DNA of 64,000 nt from a virus. Under the pieces are notes generated by a model, which had not been told where the DNA came from, did not search any database, and worked only from the letters and a program-made list of their open reading frames with translations. The translations under genes were made by a program, and so were the position numbers. How positions within the stretch are numbered: position 1 is the first letter of the stretch; each line of letters starts with the position of its first letter. Shown piece after piece: positions 1 through 64,000 of the stretch. The stretch is taken from IMG/VR virus record IMGVR_UViG_3300043777_000022, positions 4,544 through 68,543 of that record. One strand, 5' to 3'.

Positions 1-922
1 GTTCAAGGAAAATGTGCGGGGCGTCGTCGTCGGAAGAATCAACGGGGCGCTTGTCGTCCTTCTGGCTGTCCGAAGACGCCACTGGATAATTGATTTCCAG
101 GAACGTCTCGGCCCGCTCGTTCTCAGTAATTTCAATTGGGTATAGTCGTATTTCCTCGGTAAGACGCATCGCAGTCTCGACCGACTTCGCCCAGTAATTG
201 ATCACGAGTTGAGGGGCGGGCACCATGATCGAAGCATTGCGACCATTGGCGCTATCGAAATAAGACTTTCGAAACACGCAGCCAGCGATGGGGAGGATAT
301 GAAGGAGTTTGTCCGTTTCCTCTTCCCATTCGGGTTGCTCGTCGAGCAACTGCCACGACATGTGTTCGCCGATGCGCTGCGCCCGTTCCTTCTTGGCACC
401 AGGGGGAACTTGGTAGGCCGGTTGACCCGTTTGAGGGTTAATGACCGGACCTTGCGGCCCTATCATTGGTACACCGTCGTCCGAACCTACCGTCGTCCCC
501 CGGACCACTTCCTTGCCAGAAACGATAGCAGGGTAGGCGCGAGCCGCGAATTGAATGGCCGCATTAGTCATCAGGGGGTAGATAACGTTGGAAGCACGGG
601 GCCACGGATAAGACTTGGCCTCGGCCACTTGCATCGCCAAGTCCATAGACTTCTTGGACTTCTCGCGCCAGTCGGAGCAGGAATTGTAGTCCAAGTCGTA
701 CTCGCGGATTACCTTCTGAGCGATTTCGCCAAGCAGTTCGTCGTCCAAGTCCTTGGCAATGTTTATGGATTTTTCCCACTCCATCAATTTCTTGTGGGTG
801 GCGAGGTGTTTGTCCTCGAAATCCGTGCCCTGCGGCGACTGCAAAGGGGCAGCCGGGGGCGAGACACCCTGATCCGGCTCTCCCGGCTGGAGTTCTGTTT
901 CGTCCTGGGGTTCGTCAGCCAT
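1..922 (-). CDS. Portal protein, N-terminal part (runs off left edge)
   Basis: Open minus frame from ATG 922 (MADEPQDETE...KSYPWPRASNVIYPLMTNAAIQFAARAYP...HMSWQLLDEQPEWEEETDKLLHILPIAGCVFRKSYFD); portal-like sequence downstream of terminase; absent from ORF track because it has no stop in the window. Confidence 0.85.
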   Translation of the reverse strand, partial: MADEPQDETELQPGEPDQGVSPPAAPLQSPQGTDFEDKHLATHKKLMEWEKSINIAKDLDDELLGEIAQKVIREYDLDYNSCSDWREKSKKSMDLAMQVAEAKSYPWPRASNVIYPLMTNAAIQFAARAYPAIVSGKEVVRGTTVGSDDGVPMIGPQGPVINPQTGQPAYQVPPGAKKERAQRIGEHMSWQLLDEQPEWEEETDKLLHILPIAGCVFRKSYFDSANGRNASIMVPAPQLVINYWAKSVETAMRLTEEIRLYPIEITENERAETFLEINYPVASSDSQKDDKRPVDSSDDDAPHIFLE

Positions 923-1167
923 CAGAACCTACTCATATCAGCGGGATGCTCAGGAACGTGTTCAACGGGACCAGCTATTGGCCCCCACTTTCTGCCCTTT
1001 AATTCGTCCCTCTTACTAAATTGAGCGCGTAGACCAGCTTCGTGGGCGTCCTCGCCTGTTGCTCCATTTAATTTAGCGTCTTTATGAGCGACCCTATACG
1101 CCCACGATTCCACTTTACGGCGTTCGCCCCAGTTACGAGGAGGAGGATTCCAGGCGAAGTCAGCCAT
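922..1167 (-). CDS. Hypothetical protein, N-terminus MADFAWN
   Basis: ORF track; stop abuts portal start. Confidence 0.65.
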   Translation of the reverse strand: MADFAWNPPPRNWGERRKVESWAYRVAHKDAKLNGATGEDAHEAGLRAQFSKRDELKGRKWGPIAGPVEHVPEHPADMSRF

Positions 1168-1519
1168 TTGTCACCTGAAATTGGGACTTAACTGCCCATC
1201 TGTTTTTGACCGCACGATGCATGCCGCGCTTGTCGGCAATAGTGATCTGGTACTCGATTAGCTCAGGGCGCTGAAACCACTCCAAAACCATCTTCTCGTC
1301 CCCCGTCACGAACTTTTCATTCTTCGCCGCCATGGCCCAAGGACGCCACGCAGAAATAGCATGCTCCTGATCGGAATACAAGACAGGGGGGTAAGGCATG
1401 GCCTCAAAAGGGGACATACCGCCGCTCCAGACCAGAGGCAAGTCCGAGTTTCGTTCCGGACGGTCCTTAACCGCGAAGAACAGGCGCTCGAAATCTTTGA
1501 TAGCGGCGTCAAGAGTCAT
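1160..1519 (-). CDS. Hypothetical protein, possible paralog of 6029-6343
   Basis: Coupled ORF; shared SxG..P and LxW..RPxL pattern. Confidence 0.65.
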   Translation of the reverse strand: MTLDAAIKDFERLFFAVKDRPERNSDLPLVWSGGMSPFEAMPYPPVLYSDQEHAISAWRPWAMAAKNEKFVTGDEKMVLEWFQRPELIEYQITIADKRGMHRAVKNRWAVKSQFQVTNG

Positions 1520-1812
1520 ACCTTCGTAAACTTTCCAGGGCTGTCTTCGCGATGAATGCGATATTGAGCATATGAAACGGGATCACCAAGGTCATCATCG
1601 GACAGTTTTGGGTCATGATAAATGTGTTCACTACCCATCTTTGTACGTTTGGCCTTAGTCCCCAGGTGCTGGTCAATAGTATTGCGAGCCGCGCCGTAAT
1701 TGTCGTGGACCCCGAGAACTTCGTGTAGCTCTTCGCTACCTCGATTACCTCCTTGAGCGTCGTGATGGGTAACGACGTGCGTCTTGCCAACGTATGAAGG
1801 ATTGTGAGCCAT
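1516..1812 (-). CDS. His-rich hypothetical protein
   Basis: SD GGAG upstream; extended -10 TGGTAGGAT near 1836-1844. Confidence 0.65.
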   Translation of the reverse strand: MAHNPSYVGKTHVVTHHDAQGGNRGSEELHEVLGVHDNYGAARNTIDQHLGTKAKRTKMGSEHIYHDPKLSDDDLGDPVSYAQYRIHREDSPGKFTKV

Positions 1813-1870
1813 CAGGGCAGTCTCCGTTTAGTCGCATCCTACCACGGCGAGCGCCGCGCCGCTAGTCACT

Positions 1871-3289
1871 TCAGTACCCGGTAATTTCGGAGCGCTCAAA
1901 TTGGTCAAAAGAATGATCGTCGTAAGAACGGGAAGATCGTGGCTCGGTTAGACCACCACCGAAAATCCGAGTCAAGGGGTATTGCAGAGCGTCGTGCACG
2001 TGGGAGTAGGGATTCTTGTCCGGCACGGCAGTGTATTTCTCTGCCGCCGTCTGTAGCCGCCGATACTGATACCCTCCCATAAAGCCTTTGCGCAGGACCT
2101 TACAGCGAGGGTGCAGTTGGAAACCGGGCTTGCCTGCCACTAAACGGGTGAGGGGACGTCGAACCGACTCCAGGCGGATAGCAACCGATTGGAGTCCCGG
2201 TTCAATCATGATCCCCTTTGATTGGAGAATTTGGAAACACGTTTTTTCGTCAGTCTGAGAACGTTGCACGCCAGCCGGGTCGCCTATATCAATGAATTCC
2301 CAGTCCGGGTAGTGTACGGAAGAGTGAGTAATCACCTCGTCGCTGAACTGATCGACACCCATAGAATCAGAAAGAAGCTCGTCAAATACTATAAGCTGTC
2401 CCGTGGGTAATAACTGCATAAAAACACACGCTGGAGTAAGTCCGAAGTCGAAACCTCTGTATATGGGGGCATAGGCAACCGGTTTTATATCTTTATTACA
2501 ATGAGCAGTGTCGTTGTACTCAAGGAACACTGCGCGACCATCGACGACGAAGCCCCACTGTCCCTCGCAATAGACCTTAACGAACTCGCGGTCCTTACCA
2601 AGGGACATGTTCTTATAGTAGCCCCGGCCATTGGGAAGATTGTCCAGGTTCTCAGCCTGAGGGCCAAGACCAGACGGCTGCATGAACAATTCCACAGATT
2701 TCTTGTCGTGTTCGGTCTCGACGAAGAATTTATATAGCTTGGAATCGGTGTCGGCGGGGTTAGTGTCCATGAATACGCCGTGCCAAGTCGCTCCACCGTC
2801 GCGCATGGCTGGATATCGACCCACACGCCCCTGAAGAGCTTCAATTATCGCCCAAGGGACTTCTCGGGCCTCGTTGACCCAGCCGCCCGTGACTTCTAAC
2901 GAAAGGAGATTGCCGACGTGATCCGGCCGGTCGAGCGCCCGAAATATCACTTGTATCTCGCAATTCTCGAAGGCCCGGATTGTATATGATTGGTCGGACT
3001 GGCGATAATCGCCGAAATGAACAGGAGGCAGCCAGTCGAGGAAGGTCTTAATGGTCGAGTCGCTTAGCTGGCGATAAGTGTTTCGCACTACGATCCAACG
3101 GGACCTACGGATGCCGTCCGGACCGGGCTTTTGCGCGAGAGCGCGGGAAATAAGTTCTATGACGCAACCGACTGACTTACCCGAACCGAAAGGCCCCACC
3201 AAGCACCGCATGAATGCGTCGCTTTCGCTGAATTTGCGAATAGTAGGGACGCCTTTGTAGCTATAAACTATCTTGTGAGTGTCGGCCAT
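1871..3289 (-). CDS. terL: Terminase large subunit
   Basis: Walker A GPFGSGKS, VVRNTY, WVNEARE, nuclease motifs GFDFG, GDPAG, HVHDALQY. Confidence 0.95.
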   Translation of the reverse strand: MADTHKIVYSYKGVPTIRKFSESDAFMRCLVGPFGSGKSVGCVIELISRALAQKPGPDGIRRSRWIVVRNTYRQLSDSTIKTFLDWLPPVHFGDYRQSDQSYTIRAFENCEIQVIFRALDRPDHVGNLLSLEVTGGWVNEAREVPWAIIEALQGRVGRYPAMRDGGATWHGVFMDTNPADTDSKLYKFFVETEHDKKSVELFMQPSGLGPQAENLDNLPNGRGYYKNMSLGKDREFVKVYCEGQWGFVVDGRAVFLEYNDTAHCNKDIKPVAYAPIYRGFDFGLTPACVFMQLLPTGQLIVFDELLSDSMGVDQFSDEVITHSSVHYPDWEFIDIGDPAGVQRSQTDEKTCFQILQSKGIMIEPGLQSVAIRLESVRRPLTRLVAGKPGFQLHPRCKVLRKGFMGGYQYRRLQTAAEKYTAVPDKNPYSHVHDALQYPLTRIFGGGLTEPRSSRSYDDHSFDQFERSEITGY

Positions 3290-3290
3290 C

Positions 3291-3866
3291 TTAGTCTTTC
3301 GTGATCACGAACTGCACGTGCCGATGCTCGTGTTCAATCTTTTCATTCATAAGACCCAGGTGCTTGGCAATAGTAAGCAGGGCCTGTTGTTTGTCGGCCA
3401 GCTTGACCCGTACTCCCGCCTTAGTCTCGATAACTTCGGTGATCGCCGCCTTGGCCTCGGGAGTAAGTTCCGCACTGTCCTTAATCTTGACCTTGCCCTC
3501 TGACCACTCTACCAAATCGGTTTGATTAGTAAACGCCAGTGCCGCCAACTCCTCCAGCACCCGTTCTTGCGTGATGGCATATTTGTCCATGACTTTAACG
3601 GTCACCTTATGGACCTTCTCCTCAGTCTCGGCGAGGATTTTCATTATTTTGGGATTTTTTAGCATCCGATTGGTGGACGTTACCCTGTGGTTCTTAGTTA
3701 CAGGGTCGCCCTCTTTCCAATTTTGGGCATAAACACGCGCGTAGGCCAACGGCCCGTTCTTGCCGTTCCTCAGGTATTCTTCTACCCAGCGTCTTTGTTT
3801 CTCGGTAAGGCAGTCTAATTGTTTATATACGACAGGGGCCTTACCGGTTTTTACCGGTGCGCCCAT
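3291..3866 (-). CDS. terS: Terminase small subunit
   Basis: LTEKQRRWVEEY, ITQERVLEELAALAF, KLADKQQAL..IAKHLG; directly upstream of terL. Confidence 0.9.
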   Translation of the reverse strand: MGAPVKTGKAPVVYKQLDCLTEKQRRWVEEYLRNGKNGPLAYARVYAQNWKEGDPVTKNHRVTSTNRMLKNPKIMKILAETEEKVHKVTVKVMDKYAITQERVLEELAALAFTNQTDLVEWSEGKVKIKDSAELTPEAKAAITEVIETKAGVRVKLADKQQALLTIAKHLGLMNEKIEHEHRHVQFVITKD

Positions 3867-4027
3867 TTGCCCATCGTCTGCGCGCGGATCGCGTCATTTC
3901 GAATTTCGGTATTGCTCGAATGAGCAGCCTTAGCCAGTCGTTTAGCACCGATTTTCTTACCTTCAGGGATTCCGAGTTCACGGTGCAGCTTGCCCTTATG
4001 ACCACCTGGATTGAACTTTTTCTTCAT
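3851..4027 (-). CDS. Small basic protein (MKKKFNPGGHKGKLHRELGIPEGKKI...)
   Basis: 58-aa ORF read by hand, below track cutoff; coupled to neighbours. Confidence 0.65.
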   Translation of the reverse strand: MKKKFNPGGHKGKLHRELGIPEGKKIGAKRLAKAAHSSNTEIRNDAIRAQTMGKWAHR

Positions 4028-4245
4028 TACTGCTCCTGTCTTTGAAACGCCTTCATATCTGTTGGCCCAAAAGCCATCGCTCGCTGGGCCATGTAATTCT
4101 TCGGACTAGTGGGCGTGTAGCCGACCGAGTCGGCCCGCGTCGGGCCATAGCCGGACGTGGTGCCAGGGACCACCTGCCCCTGCGCCGACGCTCCCCGGGC
4201 CGTACCGTGGCCGGACGAGGCACCTACGCGGACCGCACCGCTCAT
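4027..4245 (-). CDS. Small Gly/Ser-rich protein
   Basis: SD GAGG; operon context. Confidence 0.6.
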   Translation of the reverse strand: MSGAVRVGASSGHGTARGASAQGQVVPGTTSGYGPTRADSVGYTPTSPKNYMAQRAMAFGPTDMKAFQRQEQ

Positions 4246-4254
4246 GTCGTCCTC

Positions 4255-4473
4255 TTACTTGTGTGGACCCATATCTGGGTTTAACTGAGACGGGAGCTTT
4301 CCCTTAGTGTGCATTGCGGGGTGTCCGACTGCTCGCTGATGGTCGTGCAGGTGTTTTCCGTCGTTGTGTTTGCCATCCGGGTGCTTTTTACCCGCAAAAG
4401 TCTTGTGGTGGTCATCACACATGTCGTCCATTGTAGAACCTCCAGTTAGTGCCTTGGGTGAAGAACCTGACAT
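4255..4473 (-). CDS. Small His/Lys-rich protein
   Basis: Shares DHxR...QxNPDxGP with next gene. Confidence 0.6.
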   Translation of the reverse strand: MSGSSPKALTGGSTMDDMCDDHHKTFAGKKHPDGKHNDGKHLHDHQRAVGHPAMHTKGKLPSQLNPDMGPHK

Positions 4474-4478
4474 AATCA

Positions 4479-4724
4479 TTAAGCTTTTGACCAATTCTTG
4501 TGGTTGTAGTGGGACGGACCATGATCCGGATTGGCCTGATTGCCTTGGATCGGGGGAGCCGCACCGCGCTTGTGATCGGGCATGTAGGAATCGCCTTCCT
4601 CACCGGCCGGGCCGTTCACCGCCTTGGACGCCAGCGATTCTACGCCGTAATCGCCGTCCGGCATCGTGCCGCCCATTCCAAGGCGCTTCCTAGGCGAAAC
4701 GAACTTTTCGTTAATCGTGCCCAT
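4479..4724 (-). CDS. Small protein, paralog-like to 4255-4473
   Basis: SD GGAG before MGTINEKF; DHKR...QANPDHGP. Confidence 0.6.
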   Translation of the reverse strand: MGTINEKFVSPRKRLGMGGTMPDGDYGVESLASKAVNGPAGEEGDSYMPDHKRGAAPPIQGNQANPDHGPSHYNHKNWSKA

Positions 4725-5035
4725 TATTTGTCTCCTGGCCAATTCGAGGCCACTCGCGATTTAAAATCTGCTACACCCGCGCGAGCAAGAGTAGCCTGCG
4801 GTTGCTTGGGGTTGCCCCAACGCTCATAATGCCAATCCGCCTTGGCTCCCATAGCCGCCGCGTACTTGCGGTGTTCGTCAGCCGTACCGTGGTGCATATG
4901 ATAACGGTCTTCGAACTTGGAATGATCGCCCTCAACCGGCGACAAATTGTGCTGCGTCGGATGCTGCATATCGGAATGCTTGCCCGTCATAAACCGGTCC
5001 AGGTCATGCATATTACTCATCCGAATACTAGTCAT
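4724..5035 (-). CDS. His/Met-rich hypothetical protein
   Basis: Coupled ORF. Confidence 0.6.
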   Translation of the reverse strand: MTSIRMSNMHDLDRFMTGKHSDMQHPTQHNLSPVEGDHSKFEDRYHMHHGTADEHRKYAAAMGAKADWHYERWGNPKQPQATLARAGVADFKSRVASNWPGDK

Positions 5036-5277
5036 TACGAGGCTGCCGGGGTTGCAGGCGCAGCGGGAGCCGGGGCGACCGGTGCCGTAGCCACGACTTT
5101 TTTGGCCGCTTCAAGGGCAGCAGCATCCGCCTCCGCCTTGGCGACCAGGGCCTTCGCCGCCGAAATGGCGCGCTTGGATTCCAGGGTCTTCAGCCATGCG
5201 ACCGTGGCCGGGACACCCTTGGTGCCGATCAGATAGCCCGCCGCAAAAATCAGTACGTCAAATGCAATGGTCCACAT
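5035..5277 (-). CDS. Small membrane-anchored Ala-rich protein
   Basis: N-terminal hydrophobic helix; coupled. Confidence 0.6.
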   Translation of the reverse strand: MWTIAFDVLIFAAGYLIGTKGVPATVAWLKTLESKRAISAAKALVAKAEADAAALEAAKKVVATAPVAPAPAAPATPAAS

Positions 5278-5507
5278 TATTCCACCTTCGTCTTCGGTTT
5301 GACCTGCCCAAACGCTTTATTCCCGCCGTGATTGAAGGCAGTAGGGTTGAGCCGATGCCCTGCCGACTCCTTCTTCAAATGTAATACCCCGGATACCATC
5401 TTCTTGTGCTTCGACGCCGCTGACAGTGCCGTATGCACTCCAGCGGGTAGGGCATCACTGGGACTAGGCTTAAATTTCGGCTTGGCTATAGTCAGAAGGG
5501 ATGCCAT
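5277..5507 (-). CDS. Small basic protein, probably leaderless
   Basis: ATG 6 nt downstream of -10 TATTAT. Confidence 0.6.
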   Translation of the reverse strand: MASLLTIAKPKFKPSPSDALPAGVHTALSAASKHKKMVSGVLHLKKESAGHRLNPTAFNHGGNKAFGQVKPKTKVE

Positions 5508-5513
5508 GGCCCG

Positions 5514-5542
5514 ATAATACCACTTTCACTCGTTCGGGTCAA
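5514..5542 (-). promoter_or_regulatory. Sigma70-type promoter TTGACC-N17-TATTAT
   Basis: Near-consensus hexamers, 17-bp spacer, extended TG. Confidence 0.7.
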
Positions 5543-5667
5543 TTAGGTAATCGGAGCGGGCCTGTTCGTATCGGTAGATTACCATTCGCACGAACCCGTC
5601 GTCGGTCAGGGCCTTATCCTCTTCGCGAACGTGGCGACGCATCAACTCATTGAAACGGGCGCGCTGA

Positions 5668-5868
5668 TCAACTACTGAATTCACCAGTATCCCCTAGAAT
5701 CGCGATCTTAATATCTTCCGGGGTGGCGTTCAGACCTTCACAACAGTACCCGAAGCCCTGCATGTTGCAATCGGGACAGGGTACTATAATAGGCACTCCC
5801 TCCATCCGGACCTTGTCGTTGGAAGTAAGGATTACGCGGCGCTTGCCTTGGCAGCGGGGGCAGATCAT
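5668..5868 (-). CDS. Small zinc-finger protein (CPRCQG...CPDC)
   Basis: DnaJ-like CxxCxG pairs. Confidence 0.6.
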   Translation of the reverse strand: MICPRCQGKRRVILTSNDKVRMEGVPIIVPCPDCNMQGFGYCCEGLNATPEDIKIAILGDTGEFSS

Positions 5869-6029
5869 TTCTTGCGCTTCTTAATGACGCCGTTAGCAAT
5901 AATTTTAGCCTTGGCGTCGTCGCCGGTCTCTTTGAGAACCTTGTTAGCTATTTTGGCCCACTGGCGCTTGGCCTTAGGACCTTTAGCCTTCTTGGTGGAA
6001 CTAGAAGCGTCGCTCGAAGTCCAGGGCAT
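5865..6029 (-). CDS. Small basic protein MPWTSSDASSSTKKAK...RQWAKIANKVL (possible ChaB-like fold)
   Basis: 54-aa ORF read by hand; SD GGAGG. Confidence 0.55.
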   Translation of the reverse strand: MPWTSSDASSSTKKAKGPKAKRQWAKIANKVLKETGDDAKAKIIANGVIKKRKK

Positions 6030-6343
6030 CATTCCCTCCAGATAAAACTACCGTCGTCTAATTGATCAGCAATTTCAGGCTTATCCGAAATCACGAGGCG
6101 AGAATAGATCGTCCATCTATTTGGGCCGTCATTGTCCAACGACGGACGTGTTCTCCAATAGAGAGTACCCGTTTTGCCCTTCTTGTATTCAGCTAGACTC
6201 TTGTCATATTCTACCACGGCGGCAGCCGCCGTATTGAATAGCGCCGTCATCTGGCCTTCAGGCTTGATACCCGCCGAACACAAACAATCGTAGCGGTCGC
6301 CCGTTTCACAGCGTGAAGTCGGTATCCCGTCTTTCTCGATCAT
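6029..6343 (-). CDS. Hypothetical protein
   Basis: ORF track, start adjusted to MIEKDG. Confidence 0.55.
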   Translation of the reverse strand: MIEKDGIPTSRCETGDRYDCLCSAGIKPEGQMTALFNTAAAAVVEYDKSLAEYKKGKTGTLYWRTRPSLDNDGPNRWTIYSRLVISDKPEIADQLDDGSFIWRE

Positions 6344-6425
6344 GAAAACACCTTTACTATTAGTTCTATGCTGCACGCGGCTATCAAGCCGCAGATTACT
6401 AGTATCTGAAAGGCCGTCTCGCCGC

Positions 6426-6635
6426 TCAATGTACTGTCAGTCCCACCATTCTGCACAATTCGAGGAGTAGGGCCTCGGGAGTCGGTTGCGCCCCCACGCA
6501 GTCGAAAATCTTGTTTACGTTGCGCTCGCCCCAAATCTCGTAGGCGTCCTGGTAGTCCTCGTCGTAGGTAAAAACGATGGCCAGGGCGGGTTCACCCTCT
6601 CGTATGAAATTCGAATATTCGACTTTTGAAATCAT
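6426..6635 (-). CDS. Hypothetical protein
   Basis: ATGA-coupled ORF. Confidence 0.55.
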   Translation of the reverse strand: MISKVEYSNFIREGEPALAIVFTYDEDYQDAYEIWGERNVNKIFDCVGAQPTPEALLLELCRMVGLTVH

Positions 6636-7147
6636 GCCACCAACTTCTCATTCATCCGTTGGATCAATTTGTAGTCGTTACTGTCCTTATATGGCCGGAA
6701 GTCTAACTCTGCCGGTATTCTCTGTATCTTCTCGTGCTGGTCGGCCTTAATATAGGGGTCCAGCGCTTTCTCGTAGAGAGTGGACGACACCCCGTGTCGC
6801 TCTAACTCTTTATGTTCGGCCAAGGTCGCCAGTTCGTGCGCCTCATTATAACGCATCCCGGCAAAGTCTAGCAAGGCCTTTTCAGTCCGTTCATGTACGA
6901 TTAGGAACGGAAATATGTGGACTAGCCGACCGCCGATACGGAGAGAGGTTGGAAGGTGGCGGTCAATATAGACGATGCGGCCGTCTTTGCTGTAACCGGC
7001 CAGATAAGGAATGTCGTAATCGCGATTGAGAGAAAATTTGGTGTCGTAGAGCCGGTGCGCGACCTTGGACAAGCGGAGACACCGGGCCAACTCTGCCCGG
7101 GATGCCTTAATGTCCTTGAAGTGTGTGTGACGATGACCACTCGACAT
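6632..7147 (-). CDS. Putative metal-binding protein (HExxE ... AH motif)
   Basis: DIPYLAGYSKDG.IVYID, LIVHERTEKAL, AHELA. Confidence 0.55.
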   Translation of the reverse strand: MSSGHRHTHFKDIKASRAELARCLRLSKVAHRLYDTKFSLNRDYDIPYLAGYSKDGRIVYIDRHLPTSLRIGGRLVHIFPFLIVHERTEKALLDFAGMRYNEAHELATLAEHKELERHGVSSTLYEKALDPYIKADQHEKIQRIPAELDFRPYKDSNDYKLIQRMNEKLVA

Positions 7148-7199
7148 TCCAAAGTAATAACACAAAGAAAAGACCGCAATAAGTAATTATTCCAGGGCT

Positions 7200-7529
7200 T
7201 TAACGCCCCGTCCATTTCTTACTGTTATGAACCGGCGTCGTAAATCGCGCCAGTTTAATCATGTCTTCGAAGAGCGCGGGGTCTTCGCAGACCAAGGAAA
7301 GGACTTCGCCCATGCTAATGGGGCTGCTACGGTATTGTCCTTGCCCACAATACGGTCCTTGGTAAAACCTGTTTATTGAAGGAAGATCACGCCAGCGCTT
7401 TTCCATAGCTTCGGTCGCCAACGAAGCAGCAGCCTCGCGCGGTGTGTCGAAGGCATAACCATTCGCGCCCTTGTACTTTACCGTCGTACCGGCATCGCGA
7501 ACGAGGGCGTCAAGGTCGAGAGTAGTCAT
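7200..7529 (-). CDS. Hypothetical protein
   Basis: ORF immediately after tRNA CCA end. Confidence 0.55.
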   Translation of the reverse strand: MTTLDLDALVRDAGTTVKYKGANGYAFDTPREAAASLATEAMEKRWRDLPSINRFYQGPYCGQGQYRSSPISMGEVLSLVCEDPALFEDMIKLARFTTPVHNSKKWTGR

Positions 7530-7533
7530 AAAT

Positions 7534-7611
7534 TGGCGCCCCCAGGTCGGATCGAACGACCATCCTCGTCCCGAGAGAGACGATATCCTATGCCAATTAG
7601 ACGATGGGGGC
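7534..7611 (-). tRNA. tRNA-Glu-like (CTC) with 8-nt anticodon loop
   Basis: GCCCCCA/TGGGGGC acceptor, G discriminator, encoded CCA; D arm GTCT/GGAT; anticodon stem TCGTC/GACGA around TCTCTCGG; T arm GGTCG-TTCGATC-CGACC. Confidence 0.85.
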
Positions 7612-9013
7612 TCGCGACTAAACTCTTAACCATGTCCCTATCCTACCACGCGGGGCGGGAGGGATCGAGGCCTACTCGCTCGGAGCGGGGCAGACCCAAA
7701 TTCGCGCTCAAAAGCGGCGTCGAAGACCGCCTTGAGTTCGGGGGTCGGGAAATCTGTCGGCTCGAACTCTTCCCAGCCCTCTTGCCCCGCAGGACAATCC
7801 TGGCAGTAGATTTCGCGACAGTCCGGAAAAATGCACCCCATCGGCATGGCTTTCTCCTATGTGTGCCGTTGGCTCGGTCAATCTCGTCCTGGTGGGGACA
7901 ACACGTCTTGCAGTACATTCCCTGGCAGTCGGGCCACATACAAACCATTGGCATTTCAACTCCCCCGGATGCAAACTGTGGTGCGCGGGTCAGCGACACG
8001 CGACAATTCCTGTCTGGCCTCCTCGCACGCCGCCTTGGTCGGGTAAACGTGCAGGATCGTGGCGACGTGGAGGAGGATCACCAAGATGTAAGGCATCAGC
8101 GTCCTCCAAACCATATAAGGGCCAGACCAACGAAGATCGCTGCGATAGTCAGCGCGTTCCAACGGTGATAATGGCCGGGATCGAGAAGCATCATCGCCTC
8201 TTGGGGTTCATCGAACCCGGCGTCTTGAAACCAAGCTGATCCTTGGCGGGCAGCACTTTGAGTGTCAAGGAGTGGGCAAGGCGGCGGCGCGCGAGGCGCT
8301 TCATAGCCTTCCCCAGCTTGCCCTTGCCTGACTTGTAAGGCTTGGCGGTGTTGCGCTTTTCATGGACCTGTCGGCCCTTCGTACAGCGCGGATGAATAGA
8401 GACGCTATCCATGGCTACGAATACACAAGACAAACATCAGCGCTAGCCACGCCAGACGGGGGAAGAACGTCCCAATTAGCCCGAGAGAGCAGAACATGCT
8501 AAGTTCGTCGTGGGTCATCTTTCTCTCCAGTGTGTGCCCGGTAGCCGATACGCGATACCTGCAGGTCGCCCACCAAGGCCCTGTCGGGGATCGCCGAGAC
8601 CAGAGGAGGGGGGCTACCGGGCACAGTAGCAGGATATCACGGGTGCACGGGCGGAGGGATAGGCGCTCCAGGTGAGCAGGCCACGGTAAAGGATAGGGGC
8701 TTACTACGGGAGGAAAGGTTGTGTAAGAGCGCCGTGGCCTGATTGGCGCAATCCTGCATGTTTGGACTAAGCTTGACATAAACGGCTGGAGGGAAACCCG
8801 TCACCATAACCACCAGGACCAATTTAATCATGCCGCACCACTACCGGTATCCACGCCCAAAGGGTTAGCAGCATAAGGTAGTGCGCCATCCAACTACCGT
8901 ACTTGGGGTTCGGACACTCAGGAACGCCCCTGTCCGCCTTGGCCAGGACTTTAAGCCAAATTTTGGGATAAAATCGAGACGGCGGTTCCATTCGCCACAT
9001 TCGTCTAAAATCT

Positions 9014-9238
9014 CTAATCATCTTCGTGCACGTATGTTGGTACCCGGCCGAAGGCCTTTAGCGCCCGCTCATTCAGCGCTTGCTTAGCAGAGGGCTTGGA
9101 AAAATGCCCCAACGTGATAGTGTGGGCCGTTGGGTGGTGCAGTTCACCTGACCACAGCCCGGTGCGCGATTTTCGAACTTCAGCGGGGGCAGACAGGGCC
9201 ACGGGGCGGGAAGAATCACGGAAAGCAAAGTCGGTCAT
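9014..9238 (-). CDS. Hypothetical protein, N-terminus MTDFAFR
   Basis: ATGA-coupled to 9235-9585. Confidence 0.6.
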   Translation of the reverse strand: MTDFAFRDSSRPVALSAPAEVRKSRTGLWSGELHHPTAHTITLGHFSKPSAKQALNERALKAFGRVPTYVHEDD

Positions 9239-9585
9239 GAGGAGCCACCAGGGGGGAAAAAGCACGTTATTGTGCCCATGTACGCAAACATCGTTGGTTT
9301 GTTGTCGGGAGCGGGGTCGCCGTAATGAACGGTGTCTTTCGGCACCAACTTCCATTCCCCGGTCTCCAAGTCCTGATACCACCATTCGTCGGCCCCGTCC
9401 TTATTATTAACTCTGAACTGGGTGTGAACGACGTCCGAATGGTTGCAGCAGGATTTCCATTGGACCTGCAAGCGCTGGCGGGTCTCGGGATTAAGTTCGC
9501 GCGTCTCGTACCATTGGCGCACTTCGGGAGGAGCCTGCGCGTATTCAGGCTTCCACGTGATCAGGTAGAGGGCGAGCAGCAACAT
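9235..9585 (-). CDS. Putative secreted Cys-containing protein (WY...SCC...D)
   Basis: Hydrophobic N-terminus; SCC motif. Confidence 0.6.
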   Translation of the reverse strand: MLLLALYLITWKPEYAQAPPEVRQWYETRELNPETRQRLQVQWKSCCNHSDVVHTQFRVNNKDGADEWWYQDLETGEWKLVPKDTVHYGDPAPDNKPTMFAYMGTITCFFPPGGSS

Positions 9586-9588
9586 GGC

Positions 9589-9864
9589 TTATCCTACCAA
9601 CTGTTTCATTTCCTCGTCAATATAGGCCTTGATCCCGCGTTCAAGGTCAGTAAGGGGCTTGATCTTTAGCAGGTGGTCGGGCCAACTATGACTTACGCTG
9701 GTGGTAGTGTCTCGCACCCAGCCAAGATAATAGGTTCCGTGTCGATAACCGCCGGGATCTATATATTGGTGATAACTTACCACACTGCCCTCTTCGGGCG
9801 GCCCATTGAGCCATTTCACCCGAGTCCCAAGGGGGTAATCCCTTTGTATTTGTTCCAGCGTCAT
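9589..9864 (-). CDS. C-terminal-tag family member 1 (SH3-like + PLTDLERGIKAYIDEEMKQLVG)
   Basis: YPLGTRVKW start; tag helix. Confidence 0.8.
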   Translation of the reverse strand: MTLEQIQRDYPLGTRVKWLNGPPEEGSVVSYHQYIDPGGYRHGTYYLGWVRDTTTSVSHSWPDHLLKIKPLTDLERGIKAYIDEEMKQLVG

Positions 9865-10136
9865 ATTCCCAACTCCGCCTTCTCCACGCGAATGTAGTCT
9901 ATAATGGACTGCTCGAACTCAGACGAGGGTATATCAATGCGACAATATCGAGGCCAAGCACCGTGTTTTGACCCATCACTAACCTTCGTTAGATAAAGAT
10001 ACCACCTACCATGTCCTGAGAAGCTGCCCCCGAAATCCCCGTAGCCTTCAATAATGTTTACACCATGCCAGTCGCTTACTACCCTAGACCCCAAGGGAAA
10101 AGCTTGCTCCAACTCCTTTCTAGTGTTGGCAATCAT
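9861..10136 (-). CDS. C-terminal-tag family member 2 (...SSEFEQSIIDYIRVEKAELGI)
   Basis: FPLGSRVV; ATGA overlaps at both ends. Confidence 0.8.
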   Translation of the reverse strand: MIANTRKELEQAFPLGSRVVSDWHGVNIIEGYGDFGGSFSGHGRWYLYLTKVSDGSKHGAWPRYCRIDIPSSEFEQSIIDYIRVEKAELGI

Positions 10137-10363
10137 ATTCCCAACTCCGCCTTTGCCTCGGTCACATAGCGGCGAATGTCCTTTTCTAAAGGGGACAGGG
10201 CAACACACGCCGGGGCGTGGTCCTTAATTCCGTCAAGACGGTACACGGTCCGTTTAAAACCCCGATGGACAAATCGCATCTTCTCGCAGTCGCACGTTAG
10301 GCATTTCCGCCACTGAAAGTCCCTAACCCTGGCCTTGCCCCAAGTGTGTCTGAAACTAGGCAT
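10133..10363 (-). CDS. C-terminal-tag family member 3, Cys/His-rich N-domain (...LSPLEKDIRRYVTEAKAELGI)
   Basis: HTW...CLTCDC; tag helix. Confidence 0.75.
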   Translation of the reverse strand: MPSFRHTWGKARVRDFQWRKCLTCDCEKMRFVHRGFKRTVYRLDGIKDHAPACVALSPLEKDIRRYVTEAKAELGI

Positions 10364-10670
10364 CGAGACCCAACTCCCGCTTCTGCGCGGCAATATACTC
10401 TTGGATAGCCAATTCAAGAGGAGAAAGGGGCTTTTCCAATGTGAAGTCGTCGTACCAATACTGATTGACGACCTTATCTGGTCTCAACACCGCCGCATAA
10501 GGGCGACCAGCAGTTGGCGCATATCCAAAGTGGAAGTTATGCCACACGTAATGTTGGATTACAATTGCCCCTATAATAGGGGGTCCTGCTCCGTGGCGAT
10601 CAACCGTCACCCGGCTGCCGACAGGGAATTTGGACTGGGCCTCAGCGACCGTTAGAGGTTGTACAGCCAC
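10356..10670 (-). CDS. C-terminal-tag family member 4 (...PLSPLELAIQEYIAAQKRELGLDA); start uncertain, frame open to 10742
   Basis: FPVGSRVTV; tag helix. Confidence 0.75.
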   Translation of the reverse strand: MAVQPLTVAEAQSKFPVGSRVTVDRHGAGPPIIGAIVIQHYVWHNFHFGYAPTAGRPYAAVLRPDKVVNQYWYDDFTLEKPLSPLELAIQEYIAAQKRELGLDA

Positions 10671-10716
10671 GTCATCATTCCTAGGAACAGGGCCAACAGA
10701 CAGACCACTAACATCA

Positions 10717-10929
10717 TTAATCTTCTCCCATTTTGTAGTCACCCGGTAGCGTGATCTTGTTATTGCGCCGCCGCGTCTGACCAGATTGGTATGCCCACAG
10801 TTCGTTGCGCCACTGCTGCGCCGGGTCGTGTAACGGCTTCGGAAAGGGTTTCATAGTCGGGGCCAGCCGAACCGGCACGGGGGGTGCCAGTTGGTCGAGA
10901 CCTGCGGTGCGGCGCATGCGACGAGACAT
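10717..10929 (-). CDS. Small basic protein, probably leaderless
   Basis: ATG 6 nt after TGCTAGACT. Confidence 0.55.
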   Translation of the reverse strand: MSRRMRRTAGLDQLAPPVPVRLAPTMKPFPKPLHDPAQQWRNELWAYQSGQTRRRNNKITLPGDYKMGED

Positions 10930-10975
10930 GTTAGCAGTCTAGCACGCGCGGGAGGAGAGAGGGAGTGTGGCTCGA

Positions 10976-11611
10976 TCAGAGCAGATCATCCCTATATTCC
11001 AATTCGGCCAAACAGACGAAACGCGTACCACGCAAAGTGTGGTCAAAACTATGGTGATGATGCCCAAACACCCACAGTGTCGGAGAGTGCGCCGACCACA
11101 TGTGTTGTAGCGCCTGACAAGTCCTGGATTGCAATTTGGCGAAGGGACCGCCAGCTATATATTGGGATAGCAACAATTCCCCTACCTCGTTGGGACAATC
11201 GTGCGTAATCATGACGCGCGGCTTAGCCCCAACATACTTGTCTACTAAGGCGTTAAGTTCAGGTATCGACAATTCCTCGTCTTCCCACCAAGAATAATCA
11301 GGCACCCGCCATTCCTTGTCTATAGAAATAGCGCCGCCGATGAACATAACATTGTCGTCGATTAGACCGTCCGCGATCCACTGGGAATGCTTCCGACATT
11401 CTCCGGGGTTGTCATGATTGCCCCGGATGAACCGGGCATAATTCTTGACCATTACGGCATGAGGGGGGTTCTCAGTAAATTCCCCTGCGCGATACCCCGA
11501 TATACGTCTAAACCCCACCCCCATGTCTCCGACTTGTATCGAAGGGGGACCGTCCTCAATTATGCGTTTATACTGGGTGTACTTCCCATGAACATCGCCT
11601 ATGAGCCGCAT
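10976..11611 (-). CDS. Calcineurin-like metallophosphoesterase
   Basis: GDVHG, GD, RGNHD, THDCP, FGHHH motifs. Confidence 0.9.
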   Translation of the reverse strand: MRLIGDVHGKYTQYKRIIEDGPPSIQVGDMGVGFRRISGYRAGEFTENPPHAVMVKNYARFIRGNHDNPGECRKHSQWIADGLIDDNVMFIGGAISIDKEWRVPDYSWWEDEELSIPELNALVDKYVGAKPRVMITHDCPNEVGELLLSQYIAGGPFAKLQSRTCQALQHMWSAHSPTLWVFGHHHHSFDHTLRGTRFVCLAELEYRDDLL

Positions 11612-11625
11612 TTTCCACTCTTATG

Positions 11626-12117
11626 TTATTCCGGTGCCCCGTTCGTGATCTGGCCCAACGTGGCGGTAAGGTCGGCGGTCTCGGCCTCGATTTGCTTCAC
11701 GATGGTCGAGGCCTGATCGGCCTTGGCGTTGAGTTCGGTTACTGCCGCGTTCATATCCGAACCCGCCTTGTTCAGCTTGTTCTTGACGTCGGCCAGGGCC
11801 GTCTTGAATTGGTTGCCGAGAAATCCGGCCCCAGTAATGTTGCTCATTCTCCGCTCCTGTTTGATATCGGAAACGATATCGGTTAATTTGGTGTCGAACT
11901 GTGCCAAGCCAACCAAGGTCGTCGTTGGGGCGGCCTTAGTCGTAATGGGTTGCGCCGTGATCGTGCCGTCATTGTGACGCTGGACCACGACCACTTCATT
12001 GCTCAGTCGTAGCCGATCAATCGCGGCTACGATTTTGGATTTAGGGGTCGTGTTGAGGTCAAATGTGGTCGGCACAACGATTTCGAATCCATCTGATGAC
12101 AGACGCGAGAGTACCAT
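11626..12117 (-). CDS. Coiled-coil protein; start uncertain (internal SD before MSNITG)
   Basis: Heptad-rich C-terminus. Confidence 0.45.
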   Translation of the reverse strand: MVLSRLSSDGFEIVVPTTFDLNTTPKSKIVAAIDRLRLSNEVVVVQRHNDGTITAQPITTKAAPTTTLVGLAQFDTKLTDIVSDIKQERRMSNITGAGFLGNQFKTALADVKNKLNKAGSDMNAAVTELNAKADQASTIVKQIEAETADLTATLGQITNGAPE

Positions 12118-12190
12118 AAGTCGGCAAAGTTGCGCAATTTGTGTTTCACCGGAGCGTGACAAACGAGGACGGCGGCGAGCAGAACGTATT

Positions 12191-12466
12191 TCATAGGCCA
12201 AATTCCTTCTTCTCAGCGGCAATGTAGGCCGCAATCAGTTCTTCGAAAGGGGTAAGAGGAACCTCCAGACGGCCCCACTCATTATAAAACCCCGCATAAC
12301 CACCCCACTCCCCTTTGTTATTACGTCTATCGTCAACCGCCATGTTGAAAGCACTATAGTCCGCAGACACCACGGTTCCCCGTACGCCATTCCATACCTC
12401 TTTCATACAAACGCTTTCAAGACTTGGAACAACTATGACAACTCGGTCTCCCTTCTTGAATTTCAT
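12191..12466 (-). CDS. C-terminal-tag family member 5 (MKFKKGDRVV...PLTPFEELIAAYIAAEKKEFGL)
   Basis: KOW-like start; tag helix. Confidence 0.85.
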   Translation of the reverse strand: MKFKKGDRVVIVVPSLESVCMKEVWNGVRGTVVSADYSAFNMAVDDRRNNKGEWGGYAGFYNEWGRLEVPLTPFEELIAAYIAAEKKEFGL

Positions 12467-12729
12467 ATCCCCAACTCCGCCTTTTGGGCCTCGACATAAG
12501 TGACGATCAACTCCTCCAGGGCGGAGAGGGGCTTGTCGGGGCGCAGCCAATCTTCGGACCAGTAAGTAATCCCCCCTGTCCCCCAGCCTTCTACGGCGGA
12601 CAATAATTGAGTACGATACTCGCTGCCGCCTACCTCAAGCACCCGCACCCTTATCCCTCTCCAGGGTTCGGCGTGCCTTTCATTGGGCGGGGGGCTGATC
12701 ACGACTACCTCGCCAATTCTGTATTTCAT
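12463..12729 (-). CDS. C-terminal-tag family member 6 (MKYRIGEVV...PLSALEELIVTYVEAQKAELGI)
   Basis: KOW-like start; tag helix. Confidence 0.85.
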   Translation of the reverse strand: MKYRIGEVVVISPPPNERHAEPWRGIRVRVLEVGGSEYRTQLLSAVEGWGTGGITYWSEDWLRPDKPLSALEELIVTYVEAQKAELGI

Positions 12730-13014
12730 GATATCCCCAATTCCTTAAATGGGGCGCGCACGTAGGTCTGAATGTCGGCCTCCAAAGGGGTGGTCGCGAT
12801 GGGGGTGCAGGAACTTAATACTGAAATGACAATCGAGGCCGTCGCCCATCCCCTCCCAATAATCCACCTTTTTATCCAACCGGACATGCACGAAGTCACT
12901 GCTGTCGCATCTAACGACAGTAAATGTCATCCGCTCCCACCGGGTGGCGTAGTGGTTACTACTCTCGTCGGGGGTAGTTACAAATACTACCCGCTGCCCC
13001 TTGGCAAATTTCAT
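12726..13014 (-). pseudogene. C-terminal-tag family member 7, frameshifted
   Basis: MKFAKGQRVV frame; tag TPLEADIQTYVRAPFKELGIS lies in the +1 frame after the C5 run at 12801-12805. Confidence 0.75.
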
Positions 13015-13228
13015 CCCGAACATTCCTCGTAGGCTTCAACCAAATTGGTCGCTAGCGCCGCCGTCTCCGCCGCCCACCGGGCGATGTTCGTGTAGCACTC
13101 AACGAGTTTGAGGCGCTCCGCCGCGATCAAGTCCATTTTGGTGGCCAGTTGGGTTGCGTCTTGTTCCATATAGTCCTCCTATGGTCGCGACCAGGATACC
13201 ACAGGGGGAGCGGCAGGGTAGGGGCACT

Positions 13229-13509
13229 CTAGGGGAGCAGGCCTAGCGAACGCTTCTCGGAGTCTATATAAGCAATCAGGTCGGCCTCAAAAGGAGTAAG
13301 AGGGTCAGCTTTTTCCAGCCAATCCGCCGAAGTGTGGCACCATTCCATGTGCCAGAAATCAGGCTTTCTATCGAGGCGTACAGCGTTCTTAAGCCCCTCC
13401 TTCTCAATAATCACCCCATAACACCCCGCCACTCTTCATTCTCCCCGCGAGGGGGTACAAACCTGACCCTTGTACCAACGGGATATTTGTTGTGGTCCCC
13501 TCGGCTCAT
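13229..13509 (-). pseudogene. C-terminal-tag family member 8, frameshifted
   Basis: MSRGDHNKYPVGTRVRFV...EEWRG stops at 13411-13413; remainder (GCYGVIIEK...PLTPFEADLIAYIDSEKRSLGL) is in the -1 frame. Confidence 0.75.
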
Positions 13510-13778
13510 GACACCCCCAACTGGGCCATTTCGGCTTTGACGTAAGCGGCTATGGCCTGTTCAAGCTTGGAGAGGGGCTTGGCGGGCTTGACCCAACTGG
13601 CCGTACATATAACAAAGGAGTAGCCCCAGCCGGGGGGCTTAGTGTCCAAATCAATTCTGACATACTTCGTTGGACATTGCTCCGAAGCCACGATTCCTCT
13701 AATACCAGCCCATTCACCGTGTTGCGCGGCCTCGCGACCGACGGGGTTGATGATTACTTTGGTACCGGACTTCAGCAT
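13506..13778 (-). CDS. C-terminal-tag family member 9 (...PLSKLEQAIAAYVKAEMAQLGVS)
   Basis: SD AGGAG; LKSGTKVII; tag helix. Confidence 0.85.
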   Translation of the reverse strand: MLKSGTKVIINPVGREAAQHGEWAGIRGIVASEQCPTKYVRIDLDTKPPGWGYSFVICTASWVKPAKPLSKLEQAIAAYVKAEMAQLGVS

Positions 13779-14129
13779 TACCACTCCTATAGACGAACCA
13801 CCGGGCTATCCGTCCCTTGACCCGGGGTTCTCTCGGCTCCTGGCAGGCCATTCGACCCGCTTCGTCAGCCGGACAGTCGCGGTTCCAGGGACCACTTTGG
13901 GGGCACGGCCACGACGCAGCAGCGTAGCACGCGGGAGAGGGTAGGAGGGATGGGCGTTCGCTACGAGCGGCTCGGATTGAGCAACAATATAATTAATATA
14001 GCAATGAAAAGCGCGGTGAAGAGTGACATAGTGTACCTCCAATAAGGAGTATAACACATACTGAACGGCCCCGGCAGTTTCCCACCGGGGCCAACGACTC
14101 AGGGTTGGGCTGGGTCGTTTGCAGCAGGA

Positions 14130-14315
14130 TTATCCCTGCTGTTTGTTGCCTCCGCCGTTGCCGTATTTGGTGCAGAATTGCTGCAGGGGTTCCACGGCGG
14201 CGTCCCACGCCTCGCGAATGTTGTGGGCGTTGGTGGGCTGGGCCTTGACAAGGTCATCGACATTGACCCCAAGCACCTTCTGGATGCCCTGGGTCTGCTG
14301 TTGATTCAACTGCAT
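14130..14315 (-). CDS. Small Gln-rich protein
   Basis: SD AGGAG; upstream TGATATGCT promoter-like site. Confidence 0.65.
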   Translation of the reverse strand: MQLNQQQTQGIQKVLGVNVDDLVKAQPTNAHNIREAWDAAVEPLQQFCTKYGNGGGNKQQG

Positions 14316-14405
14316 GAAAGTCTCCTATGTTGTGGTAGAGGCTCCTCACACGACCAGCATATCACAGGGAGGGGGAGGGACCCATGCGACACGGTGTCAC
14401 ATAGG

Positions 14406-14879
14406 CTACTTGACCCTGACACTCACTATTTTAACGTCTGGATTGCGTGGGTGGGTTTCCTCCCCAAGTCGTTCAAATTTCGCCCCTCTAGCTAAAATAT
14501 GTTCGCGAGGGTCCATAGACTCAGGGTATGGCTTCATTGAAGTCCCCTTAGTACCCTTCGGGACGTGAATTTTATAAATAGTGCCCTTACTGTCCTTACC
14601 CGCCTCTGCGGGAAGGTAATCATACGCCACTTCGGGGTCTTCGTGAGCAGAAGTATAGGCCTTCTCTGTTGACCCATGCTTAATAGTGTCTTTAGGCTGC
14701 GCTCGATAGAGAGTGGTGTCCTTCTTATAGGGCTTCATATGCTTGTCTAAATCAGACACGAATCCTTTGTCCCCCTCTGAGAGTTTGCCCTTCCGCAACG
14801 CGGGGTTAACGTCCCAGGATCGGGATTGATATTCAGAGGGAGGGGCCGGAGGACCCGAGCGCCAAGCGAATTTGGACAT
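14406..14879 (-). CDS. ADP-ribosyltransferase, VIP2/Alt-like (R-S-E class)
   Basis: VNPALR, TLYRA, AYTSA, IYKIHVPKGTKG, REHILARGAKF. Confidence 0.8.
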   Translation of the reverse strand: MSKFAWRSGPPAPPSEYQSRSWDVNPALRKGKLSEGDKGFVSDLDKHMKPYKKDTTLYRAQPKDTIKHGSTEKAYTSAHEDPEVAYDYLPAEAGKDSKGTIYKIHVPKGTKGTSMKPYPESMDPREHILARGAKFERLGEETHPRNPDVKIVSVRVK

Positions 14880-14890
14880 GGTATCACATA

Positions 14891-15241
14891 CTAGCGTAAT
14901 TTAAACTTTACCGGGGTTCCGGAAGGACCACCAGCTTCTTCGAATTCATCATCGCTCATTCCTGCAAACCGCGCCCCGCTTGTACGTTTCGTGGTTACGG
15001 TCTTAACGTTAGGATAGGTATTACGCAAATGCTCCGCCATGGCCCTAACGTGCTTAGGACCAATTACATTAGGTTGGTCCTCCCCCGAGGACCCTTTCGG
15101 CTTAGCCCCCATATACACTACATTTAAATTTTTATTCTTAGGAGGGTGTGCAATCAAGTGGCCTTCTACGTCGTCGGATTCGAAATCCACGACATGCCTG
15201 CCAACACTATCCACACTATTACGAAAGGCGAACTTAGACAT
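14891..15241 (-). CDS. Hypothetical protein, N-terminus MSKFAFRN, probably leaderless
   Basis: ATG 6 nt after TGCTATACT. Confidence 0.7.
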   Translation of the reverse strand: MSKFAFRNSVDSVGRHVVDFESDDVEGHLIAHPPKNKNLNVVYMGAKPKGSSGEDQPNVIGPKHVRAMAEHLRNTYPNVKTVTTKRTSGARFAGMSDDEFEEAGGPSGTPVKFKLR

Positions 15242-15446
15242 ATGACAAGTATAGCATAGGGGAGGGACCCGCGCCAGATAGTTCGATACGAGAGAAGTTC
15301 GGGGACCCTGTCCTGGGTCCTTTGCTTCCCATTTCGTTTCAATTCTCTTCCCGGCCAGTTCCAGGGGACCCTCCGTTTCGTGTCCCGTTTCCGGTTCCAG
15401 GCGGGGAGCGGCACGCGCCACCCAGCCCGAAACGGAAACCGAGCGA

Positions 15447-15620
15447 TCAGTCCTCCCCCTTCAGCTTCCTGATCGCAGAACGCAGCAGCTTGTTGATTGG
15501 CTGATCTTCCCCGCCGTCCGCGTATTCCGCCGCTTCGATCAGCGCCCCGATTTCGTCCATGTCGAGGGCCAACAGGTTTGGCCGCTTGTTGAGTGGAACT
15601 TGGTACAGTTGCTTCGCCAT
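15447..15620 (-). CDS. Small protein MAKQLYQVPLNKRPNLL...
   Basis: 57-aa ORF read by hand; SD GGAG. Confidence 0.6.
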   Translation of the reverse strand: MAKQLYQVPLNKRPNLLALDMDEIGALIEAAEYADGGEDQPINKLLRSAIRKLKGED

Positions 15621-16063
15621 CGTCAGTCTCCAATGTTGCTGGCCTCTTTCAGCCAGTCACACATTAAACCACAGCCCGCGCCGCGTGTCCACCCACTTCG
15701 CTGCATGGTCGATCTGCGTTCGGCTCATGTTTCTGGTTCGGGCTGGACGCGCCGCGTGGCACGCTTCTTGCAGACGGAAACCGAACCGGAGACGTGACAG
15801 GCAGCCCGGAGGCCAATGTCAACTGCGAGTTGAAACGCAACGCGGGACGCAACCAAAAGTGGGTCGATAAACGCGACCCGCAGCCCGAATCACAAGCGAA
15901 ATGACCGCTTAACAGATAGGTAAGTGATACTGACCTATTTGGAACCCAAAACGCGGCTTTATGGCTGATCAAAGCGGCTTATACAACCGACAATGAGTAA
16001 CGACTTGTCACTACGTCCGGGAGTGAGGGGGGATGCCGTCAAACCGCGTCCCGTCGTGCTTCG

Positions 16064-16114
16064 TCTCCTCTCTCTCCTCTCTCTCTAAAAAAAGAAAAAG
16101 AAGGAAAGACAGAG
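16064..16114. repeat. CT-rich tract followed by A/G-rich tract in the divergent intergenic region
   Basis: ctcctctctctcctctctctct-aaaaaaagaaaaagaaggaaagacagag. Confidence 0.6.
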
Positions 16115-16317
16115 CGGCGACACCCCGCTGAAGGGACGGGGCGGACGCTGCGCTTTTAGGGGGGGTTAAGTCGTGATAGTGGCCTTAACCCGCGTCAGAC
16201 GGGCATTCGTGTGTCACCCCATCATTGGGACAGGTCGAGATAGTCGTGACACTCCACCCGAACGAGGCTAGACCCCTCCCCCGCCTTGTGCTGTCCTGCG
16301 ACCAGGAGGGATTAGTC

Positions 16318-16644
16318 ATGGCGTTCGTTCCAGGTTCCGTGATCGAGTGTGTCAACCACAAGGATGTGATCCTAACCAAAGGCAAGCACTATGAGGTGTT
16401 GGGCCAGTGCGGCTGGCAGGTCGGCGTCCTCAACGACCGCAAGCAACCACAGTTTTACGACGAGGCGCGGTTCAAGCTAGTTCGACCGGCCAAGTCGCCC
16501 GCCGTGGATAGTTCGGCGCTGGTCGTGTTGTGCGACGCAGCAGAGAAGCTGATCGCGGCGTTGCGCGATTCGGGCGCGGTTGTCCAATCCCTGGTCGATC
16601 AGGTCGCCCACCTGGAACAGGTGATAGCCTTTGCCCGGTCCTAA
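16318..16644 (+). CDS. SH3-like small protein (LTKGKHYEV...ND...YD..RF)
   Basis: SD GGAGG; similar to 19722-19901. Confidence 0.7.
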   Translation: MAFVPGSVIECVNHKDVILTKGKHYEVLGQCGWQVGVLNDRKQPQFYDEARFKLVRPAKSPAVDSSALVVLCDAAEKLIAALRDSGAVVQSLVDQVAHLEQVIAFARS

Positions 16645-16943
16645 CGTGTTGCTCCTATGTTGCCGTGGTCGATCCCACGGTCCCCAACGATAACACGCCG
16701 CGCGGCCTAAGTCCACCCACGCCGTGACATGGTGACCCCGCGTCCCGCGCATGTCGTCGTGGCACAAGTCTTGCTACGCGCGCATGCCCGCGTACTAAAA
16801 AGTCGCCATTGCAGCCATGCGTCCCGCGCATACCCACCCTGCGTCAGACCCTATAGCGCCGCTTCGTCAGCCGTGCTTTAATTCAGTCACGGTCGGGGAT
16901 CGACCGGAAACGGGCCAAGCGCCCCTCACATAGGAGAACGACC

Positions 16944-17543
16944 ATGTTGCGAACTCACCTCATGCTGACCACGGCGATCTGCCGTGCAGCCGAAGCCGGG
17001 ACCGGCGCGGACGACCTGCCGCTCACCGATCCGCGTCATCCACTCCACCGCGCGGACGTAGTCAAGACCGAGACCCCGGCTGCCCCCAAGGCGAAGGCGT
17101 CCGGCGTGACCCGCAAGGCCAAGGAGGCGAAAGCCCCCAAGACCAAGAAGGCCACGGCTTCGGCGAAGAAGCCGCACGAACCCTCCAAGATCGTGTCCAC
17201 CGAGGACAATCCGTCCAAGTCAATCGTGCCGGGCAAGTTCAAGGTCCTGTACGCGGCGCACGGCGGTACGAACGGCGATAACGTGGCGGTCGCCCTCAAG
17301 GCGGCGGAGACTATCAACTCCGAAGGTCGCCCCTCGCTCGATTGGGACACCATGCTGACCATCGCAAAGGCCAACGATATCGACCTGTCGGCCTACGCGC
17401 ACCTCAACCCCGGTCAGAAGCGCATGAACCTCGGCAACAAGCTGCGGGGCATGGTCAAGTCCGGCAAGACGGTCGTGATCGGCAAGAAGCGGATCGCCAC
17501 GCTCAAGGCGGCGGACGCTGTCGAGCAGAAGGCTGCGGCCTAA
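16944..17543 (+). CDS. Lys/Ala-rich protein with LNPGQKRMNLGNKLR domain
   Basis: SD AGGAG; paralog at 29757-30407. Confidence 0.8.
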   Translation: MLRTHLMLTTAICRAAEAGTGADDLPLTDPRHPLHRADVVKTETPAAPKAKASGVTRKAKEAKAPKTKKATASAKKPHEPSKIVSTEDNPSKSIVPGKFKVLYAAHGGTNGDNVAVALKAAETINSEGRPSLDWDTMLTIAKANDIDLSAYAHLNPGQKRMNLGNKLRGMVKSGKTVVIGKKRIATLKAADAVEQKAAA

Positions 17544-17553
17544 CGCGCGACAA

Positions 17554-17587
17554 GCTAGCTGCCCTGGTTCACGCCGGGGCAGTTGGC
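17554..17587 (+). other. 14-bp RNA hairpin with 3 G-U pairs
   Basis: GCTAGCTGCCCTGG-TTCACG-CCGGGGCAGTTGGC. Confidence 0.55.
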
Positions 17588-17620
17588 GTGTCACGGTTGG
17601 CACGAGACCAGGAGGACGCT

Positions 17621-17884
17621 GTGGCAAAGAATGACCCATGGGAGTTTGTGGTGGAGGGCGCAGGTCGCTTCCCACTCGACATGCTCCGTTACGACGCGTG
17701 CTACCCAATGCGTGGGGAGGACGTGGACGGTATGGACCCGGAGAATCGGGACCGACGACAGGTCCACTTGCGCTCCCGCGTCGCGGGTCCAACGATCAAG
17801 CGTTGGGAGTCGTTCCTGTGGAGCGTGGTCCAAATCCGCGACAACTACGGCCGCGTGATCCACGACACCAGGAGGGCTGCTTAA
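17621..17884 (+). CDS. Hypothetical protein (FPLDMLRYD...PT..RWESF.W)
   Basis: SD GGAGG, GTG start. Confidence 0.75.
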   Translation: MAKNDPWEFVVEGAGRFPLDMLRYDACYPMRGEDVDGMDPENRDRRQVHLRSRVAGPTIKRWESFLWSVVQIRDNYGRVIHDTRRAA

Positions 17885-17986
17885 GGTCGAAACCTAGGGA
17901 GGGCAACGCCGTGGTCAACTTGCGGGTGCAAGCAAGCCACGGCCCCTCCCGACGGTCCACCGGTAGAGGCCGGTGCTGACGAGACC
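17885..17986 (+). ncRNA. Type II hammerhead ribozyme
   Basis: GGTC-GAAA-[stem III]-GTC^-CACCGG/CCGGTG-CTGACGA-GACC; all core nucleotides and three helices present. Confidence 0.85.
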
Positions 17987-18005
17987 AGGAACATAGGGGA
18001 TAAAC

Positions 18006-18173
18006 ATGGCTAAGCTGAAATCGCTAGCCCAACTGAAAGACGAGTTGGATCGCGGCGAACTCAAGGTAACGGTGTGGTCCGGTTATCCGGACCCCCGCGA
18101 TCCAGACAACTATTGGATCGACGATGAAACCGGCGAACGCCGTAAGGCACCCAACGGCGAGAGGGTGTCATGA
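18006..18173 (+). CDS. Small protein MAKLKSLAQLKDELDRGE...
   Basis: 55-aa ORF read by hand; ATGA-coupled to next gene. Confidence 0.6.
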   Translation: MAKLKSLAQLKDELDRGELKVTVWSGYPDPRDPDNYWIDDETGERRKAPNGERVS

Positions 18174-18469
18174 CCCACACCAACAACGTTGCGCCGCTTC
18201 TCCGCGTCCCGGTCCTTGACCATCAAGTGACCGATGCCACTTTCGCGGGGTATCACAGGTTCCGTGTCGAGCCGTGCGATTGGATCGACGGAAGGCCGGT
18301 GGACTACGGGTCGTTCGAGGTGTTTCACCATGATGCGTGCGGCCACGAGGGTTGCGATGGTCCTGGCTGGTATTGGTGGCCGTGTTTTCCCGGCTGCCTG
18401 CCGGACGGCGACCCGTCTGGACCCTTCCCCACGGCCGAAGGTGCTTACCTCGACGCAATAGGAGACTGA
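18170..18469 (+). CDS. Hypothetical protein (GWYWWPCFPGCLPDGDPSGPF)
   Basis: Coupled ORF. Confidence 0.7.
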   Translation: MTHTNNVAPLLRVPVLDHQVTDATFAGYHRFRVEPCDWIDGRPVDYGSFEVFHHDACGHEGCDGPGWYWWPCFPGCLPDGDPSGPFPTAEGAYLDAIGD

Positions 18470-18470
18470 C

Positions 18471-18635
18471 ATGCGCAAGCCAACTGACACCGAGATTGTC
18501 AACGAAGGGGCGCAAGCGCGCCGCGAGGGCAAGCCGGTTAATTCTAACCCCCACTGCTATCATTCACGCCGTACGTGGGAGTTTGGCTGGATGGCGGAAG
18601 ATCGTGCGTCAGGAGAGGACCAACATGCGCCCTAA
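18471..18635 (+). CDS. Rmf/CrpP-like small protein
   Basis: EG.QARREG...NPH......W..GW pattern; SD AGGAG. Confidence 0.55.
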   Translation: MRKPTDTEIVNEGAQARREGKPVNSNPHCYHSRRTWEFGWMAEDRASGEDQHAP

Positions 18636-18837
18636 CCTCCCCACTATCACGGCCACGCTCGCCACCCGCGACTGGGTGCGCCAGCGACGGAAGGCCCTTG
18701 GCCGCGAGCCGACCGATGCCGAGTTGTGCTTTTTCATCCACGGCCGCTACGCCTACTTGGACCCGGCTGACCGCGACTACGTCTATTCGTGCGCCCTTCA
18801 ACTCCCGCCCAAGTACATAGGAGAGAAAGATGGCTAA
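18625..18837 (+). CDS. Hypothetical protein
   Basis: SD before MRPNLPT. Confidence 0.6.
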   Translation: MRPNLPTITATLATRDWVRQRRKALGREPTDAELCFFIHGRYAYLDPADRDYVYSCALQLPPKYIGEKDG

Positions 18838-19190
18838 GAATTGCGCCCTCTTCATTGGTTTCGACCCGATCTCGTTGGAGTCAATTCCACCCGGCTGCTG
18901 GATCGAGTACGAAGCGCGCTCCCGCCGCTGGTTCCTGGTCTGCCCTGGAGACGACAAATGATAGTTAGAGCAATAGGCGTCGCCGTGGCGCTGTGCGCTG
19001 GCATCGGGTTCGGCTACTTTTATGTCCACGAGTGGGTTCCACTCTTTCACACAGGAGGCTGACATGGCCATACTTGCGTTTGTATTGTGGTGTTGCGCGA
19101 TCCTGGGCGCTATCTTGGCACCTATATTCTGGTGTTGCGTGATCATCGCCATCATAGCTGAACTGGAACCGCGAATACCGAAGAAAGGAA

Positions 19191-19454
19191 ATGAGCCATG
19201 AGCAAGTTCGAACTGATCATGTATATCTGGCTGCTGTTCAACGTCCTGGTAGCGGTGGCAGTGTCATGATCTCCAAGTACCCGTTCCAGGTGGTGGTCTG
19301 GCGCACCAATGGCAACGTGACCACTCTGCCGCAGACCAAGTCCTTCGAGACGCTTGGTGCGGCCGGTCACTATGCCGAGGCCGAGCAGCGCTCGCCCAGT
19401 GTCAAGCGGGTCGAAATCCTGGCCATAATTGACCAATGGAACAAGCCGGGCTAA
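19191..19454 (+). CDS. Hypothetical protein; start uncertain
   Basis: ORF track. Confidence 0.5.
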   Translation: MSHEQVRTDHVYLAAVQRPGSGGSVMISKYPFQVVVWRTNGNVTTLPQTKSFETLGAAGHYAEAEQRSPSVKRVEILAIIDQWNKPG

Positions 19455-19457
19455 AAT
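19429..19457 (+). promoter_or_regulatory. Sigma70-type promoter TTGACC-N17-TAAAAT
   Basis: Near consensus; ATG 5 nt downstream. Confidence 0.7.
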
Positions 19458-19462
19458 GGCGA

Positions 19463-19615
19463 ATGTCCAAGTTCGCCTTTCGCAACGACCCGCAGAAACG
19501 TAAACAAAGACTTGAGGCTCTGTATCTGGCCTCGAAGCAGAATCAACAGGTGAACAATCCTTCACCTGTTACTAAAGGCAAAATCCCCGCTCCTGTCGAG
19601 CAGCCCTCGTCTTAA
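19463..19615 (+). CDS. 50-aa protein, N-terminus MSKFAFRN
   Basis: Read by hand; first 8 aa identical to 14891-15241. Confidence 0.65.
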   Translation: MSKFAFRNDPQKRKQRLEALYLASKQNQQVNNPSPVTKGKIPAPVEQPSS

Positions 19616-19721
19616 CCCTCCCCGCCGTGCTAGGATAAGTCATGATCTTGACCCTCCTCATAGTCGTCTATCCCGTGTGTGGGCTGTGGTGGTTGGTCTG
19701 TACCAAGGAAGGGCGTAAGTA

Positions 19722-19901
19722 ATGGCCGACAACACTTTCGCGGTGGGCGATTATGTCAAGTGCGTCCGGGGCGGGCACAATCTGGCCGAGGGCGCGGAAT
19801 ACGACGTCCGGATGGTCGGCCGCAAGCTGGTGGCCGTCACCAACGACTCAGGCGAAGACTTCTGGTACGATCCGGAGCGCTTCGTGAAGGAGACCGATTA
19901 G
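19722..19901 (+). CDS. SH3-like small protein (FAVGDYVKCV...GAEYDV...NDSG..WYDPERF)
   Basis: 59-aa ORF read by hand. Confidence 0.7.
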   Translation: MADNTFAVGDYVKCVRGGHNLAEGAEYDVRMVGRKLVAVTNDSGEDFWYDPERFVKETD

Positions 19902-20176
19902 TCGTCTTTGTACGCTTCAATCCTGTAATGCTTGGAAGGGTCCAGCGTCTCTCCGACTTGAGGAATGCGATGGTTGGTGGCTTCCGGGTTGAGGCGGTAA
20001 AGCTTCTTGTCCTTGGTAACGGCAGTCATTACGCCGCGATCCCGCCCGCTGTAAACCGACGTAATCTTGTTGGGGTTTGGAACCCTCCCGGCTGCGTCCG
20101 CCCCGTGTCGCACTTTCGATCCCGCGACGCCCGAGTGTGCCCGTTCGTGGTCGAGTAGTTCTTTGTCCTTAGCCAT
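19898..20176 (-). CDS. Hypothetical protein in inverted two-gene cassette
   Basis: SD GGAG; convergent with 19722 gene. Confidence 0.6.
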   Translation of the reverse strand: MAKDKELLDHERAHSGVAGSKVRHGADAAGRVPNPNKITSVYSGRDRGVMTAVTKDKKLYRLNPEATNHRIPQVGETLDPSKHYRIEAYKDD

Positions 20177-20384
20177 TAGTCTTCTCCAGTCTTTGAACCA
20201 CTTCTGCCGGTTCTTCCCGGACGCAGAACGTGTTACTCAAGGTAGTAATTACCGTGTGACACTGTGGCTCAAACTCCCTGGCCACCGGGGTCCGAACCGA
20301 AACCACTTGCGACGGCGCGATCCAGACCGGATGCCCGTCGCTGGAAGTGAACACCAGTAGTCCTAACGCGACGAGCAGCCACAT
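20169..20384 (-). CDS. Small protein with hydrophobic N-terminus (PVWIAPSQVVSV...VREEPAEVV)
   Basis: ATG 5 nt after TGCTAAGGT. Confidence 0.55.
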   Translation of the reverse strand: MWLLVALGLLVFTSSDGHPVWIAPSQVVSVRTPVAREFEPQCHTVITTLSNTFCVREEPAEVVQRLEKTNG

Positions 20385-20496
20385 GCCGCACCTTAGCACA
20401 GGGACCGGCCTCCCGTCTATCTGGTTCGAGTGCTGCCATGGAGTGCCCCTGTCGGGCTGCGCCTCTCCGTGATACTCTCCACGCCGGAGGAGCCAT

Positions 20497-20773
20497 ATGC
20501 CCTTTATGCCTGGACAACGCGTGCGGTATGTTGGTCGAGCGTACGGCATTAGGACTCCTTGTCTTTATTGAAAAAGTGGGTTCGGTTATTAAGCATGACC
20601 GCCCCTCTAACGTCTTGGTGCTAATGGACGAAATTGCTGATCCCGAGTATCCTGATCGCCGTCAGTGGGGAGTGCTTCCCGAAAACCTTGAGTTGGAGGT
20701 GGACGACGACCCTTTGAACGCCGCGATACGCGCCTACGTGGACGCGCAGAAGAAGGAGTTGGGCCTTGTTTAG
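20497..20773 (+). pseudogene. C-terminal-tag family member 10, frameshifted
   Basis: SD GGAGG + MPFMPGQRVRYVG stops at 20569-20571; remainder (...PLNAAIRAYVDAQKKELGLV) is in the +1 frame. Confidence 0.7.
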
Positions 20774-21005
20774 CGTTGGTCAACGCGTAGAGTATTTTGA
20801 CGGGCAGTACCCTTGCCGCAAATACTTGGGCCTGAGGGCGACCGTGTTAGAGGTGTGGGAAAAGGTGCTTAAGGTTAAATTCGATAACGGGGTGCAGATT
20901 GGGTTCAATATCAAAAATTTCAGACCCTTGGAACCCGAGACGCCCTTCAATGCGTCGCTGCGCTCTTACATTGAAGCCGAGAAGAAGGAGTTGGGCCTTG
21001 TTTAG
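20766..21005 (+). CDS. C-terminal-tag family member 11
   Basis: FSVGQRVEY...TPFNASLRSYIEAEKKELGLV. Confidence 0.85.
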   Translation: MFSVGQRVEYFDGQYPCRKYLGLRATVLEVWEKVLKVKFDNGVQIGFNIKNFRPLEPETPFNASLRSYIEAEKKELGLV

Positions 21006-21261
21006 GGAAGGCGATAGAGTAAGGGTCGCGCGCAAGAGTTTTGGCAGCCCGACCGTGCCTGAAATGATCGGGCCAAGGCACGTTATAGAAAATGTCGGTG
21101 GTATTGTTGCCTGGATCATTCAACTGGACGGCCTCAGGCGAGGCAACAGGTGGGTATGTTATGTGAACGACTTGGAGTACGCACGTCCCAACAACCTTTC
21201 TCCCTTGGAGCTATTGATTGAAGCCTACGTGGCCGAGCAGCGCAAGGAGTTGGGAATATGA
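20998..21261 (+). CDS. C-terminal-tag family member 12
   Basis: TTG start; FREGDRVRV...LSPLELLIEAYVAEQRKELGI. Confidence 0.85.
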   Translation: MFREGDRVRVARKSFGSPTVPEMIGPRHVIENVGGIVAWIIQLDGLRRGNRWVCYVNDLEYARPNNLSPLELLIEAYVAEQRKELGI

Positions 21262-21563
21262 GGCCCTTTCGCCGGGGGGATATCGTTACTGACAGCAACT
21301 ACGGCGAGGTGCGGTTTATTGTCGTTTATCCGGACGGCGACGCCGCCTTTTCCAGGCCTAATAAGGGCCTGATGTTTGCTACGAGAGACGATGGAATTGG
21401 GCACAAGGGTGTTGAGAATCTGACAGTCGCGTGGCCAATTAGTAATGGCTGGTTCATCCGGTCAGAGCGCTGTCGATTAATAAAGGCGGCGCAGCCTATT
21501 TCTGCCTTGGAAGCCGACTTAGAGCGCTACATCGCCGCCGAGTTCAAGGAGTTGGGCCTATGA
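21258..21563 (+). CDS. C-terminal-tag family member 13
   Basis: FRRGDIV...PISALEADLERYIAAEFKELGL. Confidence 0.85.
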   Translation: MRPFRRGDIVTDSNYGEVRFIVVYPDGDAAFSRPNKGLMFATRDDGIGHKGVENLTVAWPISNGWFIRSERCRLIKAAQPISALEADLERYIAAEFKELGL

Positions 21564-21838
21564 GGTGGTGGTTTGGCCGAAAATTTCGACGGGGCGACCG
21601 CGTGGTGTACGTAAATAAGATACTTGACCCCGATTGCGTTGGAGTTCAAGGCGAAGTGTGCAATTGGTGGACGTGGGATCGAGTGATTAAACAATACGTG
21701 TACGGGGTTGCTTATGACGACGGTGAGTATAGCCACACTCGCCAGAGTAGCCTGAAGCGCCTCAAAGTGTCGCGCTTCGAGCGTTCGTTGCGCGCCTACA
21801 TTGCTGCCGAGAAGCAAGCACTAGGAATAGACCAATGA
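21560..21838 (+). CDS. C-terminal-tag family member 14
   Basis: FRRGDRVV...SRFERSLRAYIAAEKQALGI. Confidence 0.85.
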   Translation: MRWWFGRKFRRGDRVVYVNKILDPDCVGVQGEVCNWWTWDRVIKQYVYGVAYDDGEYSHTRQSSLKRLKVSRFERSLRAYIAAEKQALGIDQ

Positions 21839-22113
21839 CGATCTTTACCAAGAAGGGCGGCAACTTCGTACCGCTGACGCGCGAGCAAATTCGAAGGATG
21901 CGCCGCGTGGATCAGGTCGTGGCCGTCGAAAAGCTAAGCCAACAGCTACTCAACACTTCTCGTGCCCTGGCGGGCTGGATGGAGAGCGTGGAGAAGAAGC
22001 ATTTGAAGATGGACGCCCACGATCTGGTCGTGACGCGGTTGCCCAACATCGAGCGGGTGCAATTGCAATGTGACGCCCTGGACAAGGCACTCAAGGAGCT
22101 AAGGCGTGTCTAA
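21835..22113 (+). CDS. Helical hypothetical protein lacking the full tag
   Basis: Coupled ORF inside the array. Confidence 0.65.
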   Translation: MTIFTKKGGNFVPLTREQIRRMRRVDQVVAVEKLSQQLLNTSRALAGWMESVEKKHLKMDAHDLVVTRLPNIERVQLQCDALDKALKELRRV

Positions 22114-22360
22114 GCGTCAATGGAAGTTCAAGGTGGGTCAGCGTGTACGCTATATTGGGACCATGCGTGAGCATTGTGGAGAAATAGCCTATATTGAAAA
22201 ACTAGGGACGGGGATGAACGAGGACCGTTATCAACTAGCTAATTCTGAATTGCGGTGTTGTATGGAGGAAAGCCTGACGTTGGTTAGTCCTGCTTCTCCA
22301 TTCGAAGAGAGTTTGATAGCTTACATTGCGAAAGAAAAGAAGGAATTGGGTCTTGCTTAG
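22106..22360 (+). CDS. C-terminal-tag family member 15
   Basis: FKVGQRVRY...SPFEESLIAYIAKEKKELGLA. Confidence 0.85.
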   Translation: MSKRQWKFKVGQRVRYIGTMREHCGEIAYIEKLGTGMNEDRYQLANSELRCCMEESLTLVSPASPFEESLIAYIAKEKKELGLA

Positions 22361-22616
22361 ATTTAGAAAAGGACAGAAAGTAGCATTTAAGTATAGCGGC
22401 GTTAAGACGAACGCAGTCGTGGAAAGTGTGTGTCATTATGACTTGCTGGTCTATGTTGACAGCTGGCCACGCGGTCATGGACACCATCGCGACGGCAAGT
22501 GTTATTGGATAGAAAAGACCAACGTGGAGCGCGTCCGCACTCCGCACACCAAGATCGACAAGCTGGTCAACGCCTATTGCGAAGCCGAGTTTAAACAGAT
22601 GGGAATTCAACGATGA
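22353..22616 (+). CDS. C-terminal-tag family member 16
   Basis: TTG start; FRKGQKV...TKIDKLVNAYCEAEFKQMGI. Confidence 0.8.
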   Translation: MLRFRKGQKVAFKYSGVKTNAVVESVCHYDLLVYVDSWPRGHGHHRDGKCYWIEKTNVERVRTPHTKIDKLVNAYCEAEFKQMGIQR

Positions 22617-23197
22617 ATAGGACTTATCGAGTACAGTACAACGAGGACGGCCACTGGCGGCACATAGAAATACGCCACGTGGAAGAGTTGCACAATTGGA
22701 ACCAGTTGGTGTGGCAGGTCGCGTGGATCATTGCCAACATTGAGTACGGCCGGGTCAGAGACGTTAAACAATTGGAAAGTGTACTGAAGCCCGAGCGCCA
22801 GATTACGCTACTTGGAGTTGAGGGCACGCAGATCAAGGCCCGATGGTCCAATCGCACAGTGTTCACGATCCAGGACTTGGAGTTCGTGGACCAGGAGAAA
22901 GAGAAAGTAGAGCGAGCGGAGCGCGACAAGGCTCACGGGGGGATCGTTGAAGAGTTTGCGCCAGTACAGATGTATTACGCACAGGCGGCCGTGCAACAAC
23001 CTCTCGCCCCTCTTCAAGGGCAGTGGCAGCTGTACCCTGCTCCCGCAGAACCAAACGTGGCGCACCCTGCCGTTGCCCAAGGGCAAGGTGTAAATTTGGG
23101 AATCGCTGCCCAAGGGCAAGGTATAAATCATCAGGGAGTTCCTGCTGTGGACGAGGATCCGGTGTACCATTACAACGATCCGCGCCTTCGCCGCTGA
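22613..23197 (+). CDS. Hypothetical protein with Gln/Ala/Gly-rich tail
   Basis: Coupled ORF; AQGQG[VI]N duplicated. Confidence 0.65.
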   Translation: MNRTYRVQYNEDGHWRHIEIRHVEELHNWNQLVWQVAWIIANIEYGRVRDVKQLESVLKPERQITLLGVEGTQIKARWSNRTVFTIQDLEFVDQEKEKVERAERDKAHGGIVEEFAPVQMYYAQAAVQQPLAPLQGQWQLYPAPAEPNVAHPAVAQGQGVNLGIAAQGQGINHQGVPAVDEDPVYHYNDPRLRR

Positions 23198-23257
23198 ACG
23201 CCGGTTGACGAGGGCGCGTGGCCTGTGCTTCACTGCGTGCCCTCATAAGGATTTTTC

Positions 23258-25492
23258 ATGTCTGTAGTTGAACAGCCCAAAGAGACTTCCTCCGACGCTG
23301 TCAAGCAAACGATTGCTTGGGCGCGGAAACAAGGATTTCGCCCGGTTCCGTTGCGTTACGCGTCAAAAGCCGCCTTTAACGAGAAGTACGTGGACCTGAA
23401 TTACGTTCCGCCCGAAGACGACTTGTGGACTGGGCGGAAATTGGGCGTGGGCGTGGTGTGCGGCCCGAAATATGGACCGGGACCGGTCGATGTTGATTTG
23501 GACTGCGACGAGGCCGTGGCCTTTGCCAAAATCTTTCTGCCAACCACTTCCGCCGTATTCGGTCGCGCCTCCAAGCGTTCGTCCCACTGGCTGTACCGTG
23601 TCGAAGTAGATGAATTCCCGAAGCGGGCGTACGGCGACCCGGTCCAAGGCTCAACCATCGTGGAACTGCGTGGCGACGGCGGGCACCAGACTGTGTTCCC
23701 GGGTTCGATCCACGAGACCACCCATGAGGAAATCAAGTGGGAAATAAACGCCTTCCCGGACGTTCCGAAGGTGGACGCGGCGGCGTTAGAACTGGCGGTA
23801 AAGAAGATCGCCATTGCGACGCTGATCGTGCGGCACGCGTGGCTCGATGGCCAGCGCAACGAAGTGTGCAAACACTTGGCTGGCATCTTCTTCTACCTGG
23901 ACTGGACCGAGGACGAAGTCAAGCAGTTAATCGAAGCCGTGATGGAGTACACAGGTGACAATGACAAAACGCGTATCAAGACGGTCCACACGACATATAA
24001 AAAAGGTGAAAAGGGCGGGAAGATCACGGGGTCTAACAGCCTTCGAGCGTTGCTGGGGGACGCAAAAGTTGTTGACCGACTTCTTGAATGGAGTGGGTCC
24101 ACGGCGGCTTCCCTCTTACAGGACTATAATGAACGCTTTGCGGTCGTCACGGTTAAAGGCAAGTTCCGAATAGCCGAAACCGCAGGAGTGTCAAAAGGCG
24201 ACCCACCTACATTGTTTGCCCGCGACGACTTCCTTAACCTTATGGAAACGGACACGTTTACTGCGGACGACGGTAAGAAGGTTCCCAAGGCGCGCGTATG
24301 GTTGGCTAGCCCGAGGCGTCGCGCGTATCGGGGAATGGATTATATTCCCGGAGTAGAGGATGCCTCGCCCATACTCAACCTGTGGACTGGGTGGGGCGTG
24401 GACCCCAAGCCCGACGCGTCGTGCAGCGCCTGGAAGGATTTAATCTACTACACTATTTGCGGTTCGGACGACGAGACCTACAAGTGGTTAATCAATTGGT
24501 TCGCCAACATTCTGATCGAACCTAAAAACAAACCACTGACCGCGCCGGTCTTGGTCGGGCGACAGGGGGCAGGCAAGTCGCTGTCTCTAGGTTACTTTGG
24601 CCGCATCCTTGGCCCCGCTTACACAACGGTGACGCATGACGAACACATATACGGGAAGTTCAACAAACACCTTGCAACGACTTTGCTCCTCCATAGCGAA
24701 GAGGCCTTGTACGGGGGTGACCGAAAACATCGAGGCATTATTAAAAGTCTTATTACAGATGAATGGCGTATATTCGAACAAAAGGGAGTGGACGCGGAAA
24801 GAGTTCACAATTACCTGCGTCTTGTCCTCACCAGCAACGAGTCCTGGGCAGCCCCCACGGAAGTGGACGATAGACGTTTTACGATCATTGACCTTGAAGG
24901 AAGGAGTGCCCCCGCAGAAATAATCAAGGCCGTGTTGCACGAACAGGCGACGGACGGACCAGCCGGGTTGTTTCATTACTTGACCAAGGAGTTGGAGTAC
25001 GACCCGGCGCTGCCGCGCAAGAACCTGAAGAACGAGGCGCTGGCGTCGCTGAAGAAAATCAACATGGACCCTGTCGCTACGTGGTGGTACGAATGCCTAA
25101 AACTTGGACAACTGTTGCCTGATTATCTGTCTTGGGCATGCAAACCGGAGGGTGAAGCGTGGCCAGAGGTGGTGGCCTCGACTGCACTGCTAACTGCCAT
25201 GCAGTTGCACACCCGATTGGGTAAGGCCCGCTACGTCCCGGATGCCACTACTTTTGCTCTCACCTTGAACCGGATGGTAAACACTAAGCTGGAGAGGGAG
25301 CAGCGGTACTTTAACAATCCAGTATCGCCCAACCACCCCCGCGAAGTCCGGATGCTCAATAGGAAGCAACATACCATTCTTAACATGCCGACCTTGGAAA
25401 ACTGCAGGCGGGCCTTTGGGTGGTATATCGGCCAAGAGATAAGCTGGTCGGCAAACGAAAAGGAAGTGAAGGAACAACATGACAAGTTCTGA
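23258..25492 (+). CDS. Primase-polymerase fused to SF3-type helicase
   Basis: DVDLD, SHWLY, QTVFPGSIH prim-pol motifs; Walker A GRQGAGKS; LTSN, DDRRF. Confidence 0.9.
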   Translation: MSVVEQPKETSSDAVKQTIAWARKQGFRPVPLRYASKAAFNEKYVDLNYVPPEDDLWTGRKLGVGVVCGPKYGPGPVDVDLDCDEAVAFAKIFLPTTSAVFGRASKRSSHWLYRVEVDEFPKRAYGDPVQGSTIVELRGDGGHQTVFPGSIHETTHEEIKWEINAFPDVPKVDAAALELAVKKIAIATLIVRHAWLDGQRNEVCKHLAGIFFYLDWTEDEVKQLIEAVMEYTGDNDKTRIKTVHTTYKKGEKGGKITGSNSLRALLGDAKVVDRLLEWSGSTAASLLQDYNERFAVVTVKGKFRIAETAGVSKGDPPTLFARDDFLNLMETDTFTADDGKKVPKARVWLASPRRRAYRGMDYIPGVEDASPILNLWTGWGVDPKPDASCSAWKDLIYYTICGSDDETYKWLINWFANILIEPKNKPLTAPVLVGRQGAGKSLSLGYFGRILGPAYTTVTHDEHIYGKFNKHLATTLLLHSEEALYGGDRKHRGIIKSLITDEWRIFEQKGVDAERVHNYLRLVLTSNESWAAPTEVDDRRFTIIDLEGRSAPAEIIKAVLHEQATDGPAGLFHYLTKELEYDPALPRKNLKNEALASLKKINMDPVATWWYECLKLGQLLPDYLSWACKPEGEAWPEVVASTALLTAMQLHTRLGKARYVPDATTFALTLNRMVNTKLEREQRYFNNPVSPNHPREVRMLNRKQHTILNMPTLENCRRAFGWYIGQEISWSANEKEVKEQHDKF

Positions 25493-25817
25493 AATTGGAA
25501 GACGAGTAATAAAAACCGGGGGCGATTACAGGTTTAGTGGCGTTGTAGTGGCCGTCTTCACTAAGAAATCCGGCGTAATCCGATATGTAGTCGAGAATGA
25601 CGAGGGTATCTTGCACATTTTCAGCGCAGCCAATTTTAAAGGATCACCAAGCATGACAAGTTTTGACTATTTTACTACGGAAGACTTGAAGAGTATGACT
25701 GTGGCGGAACGCTTCTACACCACTGAAGTGTTGGTTGTGGCGCGTAAGAACGGATACAACATTCCCTTGGACGTGGCGTTCCTGATAGCGAAGGACGTTA
25801 TACTGAAACAGTCATAG
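25479..25817 (+). CDS. Protein with N-terminal SH3 barrel reminiscent of DfrB/R67 fold
   Basis: GRRVIKTGGDYRFSGVVV...RYVVENDEGILHIF. Confidence 0.45.
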   Translation: MTSSEIGRRVIKTGGDYRFSGVVVAVFTKKSGVIRYVVENDEGILHIFSAANFKGSPSMTSFDYFTTEDLKSMTVAERFYTTEVLVVARKNGYNIPLDVAFLIAKDVILKQS

Positions 25818-26003
25818 CGGCTGCACGCGGGGCATGCTAATGTCTCCGTTGCGGCCTATGGCGGTACTGCCTTGGTCGTTTCGGGGCGACCCCGGAGGGC
25901 GAAAGCTAGTGGAGAGGCTCAACCTTAAGTCTCTGACATTCTCCACGGAGAGCCGCTGATAATGGCGGTGGGTCGTACCCAGTTTTCACAATAGGAGATT
26001 GAA

Positions 26004-26192
26004 ATGCACACCCAAATCGAACCAAAGAAGACAATTGCCACTATACATGCCACCGGCCAACAGCCCGGAATGCCCAATAGGAGTCTTTCCTTTGTCGTGA
26101 CTCCCGAAGACTTCGAGCGCGTCAAGGCTGAGGCTATTAGCCAAGGCACGTCGATGGGCGCGATCTTGCGCCAGTTGGTTGACCTGCTCTGA
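26004..26192 (+). CDS. Ribbon-helix-helix DNA-binding protein
   Basis: SLSFVVTPEDFERVKAEAISQGTSMGAILRQLV; SD AGGAG. Confidence 0.7.
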   Translation: MHTQIEPKKTIATIHATGQQPGMPNRSLSFVVTPEDFERVKAEAISQGTSMGAILRQLVDLL

Positions 26193-26394
26193 CGGAGCGC
26201 CCGTGGCAGGCAGCCGCGACGCGTGATACAGTAGCGACATGGATTATGAACGGTGTGAATGCGGCAGGTTTGTTGTCTTGGCCCACGTGGGCGACGGTTA
26301 CTACTGCCCATGCCGTTTGGAGCTTCACCCCGTCCCTTTGAGTGACAGGCTGGGTGTTGGGACTGCAGATCACTCAAAACAACAGGAGGCATGC

Positions 26395-26655
26395 ATGCCT
26401 GCTCAACGTATCTCCGGTTCGGCCACCGGTACTTCCCCGGCCGTCCCCCTGAACGGCCACTACCCTAAGTTTCTCAAGGGTAGCTCCGGGTCGGTCTGGA
26501 TCATGACCGCGCCGAAGACCGGCACGCTCTTGGTCAAGGGCCGTACCGAGCCGTTCCGCAACAAGCGCGTGGACGTGGGTTACACCACCTCCAAGCTGAA
26601 GGAAAGCGTGATGGAAGCCTACCACGGCACCATCACTCTGAACGTGGCGGCTTAA
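26395..26655 (+). CDS. Hypothetical protein
   Basis: SD GGAGG before MPAQRISG. Confidence 0.7.
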   Translation: MPAQRISGSATGTSPAVPLNGHYPKFLKGSSGSVWIMTAPKTGTLLVKGRTEPFRNKRVDVGYTTSKLKESVMEAYHGTITLNVAA

Positions 26656-26686
26656 CGGTCGGCCAGGATTAGGTGGTTTCACAACT

Positions 26687-26724
26687 TGATGCACCGCTAA
26701 TCGGGAACGGTTGGCGGTGCATCA
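26687..26724 (+). other. 17-bp hairpin with GGAA tetraloop
   Basis: TGATGCACCGCTAATCG-GGAA-CGGTTGGCGGTGCATCA. Confidence 0.65.
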
Positions 26725-26742
26725 TTTACATAGGAGATAAGC

Positions 26743-28140
26743 ATGGCGCGTCTGGCGTCGGAAGTCAAAGAGACCCTGTTCAACGTCGCGGGTGCCGACT
26801 TCATCCTCGTTGAACTGTTGAAAGGCGAAGCGGTCCCCGTTTACGACCATTCGGGCGATCTGCTCAAGTTCAAATCCGGTGCCGAGGCCAGTCGTTACGC
26901 TGAGCGCCTCTCCAACGAGCGCGGCAACAAGGTGCAGCCGCGCCGCGTCAACGACAAGGACTGGAAGAGCCGCGAGGCATTGCGCCTGAAGGACGGCATC
27001 TATCGGCCGCTCCCGTGGATCGACCAAAAGTGGTGGCTGGAGTTGGCCCCCATTCACAAGGACCACTTCCCCCACGTCTCGGTCCAAAAGCAGGCCCTCA
27101 TTTCCTTCACCGAGAGTGACGAGAAAGGGTCGGCCGACCTGCAGACCGTCATAAAGCCCGGCAAGTATTTCGAGCGCTTCTTCGGCGACAAAGTGTCGGA
27201 CTACTTGGTGCGCGACCTGTGTACCATTTTCTCGGCTAAGTTTGAAGTGAACGAAGTTATGTTCGCGGAGACCGCCGACGAAATGGAGGAGATTTACACC
27301 ACTGGCCCGGCTTCGTGTATGACGAAGGCGGCGTCGGCTTATCCCACCAAGGGTATCCACCCGGTGCGCATGTACGCGGCGGGAGACTTGGCGATAGCCT
27401 ACATTCAGCGCGAGGGTCGCGTCGTCGCCCGCGCGGTGTGCTGGCCCGCCAAGAAGGTGTACAGCGCCCATGTTTACGGCGACAGCGGGCGCTTCGACCC
27501 TATGATGAAGAAACTTGGCTTTAGCAAGGGCGGGTCGATGGACGGTGCCCGGCTGGCCAAGTTCCGCGTGGCGTCTAAGGACGCCAAGAACATGCACCAC
27601 TTCGTGATGCCCCACGTCGATGGCTATGACTCGGTAACCGTGGCCAAGGAGCATCTGATCCTGGGGCGCGGCAACGGGGGCAAGAACGTGCTGACCTTCG
27701 GCGGCGGCAGCGGCATCACTGAAAGCTGTGGTATCGTCTGCGCCAAGTGTGACGCCGAGGACCTGCGGTCGCGCGATATGGCCAACGTCATCACCGACAC
27801 CAAGGGCGGCACGCAATCCATGTGGTGCCACGACTGCAGCAAGGTTCACGCAGTCGAGTGCATGCAATCCGGCTACCGGGTGTCTAAGGACGTGGCCGTT
27901 GAAATCGACGAGCCGAAGGGATGGATGTGGAAGCGGTATGCTGAGACCAACGCCGTCCGCTGCTCCGCGACCAAGAAAATGATCACCCGGGGCGTAGCTG
28001 TACCTGACGAGCATGGCGGTTTTTGGTCGCCCTCCTACGCTAAGACCCACAAGGCCGGGTACAAGTGTCCGTCTTGTGGCCGTACCCGTCACGGCAGACT
28101 GCTCTGCCACAACTGCGGAAGCACCCGATATGAGCGATAA
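26743..28140 (+). CDS. Hypothetical protein (SCM...HPVRMY...ARAVCW) with C-terminal Cys clusters
   Basis: SD AGGAG; multiple CxxC. Confidence 0.75.
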   Translation: MARLASEVKETLFNVAGADFILVELLKGEAVPVYDHSGDLLKFKSGAEASRYAERLSNERGNKVQPRRVNDKDWKSREALRLKDGIYRPLPWIDQKWWLELAPIHKDHFPHVSVQKQALISFTESDEKGSADLQTVIKPGKYFERFFGDKVSDYLVRDLCTIFSAKFEVNEVMFAETADEMEEIYTTGPASCMTKAASAYPTKGIHPVRMYAAGDLAIAYIQREGRVVARAVCWPAKKVYSAHVYGDSGRFDPMMKKLGFSKGGSMDGARLAKFRVASKDAKNMHHFVMPHVDGYDSVTVAKEHLILGRGNGGKNVLTFGGGSGITESCGIVCAKCDAEDLRSRDMANVITDTKGGTQSMWCHDCSKVHAVECMQSGYRVSKDVAVEIDEPKGWMWKRYAETNAVRCSATKKMITRGVAVPDEHGGFWSPSYAKTHKAGYKCPSCGRTRHGRLLCHNCGSTRYER

Positions 28141-29329
28141 ACTGACGACGGCGGGCGTGCAAGAACTGTACGCGATGCTCAAGACCTGCCGCCCTCACGG
28201 GTCGCGGGCCGAAGTGGACTTCAACAAGAAGTTTCTGCTGCCGCTGGGGGTGACGTTTGACTCTTTCGGCAACTCCTGGAAGAAGATCGGCACCGCGCCC
28301 ATCGCCTATTCGTCGCACGTGGACACCGTTCACAGTCTCGGCGGCACGCAAAACATCGTGCGGACCGACGATTACGTGCTGAAGCTGCACAACAACTCCC
28401 CTTCCAACTGCCTGGGTGCCGACGACACGGCGGGGGTGTGGCTGATGGCGGAAATGATCCGGGCCAAGCGGCCGGGGCTGTATATCTTCCATCGGGGTGA
28501 AGAGTGCGGCGGCAAGGGGTCGGATTTCATATCCAAGCACACCAAGCATCTGGTGGAGGGTATGGAGTTCATGGTGGCCTTCGACCGCAAAGGCTGCGAC
28601 TCCATAATCACGCACCAATTCGGAGGGCGCTGCTGCTCCGACGACTTCGGCAAATCCCTGGCCAAGCAACTGGGCGAGGATTATAAGCTAGACAAGGGAG
28701 GCTCGTTCACGGACAGCGCCAACTATACGGACTTGATCGCCGAATGTACCAACGTGTCGGTCGGTTACGAACGCCAGCATACCAAGTCCGAAGAGTTGAG
28801 CATGCACCACTTGGTGGACCTGCGCATGGCGCTGATGCACTTGGACGTGGACAAGCTGGTGATCAAGCGCAAGCCCGGCGAAAAAGTCTACGACCGTTAC
28901 AATTATGGATACGGCGGCTACCAAGACCCCGAATTTGGCTGGTTCTCGGGGGGCTATTGGGACTACGAGCAAAAGAAGTGGGTGTCCTGCACCAAGGACG
29001 TGTGGCTCGCCCGCAAGCGCCAGGAAAAGTACGGCAAGAAGGGCACCAACGTGGTGGCCATGTCGTCGCAGCAGGAAGGCCCGCCGGTCATTGACCCGAC
29101 TAATCCGGACGAGCGCGAAATGGCTGCCTTCTGCTGCGCCAACTACGAGAAAATAGCCATCATGCTGCTCGACTGGGGCTTCGATGCCGACAGCGTGAGA
29201 ATGTGCATGGCGTCGTCGCTGGTGGACGCAGGCAAGGCCAAGGCGACAGCCAAGGACAAAGGCGATAAGACCGACATGACGTCGGAGAATTACGACCCCA
29301 AGGCCGATACGGAAAAGAGGCCAATGTGA
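28130..29329 (+). CDS. Zn-dependent M28/M20-like hydrolase
   Basis: SHVDTVH, LGADD, GEE.G, FDRK, QH metal-ligand motifs. Confidence 0.8.
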   Translation: MSDKLTTAGVQELYAMLKTCRPHGSRAEVDFNKKFLLPLGVTFDSFGNSWKKIGTAPIAYSSHVDTVHSLGGTQNIVRTDDYVLKLHNNSPSNCLGADDTAGVWLMAEMIRAKRPGLYIFHRGEECGGKGSDFISKHTKHLVEGMEFMVAFDRKGCDSIITHQFGGRCCSDDFGKSLAKQLGEDYKLDKGGSFTDSANYTDLIAECTNVSVGYERQHTKSEELSMHHLVDLRMALMHLDVDKLVIKRKPGEKVYDRYNYGYGGYQDPEFGWFSGGYWDYEQKKWVSCTKDVWLARKRQEKYGKKGTNVVAMSSQQEGPPVIDPTNPDEREMAAFCCANYEKIAIMLLDWGFDADSVRMCMASSLVDAGKAKATAKDKGDKTDMTSENYDPKADTEKRPM

Positions 29330-29508
29330 AGGTCGGCGAAGATCGCCGTCTCAAGGTGTTGTATCACGGGCGCGCGGGAGCGGTGGAGAAGATGCTGTCC
29401 AAGGCCTACTGTACGGTACAGTTCCCAGGCAGCGACTATTACGTGCTGTGCGCCATCGATGATTTAACTCCGATTTCGGAGGAAGAATATAGGAGGAAAG
29501 TGCGATGA
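29326..29508 (+). CDS. Small SH3-like protein without tag
   Basis: GAVEK...CTVQFPG...CAIDDLTP. Confidence 0.55.
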   Translation: MKVGEDRRLKVLYHGRAGAVEKMLSKAYCTVQFPGSDYYVLCAIDDLTPISEEEYRRKVR

Positions 29509-29756
29509 AGAAAGTTGACCCGCCCTCGGAAACACTTCGACATAACGGCCTTAAGAAGATGGAGGACGTGGAGGTTGGGGTAGTCGTGACAGCATTGAAC
29601 GGGAACTGTGTCTTCCTTACCAACGAGGTGATCCGGATACTGGCGGACCGAACCGACTAGACACGCCCCTGCCGCTATGCTACGGTAGGGTCGAGGGAGT
29701 ACGACTGAGGGGCGCGTTCCTGCCCAAACAATCCAAAAAATATAGGAGCGGGCATA

Positions 29757-30407
29757 ATGCCATCGTTAGCGCAACAAGCTAAGGCTGCGGGAATTGAAAT
29801 CAGGGACATGGGCGACCGGGTCGAAGCCTGGGTGGGAAAGAAAATAATCGCCTTCAACTGCAACAAAGACACCACGATCAAGAAGGCGCTGGAGCGCCTT
29901 GAAGAGGACCGGCTGCGCAAGCTGCCGTACGACCAGGAGGTGGACCTGCGCCCTGCGCGAGGCCGCGCCCTGGTCCCGGTGCCTACCCCCGCACCCTCGC
30001 CTCGTGCGCGCACGGAGACCGTATCCGCCGCGCTCGACGCCATATCCGGCCCGATACCGGGCTACGACGAGGACGCGGCGGGCCGCGCCGTCTCCAAGAT
30101 AATCAAGGGGTCCATCGTCAAGAACAAGTACAAGGTCACGTATAAGGCCAACGGCGGGCACTGCGGCGACCGGATCGCCGAAGAGCTGGAAGAGTACGTG
30201 CGGGTCCGGGTTGGCAGCCAACTGCGCACCAGCGTGGAGCGCCTGAAAGAAGTAGCTAAGGATAACGGCCTGTGGCTGGAGCGCTATCTCGGTCTGAATG
30301 TCGGCCAGCTTCGTATGACGATAGGCAACCGGCTGCGGGTCAAGTACAACGAGGGCGCGGAAATTGTGATCGGCGGCGTGCCGTTGGTGAAAGAGATAGC
30401 GGTGTAA
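29757..30407 (+). CDS. Paralog of 16944-17543 (LNVGQLRMTIGNRLR)
   Basis: Shared SIV..K.K..Y...GG..GD and LN.GQ.RM..GN.LR. Confidence 0.75.
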   Translation: MPSLAQQAKAAGIEIRDMGDRVEAWVGKKIIAFNCNKDTTIKKALERLEEDRLRKLPYDQEVDLRPARGRALVPVPTPAPSPRARTETVSAALDAISGPIPGYDEDAAGRAVSKIIKGSIVKNKYKVTYKANGGHCGDRIAEELEEYVRVRVGSQLRTSVERLKEVAKDNGLWLERYLGLNVGQLRMTIGNRLRVKYNEGAEIVIGGVPLVKEIAV

Positions 30408-30586
30408 GATGGCGCTGAAATCTCGCAAGGACGAGTTCGTTATGGTTGAAACCGACCCCGCGCACGTGTCGTCCGAAGAATTCAGGGTGAGCATTTTGTT
30501 TAAGCAACGGTGGCAGGGCCGGTGTGCCCAACCCTGTGTCAACGCCAATTTTTGTTCGTGCTACAAGTGGGCTGAGGAAATAGTTT

Positions 30587-30784
30587 ATGACCGTTAATGC
30601 ACCAGAGTTGTTTGAACCCAAATTGCCGCGCCGATACGCGATCCACGCGCAGTTCATCCGGGACAACCACGGCGTGGACCCCGCCATGTTGGCGGCCGAC
30701 CTGAACATTCAGGAAATGACGGTGCGCACGATCCAACGAAAGTTGGGGCTGCGGGGATGCACGAACCAAAGGAACAAAGAATGA
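30587..30784 (+). CDS. Small HTH-like protein
   Basis: PAMLAADLNIQEMTVRTIQRKLGL. Confidence 0.55.
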   Translation: MTVNAPELFEPKLPRRYAIHAQFIRDNHGVDPAMLAADLNIQEMTVRTIQRKLGLRGCTNQRNKE

Positions 30785-31164
30785 AGTATGCAATAGCGTT
30801 TGTGGCGTTAGTGTTACTGTCGTCGCCTGCTGCTGCGCGGCCTCACCACCATTACCAGGGCCATGCCCACCACTTTGCCCATCGTGGGCACGGTTACACG
30901 CCTTGGTGTGGGATTTACATGCGGACCCAAGTGTTCGGCGATCCCGGTCCCTCCTACAATCTTGCCCGCAACTGGGCGCACTGGGGACATGCTGCCTTTG
31001 GCCCCGCTCCCGGTGTCGTCGTGGTCTGGCCCCATCATGTGGGCAAGGTGGTGTACGGTTCGTGTCCGGCTGGGCAGGCTATGGTCAACTCCGGTAACGA
31101 CGGCAACGCCGTGCGGACCCGGTGCCTCCCGATGCGGGGCGTGATTGCGTACAGGAGTCAATAG
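30781..31164 (+). CDS. Secreted CHAP/NlpC-like protein
   Basis: Signal peptide, His-rich linker, WCG...HHVG...SGND. Confidence 0.65.
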   Translation: MKYAIAFVALVLLSSPAAARPHHHYQGHAHHFAHRGHGYTPWCGIYMRTQVFGDPGPSYNLARNWAHWGHAAFGPAPGVVVVWPHHVGKVVYGSCPAGQAMVNSGNDGNAVRTRCLPMRGVIAYRSQ

Positions 31165-31685
31165 TGGCCACCGACATTTGGTTCATTTCAGACACTCATT
31201 TCTTTCACTCGAATATTCTTAAATTTCTAGACAAGGACGGGTTGCCCTTTCGCCGGTTCTCGTCCGTGGAGGCCATGAATGAAGACATGGTCGATAAATG
31301 GAACGCCGTTATCAAACCCCAGGATCATGTTTATCATCTTGGGGACGTCACTTTTCGTTATGATCGTCCTTTTTCTGAGCTTATGTCTCGCCTTAAAGGC
31401 TGCAAGCGCTTGGTCATCGGCAACCACGACAAACTTAAGAACATGGCGCTCACTAAGTGGTTCGACAAAATCATGTTGTGGCGAGGCTTTAAGGACTTTG
31501 ACTTCACGTGCGTTCACATTCCCCTGATGCTGAAGTCACTGCGCGACGGCCATTTCTGCGTCCACGGACATATTCATCAAAATCTGATGGAAGACCCACA
31601 TTACATCAACTTGTGTGTGGAACATACCAACTACGCCCCGGTCCATTTGGATGAACTGCGCAAAATTATCGCGGAACGATCCTAG
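31164..31685 (+). CDS. Metallophosphoesterase
   Basis: SDTHF, HLGD, GNHD, HGHIH. Confidence 0.9.
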   Translation: MATDIWFISDTHFFHSNILKFLDKDGLPFRRFSSVEAMNEDMVDKWNAVIKPQDHVYHLGDVTFRYDRPFSELMSRLKGCKRLVIGNHDKLKNMALTKWFDKIMLWRGFKDFDFTCVHIPLMLKSLRDGHFCVHGHIHQNLMEDPHYINLCVEHTNYAPVHLDELRKIIAERS

Positions 31686-31722
31686 ACTTCATTTTAAGAC
31701 TGTGCTTTAATGCGTCTATATT

Positions 31723-32064
31723 TTGATAGGTGGTATTTTGAGTGTCGTTTGCGTTCACCCCATATCCAACAAAGATGTAGACATTTCCAGCGCCGAGACC
31801 TACGGCGAATTGGTACTGGTTAATAGCCGCTACATCTTCATTGACGAAGTCACCGACGAACAGCCGCCGCAGGCCTTCGTGAACAACATGCTGCGCGTGG
31901 TGGACAAGTTCGAACCCGACGACGATTACCTGCTGATTGCGGGCGACCACCTGCAGCTTATTATGATGGCGGCGCTGTTGGCTAACAGGTGGGGTAGGTT
32001 CAAGGTTTTGCGCTACGATAGGAAGGCGGGGGGTTACGCCCCGGTCGAAATTAACACCGAATAG
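31723..32064 (+). CDS. Hypothetical protein; start uncertain
   Basis: DISSAETYGEL...DDYLLIAGD. Confidence 0.65.
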   Translation: MIGGILSVVCVHPISNKDVDISSAETYGELVLVNSRYIFIDEVTDEQPPQAFVNNMLRVVDKFEPDDDYLLIAGDHLQLIMMAALLANRWGRFKVLRYDRKAGGYAPVEINTE

Positions 32065-32066
32065 GA

Positions 32067-32600
32067 GTGGTTATGTTTCCTGTAAAAGACAAGAATATTG
32101 AGCCAAGCCTGCCGTGTGGGCCGCAATTGCTCGGGTTGTTGGGCCAGATCGAAGCGGATATCGAGTATGAACTACGACCCCAACTCGTGCAAGCGGAGAG
32201 TATGGAACCGGTGGCGTTTGCTAGGGCGTTCGTTAATTTGCGCGACCTGAAGGATCGTATTGATGCCGCACAAAAAAAGGTGTCGGGGCTTTATGAGGAG
32301 TGGAAGACGGTGAAGGTGCCTGAGAAGTTTGAACAGAATGGCATACCCAACATTAACCTGGACGAGGGGTTTAGGGTTGGGGTCAGTCATCGGGTCTTCG
32401 CCTCCGTGAACAAGGATAAAAAAGATGCGGCCTATGCTTGGTTGCGTGAGAACGATCTTGGAGATTTGATCACTGAGACCGTGAATACGAGTACGCTAAG
32501 TGCCGTGGCGAAGAGCATGGCGGAAGAGAATAAAGAACTCGAGCCGTCCCTCTTCAATATCAGCGTCGTAAATAATACAAGCGTTACCAAAACAAAGTAA
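32067..32600 (+). CDS. Replication-module hypothetical protein
   Basis: AYAWLREND.GDLI.ETVN.STL; precedes SSB-like gene. Confidence 0.7.
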   Translation: MVMFPVKDKNIEPSLPCGPQLLGLLGQIEADIEYELRPQLVQAESMEPVAFARAFVNLRDLKDRIDAAQKKVSGLYEEWKTVKVPEKFEQNGIPNINLDEGFRVGVSHRVFASVNKDKKDAAYAWLRENDLGDLITETVNTSTLSAVAKSMAEENKELEPSLFNISVVNNTSVTKTK

Positions 32601-32610
32601 GGAGAAAGAA

Positions 32611-33435
32611 ATGGCTAAGACACAAGCAGTTGCAGTTAAGGACGACAAGTTGCCCGCCCTGCCGGACTTCATGCAGGAACACGTCAGTCTTGGAACCGAG
32701 CGTCTCGGCGCTGGCGACACTGAAGTGCCGCGCATTAAGTTGATGCAGGCTCTTTCTCCTGAGTTGGAAGAGTACAGCGTCAAGCAGGGCCAATTCTGGC
32801 ACACGCTCGCCGAGGAGAACTTGGGCGCGGAGGTTCGCATTTCGCCGATCTTCACCGACACCCGGTTCATCTTGTGGCGTCCTCGCAAGTCGGGCGGCGG
32901 CATTCTTGCCCGGGCTGACAACGGCATCAACTGGTCTCCGCCGAACGGCGAGTTTGCCGTGAAGCTTGACTCCGGTAAGGAAGTAACGTGGCGTACCGCT
33001 CCGACCGTGGCCGCGTCCGGTCTCGCCGAGTGGGGGTCGTCTGACCCGAGCGACACCGGTTCACCGCCTGCTGCTACCCGCATGTACGTGTTCGCGGTGA
33101 CGTTCCCGGACATGCCTGAAATGCCGCCCGCAGTTATTACGCTGCAGCGCAGTGCTATCAAGGTCGCGCGTCGCTTCATTGGCAAGCTTAAGATCACGCA
33201 GGCTCCGTCCTTTGGCCAGATTTACAAGATGACGGCCGTGAAGGACAAGAATGCGGCGGGCCAGGACTTCTATAACTTCGCCTTTACGAAGGACGGCCTG
33301 ATCGAAGATAAGGACCTGTATGAGTCCAATTATGGCTACTACAAGTTCTTCAAGTCGCAGGGCGTGAACGTCAAGGACCTGGAAGGAACGCAGGGCGACG
33401 AGACGGAAGTTCCGGAAGACAAGGTGGCGTACTGA
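32611..33435 (+). CDS. Putative single-stranded DNA-binding protein
   Basis: PRIKLMQALSPE motif, acidic C-tail, strong SD. Confidence 0.6.
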   Translation: MAKTQAVAVKDDKLPALPDFMQEHVSLGTERLGAGDTEVPRIKLMQALSPELEEYSVKQGQFWHTLAEENLGAEVRISPIFTDTRFILWRPRKSGGGILARADNGINWSPPNGEFAVKLDSGKEVTWRTAPTVAASGLAEWGSSDPSDTGSPPAATRMYVFAVTFPDMPEMPPAVITLQRSAIKVARRFIGKLKITQAPSFGQIYKMTAVKDKNAAGQDFYNFAFTKDGLIEDKDLYESNYGYYKFFKSQGVNVKDLEGTQGDETEVPEDKVAY

Positions 33436-33635
33436 TGCCTATCAGTTCTGAACAGGAAGAGTTGCTCAACGCAATTTTTAGCGAGGCGGAAGACGCTCCC
33501 GGTCTTAACGATTGGGAGCGCAACTTCCTTAAGGACAATATGCAACGCTACAAAGAGTATGGGGCAGGTATTAATTTGTCGCCGAAACAATGGGCGGTTC
33601 TGAAAAAAATCCATGATAAAGTCTCGGAAGCTTAA
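33435..33635 (+). CDS. Small protein (LNDWERNF...LSPKQ..VLKKI)
   Basis: Coupled ORF. Confidence 0.65.
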   Translation: MPISSEQEELLNAIFSEAEDAPGLNDWERNFLKDNMQRYKEYGAGINLSPKQWAVLKKIHDKVSEA

Positions 33636-34075
33636 TGCCTAACATAATGGACTTATACAGTAGGTTCGTGTGCCCTGAGCCTAATTCTGGATGTTGGATT
33701 TGGACTGCCTACACCAATAAAGCGGGTTATGGCCAGTTTCGGTATGAAGGTAAGCAAGAATTAGCGCATCGTGTATCTTGGTTTATCAAAAATGGCCGCA
33801 CTGATAAGTGCGTGCTTCATCGTTGTGACAATCGCCCTTGTGTTAATCCGGACCACTTGTTTGAAGGAACACAACAAGACAACATTCGCGATTGTGTAAA
33901 TAAAGGCCGACACGGCTGGGTAACGGGGGAGGATGATCCTAATGCCAAGTTAACGTGGGACTTAGTTAGAGCTATTAGGAAAGACCCACGCCCTGGTAAG
34001 ATAGTTACCAAAGACTACGGCATTAGTTATGGGCATTATCGCCAGCTTAAAAGGGGGCGGTGGTGGAAAGAGTAG
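33635..34075 (+). CDS. HNH homing endonuclease
   Basis: GCWIW..GYG, AHRVSW, LHRCDNRPCVNPDHL..GT..DN. Confidence 0.9.
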   Translation: MPNIMDLYSRFVCPEPNSGCWIWTAYTNKAGYGQFRYEGKQELAHRVSWFIKNGRTDKCVLHRCDNRPCVNPDHLFEGTQQDNIRDCVNKGRHGWVTGEDDPNAKLTWDLVRAIRKDPRPGKIVTKDYGISYGHYRQLKRGRWWKE

Positions 34076-35904
34076 AGGAGATTTTTAATCGCCTTCGTGG
34101 TTCAAAGCGTATTGTTCTCGACCTAGAAACTTCGGGGTTGGATTTTAAGCGCAACCACGTAGTCGGCTGGGTGCTGACCTTTGGTCCGCGCGAGGGCGAG
34201 TCGTTTTATCTCCCGCTGCGCCATGCGGGCGGCGGTAACATTGAGGGGTGCTTGGTCCCGCAGACTAAAGACGGTTGGGACGGGTCATTGCATCCTGTTG
34301 AGAAGGAATTAATTAGAGAATTAAATCGCCCTGACCTGGAAATAGGGGGGCACAACCTTAGTTTTGATTTGAAATTTGCTTACAAATTAGGGTTGGTCGA
34401 TCCGGTTGCCAAATTCAATGATTCTATCATCAATGCTCCCTTGCTCAACGAGTACGCTCCGTCGTTTGCGCTAGATGCTTGTTGTAAGGCGGCAAGTGTC
34501 GTAGCTAAGAGAACTACTATTTATGATTACCTAATATCGCGTTTTCCGGAACTAAAGACGACTCCCAAACAAGCGATGGGCAGTTATTGGCGCTTAGCCG
34601 GTGACGATCCACAAGCGGTGGACTACGCGCAAATGGACGGCACGGCCACCTGGGCTTTGCTTGACTATCAGTCAAAGGAGTTGGGTGCGCAAGAACTGAA
34701 CAGGGTGCACGCTATTGAGTCACGCCTAATCCCAGTTTTGGTTAAAATGAGTTGCAGGGGCATAAAGATCGATGAAGAGCGTCTCGACGCTGTGACGCGA
34801 GAGACAGAGAGACGTATCGAGGAGGCGCGGAGAGCGCTACCGGAGGGCTTTAACTCTAGGGCACCTAGTCAGGTGCAGGCTCTCATGACGCGCTACGGCT
34901 ACATGGATTGGCCGCTTACTCCTAAAGGTAAGCCCTCTTTCCCGGAACAATGGCTTATAACCAACGACATTGGGCAGAAGATCGTTAATCTGCGTAAGTT
35001 TGAGAATTTAAAAGCCTCCTTCTTGACCCCCATGAAGGAGCAGCATTTGTTCAAAGGCCGTGTCCACCCGGAGTATAATCAACTGCGCGGGGACGATTTT
35101 GGAACTATCCTAGGTCGTTTGAGTTCCAGCAATCCCAATTTGCAGCAGGTTAATAAGCGAAGCAAAGAACTTGGTTATTTGCATCGTTCTATTTTTGTGC
35201 CTGACGAAGGCAAACGTTGGGGCAGTGCTGACTATTCCCAGATGGAACCAACTTTATTGGCGTACTATTCACGCTGCAGAGTGTTATTAGATGGGTATAG
35301 GTCCACACCTCGGATTGACGCTCACTTAGCGGTCGCCCAGGCTGTTAATCAGGCCACATGGGACGGAATGTCAGGGGCCGAGCAAAAGGCCGCCCGCGAA
35401 GTAGGTAAGCGTATTAATCAGACACTAATTACTGGAGGGGGCAAGGGCGTCTTGGTATCTAAATATGGAGTACCCGCGTCTGATGTTGATAAGCAGTGGA
35501 ACGACTACTTTCGAAGACTGCCTGAAATACGCGATTTCCAGCGCAAGGCCTCTGCGCGAATGCGGGATCGAGGTTATGTAGTAACGCTCCTTGGCCGTCG
35601 TTGTAGGATGGCTGATAAAGATTATGTGGCAGTTAATCGTTTGTTGTCTGGCGGGAACGCAGATTGCCTGAAGCAAAAGTTGGTGCAGATTGACGACTAC
35701 CTGCGTTCTGAAGGCGACGCGTGCAATGTTCTCTCGAACTGTCACGACGCGTTGGAGTTTCAGTTTAATGACGAGCGCGTCTACAAGCGTTGTCTTGAAA
35801 TAATGGTGGACTTTGGGCCGGATAATTTGATAACATTAGACGTGCCCGTGGCCATCGAAAGCAAAGAGGGCGGTTCATGGGCTGCAGCGACTTGGGATGA
35901 ATGA
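34060..35904 (+). CDS. polA: Family A DNA polymerase with 3'-5' exonuclease (DpoZ candidate)
   Basis: DLETSG, HNLSFD, YAQMD; GRLSSSNPNLQQ; DYSQME; CHDA. Confidence 0.9.
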   Translation: MVERVEEIFNRLRGSKRIVLDLETSGLDFKRNHVVGWVLTFGPREGESFYLPLRHAGGGNIEGCLVPQTKDGWDGSLHPVEKELIRELNRPDLEIGGHNLSFDLKFAYKLGLVDPVAKFNDSIINAPLLNEYAPSFALDACCKAASVVAKRTTIYDYLISRFPELKTTPKQAMGSYWRLAGDDPQAVDYAQMDGTATWALLDYQSKELGAQELNRVHAIESRLIPVLVKMSCRGIKIDEERLDAVTRETERRIEEARRALPEGFNSRAPSQVQALMTRYGYMDWPLTPKGKPSFPEQWLITNDIGQKIVNLRKFENLKASFLTPMKEQHLFKGRVHPEYNQLRGDDFGTILGRLSSSNPNLQQVNKRSKELGYLHRSIFVPDEGKRWGSADYSQMEPTLLAYYSRCRVLLDGYRSTPRIDAHLAVAQAVNQATWDGMSGAEQKAAREVGKRINQTLITGGGKGVLVSKYGVPASDVDKQWNDYFRRLPEIRDFQRKASARMRDRGYVVTLLGRRCRMADKDYVAVNRLLSGGNADCLKQKLVQIDDYLRSEGDACNVLSNCHDALEFQFNDERVYKRCLEIMVDFGPDNLITLDVPVAIESKEGGSWAAATWDE

Positions 35905-36337
35905 ACTTCAAGCCCAAAGCTTAGTGGTTAATGCTGTCCGAATTTACGACGGTTTTGGGGTAAAGCTAGCCCACAAGTTTTTGGTCGGTATTCCCGACCT
36001 ATTATTGTGTCTACCCAATCAACCTATCGGGTTATGGGAGGTTAAAATCGACAACGTTCCTAAACGCGACAATTACATTACTCTGAAGTTGACCCAATTA
36101 CAGGAGAAGACATTAAACGATCTAAATAAGGCGGGAGGTTACTGTGGGGTTATTTCGTTCTTGCGCGACGGACAAAAATTGTCAATAGCAGCTTTCCGTT
36201 ACGATATACTTCGATACGAAGACTCATGGACAGAAAAGCACCGAGTTAGTATACTAGGGTATGCTGAACTGCGGCGCGGATTGCGCGAAGAAACGATTGT
36301 TAGTGTATTAGAGAGGGCACATGGACAGCGCGTATAA
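35897..36337 (+). CDS. PD-(D/E)xK nuclease (VRR-NUC/resolvase-like)
   Basis: GIPDLL...WEVK...LTQLQ. Confidence 0.75.
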   Translation: MNELQAQSLVVNAVRIYDGFGVKLAHKFLVGIPDLLLCLPNQPIGLWEVKIDNVPKRDNYITLKLTQLQEKTLNDLNKAGGYCGVISFLRDGQKLSIAAFRYDILRYEDSWTEKHRVSILGYAELRRGLREETIVSVLERAHGQRV

Positions 36338-36698
36338 AGGATATCAATCGACTAATCCCAATGCCCCGTATTACAGAGCACCGGAAAAGCCCAAGACTCT
36401 GGTTCCAGACGCCTTGGTGTTAAGTTTCAAGCCTGAAGATTTGCTTGAGGAGCGCGGCCACACTCACGGCGAGTATAAAGAGACTGCTCGTATCGCGCAA
36501 TTTTTAAAAGCGTTTTTCCATGACGAACGGGGTTGGCGAGATTTGAACAATGCCCAAAAAGAAGCAATAGACATGACGTGCACCAAATTTGCACGAATAC
36601 TGGAAGGGGATCAAAATGCGCGCCAACATTGGGAAGACGTTGCCGGATATTCAGCGTTAATTGTGAATATGCTTAATGAAAAAGTGCCCTCGCTGTAA
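36321..36698 (+). CDS. DUF6378-like protein
   Basis: ERG.THG, KFARI, HWEDVAGYSAL. Confidence 0.75.
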   Translation: MDSAYKGYQSTNPNAPYYRAPEKPKTLVPDALVLSFKPEDLLEERGHTHGEYKETARIAQFLKAFFHDERGWRDLNNAQKEAIDMTCTKFARILEGDQNARQHWEDVAGYSALIVNMLNEKVPSL

Positions 36699-37161
36699 GA
36701 TTACTAAACCCTATTCAGAATTTGTTAGTAATAGGGCTAGGAGCAATGGGATAGCAACCTATTGTAGAAAATGCGATTGGCCTGCTAATAGAGAAATACG
36801 TAAGAGATATAGGGAGACTGTTCCCAACATGATTAAGAAATCCGCAGGCAACACTTATCGAAAGAGGAGAATAAGGCTGAAATACACTGTTATGAGTTAT
36901 TATTCCAAATGCGATCCTGAATGTGCTTGCCCTGGTTGTAAAGATAAGCACATGGAATTTCTAACCATGGACCATATTGACGGAGGCGGCACTAAAGCTA
37001 GGAGAGAGGGTATTATAAAACGGGGCAGTACCGAGTTTTATAAGTGGTTAATAGACAATGATTACCCTGGTGGTTTTCAAGTCCTTTGTTTTAACTGTAA
37101 TTTTGGAAAACACGTTTGTGGGATTTGCCCCCACGTTGGAGTTAGTAATGACCAAGACTGA
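36676..37161 (+). CDS. HNH-type endonuclease
   Basis: CPRC...CRKC; LTMDHIDGGG...QVLCFNCN. Confidence 0.8.
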   Translation: MKKCPRCKITKPYSEFVSNRARSNGIATYCRKCDWPANREIRKRYRETVPNMIKKSAGNTYRKRRIRLKYTVMSYYSKCDPECACPGCKDKHMEFLTMDHIDGGGTKARREGIIKRGSTEFYKWLIDNDYPGGFQVLCFNCNFGKHVCGICPHVGVSNDQD

Positions 37162-38275
37162 GTTGATCGTTCGTGACATGTGCCAGCCCGGTAAGGCTAG
37201 CTTCATCGTAGGCGGACAAGCGGGTTCTGAATCGAAAGGCTCTGCCGCTGCATGGCTCGCCCTCAAATCTATGGAGTTGGCCCAACCTTTTACTTATGTT
37301 ACCACCAATGCGGGGGCGCAGGCTGGTCATACTTCCATTCATAAGGGGAAGCGCAGAGTTTCATTTCATATGCCTACTGCGCCTTGGATCATGCAGGATG
37401 AAGGGTATAACCCTATTGTTTATCTAAATGGGGGTTCCGTTATAGACCCTGAAGGTTTCGAAAAGGAAATCGAGGGGTATAAGGGTGACTTGTTCGTGCA
37501 CCCCAATGCTGCTATTATAACGGACGAATGCCGGGAGGCTGAAAACCGGCCGAATTCGGCACAGACCAAAATCGCCAGCACTCGTAAGGGCGTGGGAGAG
37601 GCGATTGCGCGCAAGGTAACGCGTTCCGCACAGGTCGCCAAAGATCATCCCTTTATTAGACAATTCGTACGACGGATCGATTTGAATTGGGAGCTACGCA
37701 ACGATGCGAGAGTTTTGGTTGAAGTGCCGCAAGGAGTTTCCCTTAGTCTTAACCATTCTATTTTTTATCCCCATTGTACTTCTCGCGACTGTTCTACCAC
37801 CGACGCTGCTAGTGCTGCTGGCATTCATCCTTCGTTTTGCGGGTCTAGTCTTGTTGTTTTGCGAAGTTATCCTATTCGCGTTGGGCATCTTATTGAGAAT
37901 GGTGAAACGTTGGGCGAGTCCGGCGCGTGTTTTCGTGACCAACATGAAATCTCGTGGGAGGATATAGGAGTAACGGCTGAACGAACCACTGTTACTAATC
38001 GTATTCGTAGGGTTTTTACGTTCTCGATCCAACAATTACGCGAGACGTTCGCCCTGTGTCGCCCCGACGTGGTCATGCTGACCTTCTGCAACTACATTAA
38101 GGACCCCGACTACTTCACTATGATCGACCGGGCGATCTTTGCGGTGAGTAAGGAGTTGTTTCTCCCTCCGCCACACCTCATATACGAATATGGCCCCACA
38201 ACCGACGACATTGGAGAAGATTACCATGTCCCAACACCCGCTTCAACACAACGAGCCTTATCCAAGTCAGCTTGA
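37148..38275 (+). CDS. purZ: PurZ-like N6-succino-2-amino-dAMP synthetase
   Basis: PurA fold with GQAGSESKG (Ser at PurA catalytic Asp), AGHT, IASTRKGVG, EVPQG, YPHCTSRD, PIRVG, ERTTVT.RIRR, LTFCNY. Confidence 0.85.
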   Translation: MTKTELIVRDMCQPGKASFIVGGQAGSESKGSAAAWLALKSMELAQPFTYVTTNAGAQAGHTSIHKGKRRVSFHMPTAPWIMQDEGYNPIVYLNGGSVIDPEGFEKEIEGYKGDLFVHPNAAIITDECREAENRPNSAQTKIASTRKGVGEAIARKVTRSAQVAKDHPFIRQFVRRIDLNWELRNDARVLVEVPQGVSLSLNHSIFYPHCTSRDCSTTDAASAAGIHPSFCGSSLVVLRSYPIRVGHLIENGETLGESGACFRDQHEISWEDIGVTAERTTVTNRIRRVFTFSIQQLRETFALCRPDVVMLTFCNYIKDPDYFTMIDRAIFAVSKELFLPPPHLIYEYGPTTDDIGEDYHVPTPASTQRALSKSA

Positions 38276-38483
38276 TCTGGTAATTGCTGACGTCCTGCGA
38301 GAATTGGACTTGGCCTCGTGTAAGTTTGGCCCTTTCCCCACTTCTATGCACGGTTATGCCGTGATCTTGGAAGAGTTGGACGAAATGTGGGCCGAAATTA
38401 AGCAGAACAACACTAATCGGGCCAGGGAGGAGTGTGTTCAGGTCGCGGCGATGGCGATACGCTTCCTAATGGACATTGAATGA
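38226..38483 (+). CDS. mazZ: MazG-like (d)NTP pyrophosphohydrolase
   Basis: ILEELDE...EECVQVAAMAIR; adjacent to purZ. Confidence 0.75.
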   Translation: MSQHPLQHNEPYPSQLDLVIADVLRELDLASCKFGPFPTSMHGYAVILEELDEMWAEIKQNNTNRAREECVQVAAMAIRFLMDIE

Positions 38484-38740
38484 GTACCCCCGATTTAATC
38501 AATGGGTCATGGATAGCTGCCAGCGCCGCTTTAGTCCTCTTGAATGTTAGAAAGATTTGGAGGGACAAGCAGGTACGAGGGGTTAGCGTATGGCCTGTTG
38601 TGTTCTTTACTTCTTGGGGTGTTTGGGACTTTTATTACTTTCCACACTTGGGGCAGTGGTTTTCCTTGTGCGGAAGTGTATTAGCCGTCGTAATTAATTC
38701 AACATGGCTGACATTGGCCTATCGGTATAGAAAGAATTAA
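38480..38740 (+). CDS. 3-TM PQ-loop/SemiSWEET-like membrane protein
   Basis: Three hydrophobic helices; KIWRDKQVRGVS loop; W..W..YY. Confidence 0.65.
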   Translation: MSTPDLINGSWIAASAALVLLNVRKIWRDKQVRGVSVWPVVFFTSWGVWDFYYFPHLGQWFSLCGSVLAVVINSTWLTLAYRYRKN

Positions 38741-38742
38741 AC

Positions 38743-39348
38743 ATGAACCCTTTTCCTCCCGAGTTGCGTACTCTCGCTATCGTCCCGCGTTGGTGCATTG
38801 TCAACACTACGATGAAGGACAACGTGGCGACGCACAGCTATTATGTGACTGTGTATTCGTACATGATAGCCAAAATCATAAAGTGGGAGGGGCCGAAAGA
38901 CTATTTAATGTTAATGGCCGCTCTCCATGATAATAATGAGTCCATAACGGGAGACATAACCGGACCCGTAAAGTCGTCGATCATGGATGAAGAAAAGATT
39001 GACATTTCAATCCTAGAGTTGACTGAACAACGCATGGAAGGACTAATCGAAGAGTTGTTCGACTTGGAGGACTCTTTACACTACCAAACCGTGCGCGATG
39101 CGCAGAACATAGTCAAGGTTGCCGACAAGCTGGACGCCCTGTTATTCTTGATTATGAACCAGCGCATGGGCAATACTTTCGTTGAACCCGCCCTGGAGGG
39201 GGGGATGCGGTCGCTGGAAGCCGCGTGGAGTAAGTTGCCCGGCAATGAAAACTTGATCCGAATGTTGTGGCAGACTACAATGCTGCCCGCGATCCAGGCC
39301 CATAGGGAACGGGGGGCCAGAGGGTGTGCACCAGGAGTAAGAATATGA
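38743..39348 (+). CDS. datZ: HD-domain nucleotidase, DatZ-like dATPase
   Basis: PRW, NVATHSY, ALHD..E..TGDI..PVK, VKVADKLD; in purZ operon. Confidence 0.8.
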   Translation: MNPFPPELRTLAIVPRWCIVNTTMKDNVATHSYYVTVYSYMIAKIIKWEGPKDYLMLMAALHDNNESITGDITGPVKSSIMDEEKIDISILELTEQRMEGLIEELFDLEDSLHYQTVRDAQNIVKVADKLDALLFLIMNQRMGNTFVEPALEGGMRSLEAAWSKLPGNENLIRMLWQTTMLPAIQAHRERGARGCAPGVRI

Positions 39349-39650
39349 AAAAGGTAAATTACCCTCTAGTCTGTGTTGAATGGGAAGACCACAAGACGAC
39401 CGAGGGGTGGACCCGCGACATGGACCTGACACCCCCGGCTGTCCTAAGCATCGGGTGGCTGCTCATGGAGGACGAAAAGGCTATCTTGATCGCGGCATGT
39501 CTGCCGACGATGCAAGAGGACAAGGAAATAGGCAATACTCAATTGATAATCAAGTCGTGTATCTTGAAGCGGACCATTATCCGCAAGGGGCAAGTCACAA
39601 AGACCCCCATCGAACCTAAGACTAAAGATGCCGCGCCAGTGGCCTCTTAA
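39345..39650 (+). CDS. Hypothetical protein (VEWED...SIGWL)
   Basis: SD AGGAG; ATGA-coupled. Confidence 0.7.
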   Translation: MKKVNYPLVCVEWEDHKTTEGWTRDMDLTPPAVLSIGWLLMEDEKAILIAACLPTMQEDKEIGNTQLIIKSCILKRTIIRKGQVTKTPIEPKTKDAAPVAS

Positions 39651-41016
39651 GGGCACCCCCTATCCAGTTCAGGTCGAGGCGCTAAAACGATCCAAGGGTA
39701 AGGAGCGTTTCGCATGGTTTATGCAGATGGGCCAGGGCAAGTCCGCCGTGGTTCTAGCCGACTGGGCCGACAATCTCAAACACTTACACACGATAGTAGT
39801 CATTGCCCCAAATAGCTTCCGGTTAGATTGGACCTTACTCCCGGCCGAGTGGGGTCTCAAGATGACTACGTCGTTGTGGCCAAAGGACGAATTTAAAGCT
39901 GGTACGAAGGATAAGCCGCACCTGTGCAGCATTAATTTCGAGGCCGTGCGCTCCAGGGGCTACGACGTGGTACGCGACCTGCTCGATAAGCACGACTGTC
40001 TCCTCGTCATCGACGAAGGTTCTTATATCAAGAATTTCAAGAGTCAGACGGCGCGGGCCGTAATGGACTTGGCCAAGCGAGCTAAGGCTGTGCGCCTTCT
40101 CAACGGGACGCCCCTGGTCCAAAGCGTACTCGATCTATTTCCGCAATTGAAGTGTGTCGGCGAATTGGACAAAGTGAACCCCTATGCTTTCCGTAATCGA
40201 TATGCCGTCATGGGCGGCTTCATGGGCCGACAAGTCGTGGGTGTCCGTAACGAGGAGGACCTGCACGCGATCCAGGAGCGCTGTAGTTTCAGGTCGATCA
40301 AGAAGGATTGGTGGGACGGGTGCCCCGAACAGTTGGACGTTCCTCTTAATCTCGAAATGACCCCAAAACAGCAGAAGCATTACAAGGAAATGTTGCGCGA
40401 CTTCTGCACCGAAGTGGAGGGGGAAGAATTCACGGCTAACATGGTCATAAGTAGGTGCGACAAACTTAGGCAAATTACTTCCGGCTTGATCTTGGACGGT
40501 GATAAGTGTGTGTTTATCGAACCTATCGACAAGAACCCTAAGGCCTTAGCGGCACTGGACCTTATGGAGGCCAGCCCGACTAAGCTGATTGTGGTTCACT
40601 TCTATAGTAAAATGGGGTTCGCGCTAGAGGAGTTCTTTGCTAATAAAAAATTGAACCCGGCCCACCTTCGTGGTAATATGAAGCCTGATGATGTTTTGGC
40701 TCAAAAGCAAAAGTTTAACGACGATCCATCTTGTCGCGTACTTACAGCGCAGATTACCTCAGCTAGTATGGCACACACTTTAACAGGGGCTGAAGGCGAC
40801 AACCGTTGCCACAGGATGATATTTCATGACTTGGATTTTAGTCTGAAGAATTGGTTGCAGATGCGCGACCGCATCCACCGTGGTGAACAGGATCGTGGGT
40901 GCCTATATTATGTCCCTATCATGTCGCCAATCGATAAGGCCCAGTTGAAGGCACTAGAAAAGAAGGAAAATTTAGCTGACGCAGTAGTAAATGTAGTTCG
41001 TGCTTTGAAACATTAG
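39628..41016 (+). CDS. SNF2-family helicase
   Basis: MGQGKS, VIDEG, LNGTP, QMRDRIHR. Confidence 0.9.
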   Translation: MPRQWPLKGTPYPVQVEALKRSKGKERFAWFMQMGQGKSAVVLADWADNLKHLHTIVVIAPNSFRLDWTLLPAEWGLKMTTSLWPKDEFKAGTKDKPHLCSINFEAVRSRGYDVVRDLLDKHDCLLVIDEGSYIKNFKSQTARAVMDLAKRAKAVRLLNGTPLVQSVLDLFPQLKCVGELDKVNPYAFRNRYAVMGGFMGRQVVGVRNEEDLHAIQERCSFRSIKKDWWDGCPEQLDVPLNLEMTPKQQKHYKEMLRDFCTEVEGEEFTANMVISRCDKLRQITSGLILDGDKCVFIEPIDKNPKALAALDLMEASPTKLIVVHFYSKMGFALEEFFANKKLNPAHLRGNMKPDDVLAQKQKFNDDPSCRVLTAQITSASMAHTLTGAEGDNRCHRMIFHDLDFSLKNWLQMRDRIHRGEQDRGCLYYVPIMSPIDKAQLKALEKKENLADAVVNVVRALKH

Positions 41017-41026
41017 GAGAGCCTGG

Positions 41027-41770
41027 ATGGCACCCCGTATTGCACTATTTGACATTGAGACTGCCCCTTCACTCGGTTACTTTTGGGGAAAGTTATGGGA
41101 GACCGACATTATAGCAGTCCACGCCCCGTGGTATATGCTGTGTTTCTCCTACAAGTGGTTAGGCGAACGAACGATCCACACCCATTCTCTGCGCGAGTAT
41201 GTCGGGTATAAGCGGGACAAGGAAAACGATAACCGCTTGATCAAAGACCTTTACAAGCTTTTTGATGAAGCGGATATCCTTATAGCTCACAACGGTGACC
41301 GTTTCGACATTCGAAAGACCAACGCCCGGTTTATAAAGCACGGTCTGAAACCCCCGTCGCCTTACAAGACTATAGACACTTGCAAGGCGGCACGCAAACA
41401 TTTCTTATTCGACAGCAACAAGTTGGACACACTGGGGCAATTCTTGGGTGTCGGCAAGAAACTGCCAAATACTGGGTTCGACCTGTGGCGGCGCACGATG
41501 GCGGGCGACGACGAGGCGTGGGACGCCATGGAGCGCTATAATAGGCGCGACGTCGTTCTCCTGGAGAAGGTCTACGACAAGTTGAAGCCCTATATGACGA
41601 GCCACCCGAATTTGGACGCCTTCACGGAGAAGTCGGGCTGCCCGGTGTGCCAGTCACTTAACACGGAGCGGCGCGGTTTCCAAGTTACCCTGAACCGCAA
41701 GTATCAACGCTTTCAGTGTATGGATTGTGGGCACTGGCATCGGGGCGAAATCATACCGAGGAAGAAATGA
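41027..41770 (+). CDS. DnaQ/RNase H-like exonuclease with C-terminal Zn ribbon
   Basis: FDIET, AHNGDRFD, YNRRDV, CPVC...CMDC. Confidence 0.85.
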   Translation: MAPRIALFDIETAPSLGYFWGKLWETDIIAVHAPWYMLCFSYKWLGERTIHTHSLREYVGYKRDKENDNRLIKDLYKLFDEADILIAHNGDRFDIRKTNARFIKHGLKPPSPYKTIDTCKAARKHFLFDSNKLDTLGQFLGVGKKLPNTGFDLWRRTMAGDDEAWDAMERYNRRDVVLLEKVYDKLKPYMTSHPNLDAFTEKSGCPVCQSLNTERRGFQVTLNRKYQRFQCMDCGHWHRGEIIPRKK

Positions 41771-41862
41771 ATGAAATTTCCTATTTAGCGCTGCACGTGC
41801 ACCTACAACAACAGGACCCGCAGCAGATCGGGCGCGTAATGGCGTACTTGGCTATACGGATT

Positions 41863-42117
41863 CTAAGGCGTTCGAAAGTGAAGAAGGCTTCCAACGAAAG
41901 TCAATAGGGTAACTATTCCCGTTCCGACTCCAACGATCCAAGACTGCCTGCTTCGCAGTCTTCCAATGTCTTTGTGCAGGTCGTCGCGGTCGGCATGACA
42001 ACGCAAGTTGTCGTCTTTAATGTCTTCAACACCTTGAAGAATGCCATCGATTTTGCCGTTTATCTCCCCGACCTGTTGGAGCAATAATTCGACTGGGCTG
42101 AGACCATTGGGCATCAT
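41863..42117 (-). CDS. Coiled-coil plus C-terminal TM protein (lysis-associated)
   Basis: Heptads followed by a hydrophobic helix. Confidence 0.55.
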   Translation of the reverse strand: MMPNGLSPVELLLQQVGEINGKIDGILQGVEDIKDDNLRCHADRDDLHKDIGRLRSRQSWIVGVGTGIVTLLTFVGSLLHFRTP

Positions 42118-42289
42118 TTGGCTTCCGGCATGGATTTAAGGAGACAGGCGCGCAGCTTGGACAAAAAAGGCTCTTTGATTCCGTAGGTGTCCCGTGCCGT
42201 GTTAACGGCCCTATCAATTGACACGTACCACGCAATGTGTGGAATCTTTAAGCAGAACGGGTCCAGGGCCAACAGTATTAAAATCGCTT

Positions 42290-42526
42290 TCATGGTTTTA
42301 TCTTATATTGCGGACAGCCTAATTGCTGTCCCACCGAATTGCGCTGATGAAGGTCCACGGCCAAGTCCGGTCCCGCGTGGCGGCGGCTGTCCTTGTTGAA
42401 AGTGTTGTACCGGAGGGGGCCGATAAGAGCCGTGCATACGGGTTTTACTTGGGTCGGCGACAGACCGTTGGTCGTCGCGCACCCGGCGAGCATGAGGCTA
42501 GTTATTAGGGCTATTCCACGGGTCAT
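42290..42526 (-). CDS. Lipoprotein, o-spanin candidate
   Basis: Lipobox LAGC; overlaps upstream gene. Confidence 0.65.
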   Translation of the reverse strand: MTRGIALITSLMLAGCATTNGLSPTQVKPVCTALIGPLRYNTFNKDSRRHAGPDLAVDLHQRNSVGQQLGCPQYKIKP

Positions 42527-42815
42527 GGGCTGCCTGCATCTTAGGGGATTTAGCCTTTTTAACCACGCTAGTGATCTTTTTGTCTAGGACCTGCTCCTGC
42601 GCAGCGACATGCTTGGATTCGTCATGAATACCGAGGTCCTCGGCCAATAGAAACGCACCGACGATCATAGCGGCGTAGAACAAGTCTTTCTTGGCTATCG
42701 GGCTGAAATACGAGGCCAACAGCAGACAAATAATAGCGCCGATACCGAGACCTTGGTGCCAGATCAGGTCCCAAGTCCCGGCGAAGAAAGATTGAACGGT
42801 GAAGAAGTTAATCAT
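42498..42815 (-). CDS. Membrane protein, i-spanin candidate
   Basis: TM helices; between endolysin and lipoprotein. Confidence 0.55.
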   Translation of the reverse strand: MINFFTVQSFFAGTWDLIWHQGLGIGAIICLLLASYFSPIAKKDLFYAAMIVGAFLLAEDLGIHDESKHVAAQEQVLDKKITSVVKKAKSPKMQAAHDPWNSPNN

Positions 42816-43314
42816 TTTCCATACACAATTTGTATTCGGACTGGCGGCGAATGGTTAGTCCTTTGATACGACGCCCGCCAGCATGATCATAAGCAAGCAT
42901 GTCGTGACAAGCAGCACTGACATTCCCGCGATTAAGGTCGCGTCCCACGCCACCGCTGCAGACAGAACCAGGGCCGAGATTATAGACAAAAGAAACAAGA
43001 GCCGCATGGCGATGCGGGGGAAGAGCATTGTAGGCCTCTTTGGTTAGACACTTCTGGATCATGGCGTCATACTTGGGCAGGTCGTCGCCAAGCATTTTAT
43101 CGCATTCGGCCTTAGTGTAAGAACGCGACAGGTCCACGTGATCGGCGGCGGTCGCCCCGTAACACACGGTTTTGACACCAACTACGTCTCGATAAGGGTG
43201 AAGGAATAATCCCTCATAATTACCAACCAAGGGAATCGCGATGGCGAGAACCGCCGCCCATCCAGCTTTCTTAGTCTTGGTGTTGATAAGAGGGTGATCA
43301 AGAATGCTCATCAA
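42808..43314 (-). CDS. GH24 lysozyme (SAR-type endolysin)
   Basis: Hydrophobic N-segment; YEG...YRD.VGV.TVCYGAT; GL..RR..E. Confidence 0.9.
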   Translation of the reverse strand: MMSILDHPLINTKTKKAGWAAVLAIAIPLVGNYEGLFLHPYRDVVGVKTVCYGATAADHVDLSRSYTKAECDKMLGDDLPKYDAMIQKCLTKEAYNALPPHRHAALVSFVYNLGPGSVCSGGVGRDLNRGNVSAACHDMLAYDHAGGRRIKGLTIRRQSEYKLCMEND

Positions 43315-43535
43315 CTAATCCCCGGTTGGTTAGTGAGTCGGGCAAGGCCAATAGTTATGGAGCCAAAGATGCACACGAACAGAAAGTGGTACGGTGTCAT
43401 ATAGTCTTGGAATGCTGGTAGCGCCATGTAGGCTCCGACCACCACGGACCAGAACAGGCATAGTCGCACGCTCCACAGTTTGTGGGCAACTTTCCAATCG
43501 GGGTCGAGGTGCTTGACCAACCAGTAAGTAATCAT
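43311..43535 (-). CDS. Holin candidate
   Basis: DWK...LWSVRL; two TMs; directly upstream of endolysin. Confidence 0.65.
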   Translation of the reverse strand: MITYWLVKHLDPDWKVAHKLWSVRLCLFWSVVVGAYMALPAFQDYMTPYHFLFVCIFGSITIGLARLTNQPGIS

Positions 43536-44965
43536 CCGTTCCACTGCGCCCACAAAAGCATTAAGGCTTGAGTACCGAAAAAGGTATTAATAGAAGTAGT
43601 GCTATTAATGGTTTCTAGCGACGTAATTGTATTAATGCCAAGACTAATCGCCGGATTAAAACTGGCTATAATTGTAGAACCAACGGCATCCGTGTTGGTC
43701 GAGACGGCACCAAAAATGTTTTCCAATTTAGCAGTCGTGCCGGAAAATGCCGTAGTTGAGTTGTATCCAATACCGATAGTCATGTTAACTCGCGTGTTGA
43801 TTAGGTTGTCGGGTTCTACAAATTGTGCGAAGGACAGATTAAGTGTTTCTTCCGCTAACCCTGTGAATGTGGTTAAACTGTTGGCCGTAGCACCATTTGA
43901 CGGCCTAATTGTTCCCGTCTGATAAGCCCAGGATGCAGTGGAATCCCCCGCCTGCAATGTTATCGGAACGCGCCAATAGGCATTCCACAGAGCAAATTTG
44001 CGACTTTGACCCCACGACGTGTTACACGTAATTTGCCCCGCCGTGCCGTCGATGAATACTGACCCGACGTACGTGGCCTGATTGGCAGGAATAGTATAGG
44101 ACGTCGCCCCGTTCAAGGCCGTCATGGACACTGTGTTGACTTGGATACCGTTGATATACGACAATTGAGAAGTACCAGCCCCCGTGCCGCGAGAACAGGA
44201 GCCTGCGGTTGAACTAGACCAAGCGGGACCGCACACCAATGTAATGGCTCCGGCATTGTTAAACACGAACACGTCATAGATCGTCGAAGCGTTCTGATTA
44301 GAAGACAAGTTCATCGTGAGTTCGGAAAACTGTTGGACCGTAAAAGCGGTCCCGTTATAAATAGGAATTTGGTTGGTCCGATATGGGGTATAAACAAACG
44401 ACGTGGCACTCGTCACGTCCGAACTGATAACGGGTGTGCCTGAAGTCGGAGTGAGACGACCCCCCGGCACCGGAATAAGCACGGTTCCCGCCGCAGACGA
44501 GGGGTTAACAGCGGTCCAAACGGCTGTAGTGGACGTTCCGGTCGTGGTGCACACATACAAAATCTGGTGAACGTAGTCCCAAGCGACCGACGAACCGGGC
44601 AGAGTGCCGGGGGTGCCCGCGATGCCTGCCGTCTGGCCGTTCGGATTACCCGACACTACCTGGAACTGCGCGTAAGTGCTGAAGTCTGACGACCACACGG
44701 GGTCGAACGTCCACAGTTGAACGTTGTTGGAGTCGGTCAAGACGACTTTGTAGGCTGATGCCGCTAAGAATATGGAGTTGGCATACCCATTGGAGTCCAA
44801 CACGACCGGATTGGCATTAGGAACGGACAGGGCCGAGTCCGAATAGGTATTCTGCGGAGTGGACGTGCCCGATGCATAAAAGTATAAGAAGCCCCCGGTC
44901 AGCGGAGCGCCCGTCACCGGGTTGGCGAAGAACTGTTGATTGGGACTGAAAAATCTATTGGTCAT
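43532..44965 (-). CDS. Tail/spike protein with head-binding-like N-domain
   Basis: G.PL.GG.LYFY.SGTSTP..TYSD...NPVVLDSNG; beta-rich body. Confidence 0.7.
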   Translation of the reverse strand: MTNRFFSPNQQFFANPVTGAPLTGGFLYFYASGTSTPQNTYSDSALSVPNANPVVLDSNGYANSIFLAASAYKVVLTDSNNVQLWTFDPVWSSDFSTYAQFQVVSGNPNGQTAGIAGTPGTLPGSSVAWDYVHQILYVCTTTGTSTTAVWTAVNPSSAAGTVLIPVPGGRLTPTSGTPVISSDVTSATSFVYTPYRTNQIPIYNGTAFTVQQFSELTMNLSSNQNASTIYDVFVFNNAGAITLVCGPAWSSSTAGSCSRGTGAGTSQLSYINGIQVNTVSMTALNGATSYTIPANQATYVGSVFIDGTAGQITCNTSWGQSRKFALWNAYWRVPITLQAGDSTASWAYQTGTIRPSNGATANSLTTFTGLAEETLNLSFAQFVEPDNLINTRVNMTIGIGYNSTTAFSGTTAKLENIFGAVSTNTDAVGSTIIASFNPAISLGINTITSLETINSTTSINTFFGTQALMLLWAQWNG

Positions 44966-46802
44966 ATTTCGCGGCCTGTACCGTGTTGTTTAAATTAGCC
45001 AATTGAGACCTTTTATATAGACCCAACCACTTGGCTGCCCGGGCCGCATTTGCAGCTGACGCCAACCACCACGCAACGGGCGCAGTCGCTGCCAGCGTTC
45101 CGACGCCCGCTAGTGCTGCCGTGGGGTCGCCATGCAGTGCCCCTCTGGCTGATTCCAAGGCTTCCAAAGCAGCTACGACACCAAAACCCCCGTGCATTAT
45201 TCCAGCGGGGTGTGCCAGTCCTTGCAATCTACCACCCACGTTGGTTGAAATCAAGTTTATGTCATCGAGTGCTTTGCGCAGGTCCGAATATCCAGGCGAT
45301 CCAAACAGCGAGTTCTTACCGGCTTCTGATAATTTGCCATAGTCCTTGGCGAAATTAGCGGGCGTAAAGATTTCGTTACCCTCGTCCGTTACTCGACGAC
45401 CCAGTTTGTTTACGGCGGCGGAAGCCACGTCGCGCCATCCTTCTTCACCTACTGCCTTGCGTGCCACGGCGAGGGTCTTCGCATCGGCTGAATTAGTAGA
45501 ACCCGCCATGCGCATGATCGTGCCAAATAGTCCTTCGTCGCTACGTGATTCGGGGCCAAGCACGCGCTGCAGCGACGCGCGACGCTCATTCACCAGCCGG
45601 TTATAGGTGTTAGCACGAGTGAACTTAGAGAGCGCCGCGTCGCCGCCTGCCTTAGTCACCAAGTCCTTCAGGTCCTCGGATAGTGAACCATACAACCCTT
45701 TAAGTTCGTTGGGGGACACGCCTTCAGGTAGCAGTGTCGGGTTCTCGATCATTTCGCCGACGCGAGTTCGGACCAATTTCAAAGAGTCGTAGTCCAAACC
45801 GCCCGGCTTGGTGATTGGCCCTAACACTTGATCCGTGATGGTCTTGGGCCAGCCAAGGTCGGCTTTACCATACTTCTGTTGTAGCTTTGAAGCAAATTGA
45901 AGTGCGTTCGCGGGTTCGTGCGTAACGTCCGGATCAGTGAAGGCGGCTTTCACGTCATCATAAGCTTTGTTGACCCGGTCAGCGAGAACGCCTGTCTTCG
46001 GTGCTGCGTAGTCGGTAATTGCGGCGCGTGTGGTTTCGCCCGCTTGTTCGGGGCCTACGATTTGACCAGTCGGTAATTGCGTAGCGCGAGTGGCTGCTTG
46101 GTCGATTTGGTCGATAGCTGAACTTGCCGCATTGGCGATAGGGCGGCCTACCAACGGAACTTTAGACACAGTGGCAGCAACTTCAGGGGCGTTGATAGCC
46201 TTAGGTAGTTCGACCCCCTGCCGCGCAGCGGCTCCCAGTAGGTCGGGAGCCTTCAATACGCCAGTTGGCGCACCTGTCGCAAACGCTTGCGTAAACCATC
46301 GGCCAAGCCCCGTAATTCGGCCCATTACGCCCGTGTCCACGTCGGTATTGTCCGTCCTGTTATAGACTTTCATCTTCCCGTCGTCTGGGTCCATCAGCAT
46401 GACTTGGCTTTTGGTGTCTACATTTCGCGTTGCCCCCTTGTCGTCCTTATACACGGGTTCGCCGCTGTCGTCTTCTCCCGACACGTCTCCGATGTAATTC
46501 TTGCGATGGGCCTCAATGACTGGTGTGGTAAATTGAGAACCCGCTAGCATTTGGTTAGAAAAGTCCGCACCTAAATGGCGAAACGCGTCGGAGAAAGTAT
46601 CGGGGACGGCGACCACTCCAGTGTGGGTCGTTTTATCTGGTTCAGTGTCAGAACCGCCCTGTGGAGTCATATCCTGCAGAGAGATAGGTTTAGACGGAGT
46701 TATAGTGATAACAGGCCGCCCCGTTTTGGGGTCCAACGGCGCTCCAGAAAAGCCGGGGTCCGGGGCCATGTCCTCCAGAGAAATAGGGGCTGTGCCAGCC
46801 AT
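44955..46802 (-). CDS. Internal virion/ejection protein
   Basis: Large helical protein after DNA-transfer genes. Confidence 0.6.
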   Translation of the reverse strand: MAGTAPISLEDMAPDPGFSGAPLDPKTGRPVITITPSKPISLQDMTPQGGSDTEPDKTTHTGVVAVPDTFSDAFRHLGADFSNQMLAGSQFTTPVIEAHRKNYIGDVSGEDDSGEPVYKDDKGATRNVDTKSQVMLMDPDDGKMKVYNRTDNTDVDTGVMGRITGLGRWFTQAFATGAPTGVLKAPDLLGAAARQGVELPKAINAPEVAATVSKVPLVGRPIANAASSAIDQIDQAATRATQLPTGQIVGPEQAGETTRAAITDYAAPKTGVLADRVNKAYDDVKAAFTDPDVTHEPANALQFASKLQQKYGKADLGWPKTITDQVLGPITKPGGLDYDSLKLVRTRVGEMIENPTLLPEGVSPNELKGLYGSLSEDLKDLVTKAGGDAALSKFTRANTYNRLVNERRASLQRVLGPESRSDEGLFGTIMRMAGSTNSADAKTLAVARKAVGEEGWRDVASAAVNKLGRRVTDEGNEIFTPANFAKDYGKLSEAGKNSLFGSPGYSDLRKALDDINLISTNVGGRLQGLAHPAGIMHGGFGVVAALEALESARGALHGDPTAALAGVGTLAATAPVAWWLASAANAARAAKWLGLYKRSQLANLNNTVQAAKYDQ

Positions 46803-48253
46803 TATTGTGCCACCGGAACCATATGTTGATGTTGCGCGTCCCACACCCCTGTAACGCCCGGATGCTTAGGCAAGTTCTCGTAGGTGTAACCATCTTTAAG
46901 TTGGGTTGCGTCAGGGGCACCATTTTTGAGAGTCGGCACTTGGTATGGCACGGCCTTACTGATGAATTTGCCGGGCGGGTTGGTGCTGGCCACCCAATTG
47001 TCAAAACCGACGAGGTGCGGCGTGCCTGTAGCGTCTTGTTGCTTATTCACATAACCTTGGGCCATCTTGCTGCGCTCTATGTCGTATCGAGCGCCCTGAT
47101 CCATGATTTGGATGATCTTTAAGTTACCCTGCGTGGTGTTCAAGAGCGACGGGTTGGCACCCAGCGCGATACGAATGGCTTGCACGGCTTCGCGCGCCCC
47201 TTCGGTCTGTCTAGCGAAGGTTAGGCCCATGCGGGTGGAATCCTTGGTGAACACTTCGCTCCAGGGCAGATTTAGACCCAAGACGCTCTGAATTTCCTTA
47301 ATGGCCTCGGGAGATTGGTTGCTCATACCATACATATAACCAGCCACCGTCTGTTTAAGTTCGGCCAATCGGCTAGTATTAACCTTGCCGCTTTTAAGTT
47401 CGGACTCCATGGACCCCAATTCACCCTGGGTCTTAGTGGCCGCCTGAGCGGTATCGGAAATATCCTGAAGTTCTTTTTGGGAATCCTCTCCCGCTTTTAT
47501 AGCGAGGGGGTCACGACCTTGATTAAGCACTCCTGGGCCTGTCGGAAGTTGCCGTCCAACTTGCTGCACGGGGGCCGACTTATAATAAGGGTTATCCTTG
47601 TTTGACACGGAAGTGTCCGTGCCATCCTCGTTAGCGGTGGGTGCGCCAGGGGTAGCGGTCCGCGCGGCGGGCGCACGGGGACTAGGTCCGGAGGGCGACG
47701 GAGGGCCACTCGTGGCGGCAGGTACACCCCCTCTGGAGGCAGGTCCACCCCATGTGGCCGATCCCGGTGCGCCGGGTTGGAAGGCCGGGAACACGAAGGG
47801 TTTCGAGGGGTCATACTGAGTATTCTCGTAGGGGAATTTAGCTCGGGCCTCATTACCCGCCGTCTGACCCGAAACCGCGCCGAATTCGCCGGGGGTTTGC
47901 CCCGAAGCTATGGCTTGGTGCAGCACCAGATCAGACGGACCATTCTTTTTGTAGTATTGATAGGTGGCGTCGTTCAAATGGCCGTCATTGTGAAACTTCT
48001 CAACGTAGGCATCCCAGCGCTTGGCCTTGTCTACGCCGTTGGGCTGCTGGATAATGTCCTGCGCGGCAGAAGCTAACTGATTGCGGAACACGTCGTTAGC
48101 GCGGGTCGCGATTTCAGACTGTACGTTCTGAGAATAGGCCTGATTACTCTGGATTTCGGACACAGTCTTGAGTGTGCCGCCCAAGTCAAAAGGCTTGACG
48201 GGTTCAGGGGGTCTAACACCCAACGCTACCGGGGTAAAATCACCAAGAGCCAT
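46802..48253 (-). CDS. DNA transfer/ejection protein
   Basis: Position; Q/A/G-rich. Confidence 0.6.
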   Translation of the reverse strand: MALGDFTPVALGVRPPEPVKPFDLGGTLKTVSEIQSNQAYSQNVQSEIATRANDVFRNQLASAAQDIIQQPNGVDKAKRWDAYVEKFHNDGHLNDATYQYYKKNGPSDLVLHQAIASGQTPGEFGAVSGQTAGNEARAKFPYENTQYDPSKPFVFPAFQPGAPGSATWGGPASRGGVPAATSGPPSPSGPSPRAPAARTATPGAPTANEDGTDTSVSNKDNPYYKSAPVQQVGRQLPTGPGVLNQGRDPLAIKAGEDSQKELQDISDTAQAATKTQGELGSMESELKSGKVNTSRLAELKQTVAGYMYGMSNQSPEAIKEIQSVLGLNLPWSEVFTKDSTRMGLTFARQTEGAREAVQAIRIALGANPSLLNTTQGNLKIIQIMDQGARYDIERSKMAQGYVNKQQDATGTPHLVGFDNWVASTNPPGKFISKAVPYQVPTLKNGAPDATQLKDGYTYENLPKHPGVTGVWDAQHQHMVPVAQ

Positions 48254-49086
48254 TATGCACCATAAGAATTAAAGGCAGGCGCACCAGTAGTGAAGACACT
48301 ACCGCCGCCAGTGCTGCCACTACCACCCCAAAAACTTCCGCCATTACCAAATATGTTGGGGAATATGTTGGAATAGCTGCTGGGACTATTAGATGGACTA
48401 CCGTTCGTGCCGGTGCCCCGGCCCAACAGGCTGAGTAGGGCCAAATTGCCGATACCTCCCGTCAAGGAACTGGCAGCGCCCGTGAGACCGCCAGTCAAGG
48501 CGTTAGCGCTGCCGACCACACCGCCAGCATTAGCCGCGCCCGCACCTGCAATGCCCGTCATCATGGTTTGGCCCAACTGACCAGACAAACCAGCAGCGGA
48601 TTGCGCGGCACCCGCACCTTGCCCTGAAAGGGACATGAGGGGGTTGATGTAGTTGTTCATAAGATAAGTCGAGGCCAGACCCGACCCGAATTGGGTCAAG
48701 GCCTTTTGGCCCGCACCTGATTGCAATAGGCCAGACGCCCCCGAACCGAAGTTGGTGGCCCGCTGGCCCTGTTGGAACGGAAATTGGTAAGCGGGAGAGT
48801 TAATGAACCCTTGAGGTAACGCCCCTGGACCCCCGGCTTGCGGGGTCGAACCCGGCAGGCCGTAGAATGAGGCCAACGTGTCGCCCGCCGCGTTGCCTCG
48901 ATTAGCATAAGGGGTAAGGAGGCCGAGGCCTTGTTCGCCAAGCGCATAGGCGGCATTTGTGCCTTGGGTAATGGCGTTAGCCTGGAGACCCGCTGCCTTA
49001 GAAGCAGCACTCGACCCCAGGAAGCCGCTAAATAAATTGGCCCCTGCGCCGAGTGCCCCTGCCCCTAGTGTTGCGCCAATCGGCAT
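48253..49086 (-). CDS. DNA transfer protein (P22 gp7-like)
   Basis: G/A-rich; PAYQF..QQG, GLLQSG...KAL..FG.GLAS. Confidence 0.75.
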   Translation of the reverse strand: MPIGATLGAGALGAGANLFSGFLGSSAASKAAGLQANAITQGTNAAYALGEQGLGLLTPYANRGNAAGDTLASFYGLPGSTPQAGGPGALPQGFINSPAYQFPFQQGQRATNFGSGASGLLQSGAGQKALTQFGSGLASTYLMNNYINPLMSLSGQGAGAAQSAAGLSGQLGQTMMTGIAGAGAANAGGVVGSANALTGGLTGAASSLTGGIGNLALLSLLGRGTGTNGSPSNSPSSYSNIFPNIFGNGGSFWGGSGSTGGGSVFTTGAPAFNSYGA

Positions 49087-49835
49087 CCGAGAACCCAAAA
49101 GTTGTTATTACGAACAGAAATTAAAGCGGTGCCGATATCTAGGACGAGGGGGGTTTCAGTTACAATATGTATTGGGACATACCCCGCCATGGTTGACCAC
49201 CTTCCATAGTATATCACGCCTTTGTGGACTTGTCCACCCAAAATGGTTTCCACTGCGGCACCCACATACCGGTCATGGATTGGATCGTCCTCATGGCTGG
49301 GTTTGAAATTACCTAGTTGCTTTTGTTCAGATTCTAGTCTATGGTGGAACCACTGCCCGCGCTCCACTAAGCCGGGCGCTGTTCGCTGCCAATCTTGAAC
49401 TGTGAGAGAATAAACCCCTGCGGGTACGAATTTGTTGTCAAAAACCCACCCCTTTGGCAGCGTGAACTGGAGAACGCCGTGAATGGCACGTACCAGGGCT
49501 AGCGCACCCAAGTTGCCCTTGGGAACGCGCGTCGTGATTTCGACAGCGTTAGTCTTGGTAAACATCCACTTTAGTGCTTCGTTTACCATGTCGAGTGCCC
49601 ACTTGCCTCTGCCCTCGGGCAATACCGACACGTGAGCCTCGAACAGACTTAGTTGCTTCTGGACGAACAATACGCCGCCCCACTGTCCCATAAGTAGTAC
49701 GTTGTCCTCGTTTTCGACAACAGGAGTTAAGTCAAGTTTAGAGCCTTTAAAACCCCCTTTTACCCACTTGAAAATGTCTGGGTGATTAACGACTTCATTA
49801 AGAGAGTCGGCTGTGTAGTGTCGTTTGATCAGCAT
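49065..49835 (-). CDS. GNAT-like virion assembly protein
   Basis: FEAHVSVLPEGRGKW...WMF; usual position. Confidence 0.65.
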   Translation of the reverse strand: MLIKRHYTADSLNEVVNHPDIFKWVKGGFKGSKLDLTPVVENEDNVLLMGQWGGVLFVQKQLSLFEAHVSVLPEGRGKWALDMVNEALKWMFTKTNAVEITTRVPKGNLGALALVRAIHGVLQFTLPKGWVFDNKFVPAGVYSLTVQDWQRTAPGLVERGQWFHHRLESEQKQLGNFKPSHEDDPIHDRYVGAAVETILGGQVHKGVIYYGRWSTMAGYVPIHIVTETPLVLDIGTALISVRNNNFWVLGCRLAQH

Positions 49836-49847
49836 TGTCTTGTTTCC

Positions 49848-50282
49848 TCATGATAATACGAAACCACCATTTCCTGAATTTAGTCCAGAGTGATACATGG
49901 CCGTATAGATTCTATTGGCTACAATGTCCCCACTATTTGCTTGAGTACCTCCGTTATTCTTGTACACTGGTAGTGTGGGCAACACTCCAGTTAGAGGGAC
50001 TACCGTGGCTGTTACTAAACCCGTGGAAGTAGCGGGGGCCATGAAATGCCAGGGCTGGAAATCGAAATAATTGGCAAATTGCGGACTGTTGCTATAGGGA
50101 GTGAGTGTAAACACGTTGGAAGCGTGGGTCGCGGTGCTTGGAATAGAAGGCACGCCCCCCGTTAGTGCCTGAGCATGCTGTTGAAGCAACTGTAGCGCCG
50201 GAATGGTTAGCATGCCGGTCTTTGGGTCCACGAAGGGTAACCTAGCGGCAGGAGTCAAAATGTTCTGTGCCGGGGCTACCAT
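49848..50282 (-). CDS. Virion protein sharing a domain with the N-terminus of 53415-55346
   Basis: ATSTG...LPVY...LNSGNGGF. Confidence 0.65.
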   Translation of the reverse strand: MVAPAQNILTPAARLPFVDPKTGMLTIPALQLLQQHAQALTGGVPSIPSTATHASNVFTLTPYSNSPQFANYFDFQPWHFMAPATSTGLVTATVVPLTGVLPTLPVYKNNGGTQANSGDIVANRIYTAMYHSGLNSGNGGFVLS

Positions 50283-51703
50283 CAGCTAGTTCCTACTCGA
50301 AGGTCGGCGTTGTTGGCAATGATGTTGCGCGGGATCGGATCGGATATCGTTACTTTCAACACGCGATTTCGAAATTGTCCCATACGCAGCCAACGGAGAC
50401 GCTGACGATATGCCCCCAATTGACCAGCACTGTGCCAAATCTGTTGAGTGCTGAAAGTTCTACCCCCATCGTCGGACCACGACAACATTACTTGTGGGTC
50501 CGAACCTTGTCCGGTCGTGGCACCCACACCCGTTTCGACGTCGAGTTCGAAGCGCGACATAAACACCCGCTTGCGATCCGAGTGGATAATCGGTGTAACC
50601 ATTTCTCCGATAATGGGCAGGCCGAATTCAGTGTAAGTGGTATCCGACATGTAGGCGATCTGGCCCGAGAACTGATCCCCGATCAGGTTCATGTTGAAGG
50701 CATTACAGAAGGCGTTGGCCCGCCAGCGGCCCATCGAACGATTCTGAGCATTGAAGGACTGGCGCTCGTGCCAGAGATTGGTGGCAATGTCATATTCCCA
50801 CGTGACGTTAGCCGTAGGGAAGGTAAGCGTGATAAACTTGTGGCCTTCCCAAGTGTAAGTGAAGGCGAAAGCATCCGCCTGCGTCACGTACTGACTCCAA
50901 GCGTATTCGATAGCATGAGTGGAAATTCGAACCGGCACGACACCATTCAGCCGGTAGAAGATAAGGTCATCGCCCAGGAAGAATACCGAATTGTCCTGTT
51001 TGACCACTGAGAAGGGGGCGATACAGCCGCGCTCGATAGTCGCGCCGTCATAACGGGCGAACGGAAAGTTTACGTTCCCCGCGTCGTACCACGTCTCAAT
51101 GTGGTGAGAAGCAAAGACCAGCAAGTTTTCCTGTTGGTTGACGAGGGACACCATATTACCGGGCTGCACTTCGGCCGAGGCAAAGTCGAGTGCGTCATAA
51201 GTGGTGCCATCTAGCTCGGCGGAAATAAAGAACTTGTTGGTGCCGGTCCAGGTCAAAACGAACAGGTCGTCGAAGAAGGTGACAATGGTGGAGGGATTAA
51301 AATTGGGATCAGTAATGAGCAAGAACCCTGTATTCGGGGAGTAAATGTAGCCCTGCGTGCCGTTAACGATAAGAAGCTGCGTACCGTTGTCCGACATGGA
51401 CACCACGGAAGTGCCAGCAATCGTACCGCCAAGTTGGGTGATGACAGGAGCGGAAGGGGCGCTATAAGTAACCGAATACAGATAAAGACCAGATACGACA
51501 TAAAGAATGTTGTTCAGGACCCACATGCCGCGAATGGGACCAGCGCCGACAGTAACCCAATTAACCAGACCAGGGACGCCGAAAATGGCCATCTGAGACT
51601 TGGCGTCTTGGGGCTGGGCCTCGGCCCACACATTCACGGCGCGCTGCGCGGACAACGGCAATGAACGACTACGATAAGACTGGGTGCAGAAGGGTATCTG
51701 CAT
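50282..51703 (-). CDS. Packaged-DNA stabilisation protein (P22 gp10-like)
   Basis: MSDNG.QL, DFASAE, ISTHAIE, WSDDGG.TF, W.RMG. Confidence 0.85.
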   Translation of the reverse strand: MQIPFCTQSYRSRSLPLSAQRAVNVWAEAQPQDAKSQMAIFGVPGLVNWVTVGAGPIRGMWVLNNILYVVSGLYLYSVTYSAPSAPVITQLGGTIAGTSVVSMSDNGTQLLIVNGTQGYIYSPNTGFLLITDPNFNPSTIVTFFDDLFVLTWTGTNKFFISAELDGTTYDALDFASAEVQPGNMVSLVNQQENLLVFASHHIETWYDAGNVNFPFARYDGATIERGCIAPFSVVKQDNSVFFLGDDLIFYRLNGVVPVRISTHAIEYAWSQYVTQADAFAFTYTWEGHKFITLTFPTANVTWEYDIATNLWHERQSFNAQNRSMGRWRANAFCNAFNMNLIGDQFSGQIAYMSDTTYTEFGLPIIGEMVTPIIHSDRKRVFMSRFELDVETGVGATTGQGSDPQVMLSWSDDGGRTFSTQQIWHSAGQLGAYRQRLRWLRMGQFRNRVLKVTISDPIPRNIIANNADLRVGTS

Positions 51704-51705
51704 GA

Positions 51706-52686
51706 TTAACCCATCTGGCTGAAATCGACACCAAACTGAACGGACTCGGGTTCCCGATCCCAACCCATCAATCGATCTAATTTCTGGGCAGCGGCGGTAC
51801 TTACCATGTTGTACACGTCCTGAGGCACGCCGTATTCCGGGGCCATTTCAATAGCAAGATTGTAAACTAAAGTAGACACCCATTCGACAGGCAAATCAGG
51901 GGTGTTACCAGCGACGTCGAAATCCTGAATAGGCTTATACCATGTGAATTCGAAGGCGCTGTTACAGTCGGGAGGCGACGGCCACAAGTACACCAGCCCC
52001 ACGTTTAAACGAGGGCTGAAATAGAACTGTGTGATCGTGCCGGGGCTGTTCTTATTAGGTTGATTGAAATAGTCCTGCCGGGAGAAGGGCCGCATTTCAG
52101 TAAAGATAGTGGACGGCAGGTACAGGCGGCGACCTTGCGGGATGCGCAGGGGCTTGATACCGATGCCTACCGAATTGGCGCTATTACCCGGAGGATAAAC
52201 GTACACGAAATTGCCGCCGTTAACTCCGGACGGCGGCGCGGCAGTCAATGTGACGCTCGTTCCAGTGATGGCGTTCACCGTGGTCCAGAACAGACTTCCG
52301 GAGTTCAACACTATTCCAATGTTGTAGGTAGCGGCGATACCTGTGGCAGAGGCCACAGTAAGGGCGGTGCCAGCAATACCCACCACGGAGGTGGAAACAT
52401 AGGAACTAAGAGAGGTGAGTTCGCTGGTCGAACTGTCGGGAGCGTTAGGGCCGATCTGGTACTCAATCTGGCCGGGTTGGGTGAACAACACCCCCTCTTC
52501 CTCGGTCCAAATATGAATTCCAGTGGCTTCCCACTCCTTGACCATCATGTTAAGTGCGTCAGCGCCGTCGAGTGTCATTTCGGCAGACGGAATTTCACCG
52601 GCTTCGATAGCACCGATCTTTCGGTATGCGGCCCGAATAATCTGGTCCCTGTTATAGTTAAATGAATACGAACCACTCGTTGTCAC
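51706..52686 (-). CDS. Head-tail adaptor (P22 gp4-like)
   Basis: II..A.RKIG...LN.M..EW; LP.EW...L.YNLA.E.APEYG. Confidence 0.75.
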   Translation of the reverse strand: MTTSGSYSFNYNRDQIIRAAYRKIGAIEAGEIPSAEMTLDGADALNMMVKEWEATGIHIWTEEEGVLFTQPGQIEYQIGPNAPDSSTSELTSLSSYVSTSVVGIAGTALTVASATGIAATYNIGIVLNSGSLFWTTVNAITGTSVTLTAAPPSGVNGGNFVYVYPPGNSANSVGIGIKPLRIPQGRRLYLPSTIFTEMRPFSRQDYFNQPNKNSPGTITQFYFSPRLNVGLVYLWPSPPDCNSAFEFTWYKPIQDFDVAGNTPDLPVEWVSTLVYNLAIEMAPEYGVPQDVYNMVSTAAAQKLDRLMGWDREPESVQFGVDFSQMG

Positions 52687-53129
52687 TCGCTGTCTCCCGG
52701 CCCACGGTTCATAGACTGATTGAGCGAGGCCGCAGTCACGGCGGGCACTGTGCCGTTAAGTTCCTGCATTTCAGCCGTGCCGTTGTTATTATAGTTAGAA
52801 AACAACCCGGTGTCGTACGCCGGGCCTTGGTTATTCTGAACCAGGAACTCTGCTCCGTAAACGTCTGCTTGATCCCCGTACACCTGAAATTGCCCTGTAC
52901 CCGCGTCCTGGTTAATAAAGCGATCAACTTGGCGCGGCCGGGGATCAGGCACCGCTTGGTCGTCCTTTACTCCCTTGACGAAGTCCTGAGGCTGCCGGGC
53001 TTCCCAACTGGCGATACGACGGATCGTTCCCGACCACATTTTGCGGGTGCGTTCGGCGCGGACCTTAAAGCCCGTAATATCGCAGATACGATAGAACGAA
53101 CCCGGTACGTAGTGTTTGTCATCAGCCAT
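52683..53129 (-). CDS. Virion-module protein (ICDITGFK...QPQDFV)
   Basis: Coupled ORF. Confidence 0.65.
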   Translation of the reverse strand: MADDKHYVPGSFYRICDITGFKVRAERTRKMWSGTIRRIASWEARQPQDFVKGVKDDQAVPDPRPRQVDRFINQDAGTGQFQVYGDQADVYGAEFLVQNNQGPAYDTGLFSNYNNNGTAEMQELNGTVPAVTAASLNQSMNRGPGDSE

Positions 53130-53400
53130 CTTTGGCGTCCAGAACTGCGTCCAGCACGGCGAGTAAATCCTTATGCGCCACGGAGAAGTTAAACCCTTCG
53201 ACCAGAGGACGCAAGGTGTTATATTCGGAGTCCTCCAACGTGAGTTCATCCGTGGCCATTTCAATCTTGTCTAGGACTTTAATGCGCTTCCGCATTTCAG
53301 CCACGTTAAGCTGGTCCTTGCCCGAATTTAGCGACAAGATTTGGGCAAGAATTTCCTTAGACTTAAACCGGTCCTTATCTAACATAACGATAACTTTCAT
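53122..53400 (-). CDS. Small protein, possible fibre chaperone
   Basis: SD GGAG; follows fibre gene. Confidence 0.6.
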   Translation of the reverse strand: MKVIVMLDKDRFKSKEILAQILSLNSGKDQLNVAEMRKRIKVLDKIEMATDELTLEDSEYNTLRPLVEGFNFSVAHKDLLAVLDAVLDAKDG

Positions 53401-53414
53401 TTCTACTCTCCTGT

Positions 53415-55346
53415 TTAAGATATGCCATAAATTAAGATAGAACCGGACGTAATGTTGCCCGAATCCATTAAAACCTGGAAGCCATCAATAACACCGGCTG
53501 TGTTCCAATAACCAAAAACTTGACCAACAACCTGCCAGCCAGCACCGCCTCCGCCTAAATAGCTAAATTGTCCGATTATGCTAGTTTTCTGGCTAACTGA
53601 GGGGTTAAAAATAGTGAGCGTACCGCACACTCCCGGCGAGGCATTACCAATAGACTGGTTGGTGCTAGCCGACGCCTGACCGATTGGAATATACGCCGTG
53701 GAGTTACTGTCTGTAGCGCCCACAGCGGAATTTGCAGCAAGCAGTGTTATGGCATTGTACCCCGTATTCTGGAACGACCCGCCAGAATGTACTTGGAACT
53801 CCATAATCCGTTCGTTAGTCGCTGGAACAATGTTCTGGAAAACAAGCAAATATGACGTGTAAGTGTTAGTAATATGCGTCGTATCGCTCAACGACGCTGA
53901 ATTGCTGGCTGTCAACGAAGTTAAGAAGGTCATTGCCCCGCCAGTAGTAGATGCCCACGTGCCGTCGCCGCGCCAGAATGTAGACGAAGAAGCGGACGTT
54001 CCCGAATTCAAATTGCCAACCGGGAGATTTCCGGAAACATCGTTGGCGAGTCTAACAGTCAGGGTGTTGTTCGCCCCCGCGATAGTCTTGTTAGTCAATG
54101 TTTGTGTAATAGAGTCGCCAACGATATTATAAGTGCCCCCCGGAAGTGTCGCCGTTCCATTGGCGTTTAACGCTGGCACGATAGTTTGGAGCGTTGATCC
54201 CGCCGTTGAACTTAAAAGTCCTAGAGTTCCAGAGGAACTTCCGGTTGCGCCAATGTATAAAACGGCGCTTGTTCCGGTTGCCGGAACAATATTCGTATAA
54301 GCGCCCTTAAGAGTGATACTGTCGCCGCTAGGACTTCCGTTGCTGGTCGATTGCAGCGTTAGTGTTGAGTTGGCCGCAGTGCCGCCATAGATCGTCGGAA
54401 TGGTGCCTTGAACGCCCCAGATTTGTGACCAGCGATTTGTGCTGAGACCTAGCTGCAATGAATTATCATTTACTGGATAGAGCGCACCAGAAAATAAATT
54501 GACTAATGCGCTGCCGTTTAGACTAAGCGAGACAACTTGGCCGGTCGGCGCGTTAAGCACAAGGTTGTTTGACGCTGGCGACGTTACCTCTGGCACCGTC
54601 AATGACGTACTTAGTGTCGCAGTAACGCCCCAAATGTTCGACCAACGGTTGGTATTGTCTCCCAATGTAATTGCGTTGTCGGAGTTGGGATAAAATCCGC
54701 CTGATACCGACAATGCAACTTGAATAGCGCCATTAATAGAAAGCGCAACAGCTTGTCCGGTCGGGGCATTAAGGGTCAGATTAGTGGCTGCCGGGGCAGT
54801 GATTATGGAAATAGTTTGAGTGCCGGACCAAGTGTAAGCACCCGTGACCGTGCCGCCGCCCGCATCCTGTAACAAGCTGCCTGTAGTATTGTTCCAAGTG
54901 GCCAGATGGCCGACTGTCGAAGTCGCCGGACCACTGACCCCTGCGCCAGAACTTACATTACCTAGGAAGAATCCCCCATTGCCACTATTCAAAGAGGACA
55001 CGTATGATATTGAATACAACGCCCCCGCAGTTGTCGCTCCGGCACCAGCCTGCGTTACCGTGCCGCCGTCCGAAATGTAAACCGGAAGTGAGGCGAAGCC
55101 CGCTACACTGGCCGAAATAGCTCCGGTGGAGGTGGCCCCGGCCAAAAAAGAAAAAGTTAGGTAGTTAGTATAAGCAAGGACATTTGGGGCAAAGGCGGAG
55201 GAAATAGGGGTGAGGACGAGCGTGTTGGTGCCCGTGACCAGACATGGAATGACACCTAAATTGCCGGTATCGGCGAACATTTGGTCAAACAGGCTGAAGG
55301 CCTGAAGACCGTCCTGGAGGTTTGCGAATACGGTGCGAGGGGCCAT
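53415..55346 (-). CDS. Tail fibre
   Basis: T/S/G-rich; [18 protein letters not shown]; internal duplicated YP..DN...LG....RW..IWGV module. Confidence 0.8.
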
Positions 55347-55351
55347 AGAAT

Positions 55352-55380
55352 ACTATACCATAGAGAGAGTTAGGAGTCTA
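55352..55380 (-). promoter_or_regulatory. Promoter TAGACT-N17-TATAGT
   Basis: ATG of fibre gene 5 nt downstream, no SD. Confidence 0.6.
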
Positions 55381-55620
55381 TTTAGGCGGCGGCGTCATTC
55401 CGGCAATAATTTCGTCCTTAGCCCTAGACCCGGCCGAACTACCCAGGTGATATTGGACGACGGTAACGAATTGAGTGGACAAAGCCCCCACTAACACTTT
55501 GAATATGTCGGCAATATCTCCGACCAAGCTGACTGGATGGACTAATAGTGTCAACAATACGGCTATGAATCCCACGACGACCAGGGTGGACACTATCGCG
55601 GAATTGAGCATAAAGCGCAC
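55378..55620 (-). CDS. Two-TM holin-like protein
   Basis: VVQYHLGSSAGSRAKD motif. Confidence 0.65.
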   Translation of the reverse strand: MRFMLNSAIVSTLVVVGFIAVLLTLLVHPVSLVGDIADIFKVLVGALSTQFVTVVQYHLGSSAGSRAKDEIIAGMTPPPK

Positions 55621-55898
55621 TACTCTCGACTCCCCTTGGGCCAGCCATTACAGTTAGCGTTCTCGACACGGCGAACGGCATTTTGGTCGTCTTGAGTAAT
55701 GTCTGAATCTACTTCAGGAATTACTATGGTGCATCCTGCCGGGCCTCTCCATGAACAACCAAACAGCAATCCGTGGGTCAGACGAACGCCCAAATTGTAA
55801 CAGGTCTTTCGGACCCGTTCCAGAGGTTGTATTACCACTCCCGCCGAACTGGGATGGTCGTAAATGGCGGGGGGCGGATAATCAAAAAGGGAGATCAT
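55620..55898 (-). CDS. Hypothetical Cys-containing protein
   Basis: PP..YDHP...C...GC...CNGW. Confidence 0.6.
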   Translation of the reverse strand: MISLFDYPPPAIYDHPSSAGVVIQPLERVRKTCYNLGVRLTHGLLFGCSWRGPAGCTIVIPEVDSDITQDDQNAVRRVENANCNGWPKGSRE

Positions 55899-55965
55899 TT
55901 TTTCTTAAAAGCCTCTTCTACATCACTCTGCATTGTGACGGTCTTGCCGATGTTGGCGAGGACGG

Positions 55966-56244
55966 TCACGGCATCATCTTGAGCAGGTAAGAGGCTTGCG
56001 TGGGCGAGCCGCTATTGAAGGTGAACAGCATTTGCACTAACGCGGCTTGGGCGTTGGCTACGTCCTGGGCGGCAATGTCGGTGCGCGGTTGTGGGCCTCC
56101 AGCCGGGTTGGCCTTGAAGTAGTTTGTGACTAGCGTTGCATCATCCGTCAATTGCAAATTTTGCAATTGCAGAGTTTGCAGAAGTTGCACCAACTGAGAA
56201 ATGTTAGCTGCGTAGCTGTTGATGAAGTTTATTGGATTGGCCAT
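55966..56244 (-). CDS. Hypothetical protein
   Basis: SD AAGGA. Confidence 0.6.
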   Translation of the reverse strand: MANPINFINSYAANISQLVQLLQTLQLQNLQLTDDATLVTNYFKANPAGGPQPRTDIAAQDVANAQAALVQMLFTFNSGSPTQASYLLKMMP

Positions 56245-56254
56245 GATACTTTCC

Positions 56255-58495
56255 TTATTGCCAGTTAACTATTGCTGCACCCGCAGGCGTCTTTGGCTGT
56301 TTCCAGCCACCGTCGTAAAACCAAAACTGATGATTGGTCGTATCATAAACCATCGCGATACGACCAGTCATTGCTGTTGGGGTCCCGGTCGGCGTCCCTG
56401 CACAGGTAGGAATGTAAAGAAAACCATCTGTTGCATTCGTTGCGAGCGCAGCGTTGCCAACAACAACGCTTTGGGTTCCACCCTTTAGTGTCAAGGCAGG
56501 AAGCGCAGTATTTTGAACGCCAGACGATGCTGTGCTTTGCGTTGTTTTAAGAACAATATCGCCCCCAGCACCAGAACCGTTGCTAAGAGAACCCTGCATC
56601 GTCCAGGTAACGCCAGCAGTATTGGCGTTACCAGCAACGACGTTCTGCACTCCAAGTGTCTGAGCTATCGGCGATGCGGCGTCATAATAACCAAATTGAA
56701 GATGGGCAGCGCCACCGCGCACAAGCAATACATCGGGATTTTGTGATGCCTGATAAGCCGCATTGTCAAACCCCAGCGCCCCTACCGTGCCATCGGAATG
56801 AATTGAAGTGACGCCTGCTCCCGTCCTAAACCATGACCAGCCGTACACCGGATCAATGAAAGAAAACTCCGCTGGCTGAAAACCACCGGCCTGATTAAGC
56901 GGCATAACTTGAGTGGAAAGAGAAGCAAATTGGATGGCATCTGTGTCGCCGTTCGCCGTCTCAAACAGAAAGAAAATATAGTTTTGCGAGGCGTTCGTGA
57001 AATTAATGCCGTGAGTGGCACCACCACCAATAGACATCAAGATATAATCAGAAGGGCCGTTCGGTACTACAAACCCGATACCTCCTGTCTGTGCGGTAAA
57101 AGAACCGCCCGAGAGGGTCAGCGTTGTGTTTTCAGTTAGAGTCCCTCCATTATCAACGAGAAGCTGCCCAGCAGACCCGCCGCTAATCGGAGTCGAGTTG
57201 TTGATGAGGCTGGTAGTACCGCCAGACCCAATAACCCAGGGATACCATTGGTTAGTTGCCTGATCGTATTTCATCCCGAAGCCGCTATTGGCGGCCAGGG
57301 TAGTGGGGGCGCCAGTGATGGTGCTCCCATCCGTTGTCGCAACCGTTAGCGCGGTGATTGTTTTTGTGGTGGAAATAACCGCGATTACGCTATTGACCGG
57401 CCAAGAACCATTTGGGATGTTGAAAATCGGCGGCAAATTAATGGTTAGAGTTGCGAGAGTTCCTGACGGAGTAAGAATTTGATGTGGATAAAGCAACTGC
57501 ATATTGACAGTGCCGCCCGTTGTGGGGGTGGCAATGTTTTGCAGAGGCAGATAACCATCGGTATTTTGTTCGCAGTAAGTCCCGCCTTCCTCGACAATGC
57601 CGGGCTGATCGCCGGGAAAGTGATTTACATCGGCAATTGTACCGGACCCGGTAGATGGAACCGCAATAACACCGCTGGCGCCGACAAAAAACTTTTGTGT
57701 AGGAGAGGCCGGGGCGTTGATATAAGTTGCGGTATCTTGTAAATAGCCTCCGTTGCTTGCTGCGGTAAACCCGTCCACACAATTCGATGTGTTGTCTATT
57801 GTTACGGTTGCCTGATTAAAGACCTGGCCGCCGTTGCTAGCTTCAAAAAAGCTATTGCAATTGCCACTCATGGCCCCGGTCCCGGCAATTGAAATAATGG
57901 CGCCGGGGGAGCGACAAGCAATGTGCGCCCCGTTATTCTGCTCTAAGGTTTTCCAGTCCCCATTAATCCAGCCGAGTTGAAGATTGCATACAGCATAGTT
58001 GATAATGCAACCTTGGCCGCCACCACCACTAGGATCACAAAAGGTCGCGGAGTCGAGGTTTACGACGCTTCCTATTAGACTGCCCGCTTCCTCACCAAAG
58101 TTTAGACCGTTAATTGTCGTTGTGGATGAGCCTGCACCGAAGATGCTGACGGTTAGAAATCCAACCCAGGTTTGAACAACAGAGGCGGTGTATGGGCCCG
58201 CCCCCACGAGATTGATTGTTAGATTATTCCCGCCGCCATCGAGTGTGGTCGCGGTATAATCGCAAGCATGTTGTAGAGTTTTCCACGGCAACAGCGCCGT
58301 CCCCGGATTGCTGTCACTGCCGGTTGCGGAATTGACGTAGTAGGAGGCGTTGCCGGGGAGGAGGGTGCGTCCGATCAAGAGGCTTGTGGTAAATGCAGCG
58401 TCAGCCCCGCCAGATACCGTATAAATAGGCTCCGACCCTGTCAGCGAACTGAGGGGGTTGGCCGTTAGTATCTGTTCTAGAGTTTTGCTAGTCAT
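56255..58495 (-). CDS. Tailspike/fibre with beta-helix-like region
   Basis: YYVN..TGSDSNPG...PWKTLQHA; C-terminal ATNATDGFLYIPTCAGTPTG. Confidence 0.75.
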   Translation of the reverse strand: MTSKTLEQILTANPLSSLTGSEPIYTVSGGADAAFTTSLLIGRTLLPGNASYYVNSATGSDSNPGTALLPWKTLQHACDYTATTLDGGGNNLTINLVGAGPYTASVVQTWVGFLTVSIFGAGSSTTTINGLNFGEEAGSLIGSVVNLDSATFCDPSGGGGQGCIINYAVCNLQLGWINGDWKTLEQNNGAHIACRSPGAIISIAGTGAMSGNCNSFFEASNGGQVFNQATVTIDNTSNCVDGFTAASNGGYLQDTATYINAPASPTQKFFVGASGVIAVPSTGSGTIADVNHFPGDQPGIVEEGGTYCEQNTDGYLPLQNIATPTTGGTVNMQLLYPHQILTPSGTLATLTINLPPIFNIPNGSWPVNSVIAVISTTKTITALTVATTDGSTITGAPTTLAANSGFGMKYDQATNQWYPWVIGSGGTTSLINNSTPISGGSAGQLLVDNGGTLTENTTLTLSGGSFTAQTGGIGFVVPNGPSDYILMSIGGGATHGINFTNASQNYIFFLFETANGDTDAIQFASLSTQVMPLNQAGGFQPAEFSFIDPVYGWSWFRTGAGVTSIHSDGTVGALGFDNAAYQASQNPDVLLVRGGAAHLQFGYYDAASPIAQTLGVQNVVAGNANTAGVTWTMQGSLSNGSGAGGDIVLKTTQSTASSGVQNTALPALTLKGGTQSVVVGNAALATNATDGFLYIPTCAGTPTGTPTAMTGRIAMVYDTTNHQFWFYDGGWKQPKTPAGAAIVNWQ

Positions 58496-58496
58496 G

Positions 58497-58688
58497 TTAA
58501 CTTATGATCAACAAGTGATCTGTCCCATCAACGAGCAGTAAGAAATCAGTACCGTCAGCTAACAATAGTGCATCCGCACCTGAAGGAGGGCCGGGGGGCG
58601 GCATTGGTCCTGCGACATAATTTATGACAGGGGCAGTATCTACCCTCTTATGTCGTCGCATAAGAATGTTGGGGACGGCGAAGGCCAC
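58497..58688 (-). CDS. Small virion protein (LLLADGTDFLLL repeat)
   Basis: ORF track. Confidence 0.55.
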   Translation of the reverse strand: MAFAVPNILMRRHKRVDTAPVINYVAGPMPPPGPPSGADALLLADGTDFLLLVDGTDHLLIIS

Positions 58689-58694
58689 CGGGCG

Positions 58695-59246
58695 TTACCT
58701 CGCGCCAATGCTTCGCAAGAACTCCGTGTGATGGTCAACCAATTCTTTGTGTTCGGCGCTCTTGGCTTTAACTTTATTAGTCCATTCAGCGTGTTCGGCC
58801 TGAAGCGACCCCAATTGCTGTCGGGTATCCGCAATGTTGGCTTCGAGAGCCACTTGCTCCTTAGACAGAGCAGCCGCCTTATCTTGGTGTTCGGCGTGCA
58901 TTTCGTCAAGCTTGTCTTTGCGCTCTTTAACGACGCGATTGGTTTCGGCCAAGGCTTGGTCTAGCAGCCGGTCACCTTCTAGACGCTTTCCGTCGCGATA
59001 TTTGTCTCCATCCGCGACAAGCCTAGCCGCTTCAATTTCGGCATTGCGCTTGTATTCGTCGTGGCTTGAAGTCTCGCGCTGGATCGTGTCGTAAGTGTCT
59101 TTCAACGTCGCTTGCGCGGCTTCGACTTCAGCATGCAACTGCACCAAATCCGACAACACTTCGGCCAGCGCCAGCACGTTCTTATGCTTAGCTGCCTCTC
59201 GTTGGATTTCGTGCAGTGCCCCGTTCAGGATTGCTGGGTCGATCAT
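58695..59246 (-). CDS. Coiled-coil protein
   Basis: Heptad-rich; coupled. Confidence 0.65.
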   Translation of the reverse strand: MIDPAILNGALHEIQREAAKHKNVLALAEVLSDLVQLHAEVEAAQATLKDTYDTIQRETSSHDEYKRNAEIEAARLVADGDKYRDGKRLEGDRLLDQALAETNRVVKERKDKLDEMHAEHQDKAAALSKEQVALEANIADTRQQLGSLQAEHAEWTNKVKAKSAEHKELVDHHTEFLRSIGAR

Positions 59247-59638
59247 TATACGCCCTTGATCATTTCTAGCGTAATCGTATACACGTAGTTCAGGGTGAAG
59301 CCCTGCGTGGAAATTAAGATGTTTCCAGTGGCGTTCGGACCCCCGTTGTTGGTAATTCCCCCGAAAGAGCGGAAGTCGCTGAAGCTGAAGCCGTTCAGGT
59401 CCATCATATCAGTGGGAATGGGAGGAGAATCCCAGTACAGACGGACGATGCCACCCGGAGTGACGTCGTAGTGGATTTTAGTGACTTTGAGGGTGGTGCC
59501 CGGATTGGGATTTAGAGCAGACACAGTGACAATAGGAGTCACGGCCTGATCTAAACCGCCTGACAAGAACGTTGCTTTGACTACAACGTTTCGCGCCCCG
59601 TCATGCAGGAGTTGAAGCGTACTGACGGGAGCGGGCAT
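59246..59638 (-). CDS. Virion structural protein
   Basis: Beta-rich; DG.RNVVVK, FGG..NN.G...TG.I. Confidence 0.65.
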   Translation of the reverse strand: MPAPVSTLQLLHDGARNVVVKATFLSGGLDQAVTPIVTVSALNPNPGTTLKVTKIHYDVTPGGIVRLYWDSPPIPTDMMDLNGFSFSDFRSFGGITNNGGPNATGNILISTQGFTLNYVYTITLEMIKGV

Positions 59639-59641
59639 TCA

Positions 59642-60196
59642 TTAGACCTCTTCCCAAATCAATGAGATATCGCAAACGGTGGTGGTGGCAATGTTGCCGC
59701 CAACCACGATCAAAGCACCCTGCGGAACGATCACCGTGCCATCAAACTTGGTTAGCGACGTGAAGTAGGGAGCCGAAGTGGTGGCACCGGTCGTGGTAAG
59801 CTGCGACGTGCCAGTGGTCAATAGCAACGAACAACCAGTGGTAAGGGTGGCGGTTCCAGGGAAGAACCGCATGACCGAAGTGTTGCCCGCGCCCAACAGG
59901 CCATTTACCGGAGCGACAGCAGTAATAGCAGTAACCGGAGAACCGGTGCCAATCTGCGAACCCGCGCCGGTCTGATAGCCAACAACGAAGTTGGACGGGG
60001 CGGCGGTCGTGGAGACGAAACCAATCGCTAGGCTGATAAGATAGGCATTCTTACCGGAGCCTAGCGGGTTCCACAAACCAAACACCGCAGCGGTATTGCT
60101 GTAGGCGGGAACGGTGACGCCCGCCGCAGCAGTAGTACCGACAAACACCTGCCCAAGCAGTGCGTCGAGAGCAAACCGACCTGAAATTTGAGCCAT
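59642..60196 (-). CDS. Virion structural protein, paralog of 60211-60900
   Basis: F.L.NP..S..N; FDG.VI.P.G; W.E. Confidence 0.7.
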   Translation of the reverse strand: MAQISGRFALDALLGQVFVGTTAAAGVTVPAYSNTAAVFGLWNPLGSGKNAYLISLAIGFVSTTAAPSNFVVGYQTGAGSQIGTGSPVTAITAVAPVNGLLGAGNTSVMRFFPGTATLTTGCSLLLTTGTSQLTTTGATTSAPYFTSLTKFDGTVIVPQGALIVVGGNIATTTVCDISLIWEEV

Positions 60197-60210
60197 TTAA
60201 AAAGTTCTCC

Positions 60211-60900
60211 TTAGATCGGGTATTCGGCCCAAGTGATGCCCAGGTCCATGCCCGAAGCAGTGGAAGCAGCAGTGGACATGGCAACCGAGACCACAGACCC
60301 CGGGGGCAGGATGACCTTGCCATCAAAGTCGTAGTGGCAGGGAGTGTTGCCCGTGGTAGTGACCGCGCCGTAAGTGCCGAGGATTTTGATACGGACCGGG
60401 GTGCCCGAATGGGTAAGGGCCGAATAGAACTGGCCCTGACCGGCCGCCGAAGTCGGATTGGCACCAAAATAGTTAGTGCCGAGGACGCCAATAGTGGTGA
60501 AGGTGGCCAATTGAGCGGTGGGCGAACCCTGCCAATAAAGGCCAACGGCATCCACAACGGTCGTCGCCAGGACGGTAGCGTAGTCGAAGTCAACGAGTTC
60601 CAGGTTGACAGTCGAAGTCAGCGGGTTGTAGAGCGAAAACACCGAGACCATGGTAGAGGCAATATGGGGGACGGTAACGGCAGTCACGTTGGCCGAATAA
60701 AGAATCTTGCGATAAGCCGACGTGTAAAACTTGCCATGGAGTTCGGTGATGACCGCTTCACCCGACTTACCACCAAGCTGCGGATTATACGTGGCATCCG
60801 GCAAACTCTGCGGGGGAGTCTGAGTAAAGACTTCATTTTGGGTAACGACAACGCTCATAGTGCAGGTCCCCTGATTGTCACCGGAAATGCCAGTAGCCAT
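60211..60900 (-). CDS. Virion structural protein
   Basis: Paralog of 59642-60196. Confidence 0.7.
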   Translation of the reverse strand: MATGISGDNQGTCTMSVVVTQNEVFTQTPPQSLPDATYNPQLGGKSGEAVITELHGKFYTSAYRKILYSANVTAVTVPHIASTMVSVFSLYNPLTSTVNLELVDFDYATVLATTVVDAVGLYWQGSPTAQLATFTTIGVLGTNYFGANPTSAAGQGQFYSALTHSGTPVRIKILGTYGAVTTTGNTPCHYDFDGKVILPPGSVVSVAMSTAASTASGMDLGITWAEYPI

Positions 60901-60946
60901 GTTAAATGTTCCCTAGAATAGCATACGCCGGTTGGTTAAGCAATAT

Positions 60947-61291
60947 TTAAGCCGATCCTTCGGCCTGAATGACGGATAGTGTGATGGGAAGAACAGATGA
61001 ATTTGTATTTAATACCTGCAGCCTTACTTTGGTGACGGGGTAGGCCAAGCTGTTGTTTGCACTAACAGTCAGACCTTGTAGAACGTCGTGAAGGTTCCAG
61101 AAGCCCCCAGCAGAGTTGCCCGTATAAGAATACTTTACAGGGTCATCCCCGGAGACTTGAACGTTGTAAGTACAAGAGACGCCAGCCGGGACGGTCACTA
61201 GAATGCCGACCCCGTACTTGAACTGCTTCAAGTCGATGGGAATGGAAGGACTAGTCCCCGCCGCCGTAAGTTGTCGTTGCTGAGAAGCCAT
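60947..61291 (-). CDS. Virion structural protein
   Basis: Beta-sandwich-like; SD GGAG. Confidence 0.65.
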   Translation of the reverse strand: MASQQRQLTAAGTSPSIPIDLKQFKYGVGILVTVPAGVSCTYNVQVSGDDPVKYSYTGNSAGGFWNLHDVLQGLTVSANNSLAYPVTKVRLQVLNTNSSVLPITLSVIQAEGSA

Positions 61292-61294
61292 TTA

Positions 61295-62221
61295 TTACTC
61301 CGTAAACTGCGCGACACCAAACAGTCCAGTAGACAAGGTGCTGTTAGTAAGGCGCGCAGCCGAAGGCGCTACGGAAAGGGTATACGCCGCATTAGTGAGG
61401 ATAGTGGTCCCGCGAACGTCGCCAGTAGTCGCCGTGGCAGGAGAAGTGGTAACGGCGGCCACTATGGTCAGGTTGGTAGTAATGCCCGTACCCGACAGCC
61501 AAACGTTGACATAACCCGCCTTATCGGAGGCGAGATTAAGACCCGTAATGAGCGTGGTGCCGACACTGTAAGTGTAGGTGGCGTCGGTGAATTGCGGAGT
61601 AACCGACGTGATCCACTTCCAGGCCTTCTTACCGTTGACCGAAGTGTTGGCCACGTTGGTAATCGACTCAGCCATCGGATAGCCGTAAACGTCGTAGCCG
61701 CGCACGATAAACGCGCCGCCCGCCGCCGAAGCGTTGGTGCTGGTAATCTGAACCGCACAGGCCCAAGCCTTAGTCGGATCGTAATAGGCCGTGATATCGC
61801 GGGAACCAAGGAACAGATACCCCATCTGCGTACCCATAGCGAGGGTGCCAGAAGGAATAACGTTGAGGGAAGGCATCGCGGTAAGCGCGGCCGAAGTGAC
61901 AGTAACACCAGCGCCGGTAGTAGTAACGAGCGCCATCGGGGTGCCATTAACCACAGTATTCGCGGCCGCAATATTAGTGGTAGAAGCCGCAGGCGGGGTG
62001 TAGTCAAGAACTGTGACGTCGTTCACGCCTGCCCAGCCGACAGCGGCGGCAGCGTTGCCGTTACCGAGGCCGTTAGCTAGGTTCCAGGGAAGACGCTGAT
62101 CGAGTAAATTCGAGCCGCCGTACATAAGCGACGGGGCGGAATCCGGGGCGTTGTTGGCATTGCCGGTAGCGGACCGCTGTTGGACGATATGAGCGGGCGC
62201 AGTAAGGGCAGAGCGTGCCAT
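61295..62221 (-). CDS. Virion structural protein (GYDVYGYPMAESI...GKKAWK)
   Basis: Structural-module position; SD AAGGAG. Confidence 0.75.
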   Translation of the reverse strand: MARSALTAPAHIVQQRSATGNANNAPDSAPSLMYGGSNLLDQRLPWNLANGLGNGNAAAAVGWAGVNDVTVLDYTPPAASTTNIAAANTVVNGTPMALVTTTGAGVTVTSAALTAMPSLNVIPSGTLAMGTQMGYLFLGSRDITAYYDPTKAWACAVQITSTNASAAGGAFIVRGYDVYGYPMAESITNVANTSVNGKKAWKWITSVTPQFTDATYTYSVGTTLITGLNLASDKAGYVNVWLSGTGITTNLTIVAAVTTSPATATTGDVRGTTILTNAAYTLSVAPSAARLTNSTLSTGLFGVAQFTE

Positions 62222-62292
62222 CGGACGAAACTCCTTGCGTGTGGGCCGAGACCCACGGGACGCCTCAGGGTTCGCCTAAGGCTTACGCAAGG

Positions 62293-62321
62293 AGTATAAC
62301 ACGCTCTTAAGAATAAGTCTA
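62293..62321 (-). promoter_or_regulatory. Promoter TAGACT-N17-TATACT
   Basis: Extended TG; overlaps 5' arm of an SD-sequestering stem. Confidence 0.65.
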
Positions 62322-62324
62322 GAT

Positions 62325-62945
62325 TTAAATGAAGTCACTCTGAGCGGCCAATAGTTGCCGTTTAGCATCCTCCAAGACCATATAAGGGTCTTTCCTAGCG
62401 GAGTGTCTGGCCAAATAGACAATCAATTTACATAACAAGTCAATAGAATCGTCAGCATGGCCTAAAATAGCATTACATTTGTTGTCTAGAAGCTGGCGAA
62501 CTACCCCCGTCTTGTGGTCGTGATCCACAGCCAATTGTCTGACGACTCCTTGCTGGGCCTGCGTCTCGGGGTTCCCACATACTGCGCATCTACCCTCCTG
62601 AATGCGTAGCATTTCATCATAAATAGCTAGACTTATGCCGTACTTCCTCTTGTATCGTACTTCTCGATCATAATCGGGTCTGACTTCTCTATATCGTTTG
62701 TTATACTCCCTTACTTGTTGTGGGTCGTTGTGATCAAACGATTCGTCCAGCCTCACTTTTTTCCAATAAAAATTGTTCGGCCCCCAGGGCTGAGACAAAT
62801 CCTTCTTGGCTAGATAATGACGTTCGGGCTTCTCTCCCACGTCCTTCTCGAATACCAAATAGTCGTCCCATTTCGAGTCTACCCGTCCCTTGTTGTTTTG
62901 CCTAAGTGCTTTCCACGAAAAATAGAGTTTGCTCTTCCTAGCCAT
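62325..62945 (-). CDS. Endonuclease VII-family homing endonuclease
   Basis: KYGIS...Q.G.CAVC, LAVDHDHKTG.VRQLL...CN..LG. Confidence 0.85.
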   Translation of the reverse strand: MARKSKLYFSWKALRQNNKGRVDSKWDDYLVFEKDVGEKPERHYLAKKDLSQPWGPNNFYWKKVRLDESFDHNDPQQVREYNKRYREVRPDYDREVRYKRKYGISLAIYDEMLRIQEGRCAVCGNPETQAQQGVVRQLAVDHDHKTGVVRQLLDNKCNAILGHADDSIDLLCKLIVYLARHSARKDPYMVLEDAKRQLLAAQSDFI

Positions 62946-62980
62946 AAGTTTACTCCCACTACTGAGTTAACAATAGTGGG

Positions 62981-63009
62981 AGTATAGCACACTAAGGGGC
63001 TGTCGTCAA
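62981..63009 (-). promoter_or_regulatory. Promoter TTGACG-N17-TATACT
   Basis: Near consensus with extended TG. Confidence 0.75.
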
Positions 63010-63018
63010 GATAGTGTT

Positions 63019-63930
63019 TTAGACACCAGCAGTTCCGAAGAGACCTCTGAAGTCAGTCCAACCGAACACGTAACGCTCATAGCAAGCTGCTTTGGCATTC
63101 TTAGTGTCGAAATCGTTGTCCTGATCAAAACTGATTTTCTCACGTACAAAGTATTGCATTGAACGCGGAATGTTGGTCCGAATGAACCACGCCGTGGCCG
63201 AAGAGAAGTAGTGATTGACCTTAATGCCCTTCGGAATGGCGTTCGTCGCCCGCAACACGTTAATCGCGTTGTTGGCAGTGTCGTTCTGGAGGATCGACTT
63301 CAGAACGCGGTTGGACTCGAACCAAAGCTGCGGAGGAACGTGCAGCGATTGGGGAAGGTTGGAGATACGCAGACCACGGTTATTTTGGGTCTGCATGATC
63401 TGGATGACCAAGTCCTCAATCGCGGCCTCGGACAAGTCCGCCGCCGTGGTCAACTGATTAGACTGATTACCCGCAAGGGTGGGGTGAGCAGTGTTGATCA
63501 GTGAGACGCCGTCGCCGCCAGTATAGGTGGAGTTGAAGGCGTTATTGTAGACGTTCGCACCAACGTTCTCTTTGGTCTGGCGCATCGAGAATGCCAGGGC
63601 CTGAGCGCGCCGCTTGGAAACCACCTCGTAAAGGTCGTCCCGAAGCTCTTCGTAGGTGACGATGTAACCGAGAGCGTACGCCACGTTGGTGTAACGGGAC
63701 ACCGCGCCCTGGGTTTCGGTATCATAGACAATGGCCGTGCCTTCGGGCTTAACCGGGGCCAGACCGAAGCCCGTGATTTCCACGTCCTCTTCGTAGGCTT
63801 TGTCGGAAGTCTCCGCCTCGAACAATTCCGGAAACTCTTCCATATGTTCGTTGTACATGCGGCCCCACCAAGCGTGGATACCGGGCCACAAAGCTTTCGG
63901 GTGTGCGCCAGTTGTAATAACGGTTGCCAT
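63019..63930 (-). CDS. Major capsid protein
   Basis: GFGLAPVKPEG, YALGY.VT.E, LA.SMRQTKE, GGDGVSL....HP, ERY.FGW.D.RG. Confidence 0.9.
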   Translation of the reverse strand: MATVITTGAHPKALWPGIHAWWGRMYNEHMEEFPELFEAETSDKAYEEDVEITGFGLAPVKPEGTAIVYDTETQGAVSRYTNVAYALGYIVTYEELRDDLYEVVSKRRAQALAFSMRQTKENVGANVYNNAFNSTYTGGDGVSLINTAHPTLAGNQSNQLTTAADLSEAAIEDLVIQIMQTQNNRGLRISNLPQSLHVPPQLWFESNRVLKSILQNDTANNAINVLRATNAIPKGIKVNHYFSSATAWFIRTNIPRSMQYFVREKISFDQDNDFDTKNAKAACYERYVFGWTDFRGLFGTAGV

Positions 63931-63933
63931 TGA

Positions 63934-64000
63934 TTAAACTCCCGCCGTTTGCCAATTGTACTGGTAGTTATTCAACTTAACCAGCCACTTGGCGTTCATG
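63934..64000 (-). CDS. 3' end of capsid-associated gene (...NAKWLVKLNNYQYNWQTAGV)
   Basis: Open frame ending just before the MCP start; truncated by window. Confidence 0.6.
   Translation of the reverse strand, partial: MNAKWLVKLNNYQYNWQTAGV

Follow-up and report, generated by a model that had tools for sequence, protein, structure and literature searches.

Type II hammerhead ribozymes are common in bacteria and prophages, where, as described in the main text of the survey by Perreault et al. (2011; PMC3088659), they flank genes and have been proposed to process phage transcripts. Transcript processing is also proposed in PMC6765202, in passages that regard the role of bacterial and phage hammerheads as still open. 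Three type II hammerheads of Desulfovibrio vulgaris are described, in the text of a cyPhyRNA-seq study, as cleaving both in vivo and during in vitro transcription (PMC8782182). In the haloviruses HF1 and HF2, the element called HHphage belongs to a polycistronic transcript of the early region, where a start codon follows it after 13 nt, and a mapped 5′ end falls within 3 nt of its cleavage site, as summarized in the main text of the 2011 survey (PMC3088659).

The DNA analysed here, referred to as the window, is a stretch of 64,000 nucleotides (positions 4,544 to 68,543) of IMG/VR virus record IMGVR_UViG_3300043777_000022, a 68,543-bp virus sequence with direct terminal repeats. A search of sequencing runs with 14000-22000 of the window yielded one DNA run, from a soil metagenome, which may be its source, and no RNA run. 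At 17885-17986 (+) of the window, flanked by two early genes of a soil phage, lies what is very probably a true self-cleaving hammerhead RNA. That this element is specifically a self-cleaving ribozyme of type II, carried in the rightward early/replication transcript of the 68.5-kb phage, is likely. The type II class proposed in an earlier, sequence-only reading holds, with the core, the helices, family covariation and the intercistronic placement all in agreement, and when 17600-18300 was re-read the coordinates claimed there for the ribozyme features were correct in every case:

17885-17888, + strand: 5′-proximal strand of stem II, GGUC (positions 11.4-11.1), pairing with 17983-17986 in the MFE fold
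17889-17892, + strand: core GAAA (G12 A13 A14 A15.1), from the sequence
17892-17956, + strand: stem III, with a 3-bp base, a 2 × 3 internal loop and a rod, from folds
17955-17957, + strand: cleavage triplet GUC, from the sequence
17957, + strand: C17, with the scissile bond predicted 3′ of C17957 from hammerhead numbering
17958-17975, + strand: stem I hairpin, CACCGG(U)/(G)CCGGUG, from folds (−10.8 kcal/mol)
17976-17982, + strand: core CUGACGA (C3-A9, with N7 = C), from the sequence
17983-17986, + strand: 3′-proximal strand of stem II, GACC (10.1-10.4), in the MFE fold, followed by A17987

All 11 core positions agree with the hammerhead consensus (C3-A9, G12-A14, A15.1-U16.1 and a non-G at 17), and the core-adjacent pairs are canonical in all three helices: G17983-C17888 (10.1-11.1), C17958-G17975 (1.1-2.1) and A17892-U17956 (15.1-16.1). 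The 5′ to 3′ order is stem II, GAAA, the stem III hairpin, C17, the stem I hairpin, CUGANGA and stem II again; because stems I and III are capped by loops and stem II is open, 'type II' is the correct name. Stem I can be drawn as CACCGG plus a U·G pair with the loop AGAG, or as a 6-bp stem with the loop UAGAGG. At the base of stem III, ACC (17892-17894) pairs with GGU (17954-17956) through one A-U and two C-G pairs. Above this base follow the 2 × 3 internal loop, UA/GAC, and a rod of 7 + 8 + 5 bp that carries a 4-nt bulge, a 3 × 3 internal loop and a GGGU tetraloop; its paired segments are GGGAGGG/CCCUCCC, then GCCGUGG(U)/(G)CCACGGC (GCCGUGGU/GCCACGGC), then CUUGC/GCAAG. A K-turn was considered for the UA/GAC loop and dropped because the strand asymmetry does not suit one, and a small GUG-initiated frame inside stem III was judged to be an off-frame artefact of GC-rich sequence.

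The unconstrained MFE structure of the 102 nt is exactly the three-way hammerhead junction, at −53.4 kcal/mol. Shuffled sequences of the same length gave −38.9 ± 3.75 kcal/mol (z −3.87), and none of 200 was equally stable; stem III alone (17892-17956) folds at −38.5 kcal/mol. In the MFE structure of a 211-nt context stems I and III are retained and stem II is swapped for alternative pairings, so that folding in vivo is not assured. A type II descriptor finds exactly one site on the two strands of the 68,543-bp genome, and no second copy of the element was found in that genome by blastn-short. In 400 dinucleotide shuffles of the genome, descriptor matches arose at 0.075 per genome at loose settings and at 0.0025 per genome when the settings were as strict as the real site allows (at least 4, 3 and 7 bp in stems II, III and I). 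Because even the latter rate yields chance matches over very many windows, the decisive support comes from the family evidence and the intergenic position.

Searches with standard covariance models are less favourable. At gathering thresholds, no Rfam model matches in the whole window, and in a permissive search the Hammerhead_II model, RF02276, reached 13.5 bits (E 4.4) against a cut-off of 37, with a mis-threaded alignment that takes in only the distal end of stem III. The Rfam search that had been suggested as a check on the ribozyme was therefore formally failed, but undoubted short relatives miss the same cut-off: two textbook-sized relatives in one metagenome or viral locus (L033) score 23.0 and 24.7 bits, and none of 14 loci with clear relatives has an Rfam match at gathering. 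In the Rfam consensus, stem II has 2 bp and the 3′ tail forms a pseudoknot. Since clear relatives also fall short, the miss is a limit of the model and not evidence against the site.

Two purpose-built models single the element out. With R1 the site is the only match in the window (54.2 bits), a score that is circular because R1 contains the window's sequence. R2 was built from 57 bacterial members only, with the window left out; its only significant match in the window is 17880-17991, over the full model length (43.6 bits, E 1.3e-10), and the next-best match has 10.2 bits (E 0.78). Both scores arise partly by construction, because the family was gathered with the window's own stem II and core. 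Several other matches in the window were set aside as chance, namely those to SCARNA18 and RT-19 at the Rfam E-value threshold, and those at 20345-20384 and 29297-29327 (+), which gave 11 bits (E 1.2) with RF02276 and 10.2 bits (E 0.78) with R2 and in which the core is missing.

Relatives were collected with a pattern in which the window's stem II, GAAACC, GGUH and CUGANGA-GACC were fixed and stem I and the interior of stem III were free. In viral contigs it found two loci, both with real hammerheads, and in metagenome contigs 22 loci, of which 13 satisfy all three helices; in L034, L037, L040, L041, L043, L045, L052, L053 and L054 the helices are not satisfied, and these look like chance matches. 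Extra hammerheads, as many as four in a locus, occur in the positive loci, and every one of them lies between genes. When bacterial and archaeal genomes were scanned for versions with a short stem III, at least 120 stretches were recovered, which span many phyla and include Acidobacteriota, Bacteroidota, Gastranaerophilales, Burkholderia and Paraburkholderia.

At 4092-4153 of L033 (= L047 3651-3712), a partial tandem duplication of the 5′ half, consisting of GGUCGAAACC and the start of stem III, lies directly upstream of a complete hammerhead, and L033 also has a stray CUGACGAGAC. Similar duplications of the 5′ half occur on the − strand of L046, upstream of the copy at 2832-2928 (−), and on the − strand of L051, upstream of the copy at 4593-4700 (−). 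Slippage, or recombination between ribozyme copies, may have left these duplications behind.

The relatives show strong covariation, read with the caveat that they were gathered with window-derived patterns. In alignment A1, comprising the window and 21 distinct metagenome or viral members (22 sequences), 97.6% of cells are paired, against 27-41% in slid-partner controls; the covariation score is 0.557 (0.131 when shuffled, with 0/500 shuffles as high), and all six pairs of stem I have changed on both sides. Alignment A2 comprises 57 bacterial-genome members among the matches listed (length at most 70, unique stem I, from 101 distinct); 98.8% of its cells are paired, the covariation score is 0.691 against 0.129 shuffled (0/500 as high), and five of the six stem I pairs have changed on both sides, the sixth being a conserved G-C. 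GAAA is invariant in both alignments but belonged to the search patterns, and stem II is invariant in them because the pattern fixed GGUC/GACC.

Stem II was freed in a second scan of viral contigs, in which the stem III junction ACC-UA...GAY-GGU was fixed instead. This gave five loci (L032, L177, L178, L179 and L180), all with the hammerhead fold, and here stem II covaries: GGUC/GACC, CUCC/GGAG, GGC/GCC, CGC/GCG (after an extra U) and GUC/GAC, that is, five variants among the six sequences that share the junction. These variants were read from the individual folds; L178 is misplaced in the MAFFT alignment of the six, and no pairs were counted there. Covariation in homologues, the absence of which had been named, together with a lack of self-cleavage, as refuting the ribozyme, is thus present in stems I and III at a level reached by 0/500 shuffles, and in stem II through the junction loci.

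Judged from its sequence, the window's element belongs to a widespread phage- and prophage-associated subgroup with a 4-bp GGUC/GACC stem II and no pseudoknot between loop I and the tail. As delimited here, the subgroup has an A 5′ of the 4-bp stem II, a stem I of 6-7 bp that ends in G1.6-C2.6 followed by U1.7, and usually an A 3′ of stem II, and the window has all of these (A17884, G17963-C17970, U17964 and A17987). The A at −1, U1.7, C17 and the A at +1 lay outside the metagenome and viral search patterns. An A at −1 is found in 22/22 aligned ribozymes under a pattern that did not require it. Among the matches listed, U stands at 1.7 in 123/128 members, as in the window, position 17 is C in 126/128 and A in 2/128, an A follows stem II at +1 in 103/128, and stem I has 6-7 bp in 123/128. 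Loop I departs from the rule: it is usually G-URANG-C, with the five nucleotides U-R-A-N-G, and in the window it is the 6-nt UAGAGG. This loop (GUAGAGGC), one base longer than usual, is unique among the 129 members in the matches listed, a few others of which also have a 6-nt loop I. Because the loop is unusual, the tertiary contact and the cleavage rate of the window's ribozyme are uncertain.

According to the main text of the 2011 survey, loop I pairs with the 3′ tail in most type II hammerheads, forming a pseudoknot of 4 bp or more that fast cleavage requires (PMC3088659). In the window this pseudoknot is absent, the best Watson-Crick run between loop I and the 3′ tail being 2 bp, and over the 129 members in the matches listed the complementarity of loop I and tail equals that of a tail-swapped control. 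Because the pseudoknot is absent, another tertiary contact is probably used by the subgroup. By analogy with type I and type III hammerheads, for which the text of PMC6155905 describes a conserved reverse-Hoogsteen A-U contact, the invariant A at −1, U1.7 and the G1.6-C2.6 pair may be regarded as candidates. The subgroup is set apart here by the main text of PMC3088659, and the supplementary alignments of that paper may already contain it.

The long stem III distinguishes the window within this subgroup. Total length is 50-69 nt in 114/128 members and stem III has 5-8 bp in most of them, among the matches listed, so that the 102 nt of the window stand at the long end. The inserts of other long members have no sequence in common with the window or with each other and share only a helical character. 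A recurrent junction, found in the window, L032 and L177-L180, consists of an ACC/GGU base, an asymmetric 5′-UA/5′-GAY loop and a G-C-rich helix; the rods of the five ACC-UA...GAY-GGU loci have 11-14 bp and unrelated sequences. An Rfam search of the window's rod returned nothing credible, and blastn-short found no repeats of it longer than 14 nt in its own genome. A conserved ligand- or protein-binding domain is not supported, because the rod is unconserved, unrepeated and without an Rfam match. The suggestion in the sequence-only reading that the large insert may be regulatory therefore finds no support, as the relatives' inserts vary freely in length and sequence, and it is simpler to read the long stem III as a hairpin that stabilises a 3′ end, or as a neutral expansion, than as a conserved sensor. 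By eye, a hairpin in the stem III insert of L036 (622-708) and L042 (6338-6424), GCGGG-UCUCGAAU-CCCGC, resembles a tRNA T-arm.

The element occupies 102 of the 121 bases between its flanking genes, within a + strand block of small ORFs that begins at about 16.2 kb:

17642-17884, + strand: 3′ part of the upstream ORF, whose frame is open from 17342; TAA stop at 17882-17884
17995-18173, + strand: SD-like AGGGGA (17995-18000) and a 55-codon ORF (ATG at 18006, stop at 18173)
23258-25492, + strand: primase
34060-35904, + strand: PolA-type polymerase
39628-41016, + strand: helicase

The label 'early' is plausible because this block leads into the replication genes; the genes for terminase, connector and head lie on the − strand. 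As had been read from the sequence, the ribozyme starts right after the upstream stop codon, at a distance of 0 nt from the TAA at 17882-17884, and ends before the next Shine-Dalgarno (SD) sequence, AGGGGA, with the ATG 19 nt downstream. The last A of the stop codon (17884) is at the same time the conserved A just 5′ of stem II. The upstream ORF matches PHROG 11674 (E 9e-13; residues 30-97 of the 17555-17881 translation), and the 55-aa protein has relatives in three viral contigs, with 66-77% identity over residues 24-55. A scan of 15400-19400 for sigma-70 promoters and terminators found none near the element.

Two other features of the genome are recorded in passing. One is a 199-aa ORF (16944-17543, +) that precedes the ribozyme by two genes. 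The N-terminal half of its product is rich in Lys, Ala and Pro and resembles histone H1, and its only family assignment is a weak match to PHROG 8941; a 67-kb phage record (G001), in which the neighbouring genes are arranged otherwise, matches about 365 nt of the ORF at 69% identity. Farther downstream, at 37058-38275 (+), lies an adenylosuccinate-synthetase-family gene (Pfam PF00709; PHROG 1211, '2-aminooxy adenylosuccinate synthetase', PurZ-like, E 2.7e-54), with the PolA-type polymerase just upstream and an HD-domain/YfbR-like gene (38743-39348, +) on its 3′ side. We take this arrangement of polymerase, PurZ-like and HD-domain genes (34060-39348) to be reminiscent of 2-aminoadenine (Z-base) genome clusters.

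The placement between a stop codon and a start codon, in the short spacer of two co-oriented ORFs, is a property of the family. Among the matches listed, the stop of a co-oriented upstream ORF of at least 60 codons lies within −15 to +3 nt of the ribozyme in 104 of 126 testable members, against 5% for random positions in the same loci, and the commonest spacing is 0-2 nt or a one-base overlap. Likewise, an ORF of at least 40 codons starts no more than 45 nt downstream in 107/124 testable members in the matches listed, against 40% for such random positions. By tblastn of ORF translations, the flanking genes at the other loci are not homologous to those of the window, except for one helicase in L033. 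On sequence comparison, then, the gene boundaries at which the hammerhead module turns up are unrelated to each other, in line with an observation of Perreault et al.

Conversely, phages that share the window's genes appear to do without the ribozyme. The descriptor found no type II hammerhead in L001-L024 (one locus reached through the upstream protein and 23 through a 99-aa protein), no relative loci were found for the 199-aa protein, and none of the three loci reached through the 55-aa protein (L029-L031) has a hammerhead upstream of the 55-aa homologue. R1 has no match in four genomes related through neighbouring small proteins (G001-G004), nor has RF02276 in G001, and megablast and blastn of 16900-19200 against phages returned only a 53-nt match in Burkholderia phage BCSR129. 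In both L030 and L031, the gene upstream is immediately followed by the homologue of the downstream gene. The ribozyme is thus dispensable for the gene arrangement.

The likely function of the element, on the modelled structures, is to split two cistrons by cleavage after C17957. In this model, the transcribed RNA would fold and then cleave itself 3′ of C17957 by internal transesterification. Stem III would lie wholly within the 5′ product and stem I wholly within the 3′ product. The products would thus be joined by stem II alone, which has only 4 bp (−3.8 kcal/mol), and are expected to come apart easily. At its 3′ end the upstream mRNA would carry the stem III rod (−38.5 kcal/mol) and then GACGGUC with a 2′,3′-cyclic phosphate. 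The downstream mRNA would start with a 5′-OH at C17958, within the stem I hairpin (−10.8 kcal/mol), followed by an SD sequence and AUG that are predicted to be unpaired in the 3′ cleavage product. From these predicted products it follows that the polycistron would be cut at a gene boundary without a host nuclease, leaving hairpin-capped ends, and such ends could set the stability and translation of each product independently. Processing of the early polycistron without host RNases, as had been put forward in the sequence-only reading, is the standard hypothesis for phages and prophages, fits the anatomy and can reasonably be inferred here.

Position N7 of the core separates the family by its distance from the next gene. 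The tally covers the 129 distinct GGUC/GACC members in the matches listed (loci L032-L176, e.g. L044, L046, L048 and L051). Among the matches listed, stem II is followed by an ATG at a distance of 0-4 nt in 9/9 members with N7 = G, and thus the core CUGAGGAGACC, against 6/120 with other N7 (Fisher p 2.4e-10); in the other-N7 members in these matches, ORFs mostly start 9-40 nt downstream and have a separate SD. Because the N7 = G core sits at SD distance from the ATG, its GAGGAG seems to double as a Shine-Dalgarno sequence. A non-exhaustive search of the literature without supplements found no description of this pattern, and the words 'Shine-Dalgarno', 'ribosome' and 'translation' do not occur in the main text of PMC3088659.

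These relationships raise the question whether, in a real ribozyme, the main role of cleavage could be translational, as an insulator or switch for the 55-codon gene and not as a determinant of mRNA stability. The ORF starts within 45 nt in 107/124 members and the ATGs close behind stem II in 9/9 N7 = G members against 6/120 (both among the matches listed) point this way, as do the SD AGGAG directly after stem II in L032 and the unpaired SD and AUG in the window's predicted 3′ product. In the window, however, N7 is C, and the SD at 17995-18000 lies outside the ribozyme. As the predictions show no pairing of this SD with the ribozyme, cleavage would have no evident occlusion to lift, and we consider a mainly translational role here unlikely. 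Very unlikely, in our view, is a selfish or neutral passenger that was recently inserted at the gene boundary, spreads horizontally among phages and may cleave without benefit. Its absence from 4/4 relatives reached through neighbouring proteins would suit such an element, as would the lack of homology between the flanking genes and those of other hammerhead loci (one helicase in L033 excepted) and the occurrence of the nearest look-alike, L032, in a 52-kb phage without similar genes around it. The precision of the stop-to-ribozyme placement (83% against 5% at random, among the matches listed) and the maintenance of the core and of the tertiary-contact positions nevertheless argue for selection on function, and neither flanking repeats, target-site duplications nor a second genome copy were found.

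The least probable explanation is that the site resembles a hammerhead by chance or is one that has decayed and become inactive, or that the long hairpin is the real element, as an RNase III-type site or a protein-binding rod, and the core incidental. The score below the Rfam threshold and the absent pseudoknot are compatible with a look-alike, and a chance rate of 0.0025 per genome is non-negligible over a very large scan; a rod of about 20 bp in three segments is of the size class of RNase III substrates. Nevertheless, 11/11 core positions and the three core-adjacent pairs are intact, family features outside the search pattern are present in the window, R2 gives E 1.3e-10, and the site lies between genes on the coding strand, directly next to a stop codon. 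Nor can the RNase III idea be general, because the rods of relatives with the same junction (11-14 bp) are too short. The reading preferred here remains that of a type II hammerhead that would separate two early cistrons.

A wider proposal, which goes beyond this reading and which we consider possible but doubtful, is that the window's element exemplifies a phage 'cistron-boundary module' that is widespread but has been poorly catalogued. Such a module would be pseudoknot-free and would couple cleavage to translation initiation and differential mRNA stability; in some members the core CUGAGGAG would serve as an SD exposed only after cleavage and release, and the 20-bp stem III of the window would have been selected as a 3′ protective hairpin. 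The element itself is no surprise, because hammerheads have been on record at the gene boundaries of phages since 2011, and the more interesting lead is the family-level link to the start codon. The strict stop/start placement and the core-as-SD pattern offer a testable link between self-cleavage, mRNA end structure and translation. Annotation pipelines under-count the subgroup, because the standard Rfam model misses GGUC/GACC members without a pseudoknot.

Other systems reach a similar outcome by different means. The early genes of T7 are separated by RNase III processing hairpins, which are cut by a host protein enzyme, and RiboJ, an engineered type III hammerhead, is a synthetic ribozyme insulator. 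The likeness to both is a functional analogy only, consisting in a defined cut and hairpin-capped ends; neither is related to the window's element. The bacterial and prophage type II hammerheads (RF02276, clan CL00010), by contrast, have the same core and circular permutation, are likewise associated with phage genes and gene boundaries and, in the main text of the survey, are likewise proposed to cut long phage transcripts (Perreault et al., 2011; PMC3088659). The consensus given there allows stem II to be as short as 2 bp and has the pseudoknot of at least 4 bp, whereas the window has a 4-bp stem II flanked by A and no possible pseudoknot; its stem III, at 65 nt, is also much longer than the about 15-20 nt of described type II hammerheads. 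The three D. vulgaris elements likewise lie beside hypothetical and phage-like genes, but, as the text of that study describes them, they are chromosomal, about 68-70 nt long and experimentally proven (PMC8782182), whereas the element of the window is predicted, 102 nt long and located in a free phage genome. HHphage, as presented in the main text of the survey, belongs to an archaeal virus, has core insertions and shows salt-dependent activity, whereas the window has a consensus core; in both, however, the hammerhead lies in an early viral region shortly before a start codon, 13 nt from it in HHphage and 19 nt in the window (PMC3088659).
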